Shown: positions 1 to 64,000 of the stretch, one piece after another | Layout of the letters: each line of letters starts with the position of its first letter | Position numbering within the stretch: position 1 is the stretch's first letter | DNA from: Methanobacteriota archaeon | GTDB taxonomy: Archaea; Thermoplasmatota; SW-10-69-26; JACQPN01 | Length of the DNA stretch: 64,000 bases | NCBI GenBank assembly: GCA_016207515.1 | Contig: JACQPN010000002.1 | Coordinates: 12,350-76,349, forward strand | Direction: 5' to 3' | Program-made: the position numbers and the translations under genes | The notes under the pieces: generated by a model | Seen by the model: only the letters and a program-made list of their open reading frames with translations | What the model was told of the DNA's origin: nothing | Database searches by the model: none

Positions 1-2
1 GG

Positions 3-791
3 TCAGCGCATCCCCTTGACGGTCCACGCCCGCGCGATGAGCGGAATTGTTCCGTCGGCTCTCGTGGGGAGCCGGTCGCGGATAAGTTCGCGGAGCTTCC
101 CGCGTCGCACCTCGTCTAGTCCCATGCAATAGCCGGGCGCAGGCGCCTGGCCTCCGAGAAAAGGCTTCCAGTAATCGTCGAAGTCCCGGAATACCGTGGG
201 TTGGTCGACGTGCGACGTCACGACGCCAAGCAGCCCAGCGCCTTCGAAGACGCTACGCAAGGCGCCGGGTTCGCAGATGGGGAATCGCACAGCCTCGTCG
301 AGCGTCCTTGCGTCCGCGTCGAGGTCGCAGGCGGCGTCCCAGAAATACCGCATGAGTTCCATCTTCCCCGCGTAGTCCCAGACGTAGGCCGCGACGGTGC
401 CGCCGGGCTTCACCACGCGCCGCATCTCGGAAACCGCCTTTCCTGGATCTGGGACGAAGTTCAACACGAGTCCAGAAACCGCGCCGTCCCACGAACCGTC
501 GGCGGGAAGGGCCCGCGCATCGCCGACTTTGAACTCGGCCCGCTGCTCGCCAGAGCCGAGGTGTCGCGTTGCGTGCTCCACATAGGCCTTCGAAGTGTCG
601 ATGCCGAGGACTTTCTCCGCGCCCGCTCTCAGGAGGGCTTCCGAGAGAGCTCCGGTGCCGCAACCTACGTCCATTACACGCCCACGACCCACGCCGGCCC
701 AGCCCAGGAATCTTGGCGCAAGGAGCCTGCTCCAGCGTCCGACGTACGGCTCGTAAGAATCGCCGCTCGTCCAGGGATCGGTCAAGTGCAC
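3..791 (-). CDS. class I SAM-dependent methyltransferase
   Basis: ORF 3..956 (minus) carries the Gly-rich SAM-binding motif VMDVGCGTG; stop TGA at 3-5; start placed at in-frame GTG (791) because the longer ORF would overlap spt5 by ~110 nt. Confidence 0.75.
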   Translation of the reverse strand: MHLTDPWTSGDSYEPYVGRWSRLLAPRFLGWAGVGRGRVMDVGCGTGALSEALLRAGAEKVLGIDTSKAYVEHATRHLGSGEQRAEFKVGDARALPADGSWDGAVSGLVLNFVPDPGKAVSEMRRVVKPGGTVAAYVWDYAGKMELMRYFWDAACDLDADARTLDEAVRFPICEPGALRSVFEGAGLLGVVTSHVDQPTVFRDFDDYWKPFLGGQAPAPGYCMGLDEVRRGKLRELIRDRLPTRADGTIPLIARAWTVKGMR

Positions 792-846
792 GGGCCGAAA
801 ACGTGAATCGGACGGATAAGCGTGATGGCGGCCGGTGGAACCCGCG

Positions 847-1341
847 CTACTTCGCTTCCTTCTTTTGCAAAACGCGCACGTTGTCCCCGCGCACCGTGAC
901 CGGGATAGGCACCATCGCTTCGAATAGCTCGACGGTGATCTCTTCCTTCCCTTCATCGATGCGCTGTACTCGCGCCTTCTCGCCCTTGAACGGCCCTTGG
1001 ACGAGTTCCACGATGTCGCCTTCCGCGATACCGGCGACCGACGGCTTCGGGGTGAGGAAATGCTCGATCTCCGTGAGCTTCGTCGCTCCTTCGATGAGGC
1101 CTCGGGCGTGCGGGACGCCTTTGATCATCTTCTCGAACCCCTCGCGGTCGTTGCATTCGACGAGGATGTAACCGCGTAGTTCTGCGGGAGCGAGGACCGC
1201 GAGGACAGGTATCCCTTGTTTGGTTGCTTTCGTCACGACCATCTGCGCGACCATCTTCTCCTGGTTGATGGTGGTCTTCAAAGCGTAGATGCCGGCTTGT
1301 TCGGCGGCGACGGTTGGGGAATCCTCGGGCATGTGAAGCAC
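847..1341 (-). CDS. spt5: transcription elongation factor Spt5 (NusG homolog, NGN + KOW domains)
   Basis: 164-aa protein with NGN-like N-terminus (GIYALKTT...ILVEC) and KOW motif ([18 protein letters not shown]). Confidence 0.88.
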
Positions 1342-1434
1342 CTAAGAAGGGATGAAGCGCGGTAGGAGGGATTTTGTATTTATAGGTTCGGGGCGCGTGG
1401 CAACGTCTTAAGCGCCCGCAACCATGGGCGGGTC

Positions 1435-2343
1435 ATGGCCCGCGGCATCGATTCGATCGCAATGGCGAATCTTGAGCAGCACGTTTCCACCGGATTGCCG
1501 ATGGTGAGGAGCGTCCTGGTCTCGTGCGGCGGTTCGCTCACGTATGAGAAGTACTTCGGCCATGGAAGGGCCGACGAACGCGTGAACGTCTGGAGCTGTA
1601 CCAAGAGCTTCGTCTCGATGCTCGTCGGGATCTTGATCAAGGACGGCGCCTTTCCGGCACTTTCAGATCCCGTGGCCAAGATCCTTCCGGATGTTGCCAA
1701 GAAGTCCCACAAGTCGTTTCGCGCGATCACTGTGCGCGACGTGCTTACCATGAGGATGGGTTACGACCTCGAGTTCGGCGACTACGACGTTCTCGGTACC
1801 ATCGGTTCACCGCCCACGACCGCTCCCGGGACCGCGTTTTGCTACAACGACGTCGGCCCGCACATCATCAGCATGATGATCTCCGAGGTCACGGGGAAGA
1901 CCGCCAGCGAATTCGCCGATGAGACGATATTCAAGGAATCGGGGATCGTCGATCCGCCGTGGACTCGCGCGCGCGACGGTCATAGCATCGGCGGCTATGG
2001 GCTTCTCCTCACGCCGCGCGAGATGTTGGGGTTCGGCGGGTTCGCCCTCGCGCGGGGACGCGCGAACGGGAAACAACTCGTCGACGACGCGTTCTTCGAG
2101 GAATCCATCTCGCCGCAAAGCGATGGCGGTTTTCCGGGCGGGAACAGATATGGTTACTTCTGGTGGGTGAGCGACCGTGGAGGGACGCGCACACACTACG
2201 CGTTAGGCTTCGGGGGCCAACTCATCTGTGTCGCACCCGAGAAACAACTCGTGGCCGTCGTCACGTGCACGGACGATTTGGGTGCGGACATCGGTCCAGT
2301 CCAGGACATCTATTTCGACCGCATCCTTCCCGCATGTGAATGA
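1435..2343 (+). CDS. serine hydrolase, beta-lactamase/penicillin-binding-protein-like family
   Basis: 302 aa; S-x-x-K active-site motif (SCTKSF) near N-terminus; TATA-like ttgtatttatagg ~50 nt upstream. Confidence 0.8.
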   Translation: MARGIDSIAMANLEQHVSTGLPMVRSVLVSCGGSLTYEKYFGHGRADERVNVWSCTKSFVSMLVGILIKDGAFPALSDPVAKILPDVAKKSHKSFRAITVRDVLTMRMGYDLEFGDYDVLGTIGSPPTTAPGTAFCYNDVGPHIISMMISEVTGKTASEFADETIFKESGIVDPPWTRARDGHSIGGYGLLLTPREMLGFGGFALARGRANGKQLVDDAFFEESISPQSDGGFPGGNRYGYFWWVSDRGGTRTHYALGFGGQLICVAPEKQLVAVVTCTDDLGADIGPVQDIYFDRILPACE

Positions 2344-2416
2344 CCCCTTCGCGGCACGCCCTGTTGGAATTTGCGGCCGCCGCCCATATATACGCGCGAT
2401 GCCCGTTCCCGGCCGC

Positions 2417-2866
2417 ATGGACCGCACGCGCGTCGGATTCGCCATCGTCGGAGTCGCGCCGCTCCTCTGGGTCGCCGTGAACGTGATGCGAGGCGCTTTC
2501 GAGACGCGTCTCATGCTGGCGCTCCTCATCGGCGCGGTCGGTGCCTTCGTTGCGGCTTGGCGCCATCCCGAGAGACCGACCGTGGCCGCCGCGGGCCTTG
2601 GCGCCGTGGCGCTTAGCATCCTCCTCTTCTACGATCGGGGGATTTTCCTGACCGGCATCGCCTCCGTCGCTGGAGGTCTAGTGGCCGTCGGCGCCGCCGT
2701 GACGGCGGTCGGGCTAGCGCGCTCCACGCGTAGGTTACGACTTGGCGGCGCCGTCGTGGCCGCGTTCGGCGCCCTCGTGTGGATTGCGACGGACGACCTC
2801 GCGTGGCAGCCTGGTAACGTCGCGGCGGCCATAGGATGGATCGTGGTGGCGGCTGAAGCGCGATGA
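2417..2866 (+). CDS. hypothetical integral membrane protein (4 predicted TM helices)
   Basis: Hydrophobic ORF in frame of 2228..2866; TATA-like catatatac at 2385-2393 sits ~28 nt upstream of ATG 2417, suggesting a leaderless start (ATG 2399 also possible). Confidence 0.5.
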   Translation: MDRTRVGFAIVGVAPLLWVAVNVMRGAFETRLMLALLIGAVGAFVAAWRHPERPTVAAAGLGAVALSILLFYDRGIFLTGIASVAGGLVAVGAAVTAVGLARSTRRLRLGGAVVAAFGALVWIATDDLAWQPGNVAAAIGWIVVAAEAR

Positions 2867-2978
2867 GCTTTTTCCAAGGCGATCCGCACCCGGGCCGTTC
2901 GACGAGTGCGCAGTGCAGCAGTTTCGTCAACGTCTTCCCAGAAACCCTTATTACTCCTGCCGCCTCCTGTAGACCGAG

Positions 2979-3221
2979 ATGAAGCGCCGTTTCACGGTCG
3001 TGATTGAAAAAGATCCGGGCGGCGGCTATGTGGCCTCCGTCGCGGAACTTCCTGGTTGCCATACCCAGGGCGACACGCTCAAAGAACTCCGCGCCAACGT
3101 GAAAGAGGCGATAGAATTGTATCTTGAGAACGAGGACCTCGATGCGAAATTCCCCGAATTCGTGGGGATCGAGCGCGTCGCCGTAGCCGGCATCGACCGG
3201 CGAGGACGAAGCGCACGCTAG
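2979..3221 (+). CDS. HicB-like antitoxin / UPF0150 family protein
   Basis: 80 aa; FTVVIEKDPGGGYVASVAELPGCHTQGDTLKEL...EAIELYLE matches the HicB/UPF0150 RNase H-like fold signature. Confidence 0.7.
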   Translation: MKRRFTVVIEKDPGGGYVASVAELPGCHTQGDTLKELRANVKEAIELYLENEDLDAKFPEFVGIERVAVAGIDRRGRSAR

Positions 3222-3454
3222 TGCGCGTCGAGGTCACGGTGTGAGTGGGTTACGACCTCTACCGGCTCGTAGGGTTCTCCGAGTTCTTTCGGCCCTCGGC
3301 TTCGTCGAAATTGGTCCGCCGGCAGCCACATCAACTTGAGGCCGCCCTGCGGCCGGATGGTAGTGGTAGCGCCGTAAACGCGACCGACGTCAAGGGTTGA
3401 TCCAGGTCTCCCAATGGTCATCCGTATCTGTTCACCGGCGTTCCGGTAACTAGA

Positions 3455-5107
3455 TCACGGACACTTCACAAATGGGAAAAGTTCTCTCGACGAAGCAGGC
3501 ATGCCGGGTTCGCCACATGCATCGTTTGAGGCCTCGCTAAGGCCCACCACGTTTCTAGCCCTTACATGGTGGTAGAATACGTTATCTGGCGTAAATGTAA
3601 GATCAAAGGAAATGGCTCCGGCGTTGCTATTGGTTGCTATCAGGCTCGTGTTGTACGTTGTTATGGAAGGCCCAACGCTCCCGATGAGGATCTCATTTCC
3701 GTCACCTCCGATTCGATAAATCCGGTAGCCCAGGAGACCCACGCCTCCCGTGGCATTTGGGGCCGCCCAGGATAGGGTGATTTGAGAAATGCTTGTCGAC
3801 GCCAAGGCTGGCCCTTGTCCAAATGCGACGGGCGTTGCCGTCAAGTTCCATGGTTCTGAGGGCCGAACTGGTGCGACACCGTGGACCGTGGTTCCTGGCC
3901 CTGTCCCCTCCAAAGTGACCGCTCGCACCTCATAGTAATTCGACTCGCCATCGCCCAAATCCTTGTCGCGGTAGGACAACGTGGTGCCGATATCCGCGAG
4001 AAGCGTCATCGCGTCCGGCGAGGAGCCTCGAAAGATGTGGTAGCCGGTGATTGCATGATTGTGACGGAGGGGCTCCTGCCAGGAGAGACTGACTTCCCCT
4101 CGACCAGAGCCTGTTTTCGCAGACAGATTTCCCACGGGATCCAAAGCCTGGTTTGCGGGATCGTACACAACGATATCCCTCAGGCGTTGGTACGCGTCGT
4201 TCCCACCAATTACATATGCGACGCCGTCGCCCCAAACCGCGCTCGTTAGGTCCACGGCGCGTGGCAAACGATCATTCGTCAAGCTGACGAGTCCGGTACT
4301 TGGATCGAACCGCAACACGTCCCACAAATGTGACCCTGTGCCATTCCCTCCGAAAACCAATGCCTCCGTTCCCGTCCACACGCCGCTAATGTGCCGGCGA
4401 CCAGAGGGAAGGTGGCTCGACAAACGTTCAACAGCGCCACTCGATGGTTCGAACCTGATGATTGTTGCCACGGGCCCAATCGCGTCTTGGCCGCCAAGCA
4501 TGTACGCGTATTGACCGTCCCAAACCGTTGCTCCGAAATCGTTCCCCTCGGGCAAGGTTGACGAGAGTGTGACGACCGTGCTGGTATCCGGGTCGTACCT
4601 CAGTATCGTAGGTTGCGGAACTCCGCCAACGTGGCCACCTAGGAGGTAGATGTATTGCCCATCCCAAAAAGCGCCCGCGCCGTAGGTCCGATTAGGAAGG
4701 CGAATGGGCACGAGAGTCAGAGAATCGGTCACTGGGTCGTACTGGAATATCTCGTCAAGAGGTCGGCCAAGCGTGGGCCCGTAGCCGCCAAGCACGAAGA
4801 TTTTTGAACCAGCGGTCACCACTGCAGGATACTCTATGCTGAATGGCAAATTGGTGGCCGTTGCACTCAAGCACCCGGGCGGCTCGAAATACCATATTCG
4901 CTGCATGATGCCACCGAAAACGTACGCGCGGCCGTCGAACCAAGCGGCCCCCGTTGCATCGTTCGGTAGCGGTAATTGGCATTCAGACAGAACCGTCGAG
5001 TCCGCTTTGCCGGTGGGCACAATCGCAAACGCGGCCTGGGCCACGACTATTACGACTATCCAAGTCGCTTGACGCATCCGTTTGGATTTCAAAGACGCCC
5101 CCTTCAC
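3455..5107 (-). CDS. secreted Kelch-repeat beta-propeller protein with two fibronectin type III-like domains
   Basis: 550 aa; N-terminal signal-like hydrophobic segment; repeated Kelch-like blades (..VFGG.., ..LLGG.., ..MLGG.., ..VIGG..) followed by two FN3-like segments. Confidence 0.78.
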   Translation of the reverse strand: MKGASLKSKRMRQATWIVVIVVAQAAFAIVPTGKADSTVLSECQLPLPNDATGAAWFDGRAYVFGGIMQRIWYFEPPGCLSATATNLPFSIEYPAVVTAGSKIFVLGGYGPTLGRPLDEIFQYDPVTDSLTLVPIRLPNRTYGAGAFWDGQYIYLLGGHVGGVPQPTILRYDPDTSTVVTLSSTLPEGNDFGATVWDGQYAYMLGGQDAIGPVATIIRFEPSSGAVERLSSHLPSGRRHISGVWTGTEALVFGGNGTGSHLWDVLRFDPSTGLVSLTNDRLPRAVDLTSAVWGDGVAYVIGGNDAYQRLRDIVVYDPANQALDPVGNLSAKTGSGRGEVSLSWQEPLRHNHAITGYHIFRGSSPDAMTLLADIGTTLSYRDKDLGDGESNYYEVRAVTLEGTGPGTTVHGVAPVRPSEPWNLTATPVAFGQGPALASTSISQITLSWAAPNATGGVGLLGYRIYRIGGDGNEILIGSVGPSITTYNTSLIATNSNAGAISFDLTFTPDNVFYHHVRARNVVGLSEASNDACGEPGMPASSRELFPFVKCP

Positions 5108-5265
5108 AGCCCCAGAAGGAGTCGGCGAGTAGGTAGATAAGCATTATGGCCCGGAATGGACGTCCATCGGACGCCTTACTATAGGCTTTCCGTGCGCGAC
5201 GTTCTCAGGGGAAGGCGCGTTCCGGTGCGGAACCGTCTTTGCCTAGGAGCTTCGTAAATCGTCTG

Positions 5266-6423
5266 ATGCCCCGCGTCGCCGTCGTCGGAGCCGGCCATTC
5301 AGTTTTCGGCGACCGTAACCTTACTCTCCGCCAGCTTTTCCACGAGGCCTTCACCGAACTCGCCTCCAATGTCGATCGCAACTTCGACGCGCGAGACATC
5401 GAGGAGGCATACATCGGTTCCCTCGGGTTCGGCGGCGGCCAACTGGGAAACCTCGGCCCCTTCGTCACCGAGACCTCCGTGTCGCCTTCTATTCCCTGTC
5501 GCCGCGTCGAGAACGCGTGTGCCTCCTCGGGCTATGCGTTTCGCGATGCCGTCCTTGCGGTGAAGTCCGGGGAACGCGACCTCGTCCTCGCGGGAGGTAT
5601 CGAACGGATGAACGACCTCTCGCCGATCCACAAGCGTTTCTGGCTCGGGGTCTCCGGCGACACCGAATGGGAACGCACGGCAGGCCTCACGTTCGCCGGA
5701 GTCTACGCGTTGATGGCCGAGCGCCACATGATCGAGTACGGGACGACACGGGAAGCGCTCGCGGCCGTCGCCGTGAAGAACCACGCGAACGGCGCCAGAA
5801 ACCCGAAAGCGCAGTTCAGGAAGGAGATAACGATGGAGAAAGCGCTCCAATCGGCGGAGGTCGCCTCGCCGCTCCATCTTTTCGACTGTTGCTCCACGAC
5901 GGACGGGGCGACCGCCGTCCTCGTCGCATCCGAGGAAGTGGCGCGCGAATTGACGGACACGCCCATTTGGGTCACGGGTTCCGGAGCGAGTTCGGATCAT
6001 CTGGCGCTCATGTCGCGTAAGTCCTTGACACGTCTCGACGCGACGGCCCGCGCAGCTCGAGACGCGTTCGCGCAGGCGGGGCACACGGAAAGCGATGTGG
6101 ACGTGGCCGAGGTCCATGACTGCTTCACAATCGCGGAAGTGATGGCCGTCGAGGACCTTGGCTTCGTCGCCAAAGGCGAAGGCGGGCGCTTCGCCCTCGA
6201 AGGCCGGGGAAGAATAGGCGGCCGGCCGACGATCAATCCAGGTGGCGGCCTCAAGGCGAAGGGCCATCCGCTCGGCGCGACCGGCACCGGCCAGGTGTAC
6301 GAGGTGTGGAAGCAGCTACGGGGCCAAGCGGGAGAACGGCAGGTGGAGAATGCCGAGGTCGGTCTTACGCACAACGTCGGCGGCTCCGGCGCGAGCGCCG
6401 CGGTCCATGTCCTGGAGCGCTGA
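5266..6423 (+). CDS. thiolase (acetyl-CoA C-acetyltransferase, archaeal type)
   Basis: N-terminal MPRVAVVGAGHSVFG, active-site Cys context (ENACASSG), C-terminal GHPLGATG and NVGGSGAS motifs typical of the thiolase fold. Confidence 0.9.
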   Translation: MPRVAVVGAGHSVFGDRNLTLRQLFHEAFTELASNVDRNFDARDIEEAYIGSLGFGGGQLGNLGPFVTETSVSPSIPCRRVENACASSGYAFRDAVLAVKSGERDLVLAGGIERMNDLSPIHKRFWLGVSGDTEWERTAGLTFAGVYALMAERHMIEYGTTREALAAVAVKNHANGARNPKAQFRKEITMEKALQSAEVASPLHLFDCCSTTDGATAVLVASEEVARELTDTPIWVTGSGASSDHLALMSRKSLTRLDATARAARDAFAQAGHTESDVDVAEVHDCFTIAEVMAVEDLGFVAKGEGGRFALEGRGRIGGRPTINPGGGLKAKGHPLGATGTGQVYEVWKQLRGQAGERQVENAEVGLTHNVGGSGASAAVHVLER

Positions 6424-6425
6424 AG

Positions 6426-7613
6426 ATGGCGGGGGTCGCGTCGTTCGGCATCGCGTATCCTTCCTTCGAGGTACACGTAGATGAGAAGAGGCGCGGCAAG
6501 ACGCGACGGTCCGCCTTGCGGCGGCTCGTGACCGCGTTCGACGAAGACGAGAACACGCTCGCCGTCGACGCGGTCCGCGCGGTGCTGGCCCACACGCGGC
6601 TCTCACCGCGCGAAATGGCCTGCGTGTTCGTGGCATCGACCGCTCGCAAGCCGCGCCCGAGCGCCTTCGGCGAAGCGTTCTCGGAGACCACCGTCCTCGA
6701 TGTCCTCGAACTCACCGGCGTTCCCGTCGTGAGGTTTCCGGACACGCCAATCGGCGCGGCCAAGACGCTGCTTGCGGCGGCGACTCGATCTGGGGACGAA
6801 GACAGACCGATGCTCGTCTTGGCGACCCATGACGCGTCTCGATCGCTTTCCGGCGGCGCTTTGGCGGCCGCGGCCATAGTCACACGGACGGGAACCTGCG
6901 ATCTTTCCCTGCCGACCGGTTTCAAGGGGAGATCGGTCTCTCGCGCACTCGGCGTGGTCGACATGGGGGCAGCGGGCTTCATCGCCGAACTCATGGATGC
7001 TGTCGCCGCGGTCCGAAGCGATCGGTTCACGCTCGCCCCTTCAGGCTCTAAGCGTCCCGTCTTGGGGGTCGGACGGGCCGCAGATGTGCCGGGTGCTTTC
7101 CGCTTCGAGCCCAAGACGACGCCGATCCCGCAGGAGTCCTTCGACCGGTTGCGGGCAATAGGTGTGGAGACCGGGCACATCCACGACAAACCCATGGGGG
7201 CTTTCGTGTCTCAGGCCACGTGGCTTGCCGGCTCCCGGGCCCGCTACCATTTGGAAGGCGCGGTGTGCGGTTCATGCAAGGCCGTGAACTTCCCGCCCAA
7301 CGAGACTTGCAACGAGTGCGGCGCCGGACAGATGGTGACGCTTCGCCTTTCGGGGCGCGGCACGACATACTCGCTCACGAGGATCGGCCGGGGCGGGGCG
7401 CCCGCCGAGTTCGCGATGCAGGAGGCGCTTTCCGGGCCGTATTGGGTGGCGATCGTGGAACTCGACGAAGGGCCGAAGGTCGTTTCACAACTTGCCTGCG
7501 GGTTTGGCGGCGAGCCCACGGTGGGGACAAGAGTCCAGGCGGCTTTCAGGCGCATCTACAAGCAGGACGGGTCTTCGCGATATGGCCTCAAGTTCGTGCC
7601 AAGCGTGCCTTGA
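6426..7613 (+). CDS. DUF35-type Zn-ribbon/OB-fold protein with a long condensing-enzyme-like N-terminal extension
   Basis: ATG 3 nt after thiolase stop; C-terminal CGSC...(FPP)...CNEC zinc ribbon followed by OB-fold-like segment; N-terminal ~260 aa resembles a thiolase-fold enzyme but no catalytic Cys is evident. Confidence 0.75.
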   Translation: MAGVASFGIAYPSFEVHVDEKRRGKTRRSALRRLVTAFDEDENTLAVDAVRAVLAHTRLSPREMACVFVASTARKPRPSAFGEAFSETTVLDVLELTGVPVVRFPDTPIGAAKTLLAAATRSGDEDRPMLVLATHDASRSLSGGALAAAAIVTRTGTCDLSLPTGFKGRSVSRALGVVDMGAAGFIAELMDAVAAVRSDRFTLAPSGSKRPVLGVGRAADVPGAFRFEPKTTPIPQESFDRLRAIGVETGHIHDKPMGAFVSQATWLAGSRARYHLEGAVCGSCKAVNFPPNETCNECGAGQMVTLRLSGRGTTYSLTRIGRGGAPAEFAMQEALSGPYWVAIVELDEGPKVVSQLACGFGGEPTVGTRVQAAFRRIYKQDGSSRYGLKFVPSVP

Positions 7614-7899
7614 GCGTTTTGTGCGTCAGGCCCATTGGTCCGACCAGGTCTAAAGCAGACGTTTTGAGAAAGGTCTTTCCACCGCGCGCCCCCTCGGCGC
7701 CTCCGTGGCGCAATGGCTATGGGCGGCCCTTCTCGTTTTCTTGATGGTCGCGCGGCCGGCTGGCCGGGCCCGAAAAGCGCGCGTACCGCCACGCAAGACG
7801 GTGAAGACCAAGCCGAGAAGGGCGAAGCGCGCCGCGTCCTCCCTCGTCCGGGGCGGGCATCGTGTCGTGGGCCCTAGGCGTGCCGGTGTCGCCCCACCG

Positions 7900-8403
7900 A
7901 TGAGCACCGACGACGATAGAGGGACGTCGGCGAAGCGCGGAACGCCACCAAGCGTCGAACGCAAGAATGCGGTGGACGAGGCGAAGCGGATCCGTGTGCC
8001 CGGACACCAGGCGGGCGAGGATGCCGCGGGTGAGCCGAGGCGGATCCGCGTGCCAGAAGCGATCCTTCGCAAGATGTACGTGGAGGGAAGCCTCGCGAAC
8101 GCCAGGCAATCCGTCGTCTTCAGTCTACGGAACCAGTTCTCGACGGCAACGATCGTTTCGTTCCCGCAGCTCTTGATCGATGGCGCGAGAGTCGCCGTTG
8201 CACGACTCTGCGTGAAGGTCGCGGCCAAATCGACGCTCGCGAAATCCGTCCGCGACTCGCAGCCGTTCGTCTTCGCCAAGAACGATGAGGCTGTCTTCTT
8301 GGTCGATACAAAGCGCCTCGCGGCGGGCGTACACTCCGTACAATTGACGGCGGACACGCGTGAGTGGGGGCGGCTTGTCGTGGAGTTCGAAGCGAGTATT
8401 TGA
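7900..8403 (+). CDS. hypothetical protein
   Basis: ORF 7705..8403; more protein-like than the overlapping antisense ORF 7650..8357 (Ser/Thr/Arg-rich); start uncertain (ATG 7900 chosen); contains an internal direct repeat (RIRVPGHQ / RIRVPEA). Confidence 0.4.
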   Translation: MSTDDDRGTSAKRGTPPSVERKNAVDEAKRIRVPGHQAGEDAAGEPRRIRVPEAILRKMYVEGSLANARQSVVFSLRNQFSTATIVSFPQLLIDGARVAVARLCVKVAAKSTLAKSVRDSQPFVFAKNDEAVFLVDTKRLAAGVHSVQLTADTREWGRLVVEFEASI

Positions 8404-8559
8404 CGGTCTGCGGCTGGCGACCGATAAGGGAGGGCGGATCCGAGGATGGCCGGGTTTACCAGTGCTTTTTCCTGAGCCCGCGCCCTCGAAGCGGTTTTCG
8501 TAGTAAGTAGACAATGCTCAAGACTCCCGGGATGCAGACAGGTACACGCGAGGGTTGCC

Positions 8560-8769
8560 TTGTATCCGCCACCACGGTGCGCCGTCTGCCGAAGGCCGAT
8601 CCTGGAGGGTAGAAGAACCGATTATTTCGGGGTAGGGACACCGCCGCCAAACGCGCGGCACGTCCACGTTCCCGACCAACACCCCCTCGCGCTCCTCCTT
8701 TGCCACGGTTGCGCTTCATTGGCTCGTTCGAGGGTAGAAACGGGACCGTCGTCGTTCGGCCTGGCGTGA
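8560..8769 (+). CDS. small zinc-ribbon protein (CxxC...CxxC), paralog 1
   Basis: 69 aa, TTG start; CAVC...CHGC; shares CxxCxxP[IV]LxGxxxDYF N-terminus with the ORF at 8979. Confidence 0.45.
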   Translation: MYPPPRCAVCRRPILEGRRTDYFGVGTPPPNARHVHVPDQHPLALLLCHGCASLARSRVETGPSSFGLA

Positions 8770-8978
8770 TCACGGGCTCCGTTTTGCCTCGCGTGATGAA
8801 GCCCCGGACTCATGGTTTCGGCGGCGCGCAATCGTACTAGGGGCCGATCCGGCGCATTCACACGCGGGTCGGCATCAGGGCGGCTCGCCCGCGAACACGG
8901 TGGCGACCTTTTCTTAAACATACCGGCAAACGTTAATCACCGCCCCTAGACGACCATCACCCGTCAGAAGGGCGAAGC

Positions 8979-9221
8979 GTGTCAGCGTCCCCAACGTGTC
9001 GAGAGTGCGGCAAGCCAGTGCTTGGCGGAAAGCACGCGGACTACTTCAGTCCCCCAGAGAACACGGGGTGGCTTGGAGAAGCGGAGACCACCGTCGATCA
9101 CGACCGGCGGATCCTGTTGGCCACCGACACTACGAAGCCGGATCCGAGGCTTTGCTTCGATTGCAAGGCCTTGCGGGAGCGTGCTCGCATCGCCGACTTG
9201 GGACGCTTGGCCCGTTCGTAG
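8979..9221 (+). CDS. small zinc-ribbon protein (CxxC...CxxC), paralog 2
   Basis: 80 aa, GTG start; CRECGKPVLGGKHADYF ... CFDC; paralogous to the ORF at 8560. Confidence 0.5.
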   Translation: MSASPTCRECGKPVLGGKHADYFSPPENTGWLGEAETTVDHDRRILLATDTTKPDPRLCFDCKALRERARIADLGRLARS

Positions 9222-9445
9222 ACGGCATCCCACACGGGCGGTTTGTGACCCTTCGCCCCTTCGTTCGATCATTGCTTTGTCGGCGGTCGCCGGCATCCGG
9301 CGCGCGCTGGCGCTCACCGTTTCCTGCCCGTCGACGCGGGCGAGAGGTCCGGCGGCATCGCGACGCGTCGTCTTGTCTTTAGCTTGGCAGCGGGCGCGCC
9401 GGCGCTATGTTCATTAACGATTAGCCGCTTGGCGAAGCGACGCCC

Positions 9446-10765
9446 ATGATCGACCTTTCGAAGCGCCGCTACTCGCTCGCGATAAGTCCCGCCGACGACG
9501 GCAAGGAGGCCGTGGTCGCCGGTTGGATCCACGAGTCGCGCGACCTCGGCGGCATCGCGTTCATCATCCTGCGCGACCGGGAGGGGACGCTCCAGGTCGT
9601 GCTTCCGAAGAAAAAGATCGAGAAGCAGCTGCTCGACCAACTGTTGGGCATCAACCGCGAATCGGTGATCGCGATCCGCGGGAGCGTGAAAGCCTCGCCT
9701 CAAGCGCGTAACGGTTATGAGATATTCCCGCTCGAAGTAGAGGTGCTTTCCCGGGCGGCGGCCCCACTGCCTCTTCCCGTGGCGGACAAGGTGCATGCCG
9801 AGATCGACACGCGTCTCGACAACCGGTACATGGACCTCAGAAAGCCCGAGGTCGCGGCGATCTTCCACGTTCGTAGCGCGATGCTCCGGTCGGCCCATGC
9901 GTTCTTCGCCGAACGCGGTTTCACGGAGATCCATACGCCGAAGATGATCTCCGCCGCTTCCGAGGGCGGGACCGATCTTTTCCCCGTCGCCTATTTCGAG
10001 AAACAGGCGTTCCTTGCCCAATCGCCGCAACTCTACAAGCAGATGATGATGGCGACGGGCCTCGACCGGGTCTACGAGATCGCGTGGTACTTCCGCGCGG
10101 AGGAGCACAACACGCGTCGCCACCTCAACGAATCGACCGCCATCGACGTGGAGATGGCCTACGTCTCTAGCGAAGAGGACGTGATGGGCCTTCTGGAACG
10201 GCTTATCCAACGGATCTGGACGGACATCACGAAGAACGAGACAGCGGCGCTCGCGGCCGTCGGGGCGAAGCCCGTGGTGCCAACGTTGCCGTTCCCGCGC
10301 GTCACCTACGACGAGGCCATTCGACTCGTCAACGAGGCGGGGTTGAAGCTCGAATGGGGCGAGGACCTCGGCACCGAGGGCGAGAAGAAGCTCGGCGATC
10401 TCATGCTCGCGAAGGGGCACGAGTTCTACTTCATAAAGCATTACCCGGCAGCGGCGAAACCTTTCTACGCCTACGTGGAGGACGGGTCGCAGCTGTCTCG
10501 TTCGTTCGACCTCGACCACAAGGGACTCGAAGTCACGAGTGGGGCCCAACGGCAGCACGATTCCGACAAACTCGTGAAGCGATTGGAGGAGAAGGGCCTG
10601 AATCCGAAGGATTTCGAGGCGTACTTGTCCGCATTCCGTTACGGCATGCCGCCGCACGGCGGGTTCGGGTTGGGGATCGAACGTCTGGTGATGGAACTTC
10701 TTGGGGTCGAGAACGTGCGGGAAGCGATACTGTTCCCGCGCGACAGGCAGAGATTGACCCCATAA
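9446..10765 (+). CDS. aspS: aspartate--tRNA ligase (archaeal/eukaryotic type)
   Basis: 439 aa; N-terminal OB anticodon-binding domain, class II motifs (FRAEE, GMPPHGGFGLGIERL). Confidence 0.95.
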   Translation: MIDLSKRRYSLAISPADDGKEAVVAGWIHESRDLGGIAFIILRDREGTLQVVLPKKKIEKQLLDQLLGINRESVIAIRGSVKASPQARNGYEIFPLEVEVLSRAAAPLPLPVADKVHAEIDTRLDNRYMDLRKPEVAAIFHVRSAMLRSAHAFFAERGFTEIHTPKMISAASEGGTDLFPVAYFEKQAFLAQSPQLYKQMMMATGLDRVYEIAWYFRAEEHNTRRHLNESTAIDVEMAYVSSEEDVMGLLERLIQRIWTDITKNETAALAAVGAKPVVPTLPFPRVTYDEAIRLVNEAGLKLEWGEDLGTEGEKKLGDLMLAKGHEFYFIKHYPAAAKPFYAYVEDGSQLSRSFDLDHKGLEVTSGAQRQHDSDKLVKRLEEKGLNPKDFEAYLSAFRYGMPPHGGFGLGIERLVMELLGVENVREAILFPRDRQRLTP

Positions 10766-10954
10766 GGGAGTTTTCGGCGTCGAATCCTGGCTTGAACGAC
10801 CCTCCATGATGAGAATCGACCACGTCTTGCGGGCGCCACCACGTTGGTCGCCTTCTGGGGGGCCCACGGGGCCTCAAGCGGCGGCTTTTTGTATTTGAGG
10901 GTTTCCCTAAACGCTCTTACGCGACGGGTTGCGAGATATGGTCGGTTGCCGCCA

Positions 10955-11485
10955 ATGCCGATCCAAAGGGATGCTACGCCTGTCGCAAGCACATTGTCGC
11001 CGCCGCAGCGGGAACTTCGGGCACGCGGGACGCTAGGTGAAGAGTTGCCTCTCGACTACTTCCGACTCTTTTCGGATAGCCTGGTCACGGACCTTCACAC
11101 TTTGGAGGACGATGCCGTCATCGAGGACCATCTGTTCACCGCGGGCAAACGCGCCGGCGACGTGTTCTCGCGCGTGGTCTCCAAGAACACCATCCACCTT
11201 CCGAAGAAACTGGCCGTCCTTTCCGAGGCCCTATACGATTTCAAGGTGGGGATAGCGAGTTTCAGGATCCAACCTGGCTACATCCGCTTTACGATAACGG
11301 AGTGCGTACACTGCGCTGGCGCGAAACCTTCTGGCCGGGCTTTGTGCCGTTTCGAGGCGGGCATCGTCGCCGGGGCGTTGGAGAGTTTCGTCGAGCGTGA
11401 GATCGACGGTGCTTCCGTCACCGAGACCAAGTGCTGGGGGCTCGGGGACGACCGGTGCGAGTTCACGGTCGCGATGCCTGTGTGA
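10955..11485 (+). CDS. V4R domain-containing protein
   Basis: C-terminal Cys-containing V4R-like segment (CVHCAGAK...CRFEAGIVAGALES...TETKCWGLGDDRCEF); start uncertain. Confidence 0.65.
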   Translation: MPIQRDATPVASTLSPPQRELRARGTLGEELPLDYFRLFSDSLVTDLHTLEDDAVIEDHLFTAGKRAGDVFSRVVSKNTIHLPKKLAVLSEALYDFKVGIASFRIQPGYIRFTITECVHCAGAKPSGRALCRFEAGIVAGALESFVEREIDGASVTETKCWGLGDDRCEFTVAMPV

Positions 11486-11814
11486 GTTTGCCGCGGACCG
11501 TGACACGCGTTGAGTTCCCCTGCCGTGCCAGGGCCGCCACGTCCGTTCCTTCTCGTCGAGGGTCCGGGTCCGCGATGTGAGCGGGGCGCCATGCGGTTTC
11601 TCGGCCGATTCTCCGTTTTTGTGGAACGCCTTTTGACAGACCTGAACCGGTCCTAATCACGGTTGAGGCTCTAAGAAACCGTCTGTCGGGAAACCGGCTT
11701 CCGACCGGCGGCGTGCCGAAAAAAGCGCCCGTATCTCGAATAGGGTCTGAGGAAATTGTATAAATAATCCAAAATCAACGGACCAGCACCGCACGACGCG
11801 GTGGAGGCTGAAAC

Positions 11815-12042
11815 ATGCGACCAAAACACAACCGATTGGAATCCGTCTTGGAGGCAAGCGAGGCACGGTTCGAATCGGGCGAACACCTGGAGGCGCCCGA
11901 AGCGCCGAAAGAGGCAGCGAACGTGGAACACAGGATCCGGTCCGTCGACTCGATCGCCCGCACGATGAGCATCATCAACAGGCACCCGATGCACGTGAAG
12001 GGTGGGTTCGCGGAAGGCACAGACGCCTGGAACAACGCGTAA
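11815..12042 (+). CDS. hypothetical small hydrophilic protein
   Basis: 75 aa; ATG ~50 nt downstream of TATA-like gtataaataatcc (11758-11770); its last codons lie inside the first copy of the tandem repeat. Confidence 0.35.
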   Translation: MRPKHNRLESVLEASEARFESGEHLEAPEAPKEAANVEHRIRSVDSIARTMSIINRHPMHVKGGFAEGTDAWNNA

Positions 12043-12264
12043 GGGGGACCGAGGGCCCGGGAGGGCACGAGGTCGCCCACTTTGGATGCACCCTTTGGCC
12101 CTGGCGCAAACAACTGTTTGCGCGGGGCCGCGCGCACGCCCGGCGTGCGCCGCGGTAAAGGGTGCTGGAGCAACGCGTAGGGGGGACCGAGGGCCCGGGA
12201 GGGCACGAGGTCGCCCACTTTGGATGCACCCTTTTGTAAAGGGTGCTGGAGCAACGCGTGGCGC
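12027..12264 (+). repeat. tandem direct repeat (two full ~70-bp copies plus a partial third) with GC-rich hairpins
   Basis: ctgga(a/g)caacgcgt(a)gggggaccgagggcccgggagggcacgaggtcgcccactttggatgcaccctt at ~12027 and ~12165, partial copy at 12245; palindromes gcgcaaaca-ac-tgtttgcgc and gcgcacg-cccgg-cgtgcgc between copies. Confidence 0.8.
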
Positions 12265-12585
12265 GAAAAAATCCCTGCGAAAACCAACGTCCGAGGCGAA
12301 GAAGGAGAGGCAAACGGGGGCGGGGCATTCTTTCCGCATCAGTGGAACGGGTCGCCCCGCGCGTCCGGCCGCCGGGCATGCACCGGATGCCGGGGCGCAC
12401 GGGGGTTTTCCATGGAGGCAGCGCAATCTTTTGAACGGCCCCGGGCAAATGCCAATGACGATGTTTCCAAACGTGCGCTAAAGCAGGGTTTAATACCCGT
12501 GGAGTCTCCATTATACGCCGCGGGAGCGGAGGACAACGGGAAGCCTTACGTTTTTCCGACCGCGCGGACATGAGGAAATGACTCG

Positions 12586-14109
12586 ATGGATGGGCTGAAG
12601 CTCGTCGTTAGGCTTTTCGACATCGACCTCGGCAAGTACCAGGTGATCCTCCACGAGAAGGACGCCGAGGAGCTCGGCATCCACTCGCAGGACCGCGTGA
12701 AGATATCGCGCTCCGACGAGACGATCACCGCGATAGTCGACACGACCGATTCCTTCATCGAACGCGGGCAGGTCGGGGTCTTTTTCGAGGTCCAGCAAAG
12801 GCTCGAACTGACGGAAGGCAACACGCTCAAGGTCGTCCCCGCCGACAAACCGGCGAGTGTCGCTTACATCAGGAAGAAGATGGAGGGGAAGGACCTCTCG
12901 CGCGAAGAGATAGACACGCTCATCCGCGATGTGGTCGACGGCAGCCTAACAGACATCGAACTCGCGGCCTACGTCACGAGCATCCAGATCCGTGACATGA
13001 ACCTGCGGGAGGTCGAGGACCTCACGAACGCGATGGTGAAGTACGGCGAGGTGATCGATTTCGAGGGCGCCGAGATCTTCGACAAGCACTCTATAGGTGG
13101 CGTGCCGGGGAACAAGATCTCGCTGCTCGTCGTCCCCATTGTGGCGGCGGCGGGGCTGCTCATCCCGAAGACCTCGTCGAGGGCGGTGACGGGTGCGGCG
13201 GGAACGGCCGACATCATGGAACTCTTTTGCAACGTGCGCCTCTCGGCCGAGGAGATCAAACGCATCACGCTCGAAGTCGGAGGTGTCCTCTCATGGGGCG
13301 GTGGCGTGAACCTCGCCCCTGCGGACGACATCATCATACGCGTCGAGCATCCCCTTTCGCTCGATCCCCGCTCGCAGCTCCTTGCGAGTGTCATGGCGAA
13401 GAAGAAGGCGGTCGGGGCGCGTAACGTCGTCATCGACCTTCCGATGGGCGAGGGCACGAAGATCGTCCAACAGGACGAGGCCCGTAAGATCGCCCGCGAC
13501 TTCATCGACCTCGGCGAGAGGCTTGGGATGAAGGTGGAATGCGCGATAACGTACGGTGGGCAACCGGTGGGAAAGGCCATCGGCCCTGCGCTCGAGGCGA
13601 ACGAGGCGTTGCTCGCGCTCAACAACGGCGACGCGCCGCAATCGCTCGTCGAGAAATCCGTCGGCATCGCCGGGATGCTCCTGGAGATGGGCGGCGTCAC
13701 GGCGCGCGGCAAGGGCCGCAGACTCGCCCAAGAGATCCTTGAAAGCGGGAAGGCGCTGCAGAAGTTCGACGAGATAGTCATAGCGCAGGGTGGCATGAAA
13801 CCGAAGGAGCAGGAGATCGGCCGTCACTCGGCCTCGATCCTCGCTCCAAACGGCGGTTACCTCACGGGCGTTGCGAACCGCCGGCTCGTCCACATCGCGA
13901 GGCTCGCCGGCGCCCCAAAAGACGGTGGCGCGGGCGTCGTCCTTCATAAGAAGCGCGGTGACAAGGTGGACACGGAGGAGCCGCTTCTGACGATCTATTC
14001 GAGTTCGGAGTACAACCTCAAGACGGCGCTCGCGGAGGCGAAGCGGGGCGTGCCGGTCACGATCGAAGGCATGGTTCTCCAACGCGTGCCGGACTTCCAG
14101 GAGTTTTGA
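12586..14109 (+). CDS. AMP phosphorylase (archaeal thymidine phosphorylase-family enzyme with N-terminal extension)
   Basis: 507 aa; nucleoside phosphorylase family II motifs (DKHSIGGVPGNKISL, SSRAVTGAAGTAD) plus the ~80-aa N-terminal domain typical of archaeal AMPpase. Confidence 0.88.
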   Translation: MDGLKLVVRLFDIDLGKYQVILHEKDAEELGIHSQDRVKISRSDETITAIVDTTDSFIERGQVGVFFEVQQRLELTEGNTLKVVPADKPASVAYIRKKMEGKDLSREEIDTLIRDVVDGSLTDIELAAYVTSIQIRDMNLREVEDLTNAMVKYGEVIDFEGAEIFDKHSIGGVPGNKISLLVVPIVAAAGLLIPKTSSRAVTGAAGTADIMELFCNVRLSAEEIKRITLEVGGVLSWGGGVNLAPADDIIIRVEHPLSLDPRSQLLASVMAKKKAVGARNVVIDLPMGEGTKIVQQDEARKIARDFIDLGERLGMKVECAITYGGQPVGKAIGPALEANEALLALNNGDAPQSLVEKSVGIAGMLLEMGGVTARGKGRRLAQEILESGKALQKFDEIVIAQGGMKPKEQEIGRHSASILAPNGGYLTGVANRRLVHIARLAGAPKDGGAGVVLHKKRGDKVDTEEPLLTIYSSSEYNLKTALAEAKRGVPVTIEGMVLQRVPDFQEF

Positions 14110-14151
14110 CCCAAGGCCGGGTGTCGCCGATCTAGTAGGCGCGCCTTGGCT

Positions 14152-15432
14152 TCACGCCGGCAGCCGCGCGTAGAATTCGATGATGACGAGCGCGGCGACG
14201 CCGACGGCCGCGGCGGCCGCTATGGGCAAGGCGACGCGCTCGGCCACTTTCTTGTTGGCGGAGCGGACGATTATGAACTTGTTCACGGTGCTCAACGTCA
14301 TCGCGGCCACGGCCGTGAGGGCGGCGACTTTGAGGGGGATCGTGCCGCTCGCGTAAAGGAGCGTAACGGATGCGACGACGGCGGCCGCGTGGATGAAGCC
14401 GCCGAGCGCGGTCGCGTAGACGCCGGATTCGCCCCGTCCCGAGGCGAAGAACGCAAAGCCCGCGAGAAGCGCGAAGAGGGCGCCGAACTTCACGGCCGGC
14501 CAGATGGCGAACGGGTTCTTGAGGGCGATAGTGGCCGCGTCGTCGACGTCGCGGTCATGTTTCAAGAACGACGCTCCTACACAGATGCACGCCATCGCCG
14601 CCGCCGGGATGAGCAGCACCTGCGCGAGGCGGAGACTCGGGTCGACGAAGGCGGCTATGGCTAGGTTGCGCCCAAACATCGCGGCCGTCGCAAGAAGTGT
14701 CCCTGCCGCCGCGTGGGCGACCAGGGAAGGGTTCGCGGCGGCTATCTGGCCGAGGGATGCGGCGGTGGCCTCGGAGTTGACGAGACCGCCGAGTAGGCCC
14801 GCGGCGACGATCCCGCGGCGCGCCCCGATCTGGCGCATACCGATGAACGATGCGAAGGAGAAGGCGGAGACGAAGACGACGATGAGGATTATCGTGCGCA
14901 GGTTCCAGATGCCCCACGGGTCCAGGGGGCCGTCGGGCGAGAGCGGGTAGAGGATGAAGGCGATGGTCACGAATTGGAGCGCGGCGCTTATCTCGTCGTC
15001 GGAGAGGTGGTGCGCTATGAGGTGGAGCCGGCGCTTCGTGAGAAGCAGCCCGGTCGTCATCACGGCTATTATCGTTCCTTCGAGGAGGAATCCGTAGCCG
15101 ACCATTACGCCGACGAGGTAGATCACAAAGATCGACATCGGGGTCGTGAAGCCGGTCTCGCCGAGGAGGTGGCGCACCACGAACATGCTGATGGCGAATA
15201 TGCCGGCCATCGCGAGCCCGAACGCGACGACGAGCCCCGTGTCGGAGGCGATGGCGAGTTGTTGCGTGAGTAGCCCCGCGACGGCGATGAGGGGGAAGGT
15301 GCGCACCCCCGCTATGACGAGCTTCTTGTCCGTGCGGTGCTCGCGTTCGAGCCCCACGAGAAGGCCTGCGCCGACGACGACGGCGAGCTTCACGAGGAAC
15401 TCGAAACTGACTTGAAACTCCAGGCCGGCCAC
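14152..15432 (-). CDS. MgtC/SapB family membrane protein with DUF4010-like C-terminal domain
   Basis: 426 aa, ~10 TM helices; N-terminal LVGLEREHR motif typical of MgtC. Confidence 0.8.
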   Translation of the reverse strand: MAGLEFQVSFEFLVKLAVVVGAGLLVGLEREHRTDKKLVIAGVRTFPLIAVAGLLTQQLAIASDTGLVVAFGLAMAGIFAISMFVVRHLLGETGFTTPMSIFVIYLVGVMVGYGFLLEGTIIAVMTTGLLLTKRRLHLIAHHLSDDEISAALQFVTIAFILYPLSPDGPLDPWGIWNLRTIILIVVFVSAFSFASFIGMRQIGARRGIVAAGLLGGLVNSEATAASLGQIAAANPSLVAHAAAGTLLATAAMFGRNLAIAAFVDPSLRLAQVLLIPAAAMACICVGASFLKHDRDVDDAATIALKNPFAIWPAVKFGALFALLAGFAFFASGRGESGVYATALGGFIHAAAVVASVTLLYASGTIPLKVAALTAVAAMTLSTVNKFIIVRSANKKVAERVALPIAAAAAVGVAALVIIEFYARLPA

Positions 15433-15686
15433 TTTGTCCTCGTCTCTCGAAGGTGGGCCCGTGGCTTAAAATGCGAGAGTCCGAGCACGCAAGATCGCGC
15501 GGTCTCGCCCGTTCTCCGTGGACGGTCTTCTTGCTTAGGCGCCGCACGCCGGTCCATGTGTCCGGACTTCCCGCGGCATGGAGGGTTCCTCGGCCCTTGC
15601 GAGTCCTTGCGGCCACCGGGCCTCCCCGCGTGGGCAGTAGCCTATATTACCCATTACCACATCTTCGCGCCGTCGGAGTGATGTGA

Positions 15687-15905
15687 CTGGCGAAACAGCC
15701 GGGGGAGAACTGCAAGAAGTGCGGGCATTGGGGCTCGTCGCCCGAGTTCGGTTTCGATGACCGGACAGGCTATTGCAACGCCCACGAGAAGCTCACCAGC
15801 GCCGATTACTGGTGCGACCTATTCATCTCAAAAGAGAAGTACCAGAAGCAGCAGGATGAGCTCTACGAGCAGATCGAGTCGGAAAGCGGGGAGTTCGAGG
15901 AATAG
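15687..15905 (+). CDS. putative small zinc-binding protein, no canonical start codon in frame
   Basis: Protein-like frame ...ENCKKCGHWGSSPEFGFDDRTGYCNAHEKLTSADYWCDLFISKEKYQKQQDELYEQIESESGEFEE*; the only nearby ATG (15681) is immediately followed in frame by TGA; not in the ORF track for that reason. Confidence 0.3.
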   Translation: MAKQPGENCKKCGHWGSSPEFGFDDRTGYCNAHEKLTSADYWCDLFISKEKYQKQQDELYEQIESESGEFEE

Positions 15906-15968
15906 TCGCGCTAGTACGTACTTATAGGTATATGCGCCCTTGATTCGATTCCGCTCCACTCGGTAGCA

Positions 15969-15977
15969 TTTTTATAC
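15969..15977 (+). promoter_or_regulatory. TATA-box-like element upstream of small membrane ORF
   Basis: tttttatac ~25 nt upstream of ATG 15999, consistent with a leaderless archaeal transcript. Confidence 0.4.
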
Positions 15978-15998
15978 ACCTCCGGCATCTTCCGGCCG

Positions 15999-16181
15999 AT
16001 GCGTTTCTCCATCTGGACGGCCGTGAGCCTCCTCCTGGTCGTCTTCGCCGTGGTCTTCTACGCGTACATGTACAGCATCACCGGCCGCTGGTTCGAGCAG
16101 GGTGTCTACGCGGTGACGGTGATCCCCCTGGGCTTTGGCCTCGCTGGCCTGTATCTCACGACGCGCGGGAACCCGCAGTAG
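15999..16181 (+). CDS. small membrane protein (2 TM)
   Basis: 60 aa, two hydrophobic helices; TATA-like box ~25 nt upstream. Confidence 0.5.
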   Translation: MRFSIWTAVSLLLVVFAVVFYAYMYSITGRWFEQGVYAVTVIPLGFGLAGLYLTTRGNPQ

Positions 16182-16416
16182 CCGTGCACCGGTCACGGGC
16201 CGCGTAGCGCTGCACTTCCGGCGCGATGGGCTTTTTCCCGGAACATCACGCTCTGCCCGCCAGACCGCTTCGTTCCATGCTGCCAAACCCGATCGGGCTG
16301 GCCGGGTCACCCTTTTCCCAGGGGGACGTCGCGTGCAGGTATGGGCCTTCTCGCCGTCTGATGGCATCGCGAATCCAGGCGTCGGGGTAATCTAGCGGGA
16401 GTGCGATCCACGTCCC

Positions 16417-17865
16417 GTGCCCACCGAGTGGACGGAGAAATACCGCCCAAAGACCCTTGCCGACGTGGCGGCCAACGCAAAAGCGCTCGCCGATATGAAG
16501 GCGTGGGCGGATAGCTGGGAAGCGGGCGTACCGGAGAAGCGCGCTCTCCTTCTTTCAGGCGACCCCGGGATAGGAAAGACCTCGGCCGCCCATGCGCTCG
16601 CCCACGACATGGGGTGGGGAGTGATCGAGTTGAACGCGTCCGATTCGCGTAACGAAGAGGCGATCCGGCGAGTCGCGGGCGCGGGTTCGAAGCACCGCGG
16701 GTTCGGTGCCGACGGTAGCTTCGTGAAGGACACGAACGCCGGCCGCACCCTCGTCATCCTCGACGAGGCGGACAACGTCTTCGGCCGCGAGGACCGGGGC
16801 GGCGTGAAGGCGATCGCGGAGACCATCCGCGAGACGGCGCAACCCATGATACTCATCTGCAACGACCAGTACGAGTTGCAGCGACGCGGCGCCTCCCTCG
16901 TCAACCAATGCAAGGTCGTGAAGTTCAGCCACGTGATGAAGAACGCGATCCCTCCAGTGCTTCGGAACATCCTGAAGGCCGAGGGGATGACGGCGGAACC
17001 GGAGGCGCTCATCAACATCGCGGAGCGTAGCGGCGGCGACCTTCGAAGCGCCATAAACGACCTTCAGGCGTTGACGGCGGGAAAGACCGAGTTGAAGGCC
17101 GCCGACGTCGAAGCAATCGGCTTCAGGGACGCCCGCGCATCCATCTTCGACGCCGTGCGCGAGATATTCAAGTCCGAGAAGATCGACTCCGTGCGCACGG
17201 TGCTTTTCGACCTCGACGAAACGCCCGACATGCTACTCCTCTGGCTCGACGAGAACCTTCCATTGGAATACAAGGACCCGGCGGATCTGGTCGAAGGCCT
17301 CGCGTGGCTCTCCCGCGCCGACACGTTCCTCGGGAGAACGGTGCGGACCGGGAACTACGGCCTGTGGCAGTACGCGAAGGAGACAGCGGCGTTCGGGGTC
17401 ACCGTCGCCAAACGCCGGCGCTACCCCGGCTTCACGCCCTACCGGTTCCCGACCTACCTCAAGAAGATGTCCACCGCCAGGGCGATACGGGAGACGAGAA
17501 AGTCCGCTTCGCGCAAAGTAGGCGAGGCGCTCCACGTGGGCCGGCGCGTCGCCCGAAACGACGTGTTCCCGTTCCTACGCACACTCTTCACGAATGTCCC
17601 GACGCTCGGGGGCAAGTTCGTCCACGACTTCGACGTGGAGGACCACGAGTTGGCGCTCATCATGGGGTCGGGCGTCGATTCGAACGAAGTGAAGGCGGTG
17701 CTTGAGGAAGCGAAGAAGATCAAAGCGCTTCCAACGGCGAAAGGAGCGCCTACGCCGGAGCCCGAACCCGTGGAAGAGCCCGAACCGGCCGAGGAAGCAC
17801 CCCCACAAGAAGAGGAGCCGGAAAAACCCGCCCCGAAGAGGCAGAAGAAACTCATGGAATTCTAG
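16417..17865 (+). CDS. rfcL: replication factor C large subunit
   Basis: 482 aa; AAA+ Walker A (GDPGIGKTS), Walker B (ILDEAD), acidic C-terminal tail ending KRQKKLMEF (PIP-box-like). Confidence 0.92.
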   Translation: MPTEWTEKYRPKTLADVAANAKALADMKAWADSWEAGVPEKRALLLSGDPGIGKTSAAHALAHDMGWGVIELNASDSRNEEAIRRVAGAGSKHRGFGADGSFVKDTNAGRTLVILDEADNVFGREDRGGVKAIAETIRETAQPMILICNDQYELQRRGASLVNQCKVVKFSHVMKNAIPPVLRNILKAEGMTAEPEALINIAERSGGDLRSAINDLQALTAGKTELKAADVEAIGFRDARASIFDAVREIFKSEKIDSVRTVLFDLDETPDMLLLWLDENLPLEYKDPADLVEGLAWLSRADTFLGRTVRTGNYGLWQYAKETAAFGVTVAKRRRYPGFTPYRFPTYLKKMSTARAIRETRKSASRKVGEALHVGRRVARNDVFPFLRTLFTNVPTLGGKFVHDFDVEDHELALIMGSGVDSNEVKAVLEEAKKIKALPTAKGAPTPEPEPVEEPEPAEEAPPQEEEPEKPAPKRQKKLMEF

Positions 17866-17921
17866 GTGCGCAACGCAAACGCTCTTCAACCACCGCTAGG
17901 CTATAGGAGGTTCGAGAACAC

Positions 17922-18107
17922 ATGGACAAACCCCAAGACCAGAGGGAGTACGTGATCTACACGTGCTACCCGATAGAAGAGTGCGGCTTCTCCGTGAGAA
18001 GCCACAACGAGGAGGAAGTGGTGGACATGGCGGTCATCCACGCCGAGAAAGGGCATAAGATGCGAGTCTCCAGGGCGGGCGTCAAAGGATTGATCAAGAA
18101 AGGGTAG
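17922..18107 (+). CDS. DUF1059-like small metal-binding protein, copy 1
   Basis: 61 aa; C..P...CGF.V.SH.EEEV......HAEKGH pattern. Confidence 0.65.
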   Translation: MDKPQDQREYVIYTCYPIEECGFSVRSHNEEEVVDMAVIHAEKGHKMRVSRAGVKGLIKKG

Positions 18108-18157
18108 GCGCCAGAGGATTCGAAGGCTTTTTTTGGGGCGAACGCTTGGGCCCACGC

Positions 18158-18340
18158 ATGGACGAGCCTACGCCAAAGAAATTCCACGTCTTCGTTTGCT
18201 TCCCGATCACCGATTGCGGCTTCACGGTGAAAAGCCACGACGAGGACGAAGTCATCGAGACGTACCTCCACCACGCCGAGAAGGTGCATGGAAAGAAGGC
18301 GTCGAAGGCGATGGCCAAGGGAATGATCAAGGTGGAGTGA
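18158..18340 (+). CDS. DUF1059-like small metal-binding protein, copy 2
   Basis: Paralog of 17922..18107 (FHVFVCFPITDCGFTVKSHDEDEVIETYLHHAEKVHG); ATG 18158 chosen (TTG 18146 possible). Confidence 0.65.
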   Translation: MDEPTPKKFHVFVCFPITDCGFTVKSHDEDEVIETYLHHAEKVHGKKASKAMAKGMIKVE

Positions 18341-18439
18341 GGCGGGCGGCGTTCGCCCCAAACGGGCGAAGACTTATCCGTCCGCGGCTAGCAGTCCTCT
18401 TTGCCGAGCCGCATGTTACAAATACGTCATACGACAAAT

Positions 18440-18760
18440 ATGTCTCATTCAATGTCTCGCCTGAAAGAGCCTCCCGCGTTGCCGAAGACGATCCGTGGGC
18501 CAGCCCCCACCCTGACGACACTACACGCGATCGAGATCATTCTCCGCAAGGCCGACAGTCGCGGGGAGGGTCCTTTGCCTTTGGCCGAGATAAAGCGACG
18601 GATGAAGGCCAAGAGCGTCAGGCATTCGACGATCCGCACGTGCGTGGACGAACTCCAGCGGCTGGGTCTCGTGCTGTACGCTCCACGAAGAGGCGTCATG
18701 TGGACCTACAACCCTGACCCCGCCTTCTGGGCGAAGAAAGGTTTCATCGAACTCCGGTGA
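18440..18760 (+). CDS. winged-helix DNA-binding protein, candidate antitoxin/regulator
   Basis: ORF 18401..18760; wHTH-like core (LAEIKRRM...HSTIRTCVDELQRLGLV); stop overlaps the next start (GTGA). Confidence 0.5.
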   Translation: MSHSMSRLKEPPALPKTIRGPAPTLTTLHAIEIILRKADSRGEGPLPLAEIKRRMKAKSVRHSTIRTCVDELQRLGLVLYAPRRGVMWTYNPDPAFWAKKGFIELR

Positions 18761-19080
18761 GCGTGCCGGGCGTGGCCGCGCGAATCGTCCGAGTCACGGT
18801 GGACTTGCGCATGATGCGTCGCGCCGGAGGACCGCAAGCGAGGGCGCTCAGGCGGCTCAAGCCGCGACTTGAGGCCACTCCATATCTTGGCGAGAGAATC
18901 CGTGACGACTTGATCCCGTCGAGATTCCGACACATGCGGCACGTCCACAGGCTTGCCTTACCGCAAGGGTGGCGGGCACTCTATTCTGTCTCAACGCAAG
19001 AAGGAAGGTCAGAGGTCGCCATTTTCTGGATCGGGTCCCACCCGGAATACGATCGTCTCCTCGGCTACAAACGAAGTTGA
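18757..19080 (+). CDS. RelE/ParE-superfamily toxin-like protein
   Basis: 107 aa; C-terminal GWRALYSVSTQEGRSEVAIFWIGSHPEYDRL follows the RelE/ParE pattern; translationally coupled to the upstream wHTH gene. Confidence 0.5.
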   Translation: MSVPGVAARIVRVTVDLRMMRRAGGPQARALRRLKPRLEATPYLGERIRDDLIPSRFRHMRHVHRLALPQGWRALYSVSTQEGRSEVAIFWIGSHPEYDRLLGYKRS

Positions 19081-19136
19081 ATGTTCGGAACCTGCCGACG
19101 CCATGTTCCAGGTCAGGTCGAAGCTACTGGCGGATC

Positions 19137-20240
19137 CTACCGCCTCGTCACTATCGTCAGTATGTCCTCGTCGTTCAACTCGTGGTCGAGTCCCACCGTC
19201 TGCTCCGCGAACTTGGCGCTCGTTCCCGTGACTATCGCGTAGCGGAACTTGCGCCGCCATTCGCGGTGTATCATGTCGCAGACGGTTCCGACGTCGCTAC
19301 CCGACTTCAGCACAAGCGCGTCCTTGAAGTCCGGTTCCTTTCCCGGCGGCTTCATGAAGACGCGTATGAAGCGGAGTTTGGCGTAGATGGCCTCTCTCAG
19401 TTCGTCGAGGCCGGTGCCTTTGGAGGCTGAGACCGGGACGGTGTGCCAGCCATGCCACTTCTTCTTCAGCGAGTTGAGTTCGCTCGCCGTTATTGCGTCC
19501 ACCTTGTTTATGGCGATGAACGACGGGACGTAGATGCGGTTGCCGCTCACGTAGTCGATGAGCTGCTCCACCGTCGCATCCTGACGGACGATGACATCGG
19601 CGTTGATCATGCCGAACTCCGACATGACGTCGCGCACAAGTTCCTCATTGAGGTGCGATAGTTTCACGGTGGCGTTGAGGCCGATGCCACCTTGTTTCTT
19701 GTGGACGATGCGGATGTTCGGGGGCTTCTCGTTCAATCGGATCCCTGCGTCGCGCAGTTCTTCGATGAGGACTTCCATGTTGTCTGGGCGCAAGGCATCC
19801 ATGATGAGCATGACGAGGTCGCAGTTTCGGACGACCGCGAGGACCTCGCGGCCGCGGCCCTTGCCGCGGGAAGCCCCTTTGATGAGTCCGGGTAGGTCGA
19901 GGACCTGGATCTTCGCTCCGCGGTACTCAAGTAGGCCCGGGATCACGTCGAGTGTCGTGAATTCATAGGCGGCCACCTCGGAATCCGCGTTCGTGAGTCG
20001 GTTGAGCACGGTGGATTTGCCCACACTTGGGAAACCGACGAGGGAAACGGTCGCGTGCCCGCTCTTCTTGACCGCATAGCCGCCGCCGCCTCCGCCGCCT
20101 TGGGACGCCCGGCGCACCTGCTCGTCGCGCATCGCGGAAAGTTTTGCCTTCAGCTTCCCGATGTGGTGGCTGGTCGCCTTGTTGTACTTGGTCTTGGAGA
20201 TCTCCTCCTCGACCGCCTTGATGTCGTCGTCGATTGTCAT
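19137..20240 (-). CDS. developmentally regulated GTP-binding protein (DRG/Obg-family GTPase with TGS domain)
   Basis: 367 aa; G1 GFPSVGKST, G3 DLPG, glycine-rich loop, C-terminal TGS-like domain. Confidence 0.92.
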   Translation of the reverse strand: MTIDDDIKAVEEEISKTKYNKATSHHIGKLKAKLSAMRDEQVRRASQGGGGGGGYAVKKSGHATVSLVGFPSVGKSTVLNRLTNADSEVAAYEFTTLDVIPGLLEYRGAKIQVLDLPGLIKGASRGKGRGREVLAVVRNCDLVMLIMDALRPDNMEVLIEELRDAGIRLNEKPPNIRIVHKKQGGIGLNATVKLSHLNEELVRDVMSEFGMINADVIVRQDATVEQLIDYVSGNRIYVPSFIAINKVDAITASELNSLKKKWHGWHTVPVSASKGTGLDELREAIYAKLRFIRVFMKPPGKEPDFKDALVLKSGSDVGTVCDMIHREWRRKFRYAIVTGTSAKFAEQTVGLDHELNDEDILTIVTRR

Positions 20241-20559
20241 CTGGTTCTGGGCACGCTGTTAAGGGCAGGTTTGCTAAATAAGAATCGAACGAAGGCCCGG
20301 TGTTTCGCGTCGCATGGGCGAAGGGAAGGGGGCGAGTCGTCACCCGTCGTCGGCCGGCGGCGGCCATGGGCAGAGGCCTTGAACGGACCCCATGTCCAGG
20401 CAGTCGGCGGGCCGTCTTGTCATCGGGACGGCGGGAAATCCTTCTCCCGACCTGTGACCTGTGAACGTTCCAATCTTCTCCGGTTGATTGTTCGCGACAA
20501 TGTATAAATAACCTGAAACCCAATAGTTGTAGTAATAATCAATTGAAAGGTTGATACTT

Positions 20560-20796
20560 ATGGACAATGGGCCGGGCACTTCAGTACCTTCGGACGACGC
20601 GGAACCCCTGAAGGAAGTCAAAGTCAAGATTCCGCTCGAATACCACGTGAAACTACACTCGATGAAGGTGCTCACGGGTCAACAGATCAGTGACACGATA
20701 ACCGACGCGCTGAGATCCTATTTCTTGAAACGCGACGGGCCGCAGAAACTTGAGCACGCGGAGCCGTCGGAGCTGCTTGACGGCGTCACTGGGTAA
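20560..20796 (+). CDS. small hypothetical protein, possible ribbon-helix-helix regulator
   Basis: ORF 20551..20796; TATA-like tgtataaataacc at ~20500; beta-strand then helix pattern (VKVKIPLEYHVKLHSMKVLTGQQISDTITDALRSYF). Confidence 0.4.
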   Translation: MDNGPGTSVPSDDAEPLKEVKVKIPLEYHVKLHSMKVLTGQQISDTITDALRSYFLKRDGPQKLEHAEPSELLDGVTG

Positions 20797-20868
20797 GCGG
20801 TACAAGTCTTCCGGTCATTCCGTCGCGGACTCCGTTTTTTCGCCCGTTATTCTCGTAGCTTCCGCGCC

Positions 20869-21885
20869 CTAGGGAGGCCCGGACTCCGGCCAAGGCGCCG
20901 AGCGGAACAGGCTCGTCTTCTGGACGCACAGATTCGCCTTGTCCCCTCCCGTCTGGTTCGCCCCGAAGTGGTGGTTCCAGAAGTTCATGCGCCCGTCGAG
21001 GGTCCGCGAACAGAAGGTGCTCTCCCCGAAGACCCCGTACTCGGCGTTCTTCACGAGGTTGTTCGTGTTCACCCTCACGCCGTCGGAGAAGAGCTCCGCC
21101 CGCACGCCGATGCGGTTCATGTAGAACGTGTTGTTGATCACGCTCGCGTTCGTCGCCCCCGAGTCGAGGAACGCTCCGATGTCGCTTCCCGACACGTTGT
21201 TGCGGTAGATGACGCTAGAGCCCGCCGATGCGAGGTGGATGCCCCATGTCCGGCTTCCGTTGATGCGGTTGGCCTCGATGACTATCGATGCGGGCGGCGG
21301 GAAACCCCCCACGCGGACACCGGTCGCATAACCGCTGATGTTGTTGCCGGAGACGATGAACGTCCCGGGCGTGCTCACGATGTCGATCCCGCGCAGGTCG
21401 ACGGTGCAGCCGGGGCACACGAACGCGTTATCGTTGATAGTGACGTTCGTCGCGTTCGCGTAGACGAGGAGCCCCTGTGTCATCGCGTTGTTGCCGACGA
21501 TCCGGTTCTCTTGGACGACGAAATGCTCGCGGGTCCCGTAGAATTGGATGGCCGCGGCGAACCGGCATCCCGTGGCCGGCGTGTCGAGCGGGTAACCGTC
21601 CGTTATCGTCCACAACGCGACGATGTACGGCAGATCCTCTGTGCCGTCACCGGCAACGATGCCGTACTTCTCCAAGCGTTCGAGCGGCGTCTTCGAGGAG
21701 AGGTCTTCGTACACGCAAATGGGCGCATGCGTCGAGATCGTCACGCCGAGGGGCGCCGCCTCCGCGTGGGGACCCGCGCCCCCGACGAGTAGTATCGTCA
21801 CAATGCCGAGAAGCGTCGGAACGGCCGTCTCTCGCACGCGATACGCATGCGTCGCGGACGGTTCAACGTTCGCGCGGCAGAGCAT
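20869..21885 (-). CDS. secreted right-handed parallel beta-helix repeat protein (NosD/pectin-lyase-fold like)
   Basis: 338 aa; N-terminal signal-like segment; repeated N-x-[IV]-x-G-N/N-N-x-x-G motifs typical of beta-helix repeats. Confidence 0.78.
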   Translation of the reverse strand: MLCRANVEPSATHAYRVRETAVPTLLGIVTILLVGGAGPHAEAAPLGVTISTHAPICVYEDLSSKTPLERLEKYGIVAGDGTEDLPYIVALWTITDGYPLDTPATGCRFAAAIQFYGTREHFVVQENRIVGNNAMTQGLLVYANATNVTINDNAFVCPGCTVDLRGIDIVSTPGTFIVSGNNISGYATGVRVGGFPPPASIVIEANRINGSRTWGIHLASAGSSVIYRNNVSGSDIGAFLDSGATNASVINNTFYMNRIGVRAELFSDGVRVNTNNLVKNAEYGVFGESTFCSRTLDGRMNFWNHHFGANQTGGDKANLCVQKTSLFRSAPWPESGPP

Positions 21886-22002
21886 ATCCTCTCTCTAAAG
21901 GAACGGCGTCCGTCGTACCAAGGGACAGCAGACGCGCCCGGTCCAGTACGGTAGCCGGGTCCTATGGAACACCGGCGCCTATCGAACGCCCAGGCCGCTT
22001 TC

Positions 22003-25000
22003 TCACGTCATGTCGTAGTGCGTAGTGCCGGCGCCTTCCGGCGAAACGTAGAACGCCTTGACCACGTTCTGCCCTGCTTGCGGCCGCAGGGGAAGCGTCG
22101 GTGGACTGAGGTTGCTTCCCACTATCCACCCGTTGAGCGAGATCAAGTGCCACCCGGGCAAGTACAGGCCTGCGCCGGCACCGGTATCCACGTCAAAGCC
22201 CACCGTGAACGTCGCGCGGCCGCCAGCGTCGGTCGTAAGGTCGAGTTTCAAGTCGGTGCGGGCCGTGAGCGGTGGCATGCCCGTCTCGACCACCGGGACG
22301 GTCCTGACGGCCCCAGTATAGGATACGTCGAACACGAGCGCCTCGCCTTCGACGGGCACTCCGTCGATGAAGACGACGCTCACGTTGCCCGTGACGGGCT
22401 TCGTGGGGTCGTTGAAACTGTCCGAGCGTCCCTCATCGTACGTCTCGAAGGGCGGCACCGGGACGATGCCGACCGTCGACGCCACGACGCCGACCTCCGC
22501 GTCCTGATCGAGGATTATCGTGTACGTCTTCTGCAAAGCGATCCGCAAGGGGTCCACTTCGACGGAGCGCGTCGCGAGGCCCATTTGGTAGCGCGCGACG
22601 ACGAACGTGCCGCCGGGGTTTATCGTGAGCCTTACTTCCAGCATGTCGTTGGCGCCCCACTCCCCGATGCCGAACGAGGCGTTCGCCCAACCGTCCGCCG
22701 TCACTGCGATCTCCGAATCGCCCGTCGAAAGCGTCGCTCCGGTCGAAAGGTCAACGTAGGCGAGCGCATACACGCTCGAGGTGAGGTTGAACGGCCTATC
22801 GCCGGGCGAGTGCACGAGGCGAAGCTCCACATCAAAGTTCGTCCCGCCGTAGACGCGGATCGTCTTTGAAACGGTCGAGGTCGCCCCACCCGTATCCGTG
22901 ACCCGGAGGCTCACCACGTAACTCGCCGACAGGGTGTAGGCGTGGCTCGGGCTCTGAGCCGTAGAGTTCGACCCGTCGCCGAAGTCCCACAGGTACTGGA
23001 GCGGCAGGTTCTCGGGGTCCGTCGAGGCGTCGATGAACTGGACGGCGACGTTCTCCACGGGTTGGACCGTCGCTACCGTGAAGTCGGCGGTCGGGAGCCC
23101 GTTGGCGACCGATACCGCGTGGACGATGACCGTCGAACCGCCGTCGTTGTCCGTGGCGGTCAGCGTGACATTGTAGGTGCCGATCGCGGAGAACGAGTAG
23201 TTGACGTCCGGCCCCGACGCGGTCCCGTTCGCGTCCCCGAAGTCCCAATCGAGGGTCACGACACTTCCATCGACGTCGAGTGCGGTCGAGTGGAACTCGA
23301 CCACCTGGGCCGCGATGGGAGAACCGGGGTTGAAGTTGAAATCCGCGCTCGGCGGCGCGTTGACCCGTATCGTCGTGTTCGTCGTCGACGAGCCGCCCGA
23401 ATTGTCGGTGACCGACAAGGTGACCGTGAACTGGCCGGCCGACGCAAACGAGTGGTTGACGATCGCGCCGCTGTCCGTCGTCGGCGTGTCGCTGAAGGCC
23501 CAAAGGCGCGCGACGATGCTGCCGTCCGGATCGGTGGAGGTGTCGGTGAAGAAGACCGTCTCGCCGATCTGCGGCACAGTCGGCCCGTACGTGAAGCTCG
23601 CGACCGGTAGCCGGTTTCGCACCGTGATGCTCGCGGAGGCGGAGGCGGACGCGCCCAGGTCGTCGGTCACCGTGAGGGTCACGACGTACACGCCCGGGTT
23701 CACGTAGGCGTGCGTGGTGTTGCGGATCGTGGAGTTGCTGGCGTCCCCGAAGTTCCAAAACCACGATACGATGGTCCCGTCGGGGTCAGAGCCCGTCGCG
23801 TTCATGTAGACGGTCTCGAAGGTGAGGACGTTGGCGGAGTTCGCCGTCCATTGCGCCGACGGCGGCCTGTTCACGGCGACTATCTTCGTCACGGAGCCCG
23901 TCGCACCGTCGTCATCGGTGACCGTGAGTGTGACCGAGTAGGCTCCCGAGCCGGGAAACGTATGGGACGGGTTCGCGTCGGTGCTTGTCGGGAGCGTGTC
24001 ACCGAAGTTCCAGAGATAAGAGACTACGACGCCGTCCGGATCCGAGGCTAGCTCCGTGAAGTTGACAGGTTCGCCGCGCCTTGCGACCGCGGGCGACCAT
24101 GAGAAGTCCGACACGGGGCCCCGGTTGAGGACCTGCAAGTTCACAAGGGCCGTGTTCGAGTAGCCGTCATCGTCGGTCACGGTGAGGCTGACGGTGTAGT
24201 TGCCGGAGTTCGCGTACGAATGCGTGGGGTTCGATGCGGCGGAGCCGTTCCCGTCGCCGAAGTCCCAAAGGAGCGACACGATGACGCCGTCTGCGTCCGT
24301 GGACGTGTCGTTGAACTGGATCGTCTGGCTAGTGAAGGGCACTGTGGGCGTGCGGGTGAAGCTTGCAAGCGGTGCCTGGTTGCCGACGTACATGCGCGTC
24401 TGCGTCGTGTTCGTTGCGCCATCGTCGTCGGTCACCGTGACGCTCACCGTGTAGTTGCCGTCGTCTGCGAACGAGTGGATCGGGGCTTGTACGGCGGACG
24501 TGTTCCCGTCGCCGAAATCCCAGAACCGGGTGACGATCGTCCCATCCATGTCGGTGGACGTATCGGAGAATTGGACCGGGCTCAGGTCGACTGGGAACGG
24601 AGGCGTGAAGGCAAACGACGCGACTGGAGCCCGGTTCAGGATAGTGATGTTCAGGGTCGTGGAATTGGAGAGAAGCGTGTTGTCCGTGTCGGTGAGGGTG
24701 ACTGTGTAGACGCCGTCGTCGACGTACTGGTGTTTGACCGTTATTCCGAGGGTCCCGCTGAGGTCCGTGTGCGTCGCGTGAACGATGGTGACCGGCTCGT
24801 TGTAGGCTGGGTCGTTGGCGCCGGGGTTCTGGAGATTGGCGTTGAGGTGCCCGTCGCCGAAATCGAAGCGGGAAAGGACGATGACGCCGTCGTCGGTGGA
24901 AAGGTCCGTGAACCTGATGTTGGTGAAAGTGTAGACGCCGAAGAACGGGGAGGCCTGGAGGAGCATCGTGGGCGGAGGGAATGATACGCATGTCTGCGGG

Positions 25001-26154
25001 TCGTTCTCGTCCACACAAAGGGGGCCTCCGAGGAGCGTCTGGTTGTGGCCAGCACCGGCACCCTGGGGGGAAACGATCTGGCGCGCGTATCCGTCGAGTG
25101 AGAGCCGCGCTTCGCGGGGGCCCACCTTGAAATAGGTCAGGACGCCGACGAAATCGGACACCGCGAATACGTTGTCCACTTTTCCCCACGATTCATACCA
25201 AACGCTGAGGTCGAAGTTGTTCTCGTCGAAGCTGATCGTGACGTTTCCGGTGGTCTCATTGTTGAACTGTCGCGTTTCCTGCGTCGTCGGCGTGAACTGG
25301 ATAAGCCCGATGGGCTGGTCCATGTAAGTGTAAGAATCGAGCGGCTTGCCATCCACTACGACCGCCGAGACGGGGATGTTCTTCGTGACATCGCCGCCGA
25401 TTGTCCTCTCTGTCTGGAGCCTCGCGAACCCGCCGGGGTTGAGTTCCACACCCGTCACTTTCTGGCTGTCGACGATGACGAAGGCGATCTTCGTGGTCTC
25501 CTCGTCCAAAGCACCCTTCGCGTCGGCCAACGAGTCGAGCGACTGCTTCGCATGTGCCTTGTTGTTCGTCGAGACTTGCTTCAGGTCCGACTCCGCGAAC
25601 ATCGCACTGTGCATGGTCCCGTCGAGATGGAGTTCCGCGCGCGTGGTGCCCGCGTTCGAGACACCATACTTGCCTTCGAAGTGGCGTAGCGTGATCACGT
25701 CCATCGGCGTGAGTTTCAGTTCGCGGTCCCCGACGAAGAGGCGCGCGTTGTCGCCGCTTTTGGTCCCGACCTTGAAGATCAGTTTATCGACTTTGCCCGT
25801 CCCCCAGAAATCGGATTCGATCTTCGCGCCGTTCAATTCCGCGAAAAGCACGGAGACGCCGCCATACGCGTCTCCGCCTGGACCTTGCGCCGTGTAGACG
25901 CGAAGGTCCGTCGGGACGCTCGAGACGTCGATCCCTGTCTCGCCGCCGGCGAACTGCGAGTAGGTGGCGGTGAACTGGGAAAAGAGCAGGCTGCCGATGA
26001 CGACCATGATGGCCAAAAGTTGCTTTATCAGCAAACTGGCCGCCTCCGCCCGTTCCCTCTTTCCAATCCTGCCCGCTCCTTCGACCTGCCGCTTAAGAGT
26101 GCCATGGGGACGGTCGATAGATAACCGGTTCTGCGTCACTCCAGTTGGGAACAA
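22003..26154 (-). CDS. giant cell-surface protein with ~8 tandem PKD domains
   Basis: 1383-aa ORF; ~8 repeats of the PKD signature W[DN]FGDG...H.[YF]...G; N-terminal hydrophobic signal-like segment (true start probably near 26007). Confidence 0.85.
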   Translation of the reverse strand: MFPTGVTQNRLSIDRPHGTLKRQVEGAGRIGKRERAEAASLLIKQLLAIMVVIGSLLFSQFTATYSQFAGGETGIDVSSVPTDLRVYTAQGPGGDAYGGVSVLFAELNGAKIESDFWGTGKVDKLIFKVGTKSGDNARLFVGDRELKLTPMDVITLRHFEGKYGVSNAGTTRAELHLDGTMHSAMFAESDLKQVSTNNKAHAKQSLDSLADAKGALDEETTKIAFVIVDSQKVTGVELNPGGFARLQTERTIGGDVTKNIPVSAVVVDGKPLDSYTYMDQPIGLIQFTPTTQETRQFNNETTGNVTISFDENNFDLSVWYESWGKVDNVFAVSDFVGVLTYFKVGPREARLSLDGYARQIVSPQGAGAGHNQTLLGGPLCVDENDPQTCVSFPPPTMLLQASPFFGVYTFTNIRFTDLSTDDGVIVLSRFDFGDGHLNANLQNPGANDPAYNEPVTIVHATHTDLSGTLGITVKHQYVDDGVYTVTLTDTDNTLLSNSTTLNITILNRAPVASFAFTPPFPVDLSPVQFSDTSTDMDGTIVTRFWDFGDGNTSAVQAPIHSFADDGNYTVSVTVTDDDGATNTTQTRMYVGNQAPLASFTRTPTVPFTSQTIQFNDTSTDADGVIVSLLWDFGDGNGSAASNPTHSYANSGNYTVSLTVTDDDGYSNTALVNLQVLNRGPVSDFSWSPAVARRGEPVNFTELASDPDGVVVSYLWNFGDTLPTSTDANPSHTFPGSGAYSVTLTVTDDDGATGSVTKIVAVNRPPSAQWTANSANVLTFETVYMNATGSDPDGTIVSWFWNFGDASNSTIRNTTHAYVNPGVYVVTLTVTDDLGASASASASITVRNRLPVASFTYGPTVPQIGETVFFTDTSTDPDGSIVARLWAFSDTPTTDSGAIVNHSFASAGQFTVTLSVTDNSGGSSTTNTTIRVNAPPSADFNFNPGSPIAAQVVEFHSTALDVDGSVVTLDWDFGDANGTASGPDVNYSFSAIGTYNVTLTATDNDGGSTVIVHAVSVANGLPTADFTVATVQPVENVAVQFIDASTDPENLPLQYLWDFGDGSNSTAQSPSHAYTLSASYVVSLRVTDTGGATSTVSKTIRVYGGTNFDVELRLVHSPGDRPFNLTSSVYALAYVDLSTGATLSTGDSEIAVTADGWANASFGIGEWGANDMLEVRLTINPGGTFVVARYQMGLATRSVEVDPLRIALQKTYTIILDQDAEVGVVASTVGIVPVPPFETYDEGRSDSFNDPTKPVTGNVSVVFIDGVPVEGEALVFDVSYTGAVRTVPVVETGMPPLTARTDLKLDLTTDAGGRATFTVGFDVDTGAGAGLYLPGWHLISLNGWIVGSNLSPPTLPLRPQAGQNVVKAFYVSPEGAGTTHYDMT

Positions 26155-26274
26155 GCGAGCGTCCCTGGCCGGTCCGGCCGGGCGCGGGGAACACCCGGGA
26201 CGCGGGCTTGGGTTAATACGTACCGACGAGACGTTGGCGCATCACGCGTGGGATGCGCGGCCGAGCCCCCATTG

Positions 26275-27021
26275 CTACGGTCGCATCTTCTTGGCCGCCG
26301 AAGTCTGGCGCACCCTTTCGTAGAGAAGGACGGCAGCCGCGTTCGAAACGTTCAGGGATCCGACGTGGCCGCTCATCGGGATGTAGACGGTGAGATCGCA
26401 GAGTTCCTCCGAAAGCCGTCCCATGCCGCTGCCTTCGCTTCCGAGAACCAGCGCGAGGGGCCCGGTAAGGCGCTCTTCGAAGTAGGGTCTCTTCCCGTGG
26501 ACGGCCACACCCGCGATCCAGACTTCGTGGCGTTTCAGTTGGCGTAACGCGGTCGGCACGGATGATGTTGTAGATACAAGTACGTACTCGGTGGCGCCGG
26601 CGCTCGATTTCACGACCGTGGGCGTAAGCCCCGCGGCGCCGCGTTCGGGGATGATCACCCCGTGGGCGCCCGCGCCCTCGGCGCTTCGGATGACGGCGCC
26701 GAGGTTGTGGGGGTCTTCGACACCGTCGAGGACGACGATGAGCGGGTCCTCGCCGCGTTGCTTTGCCCGCGCAAGGATGTCCTCGATGGAGACGGTGCCT
26801 CGCGGCTCGCAGTAGGCGAGGACCCCTTGGTGGACGCCGCCGAACTCCTCATCCAGTTTGCGGCGGCTCGCGGGTATGACGTCTATTCCCCGCTCTGCGG
26901 CGAGGCCGAGGATCTCCTCGCTTCCCCGAGTCTCGCGAGCGAGCAGTATCCGTCGGATGGAGCGGCCACTTTTCAACGCCTCCTTCACCGGGTTCACGCC
27001 CGCCACGATCTCGAGGGACAT
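26275..27021 (-). CDS. SpoU/TrmH-family RNA 2'-O-methyltransferase (RlmB-like)
   Basis: 248 aa; SPOUT motifs (VVLDGVEDPHNLGAVIRSAEGAG, LVLGSEGSGM, SLNVSNAAAVLLYE). Confidence 0.9.
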   Translation of the reverse strand: MSLEIVAGVNPVKEALKSGRSIRRILLARETRGSEEILGLAAERGIDVIPASRRKLDEEFGGVHQGVLAYCEPRGTVSIEDILARAKQRGEDPLIVVLDGVEDPHNLGAVIRSAEGAGAHGVIIPERGAAGLTPTVVKSSAGATEYVLVSTTSSVPTALRQLKRHEVWIAGVAVHGKRPYFEERLTGPLALVLGSEGSGMGRLSEELCDLTVYIPMSGHVGSLNVSNAAAVLLYERVRQTSAAKKMRP

Positions 27022-27144
27022 GCTTTCGTCGCATGTCGGTCGGGCGGAAAAAGACGCCCGTCGGACGATGTTGCGGCAAAGCGTCGCGCTGGCATTCTAA
27101 AATAACATTTGCTACAAACGTGGCATCTCTTCGAATCTGCCGAA

Positions 27145-27158
27145 AACAATATATTGTT
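27145..27158 (+). promoter_or_regulatory. perfect 14-bp palindrome overlapping the putative TATA region of the PadR gene
   Basis: aacaatatattgtt ~27 nt upstream of ATG 27185; second inverted repeat accttg-N5-caaggt spans the start codon. Confidence 0.45.
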
Positions 27159-27184
27159 CGTCGGTATACCTTGCTATCCAAGGT

Positions 27185-27598
27185 ATGGCCGATCTGACTG
27201 CTAACGCGGAGCCCGCCGGCTCCGCTAAGCGCCGCGGCGTCTCCGACTCCACGAGCGCCGACCTCGAGCGCTGGATGCGCGAACTAAGGAAAGGCTCGAC
27301 GAGGCTTGCCCTCCTCGCGGTCCTCTCCGAGAAGGAGACGTACGGGTACGGGATACTCACAGAGCTTCGCAAGAAAGGAGCCGTCGCGTGGGGCTCCACC
27401 GAAGCCACCGTCTATCCGCTGCTGCACGACCTCGAGTCCGCGGGTTTTCTGTCCAGCCGCTGGGTCGCCACCGACACCGGCGTCCCGCCGAGGAAGTACT
27501 ACAAACTCACCGCGACCGGAGTGGAGCTTCTCCAAGCACTACGAGGCGCCTGGAGACAGTACAAGGACGAGATGGACACCCTAGTGGGAGGCCCTTAG
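27185..27598 (+). CDS. PadR-family transcriptional regulator
   Basis: 137 aa; wHTH with LALLAVLSEKETYGYGILTEL...GSTEATVYPLLHDLESAGFL...RKYYKLTATG. Confidence 0.9.
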   Translation: MADLTANAEPAGSAKRRGVSDSTSADLERWMRELRKGSTRLALLAVLSEKETYGYGILTELRKKGAVAWGSTEATVYPLLHDLESAGFLSSRWVATDTGVPPRKYYKLTATGVELLQALRGAWRQYKDEMDTLVGGP

Positions 27599-28324
27599 AT
27601 GGAAATAGACCAAGCCGCAAAGAGACTGCTCGAGGACTACGCCGACTCCGTCGCGAGGCGCTCTGGGCTACCTGACCGCGAGCGATTGGACGCAAGACTC
27701 GAACTCTACTCGCACCTCTTCGACGTCGCCTCCACGCGTGTCTCGGCCGAAGGCGGCTCGATAATAACGCAAGACCACGCTAGACTCGCGATCCACTCGT
27801 TAGGGACCCCGGATGAAGTGGACGCCGCCTTCTTCGCCCCGAAACGGGCGAAACTCGAAAGGGCCCCGTTCACGCCCCGCGCGATCGCGTACCTCATCGA
27901 CTTCGTCATCGTCGCCATCGCGACCGGACTCGTCGTCCGACCGCTCGTGAGCATCATCCTCGACCCCGTAGGTTACTCGTGCTCGATCGACCCCTTCCAG
28001 TTCCGCTGCAGCGCCGGTACGCCGATCCTCGGGGCGTTCCGGGGCGCCGACGAGCTCTTCGGCATACTCTACTTCGCGCTCATCTTCGCGGCCTTCGAGG
28101 CGACCCGGGGACAGACGCCCGGAAAGATCGTCATGCAACTGCGCACCGCAACGGAGCACGGCGGCCCCGTTGGCTGGAAGGCGGCGTTCATCAGGAACTT
28201 CACGAAAGGGTTCCCGCCGCTCGTCCTCGCGGACACGCTCCTCGGTCACTTCGCGTTCGGTGACAAGAAGGAGCGCGTCTCCGACAGGTACGCCGGGACC
28301 GTCGTCGTAAGGGAGGTGCGGTGA
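27599..28324 (+). CDS. RDD-family membrane protein with N-terminal soluble domain (PadR-associated)
   Basis: ATG directly follows PadR stop; C-terminal TM region with RxD...D pattern (RAIAYLIDFVIV...RNFTKGF...DRYAGTVV). Confidence 0.7.
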   Translation: MEIDQAAKRLLEDYADSVARRSGLPDRERLDARLELYSHLFDVASTRVSAEGGSIITQDHARLAIHSLGTPDEVDAAFFAPKRAKLERAPFTPRAIAYLIDFVIVAIATGLVVRPLVSIILDPVGYSCSIDPFQFRCSAGTPILGAFRGADELFGILYFALIFAAFEATRGQTPGKIVMQLRTATEHGGPVGWKAAFIRNFTKGFPPLVLADTLLGHFAFGDKKERVSDRYAGTVVVREVR

Positions 28325-28448
28325 TGACGCGCGGAATTGTCACCGACATGGCGTTGGCCATTTTTCTCTCGGGATGCGTGGGACCGGCGCCGCCACAAGA
28401 CGGCGCGGCAAGCGGCCGAGGCGGACCCGAAGCCCGCGCGGCAATGCC

Positions 28449-28799
28449 ATGACGGCGCGAAACCGTTCTCGCATCGTCGCCGGTGCTTTGCTCGTCTTTC
28501 TCATCGCCGGTTTCGCCGGGCTCTACTACGCTGACCTCGCGATGGAGCGTTGGCGGCCTTGGCAAAACGATCGGGACTCCGAACACGTCCCGCCGGGGTG
28601 GACGTGGCCGGTGCTCATTGGCCTTGGCCTCGTTCTCGGCTTGGCCGTGGTCCTCATCATGGGAATCGTCGCCTTGGTGATGGTGCTTGCGTTCTTTTCT
28701 CCGTTTCTTCTCCTAATCGGCGTCGTTTGGCTCCTCACCCGGGATGGGCGGCGTCAGCCGCGGCCCGCGGATCATGGCTGGAGCAGCAAGCTGCCGTAG
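28449..28799 (+). CDS. hypothetical membrane protein (3 TM)
   Basis: ORF 28374..28799; start placed at ATG 28449 before the first hydrophobic helix. Confidence 0.45.
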   Translation: MTARNRSRIVAGALLVFLIAGFAGLYYADLAMERWRPWQNDRDSEHVPPGWTWPVLIGLGLVLGLAVVLIMGIVALVMVLAFFSPFLLLIGVVWLLTRDGRRQPRPADHGWSSKLP

Positions 28800-28892
28800 G
28801 ACCTTGCGAAGAAGGATGCCGCGCGTTCGGCGAGAACAGGGCCTTGGATCACGGTTCTCTAATCGGACCGCCCCAGGAGGAAATCGCGCCTT

Positions 28893-30878
28893 CTACTTCC
28901 CACCGTTCTTGTCCACACTCGGGCCCCCGAGCGATAGCCCGCCCGTCTGCCTGACGTACATGATCTTCGAAAGGCGCGCGGTGCCGCCTGCCGAGCCGTC
29001 CACGTATGCCATGTGGATGAGGCCGTCCTTGTCGGCCTGTATCTGGAAGAAGTCGAGGAGGTTACGTGCGTTTCCGCACGCACTCCCGCGCATGCAGACA
29101 GGCCCGTACTGGATGAGTTCGGGGCTTGCCGCGGATTCGACCCACGTCGCGTCGTCGTCCAACCCGTTCTCGGTGATCGCGAGAATCGTGTACCACTCGC
29201 CGAGCACTTTCTCCGGGTGTCCGACGAAGGCCGTACCATAGAAGGAGAGCGCGACCTTGCCGGCAGCCCCAGCGGTGAGCCACGGGAGAAGGTAGGTCCC
29301 CGGGTTGTTGTTCACTTTCTGCGGCGGCGACCACGTGGCGCCCTTGTCCGACGAGTGGGATATCCAGATGCTCAGGCCGCCGTTCGAATCCGTCTCGTCG
29401 CTCCACGCCGTGTAGACGTTACCGCCCGCGTCGGCCGTTACGACGGTGAAGATGTGGCAGGGGAAGCAAAACGACGTGTTCGTCTCGCCGTTACGCTTCG
29501 CGACGTTATGCCACACGAACGTCTTTCCCATGTCCGTCGACGTCGCAACCCCGGGGCCGTCGTCGTTGCATCCTGCAAGATAGAGCGTGCCGTCGGGGGC
29601 CCGTGCCAGATTGCCTCTGAAACAATCGTCTTCGGGGATGATGGTCCGGCCGGAGAACGTCTTTCCCCCGTCGAAAGAGTGTGTCACCGTCGCTCCGTCG
29701 CGTCCGTTGAAGCCGAGCCACACGTGGTCCGCCCCGTCGACGACGAGCCATTGGCGATCCGCCGAGTAGGGCGCTCCGATCGGGAGGCCGGGCGCGGCGA
29801 CTGGCAGCGCGGGCGGGGAAACGGGGTAGAACGAGGCCGGGTTCGGCTGCGCCGGGTACTGCGCTCCACCGGGGTTCGTGAACCAAGTCTTTCCGCCGTC
29901 GTGGCTTGAGGAAACGGTCTCGCCGCTTCCCCCTTGCTGGTCAGAGAAATAGATGGTGTCCTCGCCGGTGACCGCTACGTCGGAGTCGCCGCCGCCAACC
30001 GTGTATATGCTACCGGGATCGGAGAGCGCGCCCATCTGGTCGCTTCGGACATCGTGGTGGATCTTGATCCGCGTGAAACTCATGCCGCCATCCATCGACT
30101 GCCACAACGATTCTTGGGGACCCGTGGGCGCGGCGACGTAGATCGTGCCCTTGGGGCTCACCGCGATCGAAGGCTCGCCGGTGCGTTTTTCGGCATCGAC
30201 AAGGACCGGCGTCCCGAATTGGAGAGGCGCCTGTGTCCCGACCGGGACGGGAGAGCCCAAGATGGGCAGGGTGACGTTTCGTAGCGTGAGGCGCGCGGCG
30301 AAATCCACGGGGACGGCGTCGCCGATCCGTGAGATGGCGCTCACGCGGAGGCGCCAGTCACGCACTTCGGAACGATCCCCGTAAAGTGTCGCCCAGCATT
30401 CGCCGGCCCGTGCATTCCGGCCGATCGACGGCGCGCCGCACCAGGTCGTCCCGGACTCGTTGAGGACCCGGAAGCCTAGCGTCGCGGCACCGTCCATCCA
30501 CGTGAGGTTTCCTTGGACGATGGTCACGTCCGGGGGAAGGGTGAAGTCGAGGTCGACGTAGTTCAACGGGTCATCCGGTAGCCTTGGTTTCGAAACGCTC
30601 GAAGGGATCGGGACGGGAAGCGGGACCGGGGTCGGCCCAGTGTCCGGCCGCCAGATCGCGGCCGGTGGCGTCACCTTGCCGCTCCAGACGAGTACGACGG
30701 AGTCGCCGACGACCGAGATCTGTGCCCCGACGGCCTCGACGACGGGGGCGAGGTTCACGGGTAGCGACGTGTCCGTGGGCGTCATGGAACTTGTCGGCGA
30801 GACGCAGCCCGCGAGGCTCACGCCAAGAAGCGGCAAAACGATCGCAAGCGTGGACAGTCCCCGGACGTTCTTCCCCAT
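28893..30878 (-). CDS. secreted lipoprotein with BNR/Asp-box repeats (sialidase-like beta-propeller)
   Basis: Signal peptide plus lipobox (LAGC); four Asp-boxes (SHDGGKTW, SFDGGKTF, STDMGKTF, SSDKGATW); start at ATG 30878. Confidence 0.8.
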   Translation of the reverse strand: MGKNVRGLSTLAIVLPLLGVSLAGCVSPTSSMTPTDTSLPVNLAPVVEAVGAQISVVGDSVVLVWSGKVTPPAAIWRPDTGPTPVPLPVPIPSSVSKPRLPDDPLNYVDLDFTLPPDVTIVQGNLTWMDGAATLGFRVLNESGTTWCGAPSIGRNARAGECWATLYGDRSEVRDWRLRVSAISRIGDAVPVDFAARLTLRNVTLPILGSPVPVGTQAPLQFGTPVLVDAEKRTGEPSIAVSPKGTIYVAAPTGPQESLWQSMDGGMSFTRIKIHHDVRSDQMGALSDPGSIYTVGGGDSDVAVTGEDTIYFSDQQGGSGETVSSSHDGGKTWFTNPGGAQYPAQPNPASFYPVSPPALPVAAPGLPIGAPYSADRQWLVVDGADHVWLGFNGRDGATVTHSFDGGKTFSGRTIIPEDDCFRGNLARAPDGTLYLAGCNDDGPGVATSTDMGKTFVWHNVAKRNGETNTSFCFPCHIFTVVTADAGGNVYTAWSDETDSNGGLSIWISHSSDKGATWSPPQKVNNNPGTYLLPWLTAGAAGKVALSFYGTAFVGHPEKVLGEWYTILAITENGLDDDATWVESAASPELIQYGPVCMRGSACGNARNLLDFFQIQADKDGLIHMAYVDGSAGGTARLSKIMYVRQTGGLSLGGPSVDKNGGK

Positions 30879-31040
30879 GGTACGCCTCTTCAAGAGAAGA
30901 GCCGTTGGAGCCTTATCATTGTTCATGTATGAGGGTTGGTCAATCGAAGGCAAGAAAGGGCCTGGGCGCAGAGAATCCGTTGCTGTGACGTGATCCTCTG
31001 GCAATCGGGGCGTGCTCTACCCGACGATCTCCGGCCTTCT

Positions 31041-32495
31041 TCAAAAGAGCGTCTTTTGCAACCTGTGCTTCTCCCCAGGTATCTCCACGGGGTACTCGCC
31101 CGTGAGACATCCGAGGCACAAGTCGCCATTGTCCATGCCGATGGACCTTACGAGACCTTCGACCGAAAGGTAGGCAAGCGAGTCGGCTCCGATGAACGCC
31201 GCTATCTCTTTTTCGCTCCTCGACGCGGCGATGAGTTGTTCGCGGGTCGGCATGTCGACGCCGAGATAGCAAGGCGACTTTATCGGAGGCGAGCCGATCC
31301 TAAGATGCACTTCCTTCGCACCCGCCTCACGTAAGAGCGTGACGATGCGTCGCGTCGTCGTGCCGCGCACGATCGAATCATCGACGAGCACGACGCGTTT
31401 TCCTTTGATGACAGAAGGCACGGGGTTGAGCTTCAACTTCACGCCGATGTCGCGCGCCTGCTGTTCCGGCATGATGAAGGTGCGGTGGATGTAACGGTTC
31501 TTCATCAGGCCCTCCATGAACGGGATGCCGCTCTTGCGGGCGAACCCCAGCGCGTGCGTGCGGCCGGAGTCCGGGACGGGAACGACCACGTCGGCCCGTG
31601 CCGGGGCCTCCTCTGCGAGGATCTCGCCCAAGCGGATGCGCACGTCGTGGACGTTCTTCCCGTCCATGACGCTGTCCGCGCGGGCGAAGTAGACGAACTC
31701 GAACTGGCAATGGGCCGTCGATTCGGCGGCTGTCCCGGGAAACGCCTTCAACCCCTCCTCCGAGATCTCCACGATCTCGCCCGGTTCCATGTCCCGCAGG
31801 AACTTCGCGGAGACAACGTCGAGTGCGACACTCTCGGAAGCTGCGACGAATCCGCCATCGGGAAGCTCCCCGATGCAAAGCGGCCGTATCGCGTGAGGGT
31901 CGCGCACCGCATAGACGCGGTCCTTGAACAGGATGATGAACGAGTAAGCACCCGAGAGCCGCTTCATGACGCTTCGGATCGCCCGAACGACGTTCCCCGT
32001 CTCCGACAATTCGTTCGCGATCATGCGGACCGCGACCTCCGAGTCGCTCGAAGTCTGGAACGCCCAACCTTTGGCTTTCAGTTCCTCGCGCAGTTTTTTC
32101 GAATTCGCGATGTCGCCGTTGTGGCCGAGCGCCAGTTCCCCGTGCGAGGTCGTGACCGTGAACGGTTGCGCGTTCTCCAACGCCGATGCCCCCGTGGTCG
32201 AATAACGGACGTGGCCGATCCCTACGTTCCCGTCGAGCGTTTGGAGCACTTCCGGAGTGAAGACGTTCTCGACGAGGCCCATCCCGCGGAAGGTCTGCGT
32301 GCGCCCGGGTCGTACGCCGGGCCCGCCGTTGGTCCTCTCCTCGCCGGCGGAGGACCCGTTGTGCACCGCGATGCCCGACGATTCCTGGCCACGGTGCTGA
32401 AGAGACCGTAGACCATAGAAGATGAGGAGCGAAACGGAGCCCGACTTCGAAGCGATTCCGAAGATGCCGCACTTGTCCTTGGCTTCGCCTGGCAC
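31041..32495 (-). CDS. purF: amidophosphoribosyltransferase
   Basis: 484 aa; N-terminal CGIFGI glutaminase nucleophile after a short propeptide, PRTase motif VVLVDDSIVRGTT. Confidence 0.92.
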   Translation of the reverse strand: MPGEAKDKCGIFGIASKSGSVSLLIFYGLRSLQHRGQESSGIAVHNGSSAGEERTNGGPGVRPGRTQTFRGMGLVENVFTPEVLQTLDGNVGIGHVRYSTTGASALENAQPFTVTTSHGELALGHNGDIANSKKLREELKAKGWAFQTSSDSEVAVRMIANELSETGNVVRAIRSVMKRLSGAYSFIILFKDRVYAVRDPHAIRPLCIGELPDGGFVAASESVALDVVSAKFLRDMEPGEIVEISEEGLKAFPGTAAESTAHCQFEFVYFARADSVMDGKNVHDVRIRLGEILAEEAPARADVVVPVPDSGRTHALGFARKSGIPFMEGLMKNRYIHRTFIMPEQQARDIGVKLKLNPVPSVIKGKRVVLVDDSIVRGTTTRRIVTLLREAGAKEVHLRIGSPPIKSPCYLGVDMPTREQLIAASRSEKEIAAFIGADSLAYLSVEGLVRSIGMDNGDLCLGCLTGEYPVEIPGEKHRLQKTLF

Positions 32496-32645
32496 TGGGT
32501 CCCATTATTCTGAAGGACGCCGCCTTTATACGGGTTTCGTAGGCGGGTCGCGGGTCGTGGGACCGACGCCCTCGAAGGCGGCCTGAGAAGCGCTGCCGGA
32601 CGCCTTTTCCGGGGGAAGGGTTCAAGTATCCACAGGGATACAGGC

Positions 32646-33494
32646 GTGAACCAAATGACCGACCGCGTTCTCTTCGCCGTAGCGGCAATGGCCATCGTCC
32701 TTTCGGGCACCGTGAGCGCCGGCACCGAAAAGGCGCCCGAGCTCGTGGACGCTGCCATGGACACGGCCCGGCCCGACGAATCGCAATCCACGGACATCAT
32801 CGCGGGCTGGATCGAGAAGGAGGAAGAGGCGTCGTTCACGACCGTCATCAAGGTCCAGACGCTCGACTTGAACCTCGCGGCTGTGACCGGTTTCTCATTC
32901 GCGTTCAAGTACCGCGGCCTCGACTACGCGACGTCGGCCTTCCTCATCCCGGGCTCGCCCCCCGACTTCTCCTACGGTCACTGGGACGAGGATGCGGGCT
33001 TCACCTACGATTCGAACGCGACCACAGGCACGGTCACCGCCGGGTCCCCCGGCTACGTACGCGTCGTGTTCAAGAAGGACCACTTCACGTCGGAGCCCCA
33101 CGGCAACGCCGCTGCGGTCGCCTACAAGGACCCGCCGACCATCGAGAAGATCGCGGTGACGACGATCGACGGCAAGGCCTTCACGCCTCTCATCCTGCTC
33201 TTCCTCGTGAACGTCGACCCCTTTAGCGTCGCGCCGGCCCTTAGCTCGCCTCCGCCGGCGCTTTACAATTCAGACTCCGCCACCGCCACGAAGAACTACG
33301 TGATGACGCTCGGGGTCCCCGACGCGCCCGTCGTCGAGCCCTTGCTGGCCATCGAGCCGTTGAACGCGTCTGGCCATACCGAGCCGCTCTCCGATGATGC
33401 GACGGCGCCGCCGGTCGCCAATACGCCGGGCCCAGAGGCCTGGATGCTCGCGGCGGCGCTATCGGCGGCCATTGTCATAAGGCGTCGCCGGTAG
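32646..33494 (+). CDS. secreted protein with C-terminal membrane anchor (PGF-CTERM-like sorting signal)
   Basis: N-terminal signal peptide; C-terminus TPGPEAWMLAAALSAAIVIRRRR (Pro-Gly motif, hydrophobic helix, Arg cluster). Confidence 0.6.
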   Translation: MNQMTDRVLFAVAAMAIVLSGTVSAGTEKAPELVDAAMDTARPDESQSTDIIAGWIEKEEEASFTTVIKVQTLDLNLAAVTGFSFAFKYRGLDYATSAFLIPGSPPDFSYGHWDEDAGFTYDSNATTGTVTAGSPGYVRVVFKKDHFTSEPHGNAAAVAYKDPPTIEKIAVTTIDGKAFTPLILLFLVNVDPFSVAPALSSPPPALYNSDSATATKNYVMTLGVPDAPVVEPLLAIEPLNASGHTEPLSDDATAPPVANTPGPEAWMLAAALSAAIVIRRRR

Positions 33495-33581
33495 AGCAGG
33501 CCGTCGTCCTTTCCTCGGCGGCCCCGCGCTCACTTTCGAACATCCCCCCTTAGCCTTAAGACGGGCCTTTAGGTTCCCATC

Positions 33582-34061
33582 TTGATGGCCATGGCCCTCA
33601 AGAAACCCGTCGGTGTGAACGTGATGCTTGGAGTCGAGAACGTCGAGAAGACCGCGCACTTCTGGGAAGAGAACTTCGGGGCGAAGATCCGCGACCAGAT
33701 GAAGGCCCCAGATGGGACCTGGGTCCACGCGGGAACGAAGTTCGGCGAGTCCTACATCATGTGGGCCACGATCTCGCAGCCCGGAAGCATGAAGAAGGAG
33801 GACTGGCAGGCGTGGTCGGCAAAGCCTCGTTACAACGGCGTCAACGTCTACGTGAACGTGAAGAACGTGACGAAAGTCTGGGAGACGGCGAAGGCGAATG
33901 GAGCAGAGATCCGCGAACCCCTCACGGACCAGTTCTGGGGAGATCGGAACTTCACGTGCGTCGACAACAACGGCATCCTGGTGACCTTTGCCGAGAAGGT
34001 GAAGAACGTGACCGCGAAGCAGATGGCGAAGGCGCTCAAGGAATCGGGCCGCCCGCAGTAA
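33582..34061 (+). CDS. VOC-family (glyoxalase/bleomycin-resistance fold) protein
   Basis: 159 aa; beta-alpha-beta-beta-beta module pattern, conserved H/E metal-ligand positions. Confidence 0.7.
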   Translation: MMAMALKKPVGVNVMLGVENVEKTAHFWEENFGAKIRDQMKAPDGTWVHAGTKFGESYIMWATISQPGSMKKEDWQAWSAKPRYNGVNVYVNVKNVTKVWETAKANGAEIREPLTDQFWGDRNFTCVDNNGILVTFAEKVKNVTAKQMAKALKESGRPQ

Positions 34062-34209
34062 GCGTTTGGTAATACTGGTCCAACCCTCCGCTCATGGCGT
34101 AATCGCGGGACATCGTCGATTGCGCCCTGAGGCCGGCGGTGAGCGTCCGCGCGCCGCATGTCTTCGCACGGCTGGTTCTGCAGGTTCTCGAGGCCCGGTG
34201 TCGTCTGGT

Positions 34210-34635
34210 TCATGCCTGTTTCTTGCGACCCTTGGTCGGACTGAACGAGATGACCTTGATGCCGAGCTTTCTTGCGGCCTGCAACTGCCTGTCATCAGCG
34301 GAGACAAGGGTTCCTCCGGTGGAGACGGCTGCCTCTAGGTACTCCGCGTCGTAGTACGTCACGCCGGTGGCGGCATCCCAGACGCGATCGTCGTCGGTGT
34401 TCAACGGAATCAGGTCGATTCCGAGGAAGACGGCGCGGTGAAGCTCCTTGGCCTCGGCGACCTTCAGGTCGCGACACTCTTTCTGTATGACCCGTCCGAG
34501 CTCGCTGTATGCGATGTGTGGAGCTTGAAGCGCCATGCCTTTCGCCGAGGTTTCGCTAAGCCAGGCCCGAAACTCCTCCGATCCCGCCTCATCGAGGAAC
34601 GATTTTGCCAAAGCGCTGGCATCCAAGACGAACAT
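34210..34635 (-). CDS. vapC: PIN-domain toxin VapC
   Basis: ORF 34210..34707; start MFVLDASALAKSFLDE (PIN acidic residues D5, E/D ~40, D ~100). Confidence 0.8.
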   Translation of the reverse strand: MFVLDASALAKSFLDEAGSEEFRAWLSETSAKGMALQAPHIAYSELGRVIQKECRDLKVAEAKELHRAVFLGIDLIPLNTDDDRVWDAATGVTYYDAEYLEAAVSTGGTLVSADDRQLQAARKLGIKVISFSPTKGRKKQA

Positions 34636-34636
34636 C

Positions 34637-34846
34637 CTAGTGCTCCTCGCGAGCTTCCCGTACGACGTCAGCCACGGGACGACTTGCGGGCCGCCGGTAC
34701 TTCGCAAGGGTGGCGTTGCGACGATCGATTCGGAGTCTTTCTGCGAGCTTCGTGAGGTCCTCCTTCACGGTCTCGGCGATCTTGACTCCCGCCTCGTCGA
34801 GCTCGTGCTGTAGCGCATCTGGAATACGCACGCTGATTACACCCAT
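34637..34846 (-). CDS. vapB: ribbon-helix-helix antitoxin VapB (CopG-like)
   Basis: 69 aa, MGVISVRIPDALQHELDE...; stop 1 nt from vapC start. Confidence 0.75.
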   Translation of the reverse strand: MGVISVRIPDALQHELDEAGVKIAETVKEDLTKLAERLRIDRRNATLAKYRRPASRPVADVVREAREEH

Positions 34847-35005
34847 GTGTTTACATGGTTGTAAGACAAGATAAAGTTTACTGCTGGTTCTTACGGCCCA
34901 GGAGGGAAGTTGGTTGCACGGCGTGGGCGCCTTCGCGACCGACGTGCGAACCCGCCGACACCGCCGGTTAGTTATTTATACTTCGTCAGCGCACGTATAC
35001 ATTGT

Positions 35006-35209
35006 ATGCCAGAAGACACGATGCTTCGCGTCCCAGTGGCGGTTCGCGAGCGCCTGCGACGCTACGGCGTGAAGGGCCAGACGTACGCCAACATCCTGAC
35101 GAACCTGATGGACGAGTTTGACCATCGAGAGTTCGTGAAGGAACAAATCGCTTTGTTGGATGAGGCGATCGAGGAGAAGCCGCGCCTAGTTAACCTTCGA
35201 GACCTCTGA
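35006..35209 (+). CDS. antitoxin (RelB/ParD-like) of RelE module
   Basis: ORF 34910..35209, start placed at ATG 35006 (MPEDTMLRVPVAVRERLRRYG...); stop overlaps the toxin start (ATGA). Confidence 0.6.
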   Translation: MPEDTMLRVPVAVRERLRRYGVKGQTYANILTNLMDEFDHREFVKEQIALLDEAIEEKPRLVNLRDL

Positions 35210-35475
35210 TGCCTTACCGGGTGATCCTCGGGCGGCGCGCCGAAAAGAACCTTCGCGCGCTACGTGCCGATGAACGGGCGCGAGTCAAGGACGCTCTCCT
35301 CGTGCTGGAGGAAGACCCGATCCACCCCAGGCCCGGGGCGGACATCAAGCGGCTCAAGGGCACAAGACGCCTCTACCGCGTGCGCGTAGGCCCGTGGAGA
35401 GCCATCTATGGCATTCACGATGGCGACGTAATTATCACGGACTTCTTCAGGAAGAAGCGCGGATACGACATCTGA
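35209..35475 (+). CDS. relE: RelE/ParE-family toxin
   Basis: 88 aa; YRVRVGPWRAIYGIHDGDVIITDFFRKKRGY matches the RelE core. Confidence 0.8.
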   Translation: MPYRVILGRRAEKNLRALRADERARVKDALLVLEEDPIHPRPGADIKRLKGTRRLYRVRVGPWRAIYGIHDGDVIITDFFRKKRGYDI

Positions 35476-35617
35476 TCTGTCCATGCAGACGATGCAGATC
35501 GTCTTGGGGCGGACGGCCGCGCACCCTTGAACGCGAGACGGTTTCCAGCGTCGAAAACCCGATCTGCAGCGAGAGAATCCGCAAGTTCTATCGTCCGTCT
35601 CGGGGTAAGCGGGAAAC

Positions 35618-36847
35618 ATGGATCGTTCCAGCGGCCGCGTCCAAGTCGGCCTCGCGTTCCTCATCGTGTTCGTCGCGGGCTGCCTCGGCCCGCCGCCGAC
35701 GGGCGATGACGACGACGATGGACGGGACGAAGACCCTTCAACGGACCGACCGGGCGTGGGCGACAACGACGCTTCCGAGCATTTTGCGTCCGATGATGAC
35801 GGGTCTAACGAGGAGGGCGGCGACGACGACCCCGACGCCGCGTTCGAACGCGTCGAATGGAACCGCCGCATCAATGCGTCGTTTGCTCCGGTCGACTGCC
35901 CGAGGCCGCCCCGGCGCGAGTACAATGACACGTACTACAAGGGCCCGCTCATCGACACGCACATGCACATCCCGCACCTTCCCGATTCCCCGATCGGCGA
36001 GCCCGTGCCCGACGAGAAGATGCACCCCATCGCCGGTGTCAACGTCCGCATGGGCGAGATCGCGTGCCTCCTCAAGTGGGAGGGGACCAAGAGCGCCGTA
36101 TCGTTCTTCCCGGTATTCCCTCACATCGACTGGCAATCCCTCGAAGTCGTGAACCGGACGATGTCGCTCTATCCCGACCTCTTCATCCCGTTCATCATGG
36201 CGCCAGCCGCGAACGACGACCCACCGACCGTTGACGAGGGGCCACTTCGCGGAATGCTTGAGGTACATCCAGGGCTCTTCCGCGGCTATGGGGAAATCGG
36301 TCTCTACTCCCGCTCCGAAGGCGGACGCGACTTGAGGCCGGACGACCCCATCCTCAAACGCGTCTATCTCGTCCTCCGCGAACACAAGCTCGTCGCCTAC
36401 CTCCATCCCGGCGACGGCCACGCAGCCTCACTCGACGCGGTCCTCACGGAGAACCCGGACCTCAACCTCATCGTCCACGGAGACCAGATCGCGCCCGCTA
36501 TCGGCGCGTTGATGGACGCACACGACAACGTGTTCTTCACCGCGAACGACCTCTACGGCGACCAGTACCTGCTTCACCAGCGCGAGAACGCGACGACGTT
36601 CCTCGAAAAGACGAAGGACTTCGGCCCAATGCTTAGAAAGGATTGGGACGACTGGAAAGCGATCATCGAAGCGCATCCCGACCAGTTCATGTGGGGCACG
36701 GATCGGGGCGGCGTCGCGGTGTGGACGTACGACCACGCGGTCGGCGACCGGCTCTCGGATTACGGGCGCGCTTTCATCGGAGGACTCGATCCGGCCGTGC
36801 AGGAGAGGTTCGCTTTCAAGAACGCCGAGAGGCTGTTTTCGCGGTAG
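35618..36847 (+). CDS. secreted lipoprotein, amidohydrolase-superfamily (TIM-barrel metal-dependent hydrolase) domain
   Basis: Signal peptide plus lipobox (FVAGC), acidic low-complexity linker, then metal-binding His motifs (DTHMHIPH, HPGDGH, IVHGDQ). Confidence 0.7.
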   Translation: MDRSSGRVQVGLAFLIVFVAGCLGPPPTGDDDDDGRDEDPSTDRPGVGDNDASEHFASDDDGSNEEGGDDDPDAAFERVEWNRRINASFAPVDCPRPPRREYNDTYYKGPLIDTHMHIPHLPDSPIGEPVPDEKMHPIAGVNVRMGEIACLLKWEGTKSAVSFFPVFPHIDWQSLEVVNRTMSLYPDLFIPFIMAPAANDDPPTVDEGPLRGMLEVHPGLFRGYGEIGLYSRSEGGRDLRPDDPILKRVYLVLREHKLVAYLHPGDGHAASLDAVLTENPDLNLIVHGDQIAPAIGALMDAHDNVFFTANDLYGDQYLLHQRENATTFLEKTKDFGPMLRKDWDDWKAIIEAHPDQFMWGTDRGGVAVWTYDHAVGDRLSDYGRAFIGGLDPAVQERFAFKNAERLFSR

Positions 36848-37038
36848 CCGTGCGACGAGCCGCCGCGGGTCTTGGGGCGCCGAGCGCCAACCCTCTTGGC
36901 GACGCATGCCCGAGGGCAAACGAATGGACGCGCTTCAACGCCTGTGCTATAAATACCTCTCCGTGCATCGAAACGAGTGACGTCCAACTCGCCGCCTGAC
37001 AACCGGTGCGGGGCGACGCATCGTGCCAAGCGGAGTAG

Positions 37039-38187
37039 TTGAATTTGGACCTCGCCTGGAACCCGCTCGGCGCCATCGGCATCGTGGTGGGCGTCCTCGC
37101 TTGCGCCATGGCGGCGCTCGTGTGGAAGGCGCGGGCCGACCGGGCCCAAAACCGCTGGCTCGCGGCCTACCTCTTCGGCAACGGCTTGTACTTCGTCGCC
37201 TACAACGGCCTCCGACTCTTCGCGACCGATCCCCGTGACGCCTACGCGCTCATGGCCTCAGGTTGGTCGGTGAATCTGCTGTCCGTCGGAGGATACTTTG
37301 CCTTCCTCTCTACGTTGGATTCCCCTCTCGTCTCTTGGATGCGAAGGTACCGGATCGTGTGGGCCGTGATGGGCGGCTCTGCCCTGGTCGCGGCATATGT
37401 CGTCGTCCAGCCGGGTGCTTGGTTCCCGGGCGTGCAGCCACTCGGTGGTTTTTCGGGATGGGGCGCAGTCTCCTCCCCGCTTAGAAACCTCGTCCTCCTG
37501 GTCCTCACGGGCCTCTTTATCTTTTCCGCAGCGCCGGCGATCGACGCTTGGCGCCGAGCGAAGACGCCGCTCCTACGTCGCCAAGGTTGGATCTTTGGCG
37601 CCACGTTCGCGACGACATCGCTCGGTTGGGCGGCCTTCATAATATGGTACCTGGCCTCGGGAACGGGCACATTCACGCCGTTTGTCGTGGTCGTCAATTT
37701 CCTGTGGCAGGCCCTGCTTTCGCTTGCCCTCTCCCTTGGCCTTGCGTACGGGATCCTGAAGACCCAACTTTTCGACGTCGACATCAAGCTCAAGTGGACG
37801 TTGCGAAGCGGCACGCTCGCGGGCGCCTTCTTGGGCGTTTTCTTCGTGGCAAGCGAGGCAGCGCAATCGGTACTCTCCGCACAACTCGGTCCCATTGTCG
37901 GGCTCGTCGCAACGGGTGCTCTCGTGTTCGCGTTGGCACCGCTCCAGCGCGCCGCGGACAGGATCGCGGACAAGGCCATGCCGCGCGTTTCGGACGACGC
38001 CGAGTACAGGACGGTGAGAAAGCGCGAGGTGTACGCCGCGGCCGTCGAGAGTGCTCTCGAAGAGGGCGACATACGCCCGAAGGAGCGCGGGATGCTCGCG
38101 ACACTTGCGGACCAGCTTGGGCTAGGTCCGAAGGAGATGCACGAGATCGAGGTTGAGGCGCGTTCGGAAAGAGCGCGGGTGGCGTAG
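37039..38187 (+). CDS. array member A: polytopic membrane protein (~9 TM) with conserved C-terminal module
   Basis: 382 aa, TTG start; seven N-terminal TM helices, then conserved TM hairpin (FFVASEAAQ...ALVFALAPL) and cytoplasmic helical tail. Confidence 0.75.
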   Translation: MNLDLAWNPLGAIGIVVGVLACAMAALVWKARADRAQNRWLAAYLFGNGLYFVAYNGLRLFATDPRDAYALMASGWSVNLLSVGGYFAFLSTLDSPLVSWMRRYRIVWAVMGGSALVAAYVVVQPGAWFPGVQPLGGFSGWGAVSSPLRNLVLLVLTGLFIFSAAPAIDAWRRAKTPLLRRQGWIFGATFATTSLGWAAFIIWYLASGTGTFTPFVVVVNFLWQALLSLALSLGLAYGILKTQLFDVDIKLKWTLRSGTLAGAFLGVFFVASEAAQSVLSAQLGPIVGLVATGALVFALAPLQRAADRIADKAMPRVSDDAEYRTVRKREVYAAAVESALEEGDIRPKERGMLATLADQLGLGPKEMHEIEVEARSERARVA

Positions 38188-38316
38188 ATGCCCCTCTCGC
38201 CGGGTTTCCTCGTCACGCAGGCGACTACCCTCCTTCTCGTCGTGCTGGGCGCGTTCGTCCTGACCGTGCGACCGCGCACGCGTGCGCCGGCTTTCCCGGT
38301 CACGGAGGCGGCCTGA
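38188..38316 (+). CDS. array fragment B1: 42-aa ORF carrying only the family N-terminal TM motif
   Basis: ATG immediately after A stop; LLLVVLGAFVLTVRPRTRAP matches the N-terminal LG...L[RK]PRT motif of C-G; likely gene remnant or split gene. Confidence 0.35.
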   Translation: MPLSPGFLVTQATTLLLVVLGAFVLTVRPRTRAPAFPVTEAA

Positions 38317-38832
38317 GTGCACTTGCTCGACGCCGTGGGGCTCACCGACTCCGTTTCGGTGCTAGTGTTCACTCTCCTGGGCCTTTGGGTCCTTTCGCTT
38401 CGCTGGCGTTCGGCCACGAACATCACGTTCGCCGTCTGCGCGATCGCTTTCTCGGCGGGCATAGTCCCGGTCAATCTTTTCACCGCCCGGACTCACTTGG
38501 ATCCCCCCATATCCGCCGCCGCGGACGTCGTCGCGAAGCGCGCCGTCTCGATCACGCGCGACGGCGATCCCGTCCCGTGCCCCATCCCGACGCTGCCTTG
38601 CGACGCAGCGCCGCGCGGCGCGCCGATCCTGCCCGACGACACCCGATACTCGCTCGTCATCGGCGACTACGTCGCGCTCGGCGGCGACGGATACGACAGG
38701 CTCCCCGACCTCGGTGCGAGCGGCGCGCTCGAAGCGGACGTGCTCATTGAGCACCTCGAGCGCCTCGGCACGGTCGAGCCGCGCGTCGACGGCCGCGTGT
38801 GGCACGTCGCGCGACTTCAGGGGGTGCCCTGA
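38317..38832 (+). pseudogene. array fragment B2: family-like N-terminal TM segment fused in frame to a 5'-nucleotidase C-terminal-domain-like tail
   Basis: GTG after B1 stop; N-terminal TM (LVFTLLGLWVLSLRWRS), C-terminal YSLVIGDYVALGGDGYDRL...VDGRVWHV resembles the 5'-nucleotidase C-terminal domain; no conserved family C-terminal module. Confidence 0.35.
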
Positions 38833-40073
38833 TGCACTTGCTGGGCGAGGCCTGGTTCTCGTGGGTCTCCTTCGTGGTCGCCGATGTGATCCTCGTTGCG
38901 CTCGGCATTCTCGTGCTCCGGCTCAAGCCGCGGACGCCGGCGAGCTGGGCTCTTGGCGTCTTCGCGACCGCCTGGGGAGCCAACTTCATCGTGGCGCTCG
39001 CGCCGTTCTTCTTCGACATCGACCTTTCGAGGCCAGGGTATCTGGAGGGTCAAACCCTTCTTCGCGTCGTCCTGAGAGCCATCTCCGCCGGCGGCCTCGT
39101 GGCGATGATGCTGACCTTCCCGCGGGCCCTGCCGCGAGCCGAGCGCCGCGCCCTCGTCGGGCCCGCGATCTTTGGCGCGGTCTGGGCGTTTGTGCTCATC
39201 GCCCCGCGATGGGCGATCCCACCGTGGGCGCTCCTCGACGTGGGAACCGCGATTGTCGGGTACGGGTTCGTCTGGGCGTACCTGCTGCTTCTCACGTCCC
39301 GGTGGCGGCGCGCGACCGACGCGGGCGAACGGCACCAGATCGTGCTCACGTTCGTGGCGCTCGCGCTGGGCGTCAGTTTCCAAGCGGGACAATACGCGGG
39401 AGGCGCGAGCCAGCTCGCTTCGTCAGGCGTCCTGACGTTCGTGACCCAGCTTGCCCCACCCGTCTGGCTTGCGGTCGTCTGGCTCCGGGGGGCCCACGGG
39501 GCGCAAGCGCGCGTCGAGCGGAATCTCGCCATCCTCCCGCTCGCGCTCGCGTTCGTGGGATTCCTCGTGGGGAGGAGGAGCCCCTACGATCCCTCGGGCC
39601 TCCTCGCCCTTGGCACCGTCGCGATCCTCACCTATGCGATCGTGCGTCACCAAGTCCTCGGCATCGACGTCAAGCTCCGCTTCGCCATCAGCAAGTCCAC
39701 GGTCGCGGCCGTGTTCATCGCGGTTTTCTTCGTCGCGAGCGAAGCGGCGCAGCAGTTCTTCGGCGAAGCGTTCCAATCCAATTACGTGGGCATCCTGGCG
39801 GCGGGTGCTCTCGTGTTCGCGATCGCGCCGTTGTCGCGCCTCGCGGACCGGATCGCGGAGAAGGCGGTGCCGGTTCCCACGGCACCTCCGGAGCCCACGG
39901 GGCTACCTTTTCGCGAAAAGCTCTACCGGGATGCAGCGCGCTACGCGCTCCGAGACGGCACGATGACACGCATCGAGGAGTTGCATCTTGCCCAGCTTGC
40001 CGCCGAGCTCGGGCTGCGCGCGGATCGGGCGGTCGAACTGCGCCATGAGATCGAGGAGGAGATGAGGGCGTGA
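38832..40073 (+). CDS. array member C: polytopic membrane protein with conserved C-terminal module
   Basis: ATG overlapping B2 stop (ATGA); module ISKSTVAAVFIAVFFVASEAAQQFFGEAFQSNYVGILAAGALVFAIAPLSRLADRIAEKAVP plus tail YRDAARYALRDGTMTRIEELHLAQLAAELGL. Confidence 0.8.
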   Translation: MHLLGEAWFSWVSFVVADVILVALGILVLRLKPRTPASWALGVFATAWGANFIVALAPFFFDIDLSRPGYLEGQTLLRVVLRAISAGGLVAMMLTFPRALPRAERRALVGPAIFGAVWAFVLIAPRWAIPPWALLDVGTAIVGYGFVWAYLLLLTSRWRRATDAGERHQIVLTFVALALGVSFQAGQYAGGASQLASSGVLTFVTQLAPPVWLAVVWLRGAHGAQARVERNLAILPLALAFVGFLVGRRSPYDPSGLLALGTVAILTYAIVRHQVLGIDVKLRFAISKSTVAAVFIAVFFVASEAAQQFFGEAFQSNYVGILAAGALVFAIAPLSRLADRIAEKAVPVPTAPPEPTGLPFREKLYRDAARYALRDGTMTRIEELHLAQLAAELGLRADRAVELRHEIEEEMRA

Positions 40074-41356
40074 TCGTTTTCCACACGGAGTGGGACGCGA
40101 TCGTGAACGCGATTACGGCCGCGATCCTCGCGGGGTTCGGAGCCTGGATCTGGGCGCTTCGGCCGCGGACCCGACTCACCCGTATGCTCGCGCTCTTTGC
40201 CGTCGCGCACGGCGTTCTCTACACGTACATCAACTTGGTCGAGGTCCTCCCTGTGGGAGGCCCCGCTTGGATCGCGGATACGCTCCTCCGGGGCGCGCTC
40301 TTCGGGGCCGCCGCGTGGGGTCTGCTCGCGATGGGACGCGAAGTCCTGCGGCCTCTCGGCCCCGGGAGCGATCGTCTCTGGAAGGTCGCCGTCGCGACCG
40401 TCGGGATTCTCGCGGTCGTAATCACGGGCCCGGTGCTTTTTGGCCTCCCCGATTCCTCCCCTCTCGCCTGGGTCGCGATCGCCGCCGAGCTTTTCGGCCT
40501 CGCAACGTTCATTCTCGGATTCACCGCCCTTCCGGTCGTGTTTGTGTGGCTCTACCGGCAGCCCCTCGGGGAGGACGTTGAGCGGACGAGGCGCAACGCC
40601 ATCGTGATGAGCAACGCGCTCGTCCTCTGGCCGGCGCTCTATGGGATTGAGGCCGCGATCGGGGGCGGTATCGGCGGATACCTAGTTCTCATCGGTGTGG
40701 TCGCGCTCGGGCTCCTCTGGCTGGCCAACATCGGAGTCGATCCCCGGACAGCCCGCGAGGCTCGCGACGCGGCGCTTCTCGCCTTCGCCCTGCTCCTCAT
40801 CGGAACCGTCGACAGACTGATCCTCTCCGACGCGCTCGGCTACTCTCGCGCAGAGGGCCCGTTCTATGGAATCGCGCGCCTCCTGACGGTCGTCGCGCTC
40901 TCCTACGCCGTCCTGAAGCACTCCGTGCTCGGCTTCGACGTGAACCTACGCTTTGCAATCAGCAAGTCCACCATCGCCGCCGTCTTCGTCGCCGTCTTCT
41001 TCGTCGCGAGCGAAGCGGCGCAGCAGTTCTTCGGTGAAGCGTTCCAGTCGAGCTACGTGGGCATCCTGACGGCGGGTGCGCTCGTGTTCGCGATCGCGCC
41101 GTTGTCGCGGCTTGCGGACAGGATCGCTGAGAAGGCGGTGCCGATCGCGGAGGGCCGTCCCGCCGCCACGACGGCGAAGGAGGAAGCGTACAAACGCGCG
41201 TTGCGCATCGCGCTGCGGGACCGCAAGCTCACGCGCGAGGAGGACATCCACGTGCACGAGCTCGCGGAGCACCTCGGCATCGGCGCAGGCCGAGCGATGG
41301 CATTGCGTGTAGAGATTGAACGCGAATTGGCCGCATCGACCGGAGGCGGGACTTGA
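40070..41356 (+). CDS. array member D: polytopic membrane protein with conserved C-terminal module
   Basis: GTG overlapping C stop (GTGA); C-terminal module nearly identical to C and E2 at protein and DNA level. Confidence 0.8.
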   Translation: MIVFHTEWDAIVNAITAAILAGFGAWIWALRPRTRLTRMLALFAVAHGVLYTYINLVEVLPVGGPAWIADTLLRGALFGAAAWGLLAMGREVLRPLGPGSDRLWKVAVATVGILAVVITGPVLFGLPDSSPLAWVAIAAELFGLATFILGFTALPVVFVWLYRQPLGEDVERTRRNAIVMSNALVLWPALYGIEAAIGGGIGGYLVLIGVVALGLLWLANIGVDPRTAREARDAALLAFALLLIGTVDRLILSDALGYSRAEGPFYGIARLLTVVALSYAVLKHSVLGFDVNLRFAISKSTIAAVFVAVFFVASEAAQQFFGEAFQSSYVGILTAGALVFAIAPLSRLADRIAEKAVPIAEGRPAATTAKEEAYKRALRIALRDRKLTREEDIHVHELAEHLGIGAGRAMALRVEIERELAASTGGGT

Positions 41357-41595
41357 CGATTCCGCTCGGCCGGATCCTCAACCTCGCCGGGAGCTCGGTG
41401 ATTGTGCTGCTCGGGCTCGCCGTCGCATTCCTTGGCCGAGGACGAGGTCCAGACCTTGGAGTGACTCGGTTCTCCATCGGCATCGGCGGGCTCGCTCTCG
41501 CGAAGCGCCACATGCGCGACCTTGTGGCCACCTGGGCGGGAGAGGACGCAACTGGTCGCGAAGCGGCGCCCGACTTGGAGGCGCGGTCCCCGTGA
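41353..41595 (+). CDS. array fragment E1: 80-aa ORF with family N-terminal TM motif
   Basis: TTG overlapping D stop; LAGSSVIVLLGLAVAFLGRGRG matches the family N-terminus; ends at TGA overlapping the GTG of E2. Confidence 0.4.
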   Translation: MTIPLGRILNLAGSSVIVLLGLAVAFLGRGRGPDLGVTRFSIGIGGLALAKRHMRDLVATWAGEDATGREAAPDLEARSP

Positions 41596-42932
41596 ATCTG
41601 CTCTCCGGGGCCCTCGTGCCCGCCTACGCCGGGACCCTCACAAACCTGCTCCTCGCTGCGGCTCTCCTCAGGTGGGGCCCAAGGCGGGGGGCATCGGTCT
41701 GGTTCGTCGCTTTCCTGGTCGCGGACGGCGTTGGCCTGGCGCTCAACGCAATCGAGAACCACGTCTTCCAGACCTTCGACGCCACCACGTCGAGCGCGTC
41801 AGAGATCGAAGCGACACGGGCGCTACTCACGGGGCTCGATGTCGCCGTGGGCGTTCTGCTCGTCTCTGCCCTGTTCCTGATCGTTTTCGCAACGATCGAA
41901 TTCTTGGGGCGCGCCCCGCGATGGCTGGCACCGGCGGTCCTCGCGACCGCGAGCACGGCGGCGCTCTGGGGGATTCTCGACCCTCCCGCAGGATACTTCC
42001 TCCGCGAGGGCCGCCTCATACACGTCGTCGACTCCTCCTATTTCTTCCTCACAACGCTTCCTGCCTTCGCAAGCCAAGGCGTCGCGCTTCTCGTGCTCGC
42101 GCGGCGACCAGCCGGCGATCCCAGCTCACCCACGCGCCGCTCTCACCTCCTCCTTGGCATCGGTCTCCTCGTGTATCCTCTTCATCGTGGCGCCTATCTT
42201 GTGGTGGACTACTTCCTCGACCCGCTGTCTGTAGCGCGAGTAACTGCCTCCAATCGGTTCGTCCTGCTCGGCGAGCTGGCGACCGCCGTGTTCCTCCTCT
42301 TCGCCGCCTACCTTGCCATCATGCGGCTTGCACGCACACATCCCGAGCACGCGGGCCTCGTTCTCGCGGCCGGCGTGGGCCTCGGCTCCGGGATACTGCG
42401 TGCCCTGACGGATGCGCTCCCGTCCTACTTCTATTTCGGCGTCGCGAACCTCGTGCTGCCGCTCGTCGCTACGTACGCGCTGCTCCGGCACAACCTGTTC
42501 GGTCTCGATTTCAGGGTTCGGTGGGCGATCTCGAAGTCCACGATCGCGGCGGTCTTCATCGCCGTCTTCTTTGTGGCGAGCGAGGCGGCGCAGCAGTTCT
42601 TCGGCGAAGCGTTCCAATCCAATTACGTTGGCATCCTGGCGGCGGGTGCTCTTGTGTTCGCGATCGCACCGTTGTCGCGGCTTGCGGACCGGCTCGCTGA
42701 GAAGGCGGTGCCGGTGGCCGCCGGAACCGGGCCCGTCGAGGCGAGCGCGTCCGACACGCGCGGAGCCGACGCGTACCGACACGCGGTGCGCTTGGCGCTT
42801 CGCGACCGGCGCCTCACGCCCGGTGAAGAGGTCGCTTTGGCGCACGTCGCGCAGGGTCTCGGACTCACGCCTGTTGAGGCCATTCGGCTCCGCCACGAGG
42901 TCGAGGCGGAGACCGGGAAGGAGGTGCGCTAA
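41592..42932 (+). CDS. array member E2: polytopic membrane protein with conserved C-terminal module
   Basis: In-frame part of ORF 41316..42932 starting at GTG 41592; C-terminal module identical over long stretches to C and D. Confidence 0.75.
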   Translation: MNLLSGALVPAYAGTLTNLLLAAALLRWGPRRGASVWFVAFLVADGVGLALNAIENHVFQTFDATTSSASEIEATRALLTGLDVAVGVLLVSALFLIVFATIEFLGRAPRWLAPAVLATASTAALWGILDPPAGYFLREGRLIHVVDSSYFFLTTLPAFASQGVALLVLARRPAGDPSSPTRRSHLLLGIGLLVYPLHRGAYLVVDYFLDPLSVARVTASNRFVLLGELATAVFLLFAAYLAIMRLARTHPEHAGLVLAAGVGLGSGILRALTDALPSYFYFGVANLVLPLVATYALLRHNLFGLDFRVRWAISKSTIAAVFIAVFFVASEAAQQFFGEAFQSNYVGILAAGALVFAIAPLSRLADRLAEKAVPVAAGTGPVEASASDTRGADAYRHAVRLALRDRRLTPGEEVALAHVAQGLGLTPVEAIRLRHEVEAETGKEVR

Positions 42933-42990
42933 ACTGGCTCTCGACGCGCGGTTCGTAATCACCGCAGGAAGCGGCGCGCTATGGGGCCTC

Positions 42991-44166
42991 ATGGGTGTCG
43001 TGATCCTCGCACTCGGCAGGAGCCGACGGGAGAACGTGGCGCTGGGGGCCCTCGCCCTATCGTTTGGTGCGATGTTCGTGTCGAACAACCTCGCCTTCGA
43101 GCCCGGAGCTGACGCGCTCCCAGTCATGTGGGGCTCGGCCCTCTTGGCCGTTGTCGCCGGTCTCGCCGCCCTCGCCGTGGCATGGACGACAGAGGGCCTC
43201 CCACGCGCGCCGGTCGTCGTCGCGGGAGCCGTCGGGGCCGCTTGGCAGCTCCTCGTGCCGATGGGACCCGTGTACGCGGCGGTGAACGCGGCGCGCTTCC
43301 CGCAGCCCGTGGCGGCGGCGTTCTTCACGAACGTCGCGTCTCCGCTTTTCGTCATCGCGTTGGCGCTCCTCATCGGGCTCCTTGCCGCCTTCGCCCTCGC
43401 CCCGAGGAGACTCGCGATGGGTGATCCGCGCCGTCCGCCGCGAAGGCTTCTGATGTACGCGTTCGGCCTCTACCTCGCGTACTCGATGGGCGCCAACGTG
43501 GTCGCGTACGACTTGAGCGGCTATGTCGTACTCTTCCCACTCGTCGTCGCACTTGCGGTGGCGCTGCTCGTCGCTGGCGCCGCGCCGGGCGGGCTGCCCG
43601 AACGTGACGGGGCGCTCGTCATCCTCGCGGCGGGCCTCGCCGGCGCGATCTCCGAGACCTGGGGAGGGGCGACCACGTCGGGCCTTGGCGTCGGCATCCT
43701 CCGCATCGTCGGCGTTGCGGTCCTTGCGTACTCCGTGTTCCGCTACGACCTCCTCGGCGTGCCGCTCCCGCGTATCGCCGAACACCGCGGCAGCCTTGCG
43801 ATGGCCTCGCTGGCCTCGCTCTTCATCGTCGCGCAGATCGCGGAGAACTACCTCAGCGCGGAGTACGGCCTCTTGATGGGTGGCGTGGTGGCGGGCGCGC
43901 TCCTCTTCGCCGCGAACCCCATACAACGGGCGATGGAGAGGACGACCGCTCCGGTCGGGCCCCATCGTGCTCCGGCGACGGTCGAGCGCCGCGAGGAGAG
44001 CGAGCGTGCCTACAGGGTGGCGTTACGCCGCTTCCTCGTTGACGGGGATATCAGCGCGGAGGAGGAGATCGCCTTGGCCCACCTTGCGGATGAGGCGGGC
44101 GTGACGGTGCGGCGAACAATCGAACTCCGCCACGAGGTCGAGCGCGAGTTGGGGAGGCGGGGCTGA
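42991..44166 (+). CDS. array member F: polytopic membrane protein with conserved C-terminal module (start uncertain)
   Basis: First in-frame ATG after E2 stop is 42991; homology to G begins at CTG 42934 (LALDARFVITAGSGALWGL vs VLDLSAASLVRAGSGVLFL), so the start may be non-canonical or lost. Confidence 0.7.
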   Translation: MGVVILALGRSRRENVALGALALSFGAMFVSNNLAFEPGADALPVMWGSALLAVVAGLAALAVAWTTEGLPRAPVVVAGAVGAAWQLLVPMGPVYAAVNAARFPQPVAAAFFTNVASPLFVIALALLIGLLAAFALAPRRLAMGDPRRPPRRLLMYAFGLYLAYSMGANVVAYDLSGYVVLFPLVVALAVALLVAGAAPGGLPERDGALVILAAGLAGAISETWGGATTSGLGVGILRIVGVAVLAYSVFRYDLLGVPLPRIAEHRGSLAMASLASLFIVAQIAENYLSAEYGLLMGGVVAGALLFAANPIQRAMERTTAPVGPHRAPATVERREESERAYRVALRRFLVDGDISAEEEIALAHLADEAGVTVRRTIELRHEVERELGRRG

Positions 44167-45417
44167 TTGGTTCTCGACCTCAGCGCGGCTTCGCTCGTTC
44201 GCGCGGGAAGCGGTGTACTGTTTCTCCTTGTCGGGCTCGCGATGATCGGCCTCGGTCGTCGGAAGCGCGAGAACCTGGCCGTCGGTGTGGCGGCAGTCGC
44301 GTTCGGCCTTGCTTTCGTCGTCAACAACATCGATCCGTCAGGCTCGGTCGTCGCGCAGATCGTGCTTGCCCTGGTTTGCGCCGCCGCGCTCGCCGTGCCG
44401 GTGGCTTCCTCGAAAAGGGCCGCCGCGTTCACGGCATTTGTCGCGCTGTCGCTTGTCGGACTCCTCGCGCTATCGACGCCAGCCCAAGTCGTCGGCTTCG
44501 CGGGAGTTCCCATCCCACCTGAGGCTTGGACGGGTTATTACCAGTCCCTCTTCGGCTACCTCCCAATGGTGGCGGCGGTCCTTGGGTACGCTCTGATGCA
44601 GGCGCTGCGATGCAGTAGCGAGTCGGACGAGTGCAGCGCCCGGGCATCAGCGCTTCTTGTCGCCGGGTGGGGGATCTATCCTGCCTTCCTCACGGGCGGA
44701 CAGGTTGCCATCGTTGCGACGCTTCGGTTCGGGCTGACGCCTCCCGGGCTCGCGACCACGGGCGTCCTTGCCCTCGCCGTCGCGGTCATCGTGGCGATGC
44801 TCCTCTACTCGACGCGCCGCACGAAGAGAGCCCGTAATGTCGCGTGGCTTCTCCTGGCATGCGAACTGGCCGGGATGGTGGATCAGGGCTTGGGCGGGAC
44901 CTATGTCACTCCATGGGTCGGTGTCGCGCGCTCGATTGGTGCGGTGATGATTGCGGTGGCGGTCTTTCGCGAGGCGGCACTAGGTTTTGAACTCGGTCTT
45001 CCGACGATCCGCCGCGGAACGACGGCGACGGTGGTTCTCGCGGGCTTCTTCATCGTCGCCCAGATCGCGCAGAACTTCTTGAGTGATGAGTACGGGCTGG
45101 TGATGGGGGGCGTGGTCGCGGGAGCGCTGCTTTTCGCGGCGAACCCCATCCAGCGCGCGATCGAGAGGGACTGGGCCGACCGTGCGCAAGCCACCACATC
45201 AGCGGCGTTTCCCATGGCAAGGGGGGCGCCGGCCGCCGCGACGGCGAGCAAGGAGGAGGCGTACCGCAACGCGCTGCGTATCGCGCTACGTGACCGCGTC
45301 CTCACGGAAGACGAGGAAGTCCAACTCGCGCATCTTTCCGACGAATTGGGCCTCACGCATAGGCGGGCAAGAGAGATCCGAAACGAGGTGCAGCGCGAGG
45401 CCGGGGCGCGGGAGTAA
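44167..45417 (+). CDS. array member G: polytopic membrane protein with conserved C-terminal module
   Basis: TTG right after F stop; C-terminal module FFIVAQIAQNFLSDEYGLVMGGVVAGALLFAANPIQRAIER plus tail EEAYRNALRIALRDRVLTEDEEVQLAHLSDELGL. Confidence 0.8.
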   Translation: MVLDLSAASLVRAGSGVLFLLVGLAMIGLGRRKRENLAVGVAAVAFGLAFVVNNIDPSGSVVAQIVLALVCAAALAVPVASSKRAAAFTAFVALSLVGLLALSTPAQVVGFAGVPIPPEAWTGYYQSLFGYLPMVAAVLGYALMQALRCSSESDECSARASALLVAGWGIYPAFLTGGQVAIVATLRFGLTPPGLATTGVLALAVAVIVAMLLYSTRRTKRARNVAWLLLACELAGMVDQGLGGTYVTPWVGVARSIGAVMIAVAVFREAALGFELGLPTIRRGTTATVVLAGFFIVAQIAQNFLSDEYGLVMGGVVAGALLFAANPIQRAIERDWADRAQATTSAAFPMARGAPAAATASKEEAYRNALRIALRDRVLTEDEEVQLAHLSDELGLTHRRAREIRNEVQREAGARE

Positions 45418-45680
45418 CGACGTCCAATGCAAGGCACGTCCTCGGGGCCCCCTCTGGTCGGTCCTTTACCGCGCGGGAGGACAGGGGTCCCAACTCGCGT
45501 TGACCCTGCCATTACCGAAGACGTGTAACAGGTACGAATTGAACGGTACACCGTGCGGTGCGTGCGAACGGAACGGTCCCTCTAGCCGAGATTGCGACGC
45601 CTCACGCGAACGGCCGCGGCGAATCGCGCCCTCGTTATTTTCATATAGAAGAACCATTCTATAACGCTTCCGTGACGTAG

Positions 45681-46232
45681 ATGCCCACCAATCTTCCGGA
45701 CGACTGGCGAAAGAGGCGCAAGGAAGGCGACAAGGACCCCTTCTTCGAGATGTTCGGCGACATGGACGCTGAATTCGAGCGCATGCGCGTCTACATGAAC
45801 AAGATGATGGAGGACGCGATGAAATCGCCCGGAATGAAGCTGGGCGAGCCGTACGTCTACGGTTTCAGCCTCAAAGTAGGCCCCGACGGAAAGCCGCGCA
45901 TCCAGGAGTTCGGGAACACGAAGCCCTTGGCGACGGCACCGGAGGAGGCGGGCCGCGAACCGCTCACCGACGTCATCGAGGACGAAAAGACCGTCTCGGC
46001 CACGTTCGAGATCCCCGGCGTCGAAAAAGACGAGATCCAACTCCACGTCACGGAGGACAAGTTGACGATACGCGTGAACACGCCCAAGCGGAAGTACCAC
46101 AAGGAAGCGGACCTACCGGCGCGAGTGAAGCCCGAGACGACGGAGGCGACGTACAACAACGGAGTCCTCGACGTAGTGATCCAAAAGGCGGCGGAGAAGG
46201 CGCCGGCGGGAAAACGCGTGCAGATTAAGTGA
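45681..46232 (+). CDS. small heat shock protein (Hsp20/alpha-crystallin family)
   Basis: 183 aa; alpha-crystallin domain (TVSATFEIPGVEKDEIQLHVTEDKLTIRVN ... ATYNNGVLDVVIQK); TATA-like elements 20-40 nt upstream. Confidence 0.9.
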   Translation: MPTNLPDDWRKRRKEGDKDPFFEMFGDMDAEFERMRVYMNKMMEDAMKSPGMKLGEPYVYGFSLKVGPDGKPRIQEFGNTKPLATAPEEAGREPLTDVIEDEKTVSATFEIPGVEKDEIQLHVTEDKLTIRVNTPKRKYHKEADLPARVKPETTEATYNNGVLDVVIQKAAEKAPAGKRVQIK

Positions 46233-46293
46233 ATCACGCGCGTGGCCATTGTCGGTCAGAAGGTCGGTTTCTGTCCCCGACTCCTGTGTCGCC

Positions 46294-47175
46294 TTACTTG
46301 ATTTCGGCTGGCCTCAGGCTGTAGCATCGCCCCGGTCCCATGTCGTAGTGCACGAGTTGCGCCGCGCCGCCGCTTTCCCCAAGTATCGACCCGGACTCGA
46401 CCTGGTAGTTCGCAAACGCGGATAGGCCGATGAAGGGGGCCAGCGTGAGATCGAGCGCACCGGTGACGGCGCGCTTGGAAACGGTGAAGAGTCGGTACGA
46501 GACCTCCTCTCCCCCAGTGCTGTTCGCAACAGGGCCGCGGAAAGAGAACGTGAGGTCGCCGAAAGCCGCCCTTGCATCGATGGACTCGACGCCGGGCGCA
46601 GTTACCGAGGCTTGGGAGGTCGTTGTGACCTTGTCGACGGATAGATTTCGCGCGGCGTAGGCCTTGACGAGGTCGGCCGAGGCCACACCGTGGCGCAGGA
46701 ACACGCGGTAATTATTGATTTCGGGGACGCGGTACGAATCGGGTGGATCCGCGTAGACATAGACGAGCGATTCCTGGTGGTTCTTGATCTCTCCATCGGG
46801 GGTGAGCGCCCGCGAACACCGGGTGACGACGAGTGCGCCCTGGGCCGTCCCCGGCGCTCCGCCCGCGAAGGGGACTGGCTCGAAGCCGGGCGGGAGGAAC
46901 GCGGCGACGCGTTCGGCCTGGAAGGCGACGGCCGCCACCAGGAGCGTGCACCCTTCTCCAGTCATGTTCCAAACGACGGCTGGAGCGAGGCTAGCGTTGC
47001 CGTCCTCCATCTCGTCACCAGCGGTCGGCGTCCCCGGGTCTGTCGAAGTGTCGCCCGCCGTGCCATCGCCGCCGGGAGTTCCGTCACCGCGCGGGGATTC
47101 GGGCTCACCCAAGCATCCGGCGAATGGCGCCAGGAGCATGATCGTGCTGATAAAGAGACTGAAGACCCGGTCCAT
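46294..47175 (-). CDS. secreted lipoprotein, hypothetical
   Basis: ORF 46294..47199; signal peptide plus lipobox (LLAPFAGC), Gly/Thr/Asp-rich linker. Confidence 0.6.
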   Translation of the reverse strand: MDRVFSLFISTIMLLAPFAGCLGEPESPRGDGTPGGDGTAGDTSTDPGTPTAGDEMEDGNASLAPAVVWNMTGEGCTLLVAAVAFQAERVAAFLPPGFEPVPFAGGAPGTAQGALVVTRCSRALTPDGEIKNHQESLVYVYADPPDSYRVPEINNYRVFLRHGVASADLVKAYAARNLSVDKVTTTSQASVTAPGVESIDARAAFGDLTFSFRGPVANSTGGEEVSYRLFTVSKRAVTGALDLTLAPFIGLSAFANYQVESGSILGESGGAAQLVHYDMGPGRCYSLRPAEIK

Positions 47176-47244
47176 TTCTTGGTTTCCCTTGTGCCTCACG
47201 AAGACCGCCGAATCTTATCTCGTTTATGGCAAGCGAGTATCGGG

Positions 47245-48621
47245 TCAGGCCGTCGTCAACCGCGCGCCCGTGATGACGTGGCCATTCCCGTGTCTGGCGT
47301 TCCACACGGCAAAAGCGCCTTGACCTTCGGCAAGTGCCACGAGCCCCATGTAGTCGCCCGTCGTTCGAGTCGTGCCTTCGTGCGCGTCGAGCGTGATGCG
47401 CTCCGACATGTTGCCATTCGCCGCGATGGCTACGGCCCGAAGGGTGGCGCTTAGTGTGGTCCCTTCGCCCATCGGGAACCAGTAGGTGACGATTGCGCTC
47501 CCGTCGCGCGTGGCCGCGAGAGCGGGCGATGTCCGGGCGGCGGCCTGCGTCGACTCGATTTCGATGGCTACGCTCCATGTTCGCCCGCCGTCGTCCGACC
47601 AGCGCAGCGTCACGATCTGCGGCACGTCGGGCTGTCCGTTCGTTTCGCCCGTCATCGGGTAGGCCATGTAGATTCGCTCGCCGGTCGGCCCCGGCCCGAT
47701 GGTCTTTGCGAGGACCGGGAATTTCGTCGTGCTGTCGATCGACGTGTTCGTCGTCCATGATGCGCCCCTGTCCGTGGAGACGGCTAAATGGATCTTAGCA
47801 TCGTCCGTCTCTCGGTACGAAACGACGCATGATCCGTCGTCGAGCACGAGCGGGAACGCCCCGGAGGAGACGCCCCGGTAGATTTCGCTCGGCGGCGACC
47901 ATGTCCGGCCGCCGTCTGTGGAACTCGCCGCATAGGTCTGCGTACAACCCTCGAAGCAAGCGGACGTCCGTTGCTCGTTGCGGTTCCACGCCATGAGGAC
48001 GGTACCGTCCGCGCCCGAGGCTAGCCATTGTTTGTCGAATTCGATGCGGCCTGCACCGTAGGCGGGCGAAACCGCGTCCGAGCCTTGCTGCAGGATGCTC
48101 GCCTCGGGGAAGCTTTGACCACCGTCCGAAGAGCGCCAAAGCGCGATCGAGGCTGCGGTCGAGGCGATGCCCCGCCCGTCCACGGATTCAAAATTGAAAA
48201 CGAGGGCGGTGTACAGGACGGTCCCATCGGCTAGGATGAGGACGGCCGGATCGTCCGCGTGGTCGTATGCGACGAGAGGATGGGTCGGCGGTGCGTCGCG
48301 TCCCATGGGAAGCCGCATCGTCGCCCAAGTGGCGCCACCGTCCTTGCTCACGTGCGCGAGCGGCCACGAGTACGGCTTGCCTTGCGCGTCGAACCCCTGG
48401 TCCATGCTGGCAGCGACGATCGTTTTCCCGTCCCGGGGGTCGGCCGCGACCGCGGGTTCCCAACGCGTGCCCTTGTCGATGACGACGGCGCACGGCGAGG
48501 GGCAGGAGAGGACAGGGCGGTGGTCTGGTTCCGGCTGCTGTTTCCGTGTTTGCTCGGCGCATCCGCTCACGACGACCAGTATGAGGACCACGAGTGTGAT
48601 CGGGGCACGCGGGCTCTGCAT
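47245..48621 (-). CDS. secreted lipoprotein with BNR/Asp-box repeats (sialidase-like beta-propeller), paralog of 28893..30878
   Basis: ORF 47245..48804; start ATG 48621 before signal/lipobox (VVVSGC); Asp-boxes SKDGGATW, SSDGGQSF, STDGGRTW, STDRGASW, SDDGGRTW. Confidence 0.8.
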   Translation of the reverse strand: MQSPRAPITLVVLILVVVSGCAEQTRKQQPEPDHRPVLSCPSPCAVVIDKGTRWEPAVAADPRDGKTIVAASMDQGFDAQGKPYSWPLAHVSKDGGATWATMRLPMGRDAPPTHPLVAYDHADDPAVLILADGTVLYTALVFNFESVDGRGIASTAASIALWRSSDGGQSFPEASILQQGSDAVSPAYGAGRIEFDKQWLASGADGTVLMAWNRNEQRTSACFEGCTQTYAASSTDGGRTWSPPSEIYRGVSSGAFPLVLDDGSCVVSYRETDDAKIHLAVSTDRGASWTTNTSIDSTTKFPVLAKTIGPGPTGERIYMAYPMTGETNGQPDVPQIVTLRWSDDGGRTWSVAIEIESTQAAARTSPALAATRDGSAIVTYWFPMGEGTTLSATLRAVAIAANGNMSERITLDAHEGTTRTTGDYMGLVALAEGQGAFAVWNARHGNGHVITGARLTTA

Positions 48622-48925
48622 CAATCCGGGGAGGCGTAGACAGCCCCCCTCCTTATCGGTTCCGCCAACGACGGTCACAACAGGCCCGCCGGGATAGGGG
48701 CCACCGACGATTGCCACCCTCTTCCACGAGCCGGTCGCGCGGGGCGAGCGCGAGACGCGACGAAGGTCACCCGCCCCGAGACCTCTCGACCTCGTTCCCA
48801 GCACCGCAGTGGTCGACAGCTCACAAGCGCTTCCTCTCGATTGCCCGGCTTCGCCTCGCAGCGTGTGAACTCCGGCGGTAGCGCTTTAACGGATTGTTCT
48901 ACTACTGAGCTCAAGGATCCGGGGG

Positions 48926-49282
48926 ATGGTCGTGACCGAACATCGAATCTTCTCCATGCCGTTTGCGCAAGTGTATCCGCTTTACATCCAGAAGGCCGAA
49001 CGCAAGGGACGCACGAAAGCGGAAGTCGACGAGATCATCGGCTGGCTTACGGGCTACACGTCGAAGGGCCTTCAGCGACAGCTTGACGCCCAAGCGGACT
49101 TCCGGACATTCTTCGCGGAAGCGCCGAAGATGAATCCGAACGCGTCCCGGATCAAGGGCGTGGTCTGTGGCGTGCGCGTCGAGATGATCAAAGATCCTCT
49201 TATGCGAAAGATCCGATGCCTGGACAAACTGGTCGACGAACTCGCCCGCGGCAAGGCCATGGACAAGATCCTGCGAAAGTAG
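48926..49282 (+). CDS. DUF2200-family protein
   Basis: 118 aa; [37 protein letters not shown] matches the DUF2200 signature. Confidence 0.7.
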
Positions 49283-49589
49283 TTCGAGGCGTCCACGGGT
49301 TGCCGGTAGATGCGACGGGGCTTCGGCCGGTCTCTTGGCGGAGTAGTGCATTTCCACGCGGTCGGGCACGAGGTTTCGGTAAACCTGCCCGCCATTCGAG
49401 TGCCCCGCTCGCGCGTCCCGGCTCGCCATCCAAGGTGCGTGCGGTCAGTCGCCAAGCACTCGAGCGGCATGCGCAAGCAAGGCAAGACCACCAAACGCTT
49501 AAATAGAAGAGCTGCTTTACTGCGCCTTACTCGCGAGGCTTCCTATCTTAGGAAACCCCGCGTACCAAGAAGAATTTGGTGATTCAAAC

Positions 49590-51218
49590 ATGATGGCAGG
49601 AGGACAGCAGGTAATTATCCTAAAGGAAGGCACCCGCCGCGATCGCGGAAAGGGCGCACAGTCGAACAACATCCTCGCAGCTAAGGCTGTTGCAGAAGCG
49701 GTCCGCTCGACACTTGGGCCCAAGGGCATGGACAAGATGCTCGTCGATTCGATGGGCGACGTCGTCATCACGAACGACGGAGCGACGATCCTCAAAGAGA
49801 TCGACGTCGAGCACCCCACGGCGAAGATGATCGTGGAGGTCTCAAAGACCCAGGACGAGCAGTGCGGCGACGGCACGACCACAGCGGTCGTCCTCGCTGG
49901 TGAACTCCTCAAGCAGGCAGAAGACCTCATCGAGGACGTCCACCCGACGCTCATCACGGCCGGCTACAGGCTCGCAGCCGACAAGGCCATCAAGGTCTTG
50001 AACGACATCGCGAAGCCCGTGACGCTCTCCGACACCGCCACCCTAGTGCGCATCGCCCGCACCTCGATGGCGTCGAAGTCGACGAGCACCTACTCCGAGC
50101 ACCTCTCGACGATCGTCGTTGACGCGGTCACCGCGGTCGCAGAGAAGACCGGCAGCGAATGGAAGGTCGACAAGGACAACATCAAGATCGAGAAGAAACA
50201 CGGTGGCTCCATCGAAGACACCGAGCTCATCGAGGGCATAGTCCTCGACAAGGAGAGGGCCAACAGCAGGATGCCCTCGACCGTCGCGAGCCCGAAGATC
50301 GCCCTCATAAACGCCGCCCTCGAGATCAAGAAGACCGAGGTCGACGCGAAGATCGAGATAACGGACCCGAACCAGCTCCAGGCGTTCCTCGACGAGGAAG
50401 AGCACACCATCAAGAAGCTCGTCGACTCCGTCGTCGCGAGCAAGGCCAACGTCGTCTTCTGCCAGAAAGGTATAGACGACCTGGCGCTTCATTACCTCGC
50501 GAAGGCCGGCATCTACGCCGTCAAGTCCGTCAGCGAGAAGGACATGAAGAAGCTCGCAAGAGCGACTGGCGCGAAGATCGTCAACAACCTCAAGGACCTC
50601 ACCTCGAAGGACCTCGGCACCGCCGGGAACGTCGAGGAAAGGAAGATCGCCGATGAGGAGATGACCTTCGTGACGGGCTGCAAGGGTGCGAAGGCCGTGA
50701 CCATCCTGGTCCGCGGCGGCACCGAGCACGTCATCGACGAAGTCGAGAGGAACCTCGACGACGCCATCGGTGTCGTGCGCTCGGCCGTCGAGGACGGAAA
50801 GATCGTCGCCGGTGCAGGTGCCCCGGAGATCGAGGTCGCCCTCGCGCTTCGGAAGTACGCAAGCTCGGTCGGGGGCCGCGAACAGCTCGCCATCGAGCGC
50901 TTCGCATCCGCACTCGAGATAATCCCGAGGACACTCGCGGAGAACGCCGGTCTTGACGCGATAAACGCGCTCGTGGACCTTCGTCAGGCCCACGAGAAGA
51001 AGCAGACCTACGCCGGTCTCGATTTAGACACGGGCAAGGTCGTCGACGCGTGGAAGGCCAACATCCTTGAGCCTCTCCGTGTCAAGACCCAGGCCATCCA
51101 GTCCGCAACCGAGGTCGCGACGATGATCCTAAGGATCGACGACGTGATCGCGGCCAAGGCGTTCACCCCCCCGCCCCCGGGCGCGGGCGGCGAACACGGC
51201 GGGATGGGCGATTACTGA
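49590..51218 (+). CDS. ths: thermosome subunit (group II chaperonin)
   Basis: 542 aa; [34 protein letters not shown]-terminal GGM-like tail. Confidence 0.95.
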
Positions 51219-51822
51219 GCATCGACCCAGGTTCCAAAACCAGGCGGGTTCCGGATGAGGGGCCCGCCATTATTCTTTTTTCTCCCATGATTGATGCCTG
51301 TGAGTGCCCTGAGTGTAGGTCGTGCGGGGGGCGCCCTGAAATAGCCCTGACGTCAATTCATTGTGATTCGCATTCAGAGCCGTTCGTCCGCTTTTCAGGT
51401 CAAGTCCTTCACTTTTGCAAGCCGTGCTTTGCGAATCATCTGACGGCCGTGCAATCACGCTCGTCGATTTGTTGTGCCAACGATTTGGTGCACCTCTCGT
51501 CGCACCGATTCGTCAACGCGAGCGGCGTTGAATATTTTCTCCGCTGACGCTGGTCCGTCTTCGAAAACGTGGCGGAACCCGCTGAAGGATTCGGGTTTTC
51601 CACCTTGGTGGTATGGGAACCTGGGGTGCGGAGTATCGGCATAGAATAGTAACAAGCACGAGGCCCGATCCGTCGCCGTTATTATGTGAAGGTCACCGGC
51701 ATTTCCAGAGCCGAAGGACGGCCATGACGTTTCAAGGGGTGAGGGGTGCAAACGATTTGGTGCCAAAAGGCGCCGTTACAAGCCTTTATGGCTCCCGTCC
51801 AGGTTCAGGTCTCGGTGACCGA

Positions 51823-52149
51823 ATGAACCACTACGTTTTGCTAATGACGCTCGTTGTAGTATGCGCTGGATTTTTGTCGGGGTGCGTGAGCCCAATCAGG
51901 GCTGGTGACCAATTGCCGCTTGGCGGAGGAATGAGTGCCGCGACAATTCCGCAGCCAAATTGTGGCGGCGCTCGATTTGCGGTTGTGGAAACCTTCGAGT
52001 TGGATCATCCAGGGTATCCAATTGAGAGTGTTAACAGTACGCTCAATGGAATGGCCGACAGGGGCTTCGTCCTGATAGCGATGACCGAGGTCGCGGGGGG
52101 GGATGGCTCAGGTCACCATTACTCCATGGTTTTCCAGTGTGCAAGATAG
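51823..52149 (+). CDS. hypothetical small lipoprotein
   Basis: In frame of ORF 51613..52149; MNHYVLLMTLVVVCAGFLSGC signal/lipobox; lies in lower-G+C segment. Confidence 0.35.
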   Translation: MNHYVLLMTLVVVCAGFLSGCVSPIRAGDQLPLGGGMSAATIPQPNCGGARFAVVETFELDHPGYPIESVNSTLNGMADRGFVLIAMTEVAGGDGSGHHYSMVFQCAR

Positions 52150-52300
52150 GCTGCGAGGAACGGCATCTTGCAAGGCCCCAACGGCAACTGGGGTCCTCCA
52201 GCGACACCTTAGCCCCACCGACGCCGTCCAACTCGTCTACCAACTCTACGGCCTCACGGAAGATGAAATCAAGGTCGTAGAGGCCGCCTCATCGCGATGA
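52103..52300 (+). pseudogene. remnant: 3' end of a restriction-modification-type DNA methyltransferase gene
   Basis: C-terminal peptide ...PTDAVQLVYQLYGLTEDEIKVVEAA* resembles the conserved C-terminus (LVYELYGLTEEEI.IVE) of N6-adenine MTases of type IIG RM / BREX PglX type; no upstream catalytic domain present. Confidence 0.4.
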
Positions 52301-52801
52301 GCGGTTCCTGATCGGCGCCCCGCCCACCGTGTACCGTTCGGCATCTCTCGTCTTCGTGACCTTCTTGAGGGTGAACTTCCCGAGGTTGGGAGTGTACGCC
52401 ATCCTGAAGCTCACGTCGAAGAGATGAAACAAGGGTTCTCGACCGATCAACGGGAGCGATGGAAAGCCGGGTTGGTTCAATGGGATTTGGAAGGGCGCTT
52501 CGAATGACTCGCGTCGCCCCGTTTGTTCGAGGGTCACGGTGAGGCGTGCGACACCTATTTCGAAGCTGTTCGCGACCGACATGGCCCGATCGACGGGTAG
52601 TTTTTCCACGTCAATGCCGAGGAGGCCCTCCGCCATTTCTCGGGGGATCATGGAAAAATCCGCTCCCGAATCAAGGAGGAGGTCGGTGAGGAACCTACGA
52701 TTGCCAAGCGCGAGGCGGCATGCCATGACCGGTCTCTGAATGACTCCACCTCGGCCGATGGGGTACGCCTTGAAGGCGTACGAAAAATTCACATCGGCCA
52801 A
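52289..52801 (-). CDS. retropepsin-like aspartic protease (clan AA)
   Basis: 170 aa; DSGAD catalytic motif (LLLDSGADFSMIP). Confidence 0.7.
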   Translation of the reverse strand: MADVNFSYAFKAYPIGRGGVIQRPVMACRLALGNRRFLTDLLLDSGADFSMIPREMAEGLLGIDVEKLPVDRAMSVANSFEIGVARLTVTLEQTGRRESFEAPFQIPLNQPGFPSLPLIGREPLFHLFDVSFRMAYTPNLGKFTLKKVTKTRDAERYTVGGAPIRNRSSR

Positions 52802-52804
52802 AGG

Positions 52805-53014
52805 TTACACCGTGATGTAGCCTTCAGGGACCATCACGACGTAGGGTTCCTTGCCTGGCGCTTTTTCTTGAGTCGCCCGAATGACGTCCTGGAGACTCTT
52901 GTCGACGGCGATAATCTCCTGGTCGACTACGGACACCCACTTTCCAACGAATTGACGGAGGTTCTGTTTCGCGAACCATTCGCTGTTCTTTTCGAGGGAA
53001 CTCTCGTCTTCCAT
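52805..53014 (-). CDS. small DUF5678-like protein paired with the retropepsin-like protease
   Basis: 69 aa; FVGKWVSVVDQEIIAVDKSLQDVI; directly upstream of and co-oriented with the protease. Confidence 0.5.
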   Translation of the reverse strand: MEDESSLEKNSEWFAKQNLRQFVGKWVSVVDQEIIAVDKSLQDVIRATQEKAPGKEPYVVMVPEGYITV

Positions 53015-53188
53015 CGGTGCGTCTCCTGGTGGTGCCCATGGCGGCGACCGTTATATAAGTCTGTTCCCGGAGCCGTTAAACGTTTCCGCGAAGCGCCTTC
53101 CGGGGGCGTCGCGTGCAAGAGAAGGAAAAAAATCGGCGGGTCCGCACGGGAACCCGCCACCAAACTTTTTCTGGCGCCCTTTTCGGTC

Positions 53189-53485
53189 TTAGACGCCGCC
53201 CCGTTTCGTGGTCGTGCGCGCTTCGATGAAGTCGCCGACCCAGACGCCGGCGATGAACAGTATCGTGAGGATCACGATGCTGACTATCGTTCCAGCGACG
53301 TCGTTCGCGAAACCTAGCGGGCTCGTGGAGGTCGTGTAACCGAGCACCGCGAACAGGACGCCGACGACGGCCCCGATGAGGAGGCCCATCTTCAGCATGT
53401 TCGTCTTGTTCTGCGTTCCCGGTGTCCACCAACCGTAGATGAGGCCGCCTAAGAATATCAGGAGGCCCCATGGGAGGTCTGCCAT
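53189..53485 (-). CDS. small membrane protein (3 TM)
   Basis: 98 aa, three hydrophobic helices. Confidence 0.5.
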   Translation of the reverse strand: MADLPWGLLIFLGGLIYGWWTPGTQNKTNMLKMGLLIGAVVGVLFAVLGYTTSTSPLGFANDVAGTIVSIVILTILFIAGVWVGDFIEARTTTKRGGV

Positions 53486-53709
53486 CAGATCACCACAGGC
53501 CGTTCGGCTCCCATGTGTAATAACGTTGGCCCTCCATACGGCGAAAGGCTGCAGCCCCTCCCGGCTTGATGCCGTTCACGATGACTTCAATCCGGTGATG
53601 CGACGGTCGGCCTTCGTCGATTGTCGTGTTCGGTTTCTTTGTAACGAGTGGTTGGATGCCTCGTCGCCCCTGTCTCCGTCGCGTTCTCCCTCGATGGCCA
53701 GGCAGGCCG

Positions 53710-54537
53710 TCACGACGAAAACGCGACGCCCGTTCCTTCGAACGCCTCCCTGAGTTTTTCCGCCATCTTGCGATACGTGGAACCATCCGTGACGAGCGCC
53801 GCCGTATTCTCGAACTTCGTGCCCCGCGTGCGCGCCGTGAGGACGGGAACCACATTCGGGAGATAATTCCAACCCGAGAAGCAGACCCGCCTCACGCCGG
53901 CCTCCACCATCGCATGTGCAATGTCCGTCTCATCCAACCCGCCGGTCAGCGGATAGGCCGGCATCAGGTTCGCGTAAGTCTCGACACCTGCGTCGGCAAG
54001 GAAGCGAAGCGCCTTGAGTCGCCCCTCGATCGGCGGGGCCCGGGGCTCGATCACGGCGCGTGCCTCGTCGTCAAGTGTCGGCACGCTGAGCCCGACCGCG
54101 ATGTCCGAGAACCTCCGGAAGAGATCGGTGTCGCGACGTACGAGAGGGCTACGTGTGAGTACGCGGAGGGGCCAGTGGTTGCGAAGGAGGATTTCGAGGC
54201 AGCGCCGTGTCATGCGCGCTTCGCTTTCAATCGGCTGGTAGGGGTCCGTCGCGGACGATAGGAAGACCTGGTCCTTGTCGAGCGTCTTGAGTTCTCGCGC
54301 AAGGACGGTCGGCAGGTTGCGTTTCACCACGACGTAGGAACCCCATTTCGGTCGCTCGAGGTGTGCCACGTCCGGCACGTAGCAGTAAGTGCACGCGTGA
54401 GAGCACCCCAGGTACGGGTTCAACGCCCAATGGTCGTACGGGTGGGGCATCCGGTTGAGGGCGCGCTTCACTTCCACCTCGCGCACCTCCGTCGAGCCGA
54501 ATTCGGCCGGCGTGACGAGTTCGTCCCGCGCCATCAT
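53710..54537 (-). CDS. radical SAM domain protein (spore-photoproduct-lyase/DNA-photolyase-like family)
   Basis: ORF 53710..54651; CxxxCxxC cluster (CSHACTYC); start uncertain (ATG 54537 chosen). Confidence 0.75.
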   Translation of the reverse strand: MMARDELVTPAEFGSTEVREVEVKRALNRMPHPYDHWALNPYLGCSHACTYCYVPDVAHLERPKWGSYVVVKRNLPTVLARELKTLDKDQVFLSSATDPYQPIESEARMTRRCLEILLRNHWPLRVLTRSPLVRRDTDLFRRFSDIAVGLSVPTLDDEARAVIEPRAPPIEGRLKALRFLADAGVETYANLMPAYPLTGGLDETDIAHAMVEAGVRRVCFSGWNYLPNVVPVLTARTRGTKFENTAALVTDGSTYRKMAEKLREAFEGTGVAFSS

Positions 54538-54998
54538 GGCCTGGCAGAACGCCTCGATGGAAGTCTGGGAAGGCCGATGGGCGCGTCCGAGCACGCTGTG
54601 AAGGGAATCATCCACTACGCGAAGTCCAGCGGAGGCGGGCACACGGGACACGAAGTCACTGGGGAAGAAGTGTCCACGCTTGGGGTGCCCGAAGCTGCAT
54701 CAAAGGGGGCAGGAGGGCGGCGGCCGTTTGGCGAACTGGGCCGCCGCCCATCCGTTCAAAGTTACGCTGTTGCCGATCCCCCCGAGGAGGTTTTCTGAAT
54801 CTTCGCCACGGCAGATGTGACCAAGGCACGCCCCGTCGGATGAAGAGGCGAAGCGCGTGGACCTGCTGCCGCAGGGGAAAGGCTACCTTTCAAGAGCGCG
54901 CCACCCACGCCGAAGGGCGCCCCTGATGCCTTCTGAGGCCCAGCAAAGGTTAATAAGGGGTTCAGGATTAACCGGGCATGCCCGCCGCGGTGCTCCTT

Positions 54999-55304
54999 AT
55001 GGCCGAGTCCACACCATCTCAAAGTGATTTCACGCGGTTCGAGAAGGCGCGCGTCATTGGTGCCCGTGCACTACAGATCGCGCTCGGCGCTCCGACGCTG
55101 CTTGATACGACCGACTTTGACCCCGTCAGACTCTCGCACATGGAATTCAACGAGGGCATCATCCCGATAACGGTCGTCCGCCAGCCGCGCGTCAGCAAGT
55201 TCCGGCGGCCGGTGCGGGTCGCCCGCACGGGGATCGCGGCCGACCTCGACCTCGTCGAGGAAGATGAGCCGGCGCAGGATTGGCCCGAGGCCGGGGAACA
55301 TTAG
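54999..55304 (+). CDS. rpoK: DNA-directed RNA polymerase subunit K (Rpo6/omega homolog)
   Basis: FEKARVIGARALQIALGAP core motif; acidic C-terminal extension. Confidence 0.8.
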   Translation: MAESTPSQSDFTRFEKARVIGARALQIALGAPTLLDTTDFDPVRLSHMEFNEGIIPITVVRQPRVSKFRRPVRVARTGIAADLDLVEEDEPAQDWPEAGEH

Positions 55305-55461
55305 AGAGGCGGCGCCAAGGGCGATTCGGGACCACGGTGACCATTCCCGACAGGAATTCCCTGTTGAACAAGCGCCGCGAGTGAAAGTCGACCCCGTCCC
55401 GTTTTCAAGGCCCATGTTTTCCGCAAGGCACATATCCAGCTAAAGCGGCTAGCGCGTCCCG

Positions 55462-55827
55462 ATGCGTCTGAACCTGAAGCCGTACAGGATCTACGTCTCG
55501 GGGTTCATGGCGATCGTCGGCTCGCCGGTCCTTATCATCGGTTTTCCCGCGTATTTCTGGTTCGTCGACAAGAGCCCCGATCCCCAGAACCTTAAGCTCT
55601 TCTTCGGGGGCATCGGGCTCATGGTGGGCGTCCTCGTCCTTGTCATGTACGGCCCGAACTTCCACGCCCTTTGGAGGAAACGGCTGCGTTTCCGGGAGTT
55701 GACCTCGGGCGCCAAGAAATCTGATTTCCTGCGTAACATCCAGGAGTTGGACGAGATCGCAAGGACCTTGGGCGGGAGTTACCCCAGGCGTTTGCGTGAG
55801 ATGCGCGAGGGCCAGAAGAGGAAATAG
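55462..55827 (+). CDS. small membrane protein (2 TM) with basic C-terminal tail
   Basis: 121 aa, two hydrophobic helices. Confidence 0.5.
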   Translation: MRLNLKPYRIYVSGFMAIVGSPVLIIGFPAYFWFVDKSPDPQNLKLFFGGIGLMVGVLVLVMYGPNFHALWRKRLRFRELTSGAKKSDFLRNIQELDEIARTLGGSYPRRLREMREGQKRK

Positions 55828-55861
55828 GTCAACGGACAAGCGAGCGGTTGGTTGGTTCGAG

Positions 55862-55955
55862 TGGCCGGGTGTTCGGTGCGGGTGCGCGGTGTTCGGTTCG
55901 AGTGAGGGGCGCTTCGGTTCGAGCGAGCGGACGTTCGGCGCGAACCAGCGCGAAT
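55862..55955 (+). repeat. five degenerate ~14-nt direct repeats with ~20-bp periodicity upstream of mcm
   Basis: ggttcgagtg / gttcggtgcgggtg / gttcggttcgagtg / cttcggttcgagcg / gttcggcgcgaac. Confidence 0.5.
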
Positions 55956-56143
55956 CCGCCGAAACTATCGGCGACCCCCGAATCCAAGGCCTAAATGGCG
56001 CGTTGCCACATCAATAGTGCAACGCGTCCTGACACCCCATGGTTTCCACTCCAATAACGGGTAACGACTTTCTCCTTACGGAGTGAGCCGGCCACAAGTT
56101 TGCGTTGCTCGTGCAGGTTCATCAGGAAGCGCACCCTACTCCC

Positions 56144-58306
56144 ATGCCCCGACGACGAAACGAGGAGGTGACCGATACGCCCGAAGCGAGGACCCAATTC
56201 AGTGAATCGCAGCTCACGCAAAGCTGGGAACGCTTCCTGCGAAAGTACGCCAAAGCGCTCATCAACGAAGCGGTCCAGGAATACCCGCAGAAAAGGAGCA
56301 TCACCGTCCGCTTCCTCGACATCGACCGTCACGACCACGAACTCGCCGAGTACCTGATAAAACACCCCTACCACGCCATCCGAGCGGCCGAGGCGGCGCT
56401 CAAGGCGATGGACGCGCCGTGGCTCACAGAAGAGCGGCCCAGCCTCCGTTTCCGCTTCGAAGGCCTCCCCGACAGTTACAAGATAGGCATCCGGAGCCTC
56501 AGGGCGGAGGACCTCGGGAAAGTAGTGGCGCTCGAAGGCATCATCAAGAGAACGACGGAGGTCAGGCCGAGGCTCGAAGACGCGATCTTCGAATGCCTTC
56601 GATGCAAGGCCAACATCAAGGTGTCGCAAGACGAGCATCTGACCTTCAAGGAGCCTTACGAGTGCTTCGAGGAACAAGGCGGGTGCGGCAGGTCGCCCGG
56701 CTTCAAGCTCATACAGGAGTCGTCACGTTTCATCGACCAGCAGCGCATCGAAGTGCAAGAGGGCTTCGACAAGCTGCGAGGCGGCGACCAGCCCCAGAAG
56801 ATAAACGTCTATTGCGAAGAGGATCTCGTGGGCCGCTTCTCGCCCGGCGACAGGGTCGTGGCCAACGGCATCTTGAGAAGCAGCCAACGGAAAGTCGGCG
56901 GAGCGAAGTCCACCGTGTTCGACCTCCACGTCGAAGGCATCAGCATCGAGCGCTCCCGCGAGGAGTACGAGGACGTGAAGATCTCCCCCGAGGACGAGGT
57001 GGCGATCGAACGGTTGGCCCAGGACCCGGAGCTTTACACCAAGATGATCGACAGCATGGCCCCCTCCATCTACGGCATGAGAGAAGAGAAGGAGGCGCTC
57101 GTCTTGCAACTGTACGGCGGGGTCGCGAAGAAACTGCCCGACGGGAACCGTTTGAGGGGCGACATCCACATCCTTCTTGTAGGCGACCCCGGTGTCGCAA
57201 AGTCGCAGCTTCTCCGGTACGCCTCGTCGCTTGCGCCGCGTGGCATCTACACGTCCGGAAAATCAAGCAGTGCGGCAGGGCTCACCGCGGCGGCGGTGCG
57301 CGACGAACAGGACGGGCGATGGGCGCTTGAGGCCGGGGCGCTGGTGCTTGCCGACGGCGGCATAGCGTGCATCGACGAGATGGACAAGATGGAGGAGACC
57401 GACACTTCCTCGATGCACGAGGCCATGGAGCAGCAGACGATCAGTGTCGCCAAGGCCGGGATAACCGCGCAGCTCCAATCGCGGTGTTCCATCCTCGGGG
57501 CGGCAAACCCCAAGCTCGGGCGCTTCGACCCGTTCAAGAACATCGCGGAACAGATCGACATGGATCCTCCGCTTCTTTCGAGGTTCGATGTCATCTTCCC
57601 GCTCACGGACAAGCCCGAACCGAAACGCGACACGGCGCTCGCAGCGCACGTCTTGTCGACGCACCGCGCCGGTGAGATAGTGGAGTACAGGAAGGGAAAG
57701 CCCGAAGGTGCCTACAGCGAAGCGGACGAGGAGCGTGCATTGTTAAGGGCAAAACCGCCGATCGAACGCGGTTTCCTTAGGAAATACGTCGCCCACGCGA
57801 AGAAAAGTTGTTTTCCGGTCATGCAGGAGGAGGCGCTCGAACGGATCCGTGACTACTACGTGAACCTCCGTCGCCAAGCGGGTGCGGAGGCCGGCGAGCG
57901 CGGCCCCGTGCCGATGACGCCTCGCCAGCTGGAGGCCATCGTGCGTCTTGCCGAATCCTCGGCGCGCGTGCGTCTTTCAAACGAGGTCCGGATCCAGGAC
58001 GTGGACAGGGCCATCGGTATCGTAGAGTATTATCTGCGCAAGGTCTCCGGCGGGACCGGTGTGATGGACATCGACGTCATAGCGACCGGTATCAGCCACG
58101 ACCAGCGGGAACGCATCAACATCGTGACAGAGATCATCCGTAGCCTCGAAGTCGGGCGAGACGGTGCTCCCTTCACGGAAGTGATCGCCGAGGCGGAAAG
58201 GCGTGGGATCCCCGTGGACAAGGCGCGAGAGACCGTTCTTCGGCTCAAGGAGCAGGGACGCATCTACGAGCCAAGAAGCGACCACTTCAGGCTAACGCAC
58301 GGTTGA
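56144..58306 (+). CDS. mcm: MCM replicative helicase
   Basis: N-terminal Zn-finger (CLRC...C...C), Walker A (GDPGVAKSQ), Walker B (CIDEMDKM), arginine finger region, C-terminal wH. Confidence 0.95.
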   Translation: MPRRRNEEVTDTPEARTQFSESQLTQSWERFLRKYAKALINEAVQEYPQKRSITVRFLDIDRHDHELAEYLIKHPYHAIRAAEAALKAMDAPWLTEERPSLRFRFEGLPDSYKIGIRSLRAEDLGKVVALEGIIKRTTEVRPRLEDAIFECLRCKANIKVSQDEHLTFKEPYECFEEQGGCGRSPGFKLIQESSRFIDQQRIEVQEGFDKLRGGDQPQKINVYCEEDLVGRFSPGDRVVANGILRSSQRKVGGAKSTVFDLHVEGISIERSREEYEDVKISPEDEVAIERLAQDPELYTKMIDSMAPSIYGMREEKEALVLQLYGGVAKKLPDGNRLRGDIHILLVGDPGVAKSQLLRYASSLAPRGIYTSGKSSSAAGLTAAAVRDEQDGRWALEAGALVLADGGIACIDEMDKMEETDTSSMHEAMEQQTISVAKAGITAQLQSRCSILGAANPKLGRFDPFKNIAEQIDMDPPLLSRFDVIFPLTDKPEPKRDTALAAHVLSTHRAGEIVEYRKGKPEGAYSEADEERALLRAKPPIERGFLRKYVAHAKKSCFPVMQEEALERIRDYYVNLRRQAGAEAGERGPVPMTPRQLEAIVRLAESSARVRLSNEVRIQDVDRAIGIVEYYLRKVSGGTGVMDIDVIATGISHDQRERINIVTEIIRSLEVGRDGAPFTEVIAEAERRGIPVDKARETVLRLKEQGRIYEPRSDHFRLTHG

Positions 58307-58399
58307 TGCGCCTCTGGCGCTTGGCGCGAAGCCATCTTCTACTGGCTCAACCTATAAATACAACGACGGCTAACCGGGCTCGCTCAGGTTCGTGATAGA

Positions 58400-58804
58400 T
58401 TGTCTTACGTTGATCTCTTGAAGCGCGGGCGAAGCCAGGTGCCGGACAAGGTGAAAGGCGACATTCGGTTCGAGATGCCGAAGGCGGAGACGCTCGATGA
58501 AGGGAAGGCAACGGTGATCTCCAACTTCAAGCAGATCTGCGATTCGCTCCGGCGTGACCCGGACCACGTCTTGAAGTGGCTTCAACGCGAGTTGGGCGCA
58601 CCGTGCGTGAATTCAGGAGGCCGCGCGATCATCCAAAGGAAGCTCGGTCGCAACGCCGTGAACGAGAAGATGGAGGAGTACTTGCGCGAGTACGTTCTCT
58701 GCAACGAGTGCGGAAAACCCGACACGCATTTCGAGAAGGACCACCGCGTCCATATCCTCCGCTGCGAGGCGTGCGGCGGGCACCGCCCCTTGAAATCGGG
58801 GTAG
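58400..58804 (+). CDS. translation initiation factor 2 subunit beta (aIF2-beta)
   Basis: 134 aa, TTG start; C-terminal C2-C2 zinc ribbon (CNECGKPDT...CEACGG). Confidence 0.85.
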   Translation: MSYVDLLKRGRSQVPDKVKGDIRFEMPKAETLDEGKATVISNFKQICDSLRRDPDHVLKWLQRELGAPCVNSGGRAIIQRKLGRNAVNEKMEEYLREYVLCNECGKPDTHFEKDHRVHILRCEACGGHRPLKSG

Positions 58805-58807
58805 CGG

Positions 58808-59104
58808 ATGTTCCGGGCAAAGGTCTACAAGCAAGGCAACGAAGTGCTCGTCGCCGCCTCGGACGACGACATCGTCGGGAAAGTCTTTCGCGAAGGGCGG
58901 CTCCACATCAAGGTGAGCGCCGAGTTCTACGGCACCGAGACCGTCGAGGCGGATTTCCTCCTAGGCCAACTTCAGGCGTGCACGATCGCGAACCTCGTCG
59001 GAAGACGGGTCGTCGGGTTGGCGCTCGAATACGGTTTCATCGATGCCGCGAACGTCATCTACATCGACGGCGTGCCCCATGCCCAGATGGCAGTGATGAG
59101 GTGA
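58808..59104 (+). CDS. DUF424-family protein
   Basis: 98 aa; KVYKQGNEVLVAASDDDIVGKVFREG ... IANLVGRRVVGLALEYGFIDAANVIYIDGVPHAQ. Confidence 0.7.
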   Translation: MFRAKVYKQGNEVLVAASDDDIVGKVFREGRLHIKVSAEFYGTETVEADFLLGQLQACTIANLVGRRVVGLALEYGFIDAANVIYIDGVPHAQMAVMR

Positions 59105-59108
59105 CTCG

Positions 59109-60137
59109 ATGTTCTGCGTGAAGTGCGGGAAGGAGGCGGAACTCTTCGACGCGCTCTGCGCGTCCTGCTTCATCGATGAACAGGACCTTCTCAAGGTCCC
59201 CGACCACGTGGACCTCGAGATATGCGCGCACTGCCACAGCAGGAAACGCGGATCCCGTTGGCTCGAGCCGAAAGGCGAGCTCAACCCCGCCCTTGAAGGC
59301 GCGGTGAAGGATTCGTTGACGCTGCACGCCGATGCCAAGTCGACGCTGCGCTTCCACGTGAAGGAGGAGGACCCCCGTAATTTCCTCTTCACAATCCGTG
59401 TCGAAGGCACCCTCCGGGGGATACCGTTCGCCCGGTCCGCGACGACGAAGGGCCGGCTCAAGTACGGCACGTGCACGAGCTGCAGCCGACGCTTCGGCGG
59501 TTACTATGAGGCGATCGTGCAGCTTCGCCGCGAGGACAACCCGTTGACGAGACCCGAGATGGAGACGCTCGTCGACCAAGCGTCCACCGTCGTCGAGCGC
59601 CTACGCGAGGAGGGCGACCCGAACGCGTTCATCCTGAAAAGCGAGGAAGAGCACGGCGGCCTCAACCTCTACATGGGGACCACGAACGCGGGCCGGATAG
59701 TCTCGAAAGCCATCCAGGCGCGTTACAAGGCGCGTCTAACCGAATCGCCCGAACTCGTGGGCCGTCGCGAAGGCCGCGACCTCTATCGTGTGACCTTCGG
59801 CGTGAAACTGCCCGCTTGGGGGGTCGGCAGCGTCCTTGTCATCGACGACAATGTCCTTCTTGTGCGTGGGTTGACCGTGAGGTCCGCCCGTATGCTGAAC
59901 CTCGACACCGGCGAACAGATATCGATGGACCGGTCGAAACTCGGCCGCGTGCATCTACTTGACCGATCCGCGACGAAGGAAGCGGTCGTCGTCTCCGAGA
60001 GCGAACGTGAGTTCCAGGTCCTCGATCCCGACTCGATGCGGACCGTCGATCTCAAGAAACCCCCCGGGTTCCCCAGGGGCCGCAAGACCGTGAAGGTCGT
60101 CCGCCTCGAAGAGCGGCTCCTGCTTCTTCCGGAATGA
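59109..60137 (+). CDS. NMD3-family protein (archaeal homolog of the 60S export adaptor)
   Basis: 342 aa; N-terminal Cys clusters (CVKCG...CASC, CAHCHS, CTSCSRRFGGYYEAIVQLR). Confidence 0.85.
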   Translation: MFCVKCGKEAELFDALCASCFIDEQDLLKVPDHVDLEICAHCHSRKRGSRWLEPKGELNPALEGAVKDSLTLHADAKSTLRFHVKEEDPRNFLFTIRVEGTLRGIPFARSATTKGRLKYGTCTSCSRRFGGYYEAIVQLRREDNPLTRPEMETLVDQASTVVERLREEGDPNAFILKSEEEHGGLNLYMGTTNAGRIVSKAIQARYKARLTESPELVGRREGRDLYRVTFGVKLPAWGVGSVLVIDDNVLLVRGLTVRSARMLNLDTGEQISMDRSKLGRVHLLDRSATKEAVVVSESEREFQVLDPDSMRTVDLKKPPGFPRGRKTVKVVRLEERLLLLPE

Positions 60138-60195
60138 AGGCCGCCCATGGATCCCCAAGGCAAAAGCTAAACGAGGCGTCCCGGATTCCCGCCCG

Positions 60196-60810
60196 ATGGA
60201 AAAAGCGGACGTCCTCGTGGCCCTCGTCGGCGTCATCGTCTTGGCGGCGGCAGGCGCCGGGATAGCCTTCTTCCAGGTCGTGCCCCAGCCCACGGAATTC
60301 CGCATAACCTGGGCATCGTCGCAGGTCGCCTTCGCTCCCCAATCTGGCACCTCTACCGGCGAGACGCCGGCACAATTCACTTTCAACGTGAACGCGACGA
60401 ACGTCACGAGGATCGATTTTACCGTGAGCGTCACTGGAGCGGGCCCACGCACCGCCGACGACACGGTGAGCGTCGAGGTGACGGGCCCGATGAACCGGAG
60501 GTTCACGACCACGGCGCAACTCACCGGGCAACAGACGTCGACGGTCGAGCTCCGGCTTGACGGCGAGTTACGCGCCCCGCCGTCGACGACGGGGCCGGTG
60601 TACTCGTTCACTCAAGGCGACGCCGAGCGCCAGGTCTTCGCGTCCTTCTCGGACACGAACGCCACCGGCGCATGGACCGTCCGCGTCACGGCGACGACCA
60701 CGGCGGCCGTCCCGAATTTCCACACGGAAGGCCACTCGATCGCGGTCTCCGGCGCGCTCATGAGGTTCGACGCGACGGTCACAAGCGCGGGCCCGACGAG
60801 GACCCGGTGA
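60196..60810 (+). CDS. hypothetical secreted/membrane-anchored protein (Thr-rich)
   Basis: 204 aa; N-terminal TM/signal segment (LVALVGVIVLAAAGAGIAFF), Thr/Val-rich beta-type body. Confidence 0.5.
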   Translation: MEKADVLVALVGVIVLAAAGAGIAFFQVVPQPTEFRITWASSQVAFAPQSGTSTGETPAQFTFNVNATNVTRIDFTVSVTGAGPRTADDTVSVEVTGPMNRRFTTTAQLTGQQTSTVELRLDGELRAPPSTTGPVYSFTQGDAERQVFASFSDTNATGAWTVRVTATTTAAVPNFHTEGHSIAVSGALMRFDATVTSAGPTRTR

Positions 60811-60877
60811 TGCGTCGCCCGGTTCGCTGCGCTGACCCGCCGTGACCTTCAAGTAGCCGCCCACGTCTTCGTCGCCG

Positions 60878-61978
60878 TTGAACGCGACGGCCCCGGAGTT
60901 CCATAATCTCAGGGAGGTGGAGGCCCTCGCACGGTCCATGCTCTCGCAGACCGCGTACGATTACGTCATCGGTGGAAGCGGCGACGAAAGGAGCGTGCGC
61001 GAGAACGAGGCCGGTTACGCGCGGTTGAGGCTCGTCCATCGGGTCCTACGGGACGTTTCCCGCCGCGATTGTTCGACCCGGGTCCTCGGCCAGCGCATCT
61101 CACTGCCCGCGATGGTCGCCCCCACGGCCTTCCACAAGTTGATGCATGCTGAAGGCGAGGAGGCAAGTGCTCGCGGGGCGGCGGCCGCCGGAACCGTTTT
61201 CATCGCCAGCACTCTTTCGAACACATCGCTTGAGGCCATTGCGTCCGCCGCGGCGGGGCCCAAATGGTTCCAACTCTACGTCTACCGTGATAAAAAACTG
61301 ACAGAGTCGCTCGTCTCGCGCGCTGCGTCCTCCGGGTACAAGGCGCTGGTGCTCACGGTGGACACGCCGACGTGGGGAAGAAGAGAGCGGGACCTGCGAA
61401 ACCGCTTCACGCTTCCACAGGGCCTGCAGCTTGCGAACTTCACCGGAATCCCCGCTGGACGTCTCTCGGCCGCCAAGGAGGGAAAGAGCGGTCTCGCCGC
61501 GTACCTTGACGAGCAGAGGAAACCGGACCTCACATGGGCGGACGTCGAGTGGCTTAAGGACGTATCGGGGCTCCCGATCGTCCTCAAGGGCATCGTGCAT
61601 CCCGACGACGCGAAGGCGGCGGTCGAACATGGAGCGGCCGCGATCATCGTCTCCAACCACGGTGGGCGCCAACTCGACGCCGGGGTGGCCACGATCGACC
61701 TGCTCCCCGGGGTCGTCGCCGCCGTCGATGGGAGGTGCGAGGTCTACGTCGATGGCGGCGTGAGGCGGGGCACGGACGTGTTGATCGCGCTAGCACTCGG
61801 CGCAGATGCGGTGCTCATCGGGCGACCGATCCTTTGGAGCCTCGCGATCGCCGGCGAGGCGGGCGTCGAGCGCGCGTTGAGGCTTCTACGCGACGAGTTC
61901 GACTCGGCGATGGCGCTTGCGGGATTCAAGTCGCCAGACGAGGTCACGAAGGATGCGGTCCGCGCTTCGCCGCTCTGA
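60878..61978 (+). CDS. FMN-dependent alpha-hydroxy acid dehydrogenase/oxidase (lactate/glycolate oxidase family)
   Basis: 366 aa, TTG start; motifs AYDY, LTVDTPTWGRRERDLRN, IVSNHGGRQLD, C-terminal TIM-barrel FMN-binding region. Confidence 0.85.
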   Translation: MNATAPEFHNLREVEALARSMLSQTAYDYVIGGSGDERSVRENEAGYARLRLVHRVLRDVSRRDCSTRVLGQRISLPAMVAPTAFHKLMHAEGEEASARGAAAAGTVFIASTLSNTSLEAIASAAAGPKWFQLYVYRDKKLTESLVSRAASSGYKALVLTVDTPTWGRRERDLRNRFTLPQGLQLANFTGIPAGRLSAAKEGKSGLAAYLDEQRKPDLTWADVEWLKDVSGLPIVLKGIVHPDDAKAAVEHGAAAIIVSNHGGRQLDAGVATIDLLPGVVAAVDGRCEVYVDGGVRRGTDVLIALALGADAVLIGRPILWSLAIAGEAGVERALRLLRDEFDSAMALAGFKSPDEVTKDAVRASPL

Positions 61979-61989
61979 CGAGGCCTACG

Positions 61990-62880
61990 TCAGAGTTCAA
62001 CGGAGATCCGGTAGACCTTTTCCGGGTTTTCCTTGTGTATTTTCCAGAGTGCGTCGGTCGCGAAGATCCCCTTTTCGACGAGTTCATTAGAGCGGCGCGG
62101 CACGGTCTTCGGTCCCAATACCGCGCCCGTCGCGGTCCCAGGAAGGATCTTTCCATCTTCCATCCGCGGTTCGTCCGTGTAATCCGTCTCCATCATGAAG
62201 CGCGTCCCCTGGCGGGCCGCTTCTTCCGCCTGTCCCTTCCCCACGATGACGCTTGGGAAAAGGCCGTGGTTCAGCTTCTCGTCGACGATCGCGGGCGAGT
62301 AATGTTTCACCATCCGCTCCACCGGGAATCCGACTTCCCTTCCGATGCGGGCAAGATCTGCGAAGACTTCGGGCGTCGCCGACTCGGTGTGAAGTATCGG
62401 CGCCACGCCAAGGTCGCGGCACAGTTCCAATTCGAGACGCATGAGGTCGTTGCTTACCCGCCCGACATCCTCGCTCACGGGGTAGTGAGGGCGCCCCGCC
62501 TCCCCCATCGCGACCGCCTTCCCTTCGCGGACGAGCTCGGCGGCGCGGCGTATGGCGGCCTCCATCACGATGCGTGACTCCTCAAGGCTCATCCCCGTCT
62601 TCATCATCTCGGTGAGTTCCGCCGGATGTGGGCAGAGTGCTACGAAGACGGTCACGCCCTCGACGCTTCGGGCGATCTCCGCGAGGCGAAGTGTGACATC
62701 GAGCGCCTCGTGTTGCTTTTCGACGGTGTTTGCGACCGTGCGCCCGTAGGGTTTGTGAACGAGCATCATGTGCGTCCCCCCGGCGCGGACGAACTCTTTC
62801 ACGGCCTCCGCTTTCCGACCGTCGGGGTCAAGGTGGAAGTGGTTGTCGAAGACGGGGTAGGCCGGCCGGGGCGGACGCAT
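61990..62880 (-). CDS. TatD-family metal-dependent hydrolase
   Basis: ORF 61990..62916; FDNHFHLDP N-terminal metal-binding motif; start placed at ATG 62880. Confidence 0.7.
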   Translation of the reverse strand: MRPPRPAYPVFDNHFHLDPDGRKAEAVKEFVRAGGTHMMLVHKPYGRTVANTVEKQHEALDVTLRLAEIARSVEGVTVFVALCPHPAELTEMMKTGMSLEESRIVMEAAIRRAAELVREGKAVAMGEAGRPHYPVSEDVGRVSNDLMRLELELCRDLGVAPILHTESATPEVFADLARIGREVGFPVERMVKHYSPAIVDEKLNHGLFPSVIVGKGQAEEAARQGTRFMMETDYTDEPRMEDGKILPGTATGAVLGPKTVPRRSNELVEKGIFATDALWKIHKENPEKVYRISVEL

Positions 62881-63189
62881 TGCCCAGCAACCGCCGAACG
62901 GGATTAAACGTTGCATGAATCATTGTTCGGTTTTTCCCCACCAGGACCGGTGGTTTTACGTTCCTAATTTCGATGCATGCGTAGTCGGTTAAGCCCATGT
63001 CTCCCTTATGAACTCACTCCTGTGGGGCGCGCATTGCACCTGGAGGCCTCCGGCGAGCGCGATCGCTTCAAGGCCGCACAATGTGCCGGCGCCTCCTGAG
63101 AAAGCCGGCGGTTCACAACGTTTGACGCAAATCCTCCTTATAAGCAAGGTTTCCTTAACCGACAACGGATGAATTTCGATGGGGTGTTC

Positions 63190-64000
63190 ATGAGGGCCGT
63201 CCCGGCTTGTCTCGTGGTCCTTGGGGTCACGCTAGGCGGTTGCGTCCAGAGTATTGACGGATCCCGAGACACGGTAGTTTTTCCGTGGTGGGTGGCCCCG
63301 GCCAATGTGACGATCGAACTTCGGATGTCAGACCATTTCGTTCCGTACGGAGGAGACCTGACGACCACGGTCGTGGTCACTAACCACGGTCCCGGGGCAG
63401 TTGAATACCCATGGAGTTGCGGCGGCGCACCGTTCCTGTGGTTCGAGGTCATGAATGGTTCCCGCGTGATCGATGGAGAAGACCTGGTTGCATGTACCGT
63501 CCCGGCAAAGTCGCCCCTACGGGTTCTTGCACCGGGAGCATCCGCAGAACATACGCGGCGGTTCGAGGGCCGCTGGTTTGGGGCGGTGCCCGAAAACCTT
63601 GCGCCCGGGGGTGAATATCGCGTCGTGGGAAGGTTCGGCTACTGGCCCGTTCTGACTTACGATCCGAATGTCGCGGCCACGGTACGTGAGGCGAACTCGA
63701 CCTTCGTGTGGGAGGGATGGAATGCAACGAAGCACACTCCGCAATTCCGGTTCTGGCTTGATTCCAACGAGACCGAGTTCTTCCCAGGCACGTCGGTTGC
63801 GATTGTGGCGCATCTTCAGAACACTTGGGACAAGGCCATTCTCGTGAATACGGCCTGCGATAATCCGTGGGTCGTCTTCAAACTCCACCGTGGAATCGTT
63901 CAATTGGGTGCAATGGAGTCTGGTCTAAGATGCCTCGCTCGGACTCCGGTCGTCGTTGAACCGGGGGCCTTTCTCGAACATTCATTTAGTTGGAACGGGA
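63190..64000 (+). CDS. secreted lipoprotein with two repeated beta-sandwich-like domains (3' partial, runs off window)
   Basis: Not in ORF track (no stop inside window); hand translation from ATG 63190 gives MRAVPACLVVLGVTLGGC... open to position 64000; internal repeat V.VTNHG...YPWSCGG / IVAHLQN...NTACDNPW. Confidence 0.6.
   Translation, partial: MRAVPACLVVLGVTLGGCVQSIDGSRDTVVFPWWVAPANVTIELRMSDHFVPYGGDLTTTVVVTNHGPGAVEYPWSCGGAPFLWFEVMNGSRVIDGEDLVACTVPAKSPLRVLAPGASAEHTRRFEGRWFGAVPENLAPGGEYRVVGRFGYWPVLTYDPNVAATVREANSTFVWEGWNATKHTPQFRFWLDSNETEFFPGTSVAIVAHLQNTWDKAILVNTACDNPWVVFKLHRGIVQLGAMESGLRCLARTPVVVEPGAFLEHSFSWNG

Follow-up and report, generated by a model that had tools for sequence, protein, structure and literature searches.

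The window, that is the whole stretch of 64,000 nucleotides that was analysed, carries at 15687-15905 an open frame that has no conventional start codon. In register with the peptide, the sequence has GTG at 15678, ATG at 15681, TGA at 15684 and CTG at 15687, followed by 71 more sense codons and the stop TAG at 15903-15905, which makes 72 codons counted from the CTG (local sequence across the start region: ...cCGGAGTGATGTGACTGGCGAAACAG...). A start-codon scan found no in-frame ATG, GTG or TTG in 15687-15905, upstream or downstream of the CTG, and it is because these three codons are missing that the frame is absent from the ORF list of the window. An earlier reading of the sequence alone (hereafter the sequence-only reading) had described an open frame without a start, an ATG at 15681 immediately before an in-frame TGA and a TATA-like cctatattac upstream; all three were confirmed, the TATA-like element at 15641-15650. 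The features of the locus, which we call Cys4 for its four conserved cysteines, are as follows.

14152 to 15432, minus strand: divergent gene of an MgtC/DUF4010 membrane protein (Pfam families), 100% identical to MBI4392292.1
15633 to 15650, plus strand: promoter, with BRE-like GGCAGTAG and TATA-like CCTATATTAC (15641-15650); AGTAG-yCT-wwATTA is kept in the window and in contigs L013 and L001
15675 to 15682, plus strand: SD-like GGAGTGAT, of which GTGAT fits the consensus GGAGGTGATC; L001 has GTGATC
15678 to 15686, plus strand: GTG-ATG-TGA, an in-frame pseudo-start and stop, interpreted as part of the SD and a 4-nt spacer, GTGA
15687 to 15905, plus strand: Cys4 ORF, (M/L)AKQPGENCKKCGHW...EFEE, with a proposed CTG start, a predicted HiPIP-type fold and an acidic C-terminal helix
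15711 to 15815, plus strand: codons of the four conserved cysteines (C9 at 15711, C12 at 15720, C30 at 15774 and C43 at 15813), in alignment columns that are invariant or nearly so
15912 to 15922, no strand assigned: conserved palindrome TAGTACGTACT, just 3' of the stop
15999 to 16181, plus strand: leaderless gene of a 60-aa protein with two hydrophobic segments, with its own TATA box at 15971-15978, whose first base precedes the ATG by 28 nt

The GC content at codon positions 1, 2 and 3 of 15687-15905 is 0.54, 0.36 and 0.82, respectively, a pattern that matches the other genes of the window (63% GC overall). Entry into the ORF by a frameshift from another frame was rejected, as neither of the remaining frames shows conservation and both end soon, and so was an N-terminal extension through the upstream frame 15453-15686, which is rich in Arg, includes the promoter and cannot be aligned in either L013 or L001. 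In the NCBI record no protein is annotated for the Cys4 ORF and the flanking accessions run consecutively from MBI4392291 to MBI4392294 (in order, AMP phosphorylase, MgtC, the 60-aa protein and RFC). The gene calls of the Logan contig have nothing at this position, and the JGI call at this position in L013 is a spurious antisense ORF of 93 aa, the cluster of which led to no further contigs. The PGAP, Logan and JGI gene calls skip the gene, or in L013 call the antisense ORF, only because it offers no ATG, GTG or TTG start.

The sequence-only reading had proposed a homologue search as a check. An exhaustive HMMER search returned a family of 20 proteins of 48-134 aa, and the close comparisons showed purifying selection (dN/dS 0.11 with L001 and 0.027 with L013). 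A 21-sequence alignment (A3) showed that C9, C12, C30, C43, W15 and G28, numbered from the CTG, are conserved. The closest called homologue, P0001 (83% identical), is encoded on the 1.3-kb Logan contig L001 and was the sole match of the peptide in a word-indexed protein search; between the window and L001, dS is 0.98 and dN 0.11, and third codon positions hold 25 of the 40 differences. L013, a 934-bp contig of JGI metagenome 3300036851, was found through a 61-aa member of the 90% cluster of the neighbouring gene. How the orthologues start, a point that the same check was to settle, had a mixed answer: L001 is called with GTG and L009 with TTG, the more distant L004 and L005 have ATG and appear leaderless, and L013 shares the start-less GTGATGTGACTG with the window. 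P0013 (48 aa, called from an internal Met) was considered as a second start-less case and rejected, given that it is under-called and has an in-frame ATG upstream, at position 305 of L004.

The gene order around the Cys4 gene is conserved. Directly 3' of it, the window, L001, L004, L005, L010 and L013 have homologous genes whose products are about 60 aa long and contain two hydrophobic segments; these six loci comprise every locus with enough flanking DNA, and the divergent MgtC/DUF4010 gene is found wherever upstream sequence exists, an arrangement common to the window, L001 and L005. The neighbours at the loci include MgtC/DUF4010, the 60-aa membrane protein, the RFC large subunit and AMP phosphorylase. 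The relatives of the MgtC protein of the window are labelled Thermoplasmatota. The contig of P0022, an MgtC protein with 86% identity, stops short of the Cys4 locus, and upstream of the gene for P0117, which is homologous to the 60-aa protein at 50% identity, there is no Cys4 gene. 3' of the Cys4 stop codon, the window, L013 and L001 all have TAGTACGTAC unchanged (15912-15921), with A at 15922 in L013, and GTACGTAC occurs twice in the whole window. Scans of genome and metagenome contigs with back-translated patterns of the peptide or of the family alignments yielded no relatives. An RFC-anchored scan of genome contigs gave no match either, which means that none of the GTDB species representatives is close.

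Two of the options that the sequence-only reading had offered for the missing start, a sequencing error at 15684-15686 and recoding of the stop codon, did not hold up. The separately assembled Logan contigs L002 (SRR12113385) and L003 (SRR12113390) are identical to the window here, ATGTGA included, and L013 carries not only GTGATGTGACTG but also the same GGAGTGATGTGACTG as the window. MAG assemblies do contain errors; however, an error of sequencing or assembly at 15682-15686 is contradicted by three assemblies of the population that agree here and by a diverged relative, recovered from a different sample, that has the same sequence. Recoding of the TGA, be it as selenocysteine or as a reassigned codon, is contradicted by the use of TGA as the stop of 21 of the 40 confident genes of the window. 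Furthermore, ARAGORN found no tRNA genes in the window, Rfam searches gave no match, SECIS included, even at E<=5 across 15400-16300, and the codon of L001 aligned with the TGA is AGA, not TGT or TGC. We regard error and recoding alike as highly improbable.

Comparison with L013 revealed how the ORF has evolved. Seventeen codons differ between the two ORFs, 15 of them synonymously and two by conservative replacements (K54R and S67G), with no indel or stop; 8% of the nucleotides differ, and dS is 0.54, dN 0.014 and dN/dS 0.027. Under the neutral expectation, the probability of two or fewer nonsynonymous changes among 17 is 1e-9. Judged by these substitutions, 15687-15905 is a real gene under purifying selection, and, as the aligned sequences indicate, the start-less configuration is kept in two diverged lineages. 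The divergence of the window and L013 is mosaic along the locus, as the following counts of differences show.

15570 to 15632, far upstream: 32 of 57 (effectively unalignable)
15633 to 15686, promoter to TGA: 3 of 54
15687 to 15708, codons 1-7: 0 of 22
15709 to 15905, remaining ORF: 18 of 197
15906 to 15998, intergenic: 14 of 93
60-aa gene, first 132 nt: 4 of 132
60-aa gene, last 51 nt: 9 of 51

Given this mosaic, the segment that bears the TGA could have been acquired by recombination and be younger than the divergence of the ORF; alternatively, strong nucleotide-level constraint could account for the similarity from promoter to TGA. The age of this segment matters for the view that the window and L013 carry a tolerated null or weak allele, which we consider unlikely. 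The ancestral start would have been GTG 15678, as in L001 (M-I-R-L-A-K...), and a change of ATCAGA to ATGTGA (CA to GT) would have turned codon 3 into a stop in the window/L013 lineage, leaving the ORF barely or not expressed; conservation of the ORF would then mostly predate the mutation, or the 5' segment would have spread by recombination. Consistent with this view, GTG-ATC-AGA-CTG is uninterrupted in L001, 'R-L-A' is present again in the more distant homologue of L009, no other CTG-start gene was seen in the window and the mosaic permits a younger 5' segment. However, the two backgrounds that carry the TGA differ at 8% of nucleotides, with 15 synonymous against two nonsynonymous changes, and neither has gained an indel or another stop; a disabling change would need to strike within 2/75 codons. 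The segment from promoter to CTG holds 3 differences in 76 nt, compared with 38% at synonymous sites. Even if the TGA segment is no older than its 3/76 divergence implies, a neutral ORF should have gathered about seven nonsynonymous changes, and two or fewer are seen (P~0.03), which we take as the most conservative reading of selection after the TGA arose.

To compare promoter geometry, we counted the nucleotides between the beginning of the TATA box (its first base, 15641 here) and the start codon. The clear leaderless genes of the window have their ATG at +28 to +31 (+28 for the 60-aa gene, box at 15971 and ATG at 15999; +31 for the gene at 35005, box at 34975), and the leadered genes have their starts at +41 to +56. 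At the Cys4 gene, GTG 15678 is at +37, ATG 15681 at +40 and CTG 15687 at +46; the CTG fits the leadered class, with a leader of about 15 nt that carries an SD, while the GTG fits neither class. The SD-like GGAGTGAT is contained in a 9-nt block, CGGAGTGAT, that is identical in the window, L013 and L001. From there the window and L013 read GGAGTGAT-GTGA-CTG-GCG-AAA-CAG and L001 reads GGAGTGAT-CAGA-CTG-GCA-AAA-CAG; the L001 counterpart of GTG-ATG-TGA is GTG-ATC-AGA, while L013, L002 and L003 are as the window. With GTGAT aligned, the spacing to CTG 15687 is 4 nt, and the SD-led genes of this genome have 3-6 (for example 49590, GGTGAT-N6-ATG; 53485, GGTGATC-N2-ATG; 59109, GAGGTGA-N4-ATG; 58400, GTGAT-N3-TTG). 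An SD match of at least 5 nt at a spacing of 3-6 precedes 8 of 30 gene starts of the window (27%) versus 3.6% of random positions, a 7-fold enrichment; the element of the Cys4 gene is a contiguous match of 5 nt, or of 8 nt with one bulge, for which a chance rate of 3.6% is not negligible. No correctly spaced SD was found for GTG 15678 or ATG 15681. The lack of an SD and the odd distance from the TATA box also speak against GTG 15678 as the ancestral start of a disabled gene, as does a leaderless reporter of H. volcanii in which, as summarised in PMC4007540 (citing Hering 2009), changing AUG to GUG abolished translation.

The onset of conservation marks the same codon. Between the window and L001 the segment from promoter to TGA is 69% identical and, of the 4 nt between CGGAGTGAT and the CTG, two differ, while CTG-GCN-AAA-CAG-CCG-GGN-GAR is kept at a dS of about 1, the residues LAKQPGE being identical with 3 synonymous changes. 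Given that LAKQPGE is constant while the preceding 4 nt vary, amino acid conservation starts exactly at the CTG. CTG 15687 is the sole near-cognate codon between the TGA and Cys9, and L013 too has a CTG, and no canonical in-frame start, ahead of the essential residues. The SD match and its spacing, the onset of conservation and the lack of another near-cognate codon make CTG 15687 most likely the start codon; a rare CTG start, which the sequence-only reading had listed among its options, is thus the best supported of them, though unproven. The GTG start of P0001 is probably a gene-caller artefact, in which a GTG inside the SD was the only legal choice that the caller had.

On balance we favour, with somewhat better than even confidence, a functional, unannotated Cys4 gene of 72 residues that would be initiated at CTG 15687, with GTG-ATG-TGA serving as SD and spacer and remaining non-coding. 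We infer that the TATA box at 15641-15650 would drive transcription of an mRNA whose 5' end lies about 15 nt upstream of 15687, that the short leader would bear the SD-like GGAGTGAT, and that a small ribosomal subunit positioned there would bring CTG 15687 into the P site, where initiation would take place with initiator Met-tRNA. Translation table 11 lists CTG as a permitted start. Prokaryotes rarely initiate at CTG, and to our knowledge no case is documented for this archaeal lineage. The 64-kb window contains no other candidate gene with SD and CTG, and genome-wide use of CTG starts was rejected on this ground. The 5' architecture with SD and CTG was found in three sequences only, the window, L013 and L001, and L001 has an uninterrupted in-frame GTG. 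The canonical archaeal starts are AUG, GUG and UUG (PMC7531240), and ribosome profiling of H. volcanii assigned about 30% of putative alternative initiation sites to near-cognate codons (PMC7261190).

The position of ATG-TGA directly in front of the CTG allows two further routes to the same product. The ribosome might initiate at GTG or ATG and read through UGA-C, giving M(M)-X-LAKQ.... Both codons are canonical starts near the predicted 5' end, the homologous codon of L001, AGA, is a single base from UGA, and of the stop contexts of bacteria and eukaryotes UGA-C leaks most. In this window, however, TGA-C is the commonest stop tetranucleotide (7 of 21 TGA stops) and is therefore not avoided as leaky; no stimulatory RNA structure was seen around the start (fold z-score -0.57) and no Rfam or SECIS match. 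Readthrough would moreover combine two inefficient steps and leave the conserved spacing of SD and CTG unexplained, and we rate it as quite improbable. Alternatively, ribosomes that start at AUG 15681 (or GUG 15678) might terminate straight away at the UGA next to it and reinitiate on the CUG that follows directly; the minimal ORF, AUG-UGA, would then be a lineage-specific device that supplies ribosomes to, or holds them at, a weak start. The three codons ATG-TGA-CTG adjoin one another and are the same in the window, L013, L002 and L003, the window and L013 differ unusually little from promoter to CTG, and L009 offers a loose parallel, an SD-led out-of-frame ATG opening a 6-codon ORF whose TGA lies 5 nt before an in-frame CTG-GCC. 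This parallel may be a coincidence, however, and L001 lacks the element although it keeps SD and CTG. Coupling of this kind also adds a step that explains nothing beyond plain initiation at an SD-led CTG, and we know of no documented reinitiation at CUG; in our judgement the chance that it operates here is small. That expression depends obligatorily on some event based on AUG-UGA, whether restart on CUG or readthrough of UGA-C, with GTGATGTGACTG as a selected control element, is a broader proposition that we hold possible but doubtful; the high conservation from promoter to CTG is compatible with such a translational control element.

The sequence-only reading had described the product as zinc-finger-like, with a CxxC...CxxH...C arrangement. 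The cysteines of this arrangement stand, as C9, C12, C30 and C43 are conserved, but the CxxH does not, since H33 is replaced by L in the nearest homologue and by W in most. Zinc-finger-like was a reasonable first guess; a classical zinc finger was nevertheless rejected, in that the conserved C-x2-C-x17-C-x12-C, the predicted fold and the weak profile matches favour a HiPIP-type protein. The window peptide has no Pfam match at E<=10, HiPIP is absent among the Pfam matches of the 21 members at E<=1, and none of the Pfam or NCBIfam families reaches its threshold. When the family profile was compared with all PDB sequences, two Ectothiorhodospira HiPIPs ranked first (E=0.19 and 0.26), and in this weak profile match their cluster cysteines, those of the E. 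halophila HiPIP included, align with C9, C12 and C43 (2hip, 1pih). An AlphaFold2 model (pLDDT 86.6) searched with Foldseek gave as ranks 1-7 the HpdC small subunit 2y8n_B and six HiPIPs, with probabilities of 0.57-0.95 (at least 0.80 for ranks 1-6) and TM of about 0.5; matches below rank 7 had probabilities of at most 0.07. Three family members also matched NF033716 (HPA decarboxylase small subunit) weakly, at E=0.014. Zinc-ribbon matches were sporadic (E>=0.06 in 1-2 members) and the probability of a zinc-finger fold was below 0.1. The Cys pattern, the predicted fold and the weak profile matches converge, and a HiPIP-type [4Fe-4S] fold is therefore favoured. We infer a metal cofactor from this resemblance: the product is probably a cytoplasmic Cys4 protein with, as modelled, a HiPIP fold that would bind [4Fe-4S] or another metal.

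Taken together, these results describe a protein-coding gene under selection that standard prokaryotic gene finders do not see, and they define an uncharacterised Cys4 family, predicted to be of HiPIP fold, for which neither Pfam nor NCBIfam has a model. At the loci examined, all of Thermoplasmatota-type archaea, the gene is paired with that of a tiny membrane protein. This constant pairing suggests, as a matter of speculation, a membrane-associated role in redox or metal handling, and the two genes may form a membrane-associated redox/metal module. If CTG initiation is confirmed, the locus would show that a natural archaeal gene with a short leader and an SD can depend entirely on a near-cognate start, and it would aid the study of how stringently the aIF1/aIF2 machinery selects start codons; its interest would rise if start-stop coupling or readthrough proved true.

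Compared with known systems, the Cys4 protein comes close to HiPIPs (PF01355) in its ligands and, in the model, in its fold. HiPIP ligands are spaced C-x2-C-x(13-16)-C-x(13-15)-C with flanking aromatics; here the spacing is C9-x2-C12-x17-C30-x12-C43, 1-3 residues off, with W15 and G28-Y29-C30. The PF01355 HMM does not recognise the Cys4 protein, which is thus not a member of that family. HiPIPs are exported to the periplasm with a signal peptide and hold a [4Fe-4S]3+/2+ cluster of high potential. By contrast, the Cys4 protein has neither a signal nor a Tat peptide, and the hydrophobic N-terminus is absent in the window, L001 and most family members; with no export signal and only 8 residues ahead of the first Cys, it is taken to be cytoplasmic. 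Unlike HiPIPs it also has an extra acidic C-terminal helix (residues 49-68), and it occurs in an archaeon. In glycyl radical enzymes the small subunits (HpdC, BssB/TutG, MasB) are of a HiPIP-like [4Fe-4S] type, but the Cys4 protein scores below their family cut-offs and no gene of a glycyl radical enzyme lies beside the Cys4 gene at the loci examined. With the haloarchaeal zinc-finger µ-proteins (C(P)XCG) and zinc ribbons it shares a length below 80 aa, one CxxCG (CKKCG), four Cys and an archaeal origin; however, µ-proteins have two CxxC knuckles, whereas it has one CxxC, with C30 and C43 12 residues apart.

At the level of translation, minimal start-stop uORFs also place ATG-TGA directly before a coding frame. 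The known cases belong to 5' UTRs of greater length, in which the main start that follows is canonical; the ATG-TGA of the Cys4 gene is not conserved in L001, and any use of it is hypothetical. Other parallels are genes initiated at CTG, Deinococcus deserti rpsL, repA of an E. coli plasmid and ano of EHEC, which resemble the Cys4 gene in having a leadered mRNA with CTG as sole start and in being missed or mis-started by standard gene finders; CTG starts in such leadered bacterial genes were confirmed by an N-terminal peptide or a reporter (PMC4007540; PMC5960689). These cases are bacterial and experimentally confirmed, whereas the Cys4 gene is archaeal, with initiation of the aIF2 type, and its CTG start is deduced from sequence alone. 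The Cys4 gene therefore combines known kinds, non-canonical initiation of the CTG type and a small HiPIP-fold protein, and its unusual feature, which sets it apart from the known CTG-initiated genes, is the in-frame ATG-TGA that abuts the start and is maintained in two lineages.

Comparison of window positions 15570-16181 with positions 1-640 of L013, a contig carrying a diverged relative of the Cys4 gene, revealed that divergence is mosaic along the compared stretch.

Differences between the window and L013
Promoter to TGA: 3/54
Cys4 ORF, codons 1-7: 0/22
Cys4 ORF, remainder: 18/197
Intergenic region: 14/93
60-aa gene, 5' part: 4/132
60-aa gene, 3' part: 9/51

Upstream of the promoter the two are not alignable. 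This pattern suggests recombination between populations or constraint at the nucleotide level.

Two features lie downstream of the Cys4 gene:

Window 15912-15922: palindrome TAGTACGTAC(T), 7 nt 3' of the Cys4 stop codon
Window 15999-16181: 60-aa gene, with homologues in L004, L005, L010 and L013, contigs with Cys4-family loci

The palindrome is invariant among the window, L013 and L001 (the contig with the closest called Cys4 homologue), while the flanking intergenic DNA differs. The window contains just two copies of GTACGTAC, at 15914 and 26580, against 0.31 expected by chance. The palindrome could serve to bind a regulator or, on the minus strand, act as a TATA-like element (TATAAGTAC). The downstream gene encodes a conserved protein of 60-65 aa with two hydrophobic segments and no Pfam family, always directly following the Cys4 gene (window, L004, L005, L010 and L013); its invariant residues include S10, Y21, G29, W31 and a G35-V36-Y37 motif. 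In the window it carries its own TATA box and, given that this box lies 28 nt 5' of the ATG, it appears to be leaderless.

Side observations concern the start codons of three further genes:

L009 560-610 (JGI 3300036852): 5' region of a more distant Cys4 homologue
L001 753-790, minus strand: GGGTGAT-ggt-CTG in the 5' region of MgtC, the membrane protein gene divergent from Cys4
Window 12586-14109: AMP phosphorylase

In L009, the TTG called as start lacks a Shine-Dalgarno (SD) element. The ATG at 576 has GAGGGG at good spacing but lies in a frame different from that of the homologue, and its ORF ends after 6 codons at TGA (594-596); a CTG-GCC in the homologue's frame follows 5 nt later, encoding L-A like the N-terminus of window Cys4. 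The L001 element is in frame, 6 codons 5' of the called MgtC GTG, and the encoded G-L resembles the N-terminus of window MgtC (MAGLEF...). The element may be the clade's second SD-CTG arrangement; the N-termini of MgtC orthologues, however, are also compatible with the shorter GTG start. For AMP phosphorylase, the Logan and JGI gene calls give a length of 507 aa and the NCBI MAG entry (MBI4392291.1) one of 504 aa, so the choice of start codon differs between annotations.

Two other window promoters share a CCTATAAATAC box similar to CCTATATTACC of the Cys4 gene:

Window 58351-58402
Window 1386-1341, minus strand

The gene at 58400 appears to start via GTGAT-N3-TTG, at +49 from the box, the same architecture as that proposed for Cys4: TATA, short leader, GTGAT and a weak start codon.

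Follow-up and report, generated by a model that had tools for sequence, protein, structure and literature searches.

A predicted archaeal toxin-antitoxin-like module pairing a winged-helix protein with a RelE/ParE-fold protein

Two small overlapping genes within the window (the whole stretch of 64,000 nucleotides that was analysed) encode a predicted winged-helix protein and, directly downstream, a protein predicted to adopt the RelE/ParE (BECR) fold. It is very likely that they constitute a genuine co-functional module, and likely that this module is a type II toxin-antitoxin (TA)-like operon, most plausibly one in which a new winged-helix antitoxin accompanies an mRNA interferase. The module is chromosomal and consists of two genes, and its family is confined to archaea as far as it has been sampled. 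The features of the locus are as follows, with coordinates counted from the first nucleotide of the window:

16417-17865: RFC large-subunit-like AAA+ gene, an archaeal housekeeping context
17922-18107 (+): DUF1059 (PF06348) ORF of 61 aa, Pfam score 26.7 bits against a gathering threshold of 21.1
18146-18340 (+): DUF1059 (PF06348) ORF of 64 aa, Pfam score 27.7 bits against the same threshold of 21.1
18418-18444 (+): operator-like tandem direct repeat, ACAAATAYGTC twice with a 16-bp period
18418-18428: repeat unit 1, ACAAATACGTC, AT-rich and about 29 nt before ATG 18452
18434-18444: repeat unit 2, ACAAATATGTC, separated from unit 1 by N5
18440-18760 (+): winged-helix ORF, ending with TGA at 18758-18760; putative antitoxin and autorepressor
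18757-18760 (+): GTGA overlap of 4 nt between the stop of the first gene and the start of the second, in the context ccGGTGAgc; candidate site of translational coupling
18757-19080 (+): toxin-like ORF with a GTG start, 107 aa
19137-20240: DRG-type GTPase gene (MMR_HSR1 and TGS domains), convergent with the module, an archaeal housekeeping context

The locus and its neighbours

[quoted passage not shown] The winged-helix ORF encodes 106 aa from ATG 18440 or 102 aa from the in-frame ATG 18452, and in its longest form begins at TTG 18401. Its true start is uncertain, both because the second copy of the conserved promoter repeat encloses ATG 18440, and because a 93%-identical homologue (P0002) was called from the codon equivalent to 18452. 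The toxin-like ORF could alternatively start at GTG 18763 or GTG 18772, any later start being ruled out by the first beta-strand, which occupies residues 10-15 in the AlphaFold2 (AF2) model. Between the window and metagenome contig L002, dN/dS was 0.16 for the winged-helix gene and 0.15 for the toxin-like gene, the latter falling to 0.08 against contig L001, and on these substitution rates both genes are under purifying selection.

The GC content dips only mildly, and the 64-kb window contains neither Rfam families nor tRNAs, hence there is no integration-site signal. The two DUF1059 genes are tandem paralogues, matching each other with E ~1e-15, and both pass the Pfam threshold, as the first-pass annotation had indicated in placing the module beside them. 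However, the association itself did not hold: no DUF1059 gene was present in any of 40 other module loci, and therefore these genes are incidental neighbours, outside the module. Two further ORFs lie beyond the DRG-type GTPase gene. The first (20551-20796, +) encodes 81 aa, VKVKIPLEYHVKLHSMKVLTGQQISDTITDALRSYF, and looks like a strand-helix-helix protein resembling the ribbon-helix-helix (RHH) fold; it matches nothing in Pfam or the PDB, and no gene close by is an obvious toxin partner. The second (20869-21885, -) encodes 338 aa with repeated 'N..I.GN' segments, suggestive of a secreted right-handed beta-helix of the NosD/PbH1-like type.

Folds and families of the two proteins

Taken alone, the toxin-like protein of the window passes no Pfam or NCBIfam threshold. 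Its best Pfam match was PF24732 ParE_like (E = 0.089, 13.2 bits against a cut-off of 24.4), NCBIfam returned nothing, and a single-sequence search of the PDB returned nothing meaningful, such that evidence at the level of the family was needed for a RelE/ParE assignment. A word-indexed search found one relative, 80% identical, and HMMER, run exhaustively over 1.84 billion representative proteins, returned 62 matches, almost all of about 100 aa; three large repetitive proteins in that list (P0006, P0034 and P0039) were discarded on inspection as repeat artefacts. The alignment of 55 toxin-family sequences (A1) displays the motif P..G..I...IP....NLfR..LP.gWRlLYT...V.i..I..HKeYDrLFGY. Among these 55 members, 11 matched PF05016 ParE_toxin (best E-value 1.9e-7), two matched YoeB_toxin and two YhaV, with some matches to HigB, while the NCBIfam models matched by members were TIGR02385 RelE_StbE and TIGR02116 Txe_YoeB. 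Searched against the PDB, the family profile matched Sa2YoeB of S. aureus (7v5y) over profile positions 1-95 with E = 2.2e-4, and E. coli RelE more weakly (E ~0.08-0.1).

The AF2 model of the toxin-like protein, built with alignment A1, has a pLDDT of 88.4 and a pTM of 0.78, and its elements follow the order beta-alpha-alpha-beta-beta-beta-alpha:

residues 10-15: beta-strand
residues 17-23: helix
residues 25-40: helix
residues 63-67: beta-strand
residues 72-81: beta-strand
residues 84-94: beta-strand
residues 95-102: helix

When this model was compared with the PDB using Foldseek, all 13 top matches were toxins of the RelE/ParE superfamily (probability 0.87-1.0, the leading ones mostly 0.95-1.0), although the E-values were modest, at 1e-3 to 1e-2, and TM-scores ranged from 0.5 to 0.66. 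These matches include HigB2, RelE (2kc8, ranked second), 6n90 (YoeB/ParE), HP0892, HigB, PfiT, Sa2YoeB, Cami1 and YafQ, and those with a known activity are nearly all mRNases, in a tally that leaves out 6n90 and PfiT. A fold search of BFVD was uninformative. The predicted structure and the family-level matches to YoeB and PF05016 together support the second gene encoding a RelE/ParE-fold (BECR) protein, and bear out what the first-pass annotation had offered as a good guess from a C-terminal motif.

Residue conservation was counted over 40 non-redundant pairs of winged-helix and toxin sequences, numbered by the toxin-like protein of the window:

R73, H95 and Y98: invariant, in 40 of 40 pairs
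D99: in 38 of 40 pairs
P54: in 38 of 40 pairs
Y76: in 38 of 40 pairs
G45: in 37 of 40 pairs
R65: Arg in 32 and Lys in 4 of 40 pairs
R100 and Y104: near-invariant

In the profile alignment with Sa2YoeB, R73 falls on the Arg of HQHRVVY and H95 on the His of SAWSH, which we take to be the catalytic Arg65 and His83 in E. coli YoeB numbering. The catalytic residues of YoeB are Glu46, Arg65, His83 and Tyr84, and those of RelE are Lys52, Lys54, Arg61, Arg81 and Tyr87. The general-base Glu of YoeB is not conserved in the toxin family, the aligned position being hydrophobic. Two idiosyncrasies were seen in the window copy: a His at position 62, shared with its closest relative (P0001), where 37 of 40 family members have Asn; and a Pro at position 96, shared with P0001 and L002, where 33 of 40 have Lys.

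The public gene calls for contig L002, in which the toxin ORF spans 2301-2624, and for the equivalent position of contig L003 both missed the toxin ORF, probably owing to a GTG start that overlaps the upstream stop. Such missed calls imply that protein databases are likely to contain proportionally fewer members of the toxin family than of the antitoxin family; the database matches number 62 for the former against 1,406 for the latter, by differing searches.

The upstream protein belongs to a larger and nameless group. A word-indexed search found three relatives, whereas a profile (A3) built from the winged-helix sequences of the module loci matched 1,406 clusters at 90% identity (E <= 1e-3), of 85-110 aa. 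None of the best-listed matches carries a Pfam domain, and their source names, where given, are 'hypothetical'; the matches with a named origin come mainly from Micrarchaeota, Woesearchaeota, Nanoarchaeota, Diapherotrites, Thermoplasmata and other archaea. Neither the window protein nor 70 homologues reached a Pfam or NCBIfam threshold, a single-sequence PDB search with the window protein returned only matches below threshold, and PADLOC gave no match for the family. The AF2 model (pLDDT 79.9) has the following elements:

residues 1-24: disordered
residues 25-40: helix
residues 48-54: helix
residues 62-74: recognition helix
residues 78-88: beta-hairpin forming the wing
residues 91-106: short, low-confidence C-terminal tail

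Foldseek matched this model to the winged-helix domains of MntR, DtxR, IdeR, CymR, LexA and GntR-like and MarR-like regulators, the match being limited to a winged-helix core of about 65 residues, with no second domain. On the modelled structure, the upstream protein is a minimal winged helix without an effector or dimerisation domain, in agreement with the earlier proposal of a wHTH rather than an RHH partner. A classical toxin-wrapping segment would be longer than the tail of about 15 residues that follows the winged helix. Membership of the DtxR/MntR, MarR, GntR, Rrf2, IclR or BlaI families was rejected, as no curated model passed and no family-specific second domain was present; likewise, the 'IclR family' label that JGI attaches to P0002 is unsupported.

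Co-occurrence, promoter repeat and proposed mechanism

Scanning one genome per GTDB species with 11 toxin-family sequences identified 30 loci with a toxin relative, all of them archaeal, in Thermoplasmatota, MAGs labelled Methanomassiliicoccales or 'Halobacteriales', Micrarchaeota, Woesearchaeota and Nitrosopumilus. By HMM scans of six-frame translations, a winged-helix homologue adjoins the toxin gene in all 30, lying upstream on the same strand in 27 and convergent with it in the three from Nitrosopumilus, where the two genes must therefore be transcribed separately. In these three the winged-helix genes stand tail-to-tail with the toxin gene (L024 4220-4522, L032 4220-4519 and L035 4187-4492, all on the minus strand). 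The pair is also present on metagenome contigs L002-L005, while contig L001 retains the last 13 winged-helix codons at its edge. Approaching from the other side, three independent look-ups from distant winged-helix proteins each found a toxin-family gene directly downstream (HMM E-values 1e-28 to 1e-30). Of the 37 distinct same-strand pairs, 15 allow an ATGA or GTGA overlap; in most of the others a possible toxin start codon can be placed no more than about 30 nt from the winged-helix stop, and in three the range examined contained no such codon.

The pairwise identities of the two families are correlated (mirror-tree r = 0.71), with none of 2000 Mantel permutations reaching as high a value, and on these sequence comparisons the winged-helix and toxin families co-diverge. 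The co-occurrence of the pair elsewhere, on which the original proposal of a regulator-toxin module depended, is thus confirmed in every archaeal locus of the scan and in the metagenome contigs examined. Several MAGs (JBAZZN01, CAZXUC01 and CAZXJU01) contain two to four copies of the module, and the genes flanking it vary between genomes. A second, more divergent pair occurs within a few kb at L008 6962-7713 (-), L017 1740-2410 (+) and L023 1000-1786 (+), and a weak, solo toxin-like fragment occurs at L034 4716-5003 (-). Searches of PLSDB, INPHARED and IMG/VR found no plasmid, phage or viral-contig homologues, hence the module gives no indication of being mobile, as many TA families typically are.

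The tandem repeat lies just upstream of the winged-helix gene start and partly overlaps it, its two units sharing an ACA-N4-(T/C)GT core. The pattern matches once in the 64-kb window and never in 100 shuffles; when the upstream DNA of 10 loci encoding proteins of 40-93% identity was aligned, nothing but this block was conserved. More broadly, of 39 upstream regions, 18 had 16 bp as their best direct-repeat offset, against an expectation of about 2.6 given the 15 offsets tried, and direct repeats surpassed shuffles (p <= 0.05) in 11 of the 39, the convergent Nitrosopumilus loci included. The Nitrosopumilus winged-helix promoters (L024, L032 and L035) keep a tandem repeat with the 16-bp spacing, TATACAATAAT twice. 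In the AT-rich DPANN loci, upstream repeats were palindromic or not significant against shuffles, and therefore the 16-bp tandem design is seen in the Thermoplasmatota-like and Nitrosopumilus branches only. The repeats of the window are direct, there being no significant inverted repeat upstream of its winged-helix gene; a sigma-70 promoter scan, using a model not appropriate for an archaeon, found nothing. From its conservation, we infer that the tandem repeat is the predicted operator of the winged-helix protein, and if the mRNA is leaderless, its TATA box may fall at unit 1.

These features suggest a simple regulatory circuit. The winged-helix protein would bind the tandem repeat, which is predicted to cover the TATA box and start site of a transcript that is probably leaderless, and by occluding the promoter would repress its own operon; such autorepression through the repeat is probable. 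The same protein would also bind and neutralise the toxin, probably via its short C-terminal tail. If the antitoxin were lost, the free toxin would enter the ribosomal A site and cleave mRNA in the manner of RelE, YoeB and HigB, using the invariant Arg73, His95 and Tyr98. On balance, the toxin-like protein is predicted to be such an mRNA interferase, rather than something else.

An alternative that we consider unlikely is that this is not a TA system at all, but an ordinary regulatory operon in which the RelE-fold protein has been domesticated as a non-toxic co-regulator or sensor, modulating DNA binding by the winged-helix protein. The lack of any sign of mobility would fit this arrangement, as would the stability with which the window and its close relatives hold the module between housekeeping genes, with the same DRG GTPase adjoining; furthermore, the window copy is substituted at two conserved positions, and the convergent order in Nitrosopumilus means that co-translation is not obligatory. 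However, the invariance of R73, H95 and Y98 across all pairs resembles an enzyme active site, and the multiple copies in several genomes, with their varying flanks, are typical of TA modules. The layout itself also matches a type II TA system: the small DNA-binding gene precedes the second gene and overlaps it, and its promoter carries a repeat.

Less probable again is that the module is a TA system whose toxin, instead of being an RNase, poisons DNA gyrase or a different topoisomerase as ParE does. PF05016 ParE_toxin was the most frequent Pfam match among family members, the sole weak match of the window protein was to ParE_like, and Thermoplasmatota generally have gyrase. However, PF05016 also covers RelE-type proteins, and an RNase is preferred because the structural neighbours whose activity is known are almost all mRNases; because the Arg, His and Tyr are invariant, the first two aligning with catalytic residues of YoeB; and because the family is present in Nitrosopumilus and DPANN, lineages that, to our knowledge, mostly lack gyrase. 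Although RelE and ParE cannot be told apart by their fold, the ParE-type gyrase-inhibitor subclusters were almost entirely without archaeal members in a 2025 census of the RelE/ParE superfamily, whereas ribosome-dependent BECR mRNases are documented in archaea, which likewise favours the RNase (PMC11980606). Finally, the suggestion that GC-rich DNA has produced the ORFs or their overlap by chance, or that they are a remnant of decay, draws on the many shadow ORFs that overlap the region in other frames and on the toxin ORF missed by gene callers in two contigs, but has a negligible probability, being refuted by dN/dS values of 0.08-0.16 in these frames, hundreds of homologues, confident fold predictions and conserved synteny.

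Returning to the reading as an mRNA interferase with a winged-helix antitoxin, there is about an even chance that the module belongs to a type II TA family that is specific to archaea and has so far escaped cataloguing, its antitoxins forming at least 1,400 clusters across Thermoplasmatota, DPANN and Nitrosopumilus. This family would combine a new minimal winged-helix repressor, acting on two 16-bp-spaced repeats over the TATA box and start site, with a new RelE/YoeB-like toxin, which would use Arg, His and Tyr without the YoeB glutamate, and act on archaeal ribosomes. As the 1,406 antitoxin clusters are annotated as hypothetical, naming them would annotate a recurrent part of archaeal dark matter, especially in DPANN and Thermoplasmatota. 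Moreover, the conserved tandem repeat over a probable TATA box and leaderless start would provide a compact, testable model of TA autoregulation by archaeal-type repression.

Comparison with known systems

The closest solved structure is found among the YefM-YoeB/Axe-Txe systems (PF06769/TIGR02116). Sa2YoeB (7v5y) was the best profile match and has the same fold, the catalytic Arg and His of YoeB coincide in the alignment with an Arg and a His that are invariant in the toxin family, and both systems place the antitoxin gene ahead of the toxin gene and overlapping it. However, the antitoxin described here is a winged helix rather than a YefM/Phd fold, the position of the YoeB catalytic Glu is hydrophobic, and the toxin family has an extra conserved C-terminal H-K-x-Y-D-R-L-F-G-Y helix. 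The window protein also falls below the YoeB model thresholds, and its family is archaeal, whereas YoeB/Txe is reported to be absent from archaea (PMC11980606).

The RelBE systems, both E. coli RelE and the aRelE/aRelB of Pyrococcus and Methanocaldococcus, share a small BECR-fold toxin and a bicistronic, antitoxin-first organisation with an operator, putative in the module, at the promoter. RelB, however, is an RHH protein with a long C-terminal toxin-wrapping segment, in place of which the module has a winged helix with a tail of about 15 residues, and the P. horikoshii aRelE (1WMI) was not among the PDB matches of the toxin-family profile. HigBA and gp49/HTH resemble the module in joining a RelE-fold toxin to an antitoxin of the HTH class, rather than RHH or Phd, and HigB2 and HigB were among the top structural matches. 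Yet HigA-type antitoxins are Xre/Cro-type HTH dimers, with the toxin gene usually first, while the partner here is a winged helix of the DtxR/MarR/GntR class, and is itself encoded first. The type IV AbiEi-AbiEii and the ArsR-COG3832 systems do employ a winged-helix or ArsR-like regulator as antitoxin or autorepressor, but with unrelated toxins, a DUF1814 nucleotidyltransferase and a START/Aha1-like protein, respectively (PMC3985639, PMC2701414).

The 2009 census of type II TA systems listed RHH, Xre-HTH, Phd/StbD, AbrB and MJ1172-RHH as partners of RelE, and ArsR-COG3832 as the only stable pair with a non-Xre HTH, hence the winged-helix/RelE combination is not in that census (PMC2701414). Nor does the 2025 census of the RelE/ParE superfamily ever mention a winged helix (PMC11980606), such that neither provides a winged-helix partner for RelE-fold toxins, and no description of such a pair was found in the full-text literature, mostly that outside subscription journals. 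The module stands outside YefM-YoeB, RelBE, HigBA and gp49-HTH, as its antitoxin fold differs from theirs and no curated model passed. The combinatorial nature of type II TA modules is established, and a new pairing of toxin and antitoxin is accordingly no conceptual surprise.

Follow-up and report, generated by a model that had tools for sequence, protein, structure and literature searches.

PKD, β-helix, and β-propeller domains have been on record in archaeal surface-layer proteins since 2002 (Jing et al. 2002, Structure 10:1453, pmid 12377130; via PMC2447325), and archaeal S-layers are usually built from strings of Ig-like domains (PMC8640222; bioRxiv 10.1101/2024.05.28.596244). In the csg protein of Haloferax volcanii, six Ig-like domains are combined with a PGF-CTERM lipid anchor at the C terminus, an anchor processed by archaeosortase (PMC8640222). 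Secreted PKD-repeat and β-helix proteins are a long-known component of the archaeal cell surface, and the occurrence of such a pair in itself matters little. Here we describe two genes from a window of 64,000 nucleotides, the whole stretch of archaeal DNA that was analyzed, for which a sequence-only reading had proposed a surface-layer, adhesion, or glycan-processing role. The DNA belongs to a metagenome-assembled genome of an uncultured euryarchaeon with a probable relationship to Thermoplasmatota.

Like the surface-layer proteins of Methanosarcina mazei, as far as these are described in the source given above, the products are archaeal and predicted to be secreted, draw on PKD, right-handed β-helix, and β-propeller modules, and have a proposed cell-surface role. 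Unlike in the Methanosarcina proteins described there, the PKD array and the β-helix come from different genes, with no conserved adjacency between them, the propellers (Kelch and BNR) are encoded by other, distant genes, and the duplicated N-terminal domain and C-terminal MG-like domains are specific to the family of the large protein. A surface-layer protein of the Methanosarcina type was rejected, since the large protein has neither a propeller nor a β-helix domain and the β-helix is a gene of its own. The large protein resembles csg in its signal peptide, tandem Ig-like domains, acidic character, N-glycosylation sequons, and probable envelope role (PMC8640222); it differs in its domain number, about 12, and in having no anchor at the C terminus, and sequence homology to csg was not detected. 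Other β-rich proteins reported from the window were found as well, namely, a Kelch and fn3 protein (3455-5107) and two BNR lipoproteins (28893-31004 and 47245-48804) with lipoboxes LAGC and VSGC. In total, 5 of the window's roughly 55 genes code for putative extracellular β-rich proteins, and they are scattered among housekeeping genes, for example, those for MCM, thermosome, RFC, DRG, and NMD3.

Architecture and family of the large PKD protein

The two minus-strand open reading frames are located where the sequence-only reading had placed them, but their lengths of 1,383 and 338 aa had to be revised to 1,343 and 322 aa on correction of the start codons (Table 1). A start of the large gene at 26154 (1,383 aa) was ruled out by the 84%-identical ortholog L071, where a 1-nt indel and an in-frame stop lie in that upstream stretch; the stop precedes by 10 codons an ATG that is homologous in position to TTG 26034. 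A GGAGG lies 8 nt upstream of this TTG, from which the protein begins MLIKQLLAIMVV..., in line with the N terminus MLQKILVV... of other family members; the homologous N terminus MLQKILVVLVGLVMS.. is common to all of them. The smaller gene most likely starts at GTG 21837, judging from the comparison with L071, where the ATG homologous to 21885 opens a frame of 15 codons and the GTG frame runs on. The same start was called by NCBI (P0001, "right-handed parallel beta-helix repeat-containing protein").

Table 1. Features of the two genes and their upstream regions (window positions)
Feature	Position	Strand	Description	Basis
Right-handed parallel β-helix protein gene	20869..21837	-	322 aa + stop; GTG start	ORF, Pfam, NCBI, L071
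Conserved intergenic block AGAGGATATGCTCTnCCnCGCGAACGTTGAACCG	21859..21892	-	Upstream of β-helix gene; kept relative to L071, reading frame not	
Large PKD surface-protein gene	22003..26034	-	1,343 aa + stop; TTG start 26034	ORF, Pfam, L071 and family N termini
C-terminal region of large protein	22006..22848	-	aa 1063-1343 (281 aa)	AF2, Foldseek, family alignment, hydropathy
Array of 8 PKD domains	22849..24975	-	aa 354-1062	Pfam, repeat period
N2 β-sandwich domain	25072..25449	-	~aa 196-321; tandem duplicate of N1	AF2, hhalign
N1 β-sandwich domain	25606..25911	-	~aa 42-143; pLDDT 70-89; no Pfam family	AF2
Signal peptide or possible signal anchor of large protein	25957..26034	-	~aa 1-26, MLIKQLLAIMVVIGSLLFSQFTATYS	Hydropathy
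Conserved noncoding leader	26040..26155	-	Directly upstream of start codon; ends in GGAGG Shine-Dalgarno (26043-26047)	
20-bp imperfect palindrome TGTTCC-N8-GTGACG	26134..26153	-	Candidate regulator-binding site; conserved in family loci	

The large protein carries the eight PKD domains that had been estimated from the sequence: eight stretches were matched both by PF18911 (396 bits, cutoff 27; E 3e-121) and by PF00801 (288.7 bits, cutoff 23.5; E 1e-87). The first domain has an insertion, and the others keep a period of 85 aa. Pairwise identity among the seven regular repeats is 24 to 58% at the protein level, with a mean of 39%, and no tandem repeat was found in the DNA of the array; by these measures, the repeats are old. 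Their low mutual identity, together with a copy number of 8 to 10 across a family of about 25% identity, also led us to reject a repeat-variable adhesin of the RTX or Bap type.

The array is flanked by β-sandwich domains on both sides. Homology between N1 and N2 was detected by hhalign (probability 99.1%, E 6e-19), and neither domain is matched by a Pfam model. An AlphaFold2 model of moderate confidence, for which the N and C regions were fused artificially and an alignment of only 19 full-length family members was used, is all-β, with a mean pLDDT of 65 and domain cores of 70 to 89; a single-sequence model of the N region was uninformative (pLDDT 31). The C-terminal region consists of two β-sandwich domains, the second MG-like, followed by a conserved FYVSPEG tail motif. 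The sequence-only reading would have failed had the domains resolved to intracellular folds, and none appeared: the best PDB matches for the N and C regions in Foldseek were MG, invasin, and Ig domains only, with low TM-scores of about 0.15. Searches of PDB sequences with the N region, the C region, or the β-helix protein gave no match at an E value of ≤1, and a profile search of the PDB with the family alignment gave a single nonsignificant match (E 0.23).

The top Foldseek matches for the C-terminal region, and the best structural matches overall, were MG domains of the bacterial α2-macroglobulins (ECAM and Salmonella A2M; PDB 5a42 and 4u48), which are strings of MG-type β-sandwiches, and a faint match to PF17789 (MG4) was seen below the Pfam threshold. 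The thioester motif (CGEQ), the bait region, and the TED and CUB domains of these proteins are absent from the large protein. Identity with α2-macroglobulin or complement C3 was rejected because the thioester is missing, no A2M Pfam domain scores above threshold, and there are only two cysteines, both within PLCVDENDPQTCV. The likeness extends no further than a generic β-sandwich.

N-terminal segments resembling signal peptides, as claimed for both proteins, were recognized by eye and hydropathy; that of the β-helix protein is predicted to be MRETAVPTLLGIVTILLVGGAGPHAEA. A class III (pilin-type) signal peptide was rejected by eye for the large protein, since the N terminus of the family, MLQK/ILVV, has no G, A, or S before the hydrophobic stretch. 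The N terminus holds the only hydrophobic segment detected by hydropathy in the large protein, and a Cys-containing lipobox is absent; the C-terminal region was searched by hydropathy and sequence for a transmembrane segment, PGF-CTERM, and lipobox, and none was found. The protein is acidic, with a pI of about 4.3. N-x-S/T sequons, proposed earlier as a check, are enriched in both proteins (25 versus 14.2 expected, z = 3.0, in the large one and 8 versus 3.7 in the small one) and in most family members, an excess that is in part inherent in the PKD consensus (GNYTV, YNVTL). No catalytic domain was matched in the large protein by Pfam, NCBIfam, or PDB-sequence searches.

An exhaustive HMMER search of 1.84 billion proteins yielded a family of 21 representatives, nearly all of 1,217 to 1,481 aa and with the N-domain at the same position. 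Every full-length member has 8 to 10 PKD domains and a C-terminal region of 234 to 301 aa, and the N and C regions can be aligned across the family. The family surfaced only in the exhaustive search; word-indexed searches with the N-terminal (aa 60 to 400) and C-terminal (aa 1100 to 1383) regions returned nothing, and a metagenome scan with the N region gave no match. In this window, the small family of fixed architecture is represented by the large protein as its ortholog. The family, with its duplicated N-terminal β-sandwich that has no Pfam model, is a by-product of value.

The β-helix protein

The claim of a right-handed β-helix in the small protein was borne out by matches above the cutoff to PF13229 (Beta_helix; 44.1 bits, cutoff 25.9), in two stretches at aa 172 to 291 of the 338-aa reading frame, and to PF05048 (NosD; 36.9 bits, cutoff 23.6). 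It thus passes the Pfam thresholds of the NosD and CASH-PbH1 proteins, with which it shares about seven PbH1-type coils, and is much shorter than NosD-containing systems. NosD identity was rejected: the score against the NosD family model TIGR04247 was 34.2 bits, far below the cutoff of 300, and Pfam scans of 30 other window proteins showed no nosZ, nosF, or nosY gene nearby. At the sequence level the protein is a near orphan, a homology search recovering only itself and one relative at 82% identity, and a metagenome scan gave no match. With one close relative detectable, its own gene context can be compared over a single 1.6-kb contig.

Gene order and possible roles

The sequence-only reading implied that the two proteins form a functional pair. 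We consider it probable instead that they are two separate extracellular proteins whose genes are neighbors because of a lineage-specific gene order and do not constitute a conserved functional unit. The large one would most likely be a conserved envelope or adhesive protein, probably N-glycosylated, and its neighbor an independent β-helix protein of the carbohydrate-binding type. Genes for a DUF2070 membrane protein and an acyltransferase border the large gene in five distant family loci; neither is present in the window. TrmB-family regulators precede this DUF2070-PKD protein-acyltransferase neighborhood, which is conserved in most relatives. None of the five, in all of which the downstream side is visible, has a β-helix gene beside the large gene, and tblastn detected no β-helix homolog within 10 kb; a sixth locus differs again on the upstream side, and only 184 bp of its contig follow the large gene. 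Conserved adjacency is thus missing, and the order seen in the window is common only to the 84%-identical relative. An operon acting together, in which the β-helix protein would, for example, assist the PKD protein by glycan processing or capping, could account for the shared strand, the gap of only 165 nt, the predicted secretion of both products, and the adjacency preserved in that relative. Shared gene order is, however, expected anyway at such a distance, and a contig scan with the neighboring DRG GTPase found only relatives of ≤60% identity that do not share the gene order. Also in keeping with an operon, no terminator site (hairpin plus T-run) was found in the gap, by a scan whose bacterial model is uninformative for an archaeon, as is that of the bacterial-type promoter scan. 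The adjacency missing from every distant locus with its downstream side visible, and a conserved noncoding block directly upstream of the β-helix gene that is compatible with a promoter or regulatory element of its own, make the operon improbable. Of the earlier proposal of a surface, adhesion, or glycan role, the extracellular, β-rich part is supported by the domain findings, and such a role is reasonable; the implied link between the two genes is not supported, given its absence from the distant loci.

Under the reading that we favor, of two separate proteins, the large one would be exported via the Sec pathway, would probably be N-glycosylated, and would have the shape, on the cell surface, of a long rod with about 12 Ig-like domains, serving as an envelope, spacer, or adhesive protein and not as an enzyme; its attachment to the membrane might come from a partner protein or from an N-terminal signal anchor that is not cleaved. 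The 322-aa protein would be an independently transcribed, secreted β-helix of the PbH1/CASH type with about seven coils, probably glycan binding or glycan modifying. That the large protein is instead the main S-layer lattice protein of the lineage, highly expressed, glycosylated, and self-assembling, with the leader described below serving mRNA stability or regulation, is possible but seems unlikely to us. The predicted N-terminal secretion signal and the tandem Ig-like and β-sandwich domains are those of known archaeal S-layer proteins (PMC8640222), and the fixed family architecture, the conserved genomic position in five distant members, the enriched sequons, the low pI, and the conserved leader and upstream motif all point the same way. 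Against it, a recognizable membrane anchor of the S-layer class (C-terminal transmembrane segment, PGF-CTERM, or lipobox) is lacking, although the same genome employs lipoboxes; 12 domains in a row are equally typical of fibrillar adhesins; the family is very small; and S-layers are missing from some Thermoplasmatota. A more far-reaching version, which we regard as doubtful, is that the large protein and its 20 relatives constitute, in an uncultured Thermoplasmatota-related clade, a so far unrecognized S-layer or main envelope protein, made of a duplicated β-sandwich, a PKD stalk of fixed length, and MG-like tips, controlled by the leader and an operator TGTTCC-N8-GTGACA, and coupled in most lineages to DUF2070 as a possible anchor. 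If these archaea do use the family as their envelope protein, it would open their cell-surface biology to study and assign a function to DUF2070; a search of the literature on DUF2070 or PKD S-layers in Thermoplasmatota found nothing relevant. PKD domains are also present in chitinases, collagenases, and proteases, and the β-helix fold of the PbH1/CASH superfamily is frequent in polysaccharide lyases and hydrolases. The large protein might then be a substrate-binding arm for polymer degradation, with the β-helix protein as an associated lyase or hydrolase, as the fold and weak, partial Pfam overlaps of the large reading frame with ChitinaseA_N and K319L-like PKD families could suggest. We regard this as very improbable: the large protein has no catalytic domain, the β-helix protein shows no catalytic motif by eye and no match to any solved enzyme sequence, and the surroundings are housekeeping genes, not a polysaccharide-utilization cluster.

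Leader and upstream motif of the large gene

The leader of the large gene is about 90% identical to that of L071 despite the 1-nt indel, and the remaining intergenic region has diverged. A structured RNA was considered and dropped, since Rfam contains no known RNA matching within 20700 to 26400 and the predicted fold is no more stable than those of shuffled sequences (z = +0.6). No second copy of the palindrome occurs in the 64-kb window, which thus gives no evidence for a regulon. In seven family loci the palindrome lies 83 to 119 nt upstream of the start codon with identical N8 spacing. The motif and leader, the corrected starts of both genes, and the conserved neighborhood of the relatives are by-products of value, and nothing else at the locus is as unexpected as the conserved 5′ leader and the 20-bp motif upstream.

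Gene starts and the upstream leader

Two co-oriented ORFs, a PKD-repeat gene and a beta-helix gene spanning positions 20869 to 26154, had been proposed from the sequence alone; both are present on the minus strand, and GC3 values of 0.84 to 0.87 mark them as real coding frames. ORFs of the proposed lengths, 1383 and 338 aa, do exist, but both starts had to be moved. L071, a JGI contig, encodes P0003, an ortholog 84% identical to the large PKD protein, and shares with the window a ~90% identical DNA block directly 5' of the sequence for the hydrophobic N-terminus. This block contains a 1-nt indel, and L071 has an in-frame stop 10 codons ahead of an ATG that aligns exactly with the window TTG at 26034. 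GGAGG lies 8 nt 5' of the start in both sequences, and the N-termini of other family members (MLQKILVV...) match MLIKQLLAIMVV... in the window protein. We conclude that the large protein has 1343 aa. L071 keeps the beta-helix gene's ATG at 21885, but the frame there ends after 15 codons; the frame opened by the GTG at 21837 runs on into signal-peptide-like sequence, and this GTG is also the NCBI start (P0001, 322 aa). With the corrected starts, the intergenic gap is 165 nt.

A conserved leader precedes the large gene; it has no Rfam match, and its predicted fold is not unusually stable. The motif TGTTCC-N8-GTKACR (also written TGTTCC-N8-GTGACA) occurs 83 to 119 nt 5' of the start at seven loci (the window, L071, and the relatives' loci L072, L073, L075, L077, and L079), which keep it although the family proteins are only ~25% identical. 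The leader and its palindrome may bind a regulator or act as a 5'-UTR element. Promoter and terminator scans were of bacterial type and thus uninformative for an archaeal host.

Coordinates of gene models, leader elements, membrane protein ORFs, and relatives' gene clusters
Feature	Position	Strand	Details
Large ORF as first called	22003-26154	minus	1383 aa from TTG
Large gene, corrected	22003-26034	minus	TTG start at 26034, 1343 aa
Beta-helix ORF as first called	20869-21885	minus	338 aa
Non-coding leader	26040-26155	minus	~115 nt; ~90% conserved with the 84% relative, L071
Imperfect palindrome	26134-26153	minus	20 bp; TGTTCC-N8-GTKACR
Multi-pass membrane protein ORF	40070-41356	plus	no Pfam match
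Multi-pass membrane protein ORF	42412-44166	plus	no Pfam match
Multi-pass membrane protein ORF	44167-45417	plus	no Pfam match
PKD-gene cluster	L072 7890-14882		
PKD-gene cluster	L073 8016-15361		
PKD-gene cluster	L075 5783-12573		
PKD-gene cluster	L077 6487-13377		
PKD-gene cluster	L079 7989-14849		

The PKD protein and its family

Pfam counts eight PKD domains in the large protein (PKD_4, E = 3e-121; PKD, E = 1e-87; eight stretches each), in line with the earlier estimate of about eight, and WDFGDG motifs recur at a spacing of 85 residues. The mean mutual identity of the seven repeats compared is 39%, and the array has no tandem repeat at the DNA level; it is old and of fixed length rather than an expanding adhesin repeat. 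Outside the array, no match was found in Pfam, NCBIfam, or PDB sequences. We searched 1.84 billion representatives exhaustively with HMMER, using the joined N and C regions that flank the array as the query, and found 21 proteins (20 at E ≤ 1e-10), nearly all of 1217 to 1481 aa with the N region in the same place; one, P0016, is encoded in GCA_035553595.1, labeled "Thermoplasmatota archaeon." Every full-length member has a signal peptide, an N region of ~300 aa, 8 to 10 PKD domains (counted with a profile made from the window's own repeats), and a C region of 234 to 301 aa. The end regions align family-wide at ~25% identity, and the alignment closes on a conserved F-V-D/E-P-x-G tail. These end domains, for which Pfam has no model, are family-specific. 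Two beta-sandwich copies within the N region, N1 and N2, are homologous (hhalign probability, 99.1%; E = 6e-19); the region is therefore an internal tandem duplication. In the C-terminal alignment columns, FVDPxG is followed in most members by a short tail that closes on ..xP, so that a conserved proline is the final residue; in the window protein and its close relative, the sequence closes on ..THYDMT in place of ..xP.

Modeled by AF2 from its single sequence, the N region reached a pLDDT of only 31. A better model, built from a 19-sequence family alignment whose first row was an artificial fusion of the window N and C regions, is all-beta, with a mean pLDDT of 65 and domain cores at 70 to 89. 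Foldseek against the PDB matched this model only to multi-beta-sandwich proteins: bacterial alpha-2-macroglobulins (E ~2e-5), MG domains of complement C3/C4/C5, the invasin-type adhesin InvE, and titin Ig domains; TM-scores were low (~0.15), as expected with several domains in the query. A faint Pfam MG4 match to the last domain was limited to 2 of the 19 members scanned (best E = 5.5e-5). We dismissed an alpha-2-macroglobulin identity, since the large protein contains just two cysteines and lacks a thioester motif. Together with the Pfam assignments of PKD and beta-helix domains, these matches bear out the extracellular-type folds proposed earlier; none resolved to an intracellular fold.

The large protein has no C-terminal transmembrane segment, PGF-CTERM-like tail, or lipobox. 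N-x-S/T sequons, earlier singled out for checking, are enriched (25 observed versus 14.2 expected; z = 3.0), partly through the PKD consensus itself, and most family members show an excess. A 282-aa protein without a Pfam match (32646-33494, plus strand) begins with a signal peptide and finishes in a PGPEAWMLAAALSAAIVIRRRR tail, in which a proline/glycine motif, a hydrophobic helix, and a basic end are reminiscent of an archaeosortase/exosortase-type sorting signal; no such tail is present on the large protein.

The beta-helix protein and gene neighborhoods

The right-handed beta-helix assignment of the smaller protein holds, with Beta_helix (44.1 bits; cutoff, 25.9) and NosD (36.9 bits; cutoff, 23.6) both above threshold in Pfam. 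Its putative signal peptide ends at AEA|A. It has ~7 PbH1-type coils and seven cysteines, some of them in a CPGC turn; its sequons number eight versus 3.7 expected. NosD family membership was rejected (34 bits versus a threshold of 300; no nearby nos genes). A PDB sequence search found no relative, and homology search detected just one close relative, P0002 (82% identity), from the same sample as L071. The CASH/PbH1 fold class comprises carbohydrate-binding proteins and sugar hydrolases; judged from fold class alone, the protein would bind or modify glycans.

A small plus-strand ORF (20560-20796; 78 aa from ATG) converges on the beta-helix gene. It has no Pfam match and is 96% identical to its counterpart in L070, versus 82 to 84% for its neighbors; by eye, its VKVKIPLEYHVKLHSMKVLTGQQISDTITDALRSYF stretch resembles a ribbon-helix-helix DNA-binding fold.

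The two genes have archaeal housekeeping genes as neighbors: DRG-type GTPase, SpoU methylase, PadR and RDD proteins, RFC large subunit, an AMP-phosphorylase-like enzyme, MCM, thermosome, and NMD3. Among GTDB species representatives, the DRG protein has its closest homologs, at only 56 to 60% identity, in MAGs labeled Thermoplasmatota, Halobacteriales, or Methanobacteriota.

Genomic contexts were retrieved for seven family members. L071 has the window's order: SpoU, the large gene, and then the beginning of the beta-helix gene. Five distant members (L072, L073, L075, L077/078, and L079/080) share one conserved neighborhood, unlike the window's: TrmB, two unknown genes, TrmB, two unknown genes, HTH_20, DUF2070 (a ~600-aa membrane protein), the large gene, and a PF01553 acyltransferase. 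This may be an uncharacterized cell-envelope gene cluster and may offer a lead to DUF2070 function. At L079, the one locus read, several unknown products have signal-peptide-like N-termini and a common EGHTVYVSLTVNT motif. The sixth distant member, L076, has another upstream context again, and its contig ends 184 bp past the large gene.

Possible roles and other surface proteins

We consider it fairly probable that the window encodes two independent extracellular proteins. The larger would form a rod of ~12 Ig-like domains, conserved and probably N-glycosylated, that serves as an envelope, spacer, or adhesive protein, and the smaller a secreted beta-helix that binds or modifies glycans. That the rod is specifically the S-layer protein of its lineage seems unlikely: the fixed family architecture, conserved genomic position in distant members, conserved leader, and acidic pI would suit this role, but the protein has no recognizable anchor. 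We regard an operon or partnership of the two co-oriented genes as improbable. None of the five distant loci has a beta-helix gene, and none of the distant loci's neighbor genes lies within the 64-kb window, so the adjacency is lineage-specific. A 34-nt block just 5' of the beta-helix gene (21859-21892), conserved in L071 where the reading frame is not, is compatible with a candidate independent promoter. A polymer-degradation model is more improbable still. Of the earlier proposal, the beta-rich, extracellular character is supported, but the implied functional pair is not.

Archaeal S-layers are usually built from strings of Ig-like domains (PMC8640222; bioRxiv 10.1101/2024.05.28.596244). The window proteins fit this known kind of surface protein, but differ in that their modules are split between two genes without conserved adjacency and in the family-specific end domains of the large protein. 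We also record the small family of fixed architecture, linked in most relatives to DUF2070 and the acyltransferase, and the conserved leader with its motif.

The other surface proteins noted earlier are all real: a Kelch+fn3 protein, which carries a signal peptide, and two BNR lipoproteins (lipoboxes LAGC and VSGC). Their genes are dispersed among housekeeping genes and form no cluster. Adjoining a BNR lipoprotein gene is 46294-47199 (minus strand), whose 301-aa product, without a Pfam match, has a FAGC lipobox followed by an acidic Thr/Gly/Pro-rich linker and is probably another surface lipoprotein. Three adjacent membrane protein ORFs (40070-45417) look like paralogs of an uncharacterized family; they have in common a conserved C-terminal tail, ..EE.. 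LAHL.DE.G......R.E..RE.., and lie in a region of raised GC (0.67 to 0.68) and strongly negative AT skew (38 to 44 kb).

Follow-up and report, generated by a model that had tools for sequence, protein, structure and literature searches.

C-terminal sorting signals determine which archaeal surface proteins receive covalent lipid anchors, with the annotation of such signals depending almost wholly on short HMMs for which haloarchaea and methanogens supplied the training sequences. The closest described system is that of PGF-CTERM and ArtA (TIGR04126, PF18204), exemplified by the S-layer glycoprotein of Haloferax volcanii, in which the helix at the C-terminus is cut off by ArtA and a lipid attached, with 1–52 PGF substrates per ArtA-encoding genome (PMC6098224). 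The PGF-CTERM architecture comprises a glycosylatable stalk and a motif followed, spacer-free, by a short helix and an Arg cluster, with Thr/Ser/Pro-rich stalks also found upstream of comparable signals, and characterises signals whose sorting enzymes cleave from deep within the membrane (bioRxiv 10.1101/2023.06.07.544157). The only motif mutation reported, PGF to PFG in Haloferax, blocks ArtA processing (PMC6098224), and the motif is thus not freely mutable. Sorting signals and their enzymes co-evolve by lineage (Haft, bioRxiv 10.1101/2023.06.07.544157), and the generic PGF-CTERM HMM overlooks lineage-specific forms (PMC9723798).

Heimdall-CTERM (NF045529) and Loki-CTERM (NF033507) are likewise short archaeal PGF-like signals which need models of their own lineage. 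The CGP-CTERM signal of the Thermococcales, associated with the archaeomyxosortase MrtA, is also archaeal and very short, with an invariant Gly-Pro adjoining the helix and basic residues thereafter; it requires in addition an invariant Cys ahead of this Gly-Pro, and its partner is a protease of the CPBP family. An invariant Cys is present in all Cys-type signals (bioRxiv 10.1101/2023.06.07.544157). Permanent archaeal TM anchors, such as that of Sulfolobus SlaB (cited in PMC6098224), combine a secreted ectodomain on a stalk with a helix and basic residues at the C-terminus, but have neither a conserved signature residue nor a fixed helix length. Our literature search on PGP-CTERM, Heimdall-CTERM, and Loki-CTERM returned nothing relevant.

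The protein HY556_00725, encoded within the 64-kb window analysed here (the whole stretch of 64,000 nucleotides of DNA; Table 1), resembles PGF-CTERM proteins in its secretion signal, its tripartite end, and its Thr/Ser/Pro-rich stalk with sequons, with true PGF found at the same position in homologues and paralogues, and one TPGP-bearing family member scoring above the model cut-off. Unlike PGF-CTERM, Pro replaces Phe in HY556_00725 and in 18 of 34 aligned family members, Thr-Pro rather than Gly-Phe is the most conserved element, the tail reaches 6.4 bits against the 24.5 bits of the cut-off, and the family belongs to soil and groundwater Thermoplasmatota rather than to haloarchaea or methanogens, with no enzyme located in ~89 kb of the genome. 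Canonical-PGF members of the family score on the Heimdall-CTERM and Loki-CTERM models (homologue P0020 at 21.7 bits as a whole protein and 24.6 bits as a tail, cut-off 24), whereas the native HY556_00725 tail is unmatched, with the artificial P263F tail alone producing matches, below cut-off. The Gly-Pro adjoining the helix, the shortness and the basic end are shared with CGP-CTERM, however HY556_00725 has no Cys and no match to that model. The stalked ectodomain, terminal helix and basic end are features it has in common with the permanent anchors.

The product of the ORF is identical to the NCBI protein HY556_00725, assigned to a MAG of a "Euryarchaeota archaeon", and its C-terminus reads ...VANTPGPEAWMLAAALSAAIVIRRRR*. 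The codon-position GC of 0.60/0.49/0.87 matches that of the window's other real genes, and, among all stop-to-stop ORFs of 80 aa or more in the six frames of the 64 kb, a hydrophobic run of at least 13 residues with a basic end was found in this ORF only.

Table 1. Positions of HY556_00725, its parts, and other features, numbered within the window except in the last row, which refers to loci of two other MAGs.
Feature	Position	Strand	Details and basis
Whole ORF including stop (HY556_00725)	32646..33494	+	GTG start, 282 aa; NCBI start ATG 32655, 279 aa
Sec-type signal peptide, residues 1–25	32646..32720	+	Predicted cleavage VSA↓GTE; sequence, junction conservation, modelled helix 3–20
Mature ectodomain, residues 26–222	32721..33311	+	Beta-sandwich, motif G-T-x-x-A-P-E-L-x-D at N-terminus; AlphaFold, conservation
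Disordered Pro/Ala/Thr/Ser/acidic stalk, residues 223–258	33312..33419	+	Sequon N240-A-S; pLDDT 58–77, without secondary structure
Signature motif N259-T260-P261-G262-P263	33420..33434	+	Family consensus [DN]-T-P-[GA]-[PF]; 34-sequence alignment
Hydrophobic helix E264–I278	33435..33479	+	Spacer-free after motif; modelled helix 263–281
Arg cluster R279–R282 and stop codon	33480..33494	+	Sequence
HicB-like antitoxin	2979-3221		
1383-aa ORF	22003-26154	-	One N-terminal hydrophobic segment, GC3 0.84; ends ..GAGTTHYDMT, no C-terminal anchor
Lipobox-like exported proteins (..SLAGC, ..VAGC, ..FAGC)	28893-31004, 35618-36847, 46294-47199	-, +, -	
PIN-domain ORF	34210-34707	-	Small partner at 34637-34846 (-)
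ParE-like pair	34910-35209 / 35209-35475	+	Toxin-antitoxin genes downstream of HY556_00725
Six multi-TM paralogues in tandem (array)	37039-45417	+	
Array members	37039-38187, 38799-40073, 40070-41356, ~41600-42932, ~42930-44166, 44167-45417	+	Six paralogues
Additional 171-aa 2-TM ORF in array region	38317-38832	+	
CcdA/DsbD-like transporter genes	L009 16263-17144; L010 11843-12103	+	Motif FFSPCGFPMLPAYV

A sequence-only reading of this DNA had described a secreted protein with an N-terminal signal peptide and a tripartite tail, consisting of a Pro-Gly motif, a hydrophobic helix and an Arg cluster, in which PGP stands in place of PGF. The 282-aa translation, the signal peptide and the conserved tail confirm both the ORF and the tail as described. 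The N-terminus of HY556_00725, MNQMTDR-VLFAVAAMAIVL-SGTVSA↓GTE, contains the n, h, and c regions of a standard Sec signal peptide, with the A25/G26 junction kept in at least 90% of the 34 homologues in the form ..A↓G(T/S). The tripartite tail is read directly from the sequence and its geometry is kept in the 34 homologues, with Pro263 of HY556_00725 occupying the Phe position.

The AlphaFold model of HY556_00725, built with the family alignment, has a mean pLDDT of 86, with residues 31–150 at 90–98, and places helices at residues 3–20 and 263–281, a beta-sandwich at about residues 50–215, and a disordered stalk at residues 225–260. Comparison of the model with the PDB using Foldseek gave weak matches throughout, namely to 4jpq (E 1e-2, probability 0.97), a putative carbohydrate-binding protein, to NxrC, and to the cytochrome domain in cellobiose dehydrogenase; on these matches, the ectodomain may tentatively be assigned a DOMON/CBM9-like ligand-binding fold. 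The most conserved stretch of the family is the mature N-terminus directly after the signal-peptidase site (window positions 32721-32770, residues 26–42), with the consensus G(T/S)-x-x-x-P-E-(L/I/V)-x-D-x-x-G-D, in which P31, E32, D35, and D39 are conserved in at least 90% of members. Conservation of so acidic an N-terminus suggests that a metal or ligand is bound there, or that the protein is processed a second time.

A word-indexed search found a single close relative, P0002, with 56% identity to HY556_00725, which retains the order of TPGP, hydrophobic segment, and RRRRR, the stalk preceding it having diverged. When 1.84 billion cluster representatives were searched with a profile, 41 family matches emerged, 19 of them at E < 1e-10, with each representative standing for a cluster at 50% identity and the tail statistics given here drawn from an alignment of 34. 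Searching for loci with a subfamily alignment located four genome loci and five short metagenome loci, and a homologue search with the broad family alignment gave three matches only, with low-complexity words dominating. The named homologues are from "Thermoplasmatota archaeon" MAGs, and nearly all members are 215–290 aa in length, sharing a common plan of signal peptide (..SA↓G(T/S)), conserved mature N-terminus, beta-rich domain, variable Ala/Pro/Thr/Ser/acidic stalk, and C-terminal tail. The core domain has no Pfam match in any of the 34 members, nor an NCBIfam model.

In two other Thermoplasmatota MAGs (loci L009 and L010), a CcdA/DsbD-like membrane thiol-disulfide transporter with the motif FFSPCGFPMLPAYV lies 1–6 kb downstream of the family gene. 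In the subfamily to which these loci belong, one Cys is nearly invariant (GDC...GNEY) and another fully so (..CD..), suggesting an extracytoplasmic disulfide; HY556_00725 has no Cys.

The tail of HY556_00725 can be written as NTPGP-EAWMLAAALSAAIVI-RRRR, with the motif, the abutting hydrophobic helix and the Arg-rich cluster following in this order at the extreme C-terminus; the C-terminal peptide ends ...TPGPEAWMLAAALSAAIVIRRRR, and the tail segment reads ...NTPGPEAWMLAAALSAAIVIRRRR. Across the family the stalk is composed of 20% Ala, 13% Pro, 11% Thr, and 9% Ser, with an N-x-S/T sequon within the 30 residues upstream of the motif in 24 of 34 members, and the stalk of HY556_00725 is probably glycosylated. 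Within the tail, P261 is one of just three invariant columns (together with W55 and D210) among the 34 homologues, which share 21–57% identity, despite the hypervariable stalk that precedes it. The residue before this Pro is Thr in 22/34, the residue after it is Gly in 15/34 and Ala in 7/34, with T, W, F, L, and M among the others, and the next residue is Pro in 18/34 and Phe in 7/34, with Ala and Val also occurring. The distance from the invariant Pro to the first basic residue (Arg) is 17–19 residues in 28/34, and to the C-terminus 21–24 residues in 25/34. With an invariant Pro, a conserved Thr, and a fixed spacing maintained despite 21–34% identity, the tail appears to be a constrained signal rather than a mere anchor.

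Canonical PGF occupies the aligned position in five homologues, namely P0020 and P0027 (TPGFE), P0025 (IPGFG), and P0028 and P0041 (IPGFD), which are among the seven members with Phe at the second position after the invariant Pro. The MAG with the locus-tag prefix HY556 encodes at least two paralogues of HY556_00725, HY556_05590 (P0020), with a TPGFE tail (..RNTPGFEVAVALVATSAAFAFRRRK), and HY556_10800 (P0048), with a TPMPA tail (..AKTPMPALFVPVAILLGALALRRRT). On the same contig as HY556_05590 lies HY556_05545, an unrelated 1404-aa cupredoxin-domain protein, the tail of which consists of IPGFE, a hydrophobic segment, and RRSKKD, ending IPGFEPLAFIGAAALVAIASRRSKKD, given also as ..KSPIPGFEPLAFIGAAALVAIASRRSKKD. 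This IPGFE tail is called by no curated model, and a homologue search with HY556_05545 recovered only the protein itself. The TPxP form was observed in the HY556_00725 family only, the unrelated HY556_05545 having PGF. As a side observation, HY556_10800 and HY556_05590 (loci L004 and L005) also adjoin PIN/VapB genes, whether by coincidence or otherwise.

Comparison with curated sorting-signal models employed cut-offs of 24.5 bits for PGF_CTERM (TIGR04126), 20 for MYXO-CTERM (TIGR03901), 24 for Heimdall-CTERM, and 19.9 for Loki-CTERM. Full-length HY556_00725 gives no match to TIGR04126, nor any to Pfam, including PF18204 (PGF-CTERM), and in the 6.4-bit match of its isolated tail only the helix is aligned, at model positions 14–28. 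Within the family, TIGR04126 is matched by 4 of 34 members and the Pfam PGF-CTERM model by two, with the TPGP-bearing P0022 passing the TIGR04126 cut-off at 26.5 bits, and P0020 (21.7–22.9 bits) and P0027 (19.4 bits) falling below it. Changing the second Pro to Phe in silico gains ~12 bits on TIGR04126, raising the P0002 tail from 14.2 to 26.3 bits, and thus above the cut-off, and the P0022 tail from 31.5 to 43.6 bits. The same change (P263F) raises the HY556_00725 tail to 12.4 bits, still under the cut-off, and brings it to 21.2 bits on Heimdall-CTERM and 18.3 bits on Loki-CTERM, both sub-threshold, with the native tail giving no match to either model. HY556_00725 has the tripartite architecture and the N-terminal signal peptide of PGF-CTERM proteins, but lacks the Pro-Gly-Phe signature and, because it scores 6.4 bits natively and 12.4 bits with Phe, falls outside formal PGF-CTERM membership. 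The family tails are nonetheless PGF-CTERM-like in sequence, with Phe mostly replaced by Pro.

The best curated match of HY556_00725 is to MYXO-CTERM, at 13.5 bits for the full length and 17.0 bits for the tail, with the alignment starting at model position 10–11 and thus limited to the helix and Arg region of a Cys-less tail. No match to CGP-CTERM (TIGR04288) was found up to an E-value of 10, and Thr-Pro-Gly-Pro contains no Cys. The identities MYXO-CTERM, CGP-CTERM, and GlyGly-CTERM were rejected, the tail having no Cys and scores being sub-threshold or absent.

Neither the 64-kb window nor ~25 kb from two other contigs, together ~89 kb of this genome, yielded an exosortase/archaeosortase (PF09721) gene. 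The multi-TM ORFs of the window, including the 37–45 kb array, showed no archaeosortase, exosortase, CPBP, or rhomboid when searched against NCBIfam and Pfam, and PF09721 is absent near six homologues in other genomes, including the Pfam-annotated surroundings of P0022, P0042, P0025, P0028, and P0049. Multi-TM ORFs adjoining homologues in other genomes were considered as archaeosortase candidates; they proved instead to encode a DMT transporter and a CcdA-like protein, or to be artefacts on the antisense strand. The six-paralogue array was likewise rejected as a candidate, with no match to an exosortase or archaeosortase model and no invariant Cys, His or Ser in its membrane part.

The neighbours of HY556_00725 are unrelated housekeeping and mobile genes with no apparent operon logic, purF lying divergently upstream and a glyoxalase-fold gene downstream, with VapBC-like and ParE-like toxin-antitoxin pairs, a lipobox protein, and the multi-TM paralogue array farther on. 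The thermosome gene of the window has the Thermoplasma acidophilum alpha subunit as its top match among PDB chaperonins. The N-terminal parts of the array proteins have 6–7 TM segments and are divergent (29–42% identity). Their C-terminal ~170 aa pair two TM segments ("FFVASEAAQQFFGEAFQS..GALVFAIAPLSRLADRIAEKAVP") with a helical, soluble tail ("..LAxLAxxLGL..RxEIExE"), and this part is nearly identical as protein in three copies, its DNA being just 78–82% identical. The array matches no Pfam or NCBIfam family save for a weak TerB match on one tail, and has no PDB sequence match; GC in this region is raised to 0.67–0.68, AT skew is strongly negative, and the AlphaFold model of the paralogues is poor (pLDDT 59). 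The array looks like an uncharacterised family in which variable membrane "sensor" parts are mounted on a constant module.

Secreted proteins from other parts of the window and from adjoining loci bear N-terminal lipoboxes rather than C-terminal signals, so that the organism appears to employ both N-terminal and C-terminal routes of lipid anchoring. One of these, a 703-aa lipobox protein, contains repeated S/D-x-D-G-G-K-T-W motifs and is BNR/sialidase-like by eye. The 1383-aa ORF of the window is probably a large surface protein.

The reading we favour, at a probability of about 0.6, is that HY556_00725 is a Sec-exported beta-sandwich surface protein carrying a diverged PGF-CTERM-type signal, which is cut by an archaeosortase-A-type enzyme and leaves the protein lipid-anchored, with the tail representing a putative family-specific F-to-P variant of PGF-CTERM. 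The protein would be exported by Sec and its signal peptide cut after VSA, leaving a ~200-aa beta-sandwich ectodomain borne by a flexible Pro/Ala/Thr stalk that is probably glycosylated. Its final 24 residues would be a diverged homologue of PGF-CTERM with Pro for the canonical Phe. If the ArtA substrates of Haloferax are a guide, the helix and Arg cluster of this tail may hold the C-terminus in the membrane only for a time, until an intramembrane cysteine protease of the archaeosortase A type cleaves at TPGP or close to it, with removal of the helix and attachment of a membrane lipid. We infer from this analogy that the HY556 genome encodes an archaeosortase, that the enzyme accepts Pro for Phe, and that cleavage and lipidation follow. 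The sequence-only reading had likewise proposed a PGF-CTERM-type archaeosortase substrate. This proposal is supported in part: the PGF homologues, the score of P0022 above the cut-off, the P-to-F gain of P0002, and the PGF-type tails of the same MAG favour a diverged form of this signal, whereas HY556_00725 itself scores below the curated model's cut-off. That reading had suggested a search for further proteins with such a tail, and the genome has them in HY556_05590, HY556_10800, and HY556_05545, with the TPxP form on paralogues only.

A less probable explanation, and the main rival, is that the tail derives from PGF-CTERM but has lost its Phe and remains uncleaved, making HY556_00725 a type I protein with a plain, permanent C-terminal TM anchor and a cytoplasmic Arg cluster, in keeping with the positive-inside rule. 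The lack of a match to the curated PGF-CTERM model, the absence of an archaeosortase from the available ~89 kb, the loss of processing when PGF becomes PFG in Haloferax (PMC6098224), and the variation within the family at the first (G/A/T/W/F/L/M) and second (P/F/A/V) positions after the invariant Pro are all consistent with such an anchor. A permanent anchor leaves unexplained, however, the invariant Pro, the conserved Thr before it and the 17–19-residue distance from Pro to Arg at 21–34% identity, whilst a permanent helix would be expected to be longer than the hydrophobic run of ~14–15 residues, and P0022, with its TPGP, still scores above the PGF-CTERM cut-off.

Recognition of the tail by another intramembrane protease, either a rhomboid (compare GlyGly-CTERM) or a CPBP/Rce1-like myxosortase (compare CGP-CTERM and MYXO-CTERM), is improbable. 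Whilst MYXO-CTERM is the best curated match, though below threshold, and the Gly-Pro after the key residue resembles that of Thermococcales CGP-CTERM, the MYXO-CTERM alignment is limited to the helix and Arg region, and no CPBP or rhomboid gene was found when the window's multi-TM ORFs were searched. Both the Cys-dependent (MYXO/CGP) and the rhomboid-type systems are made unlikely by the absence of the invariant Cys of Cys-type signals from the HY556_00725 tail and from the family, and by the homologues alternating with PGF, never with Cys or GlyGly motifs. Spurious Ala/Arg-rich ORFs are common in GC-rich DNA, and the end of this ORF could in principle be a chance hydrophobic, Arg-rich artefact and no real feature, however the probability of this is negligible, with the 41 representative homologues, the conservation of the tail among them, and the confident AlphaFold model (pLDDT 86) refuting it, and the GC3 of 0.87 also standing against it.

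The favoured reading, a diverged PGF-CTERM-type signal, admits a more speculative extension, which we think rather unlikely, in which soil and groundwater Thermoplasmatota would possess a "TPxP-CTERM" signal of their own ([DN]-T-P-[GA]-P, ~15 hydrophobic residues, and RRR), read by a co-evolved archaeosortase subfamily with specificity for Thr-Pro rather than Gly-Phe. Such a signal would constitute a lineage-specific system akin to Loki-CTERM and Heimdall-CTERM, outside all curated models, and would serve mainly one unannotated beta-sandwich surface family with three or more copies in each genome.

The value of these findings lies in a refined recognition rule and refined annotation models for archaeosortase substrates, and in the flagging of an unannotated Thermoplasmatota family, and the gain is incremental. 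A whole Thermoplasmatota surface family (41 clusters at 50% identity) appears to bear a PGF-CTERM-derived tail, usually with Pro for the "defining" Phe, with current models missing the Pro-type tail, in which Thr-Pro is the conserved part. If the variant is processed, the accepted recognition rule of archaeosortase A would be relaxed and a lineage-specific model would be warranted; if it is unprocessed, the family would offer a natural case in which a sorting signal has degenerated to no more than an anchor.
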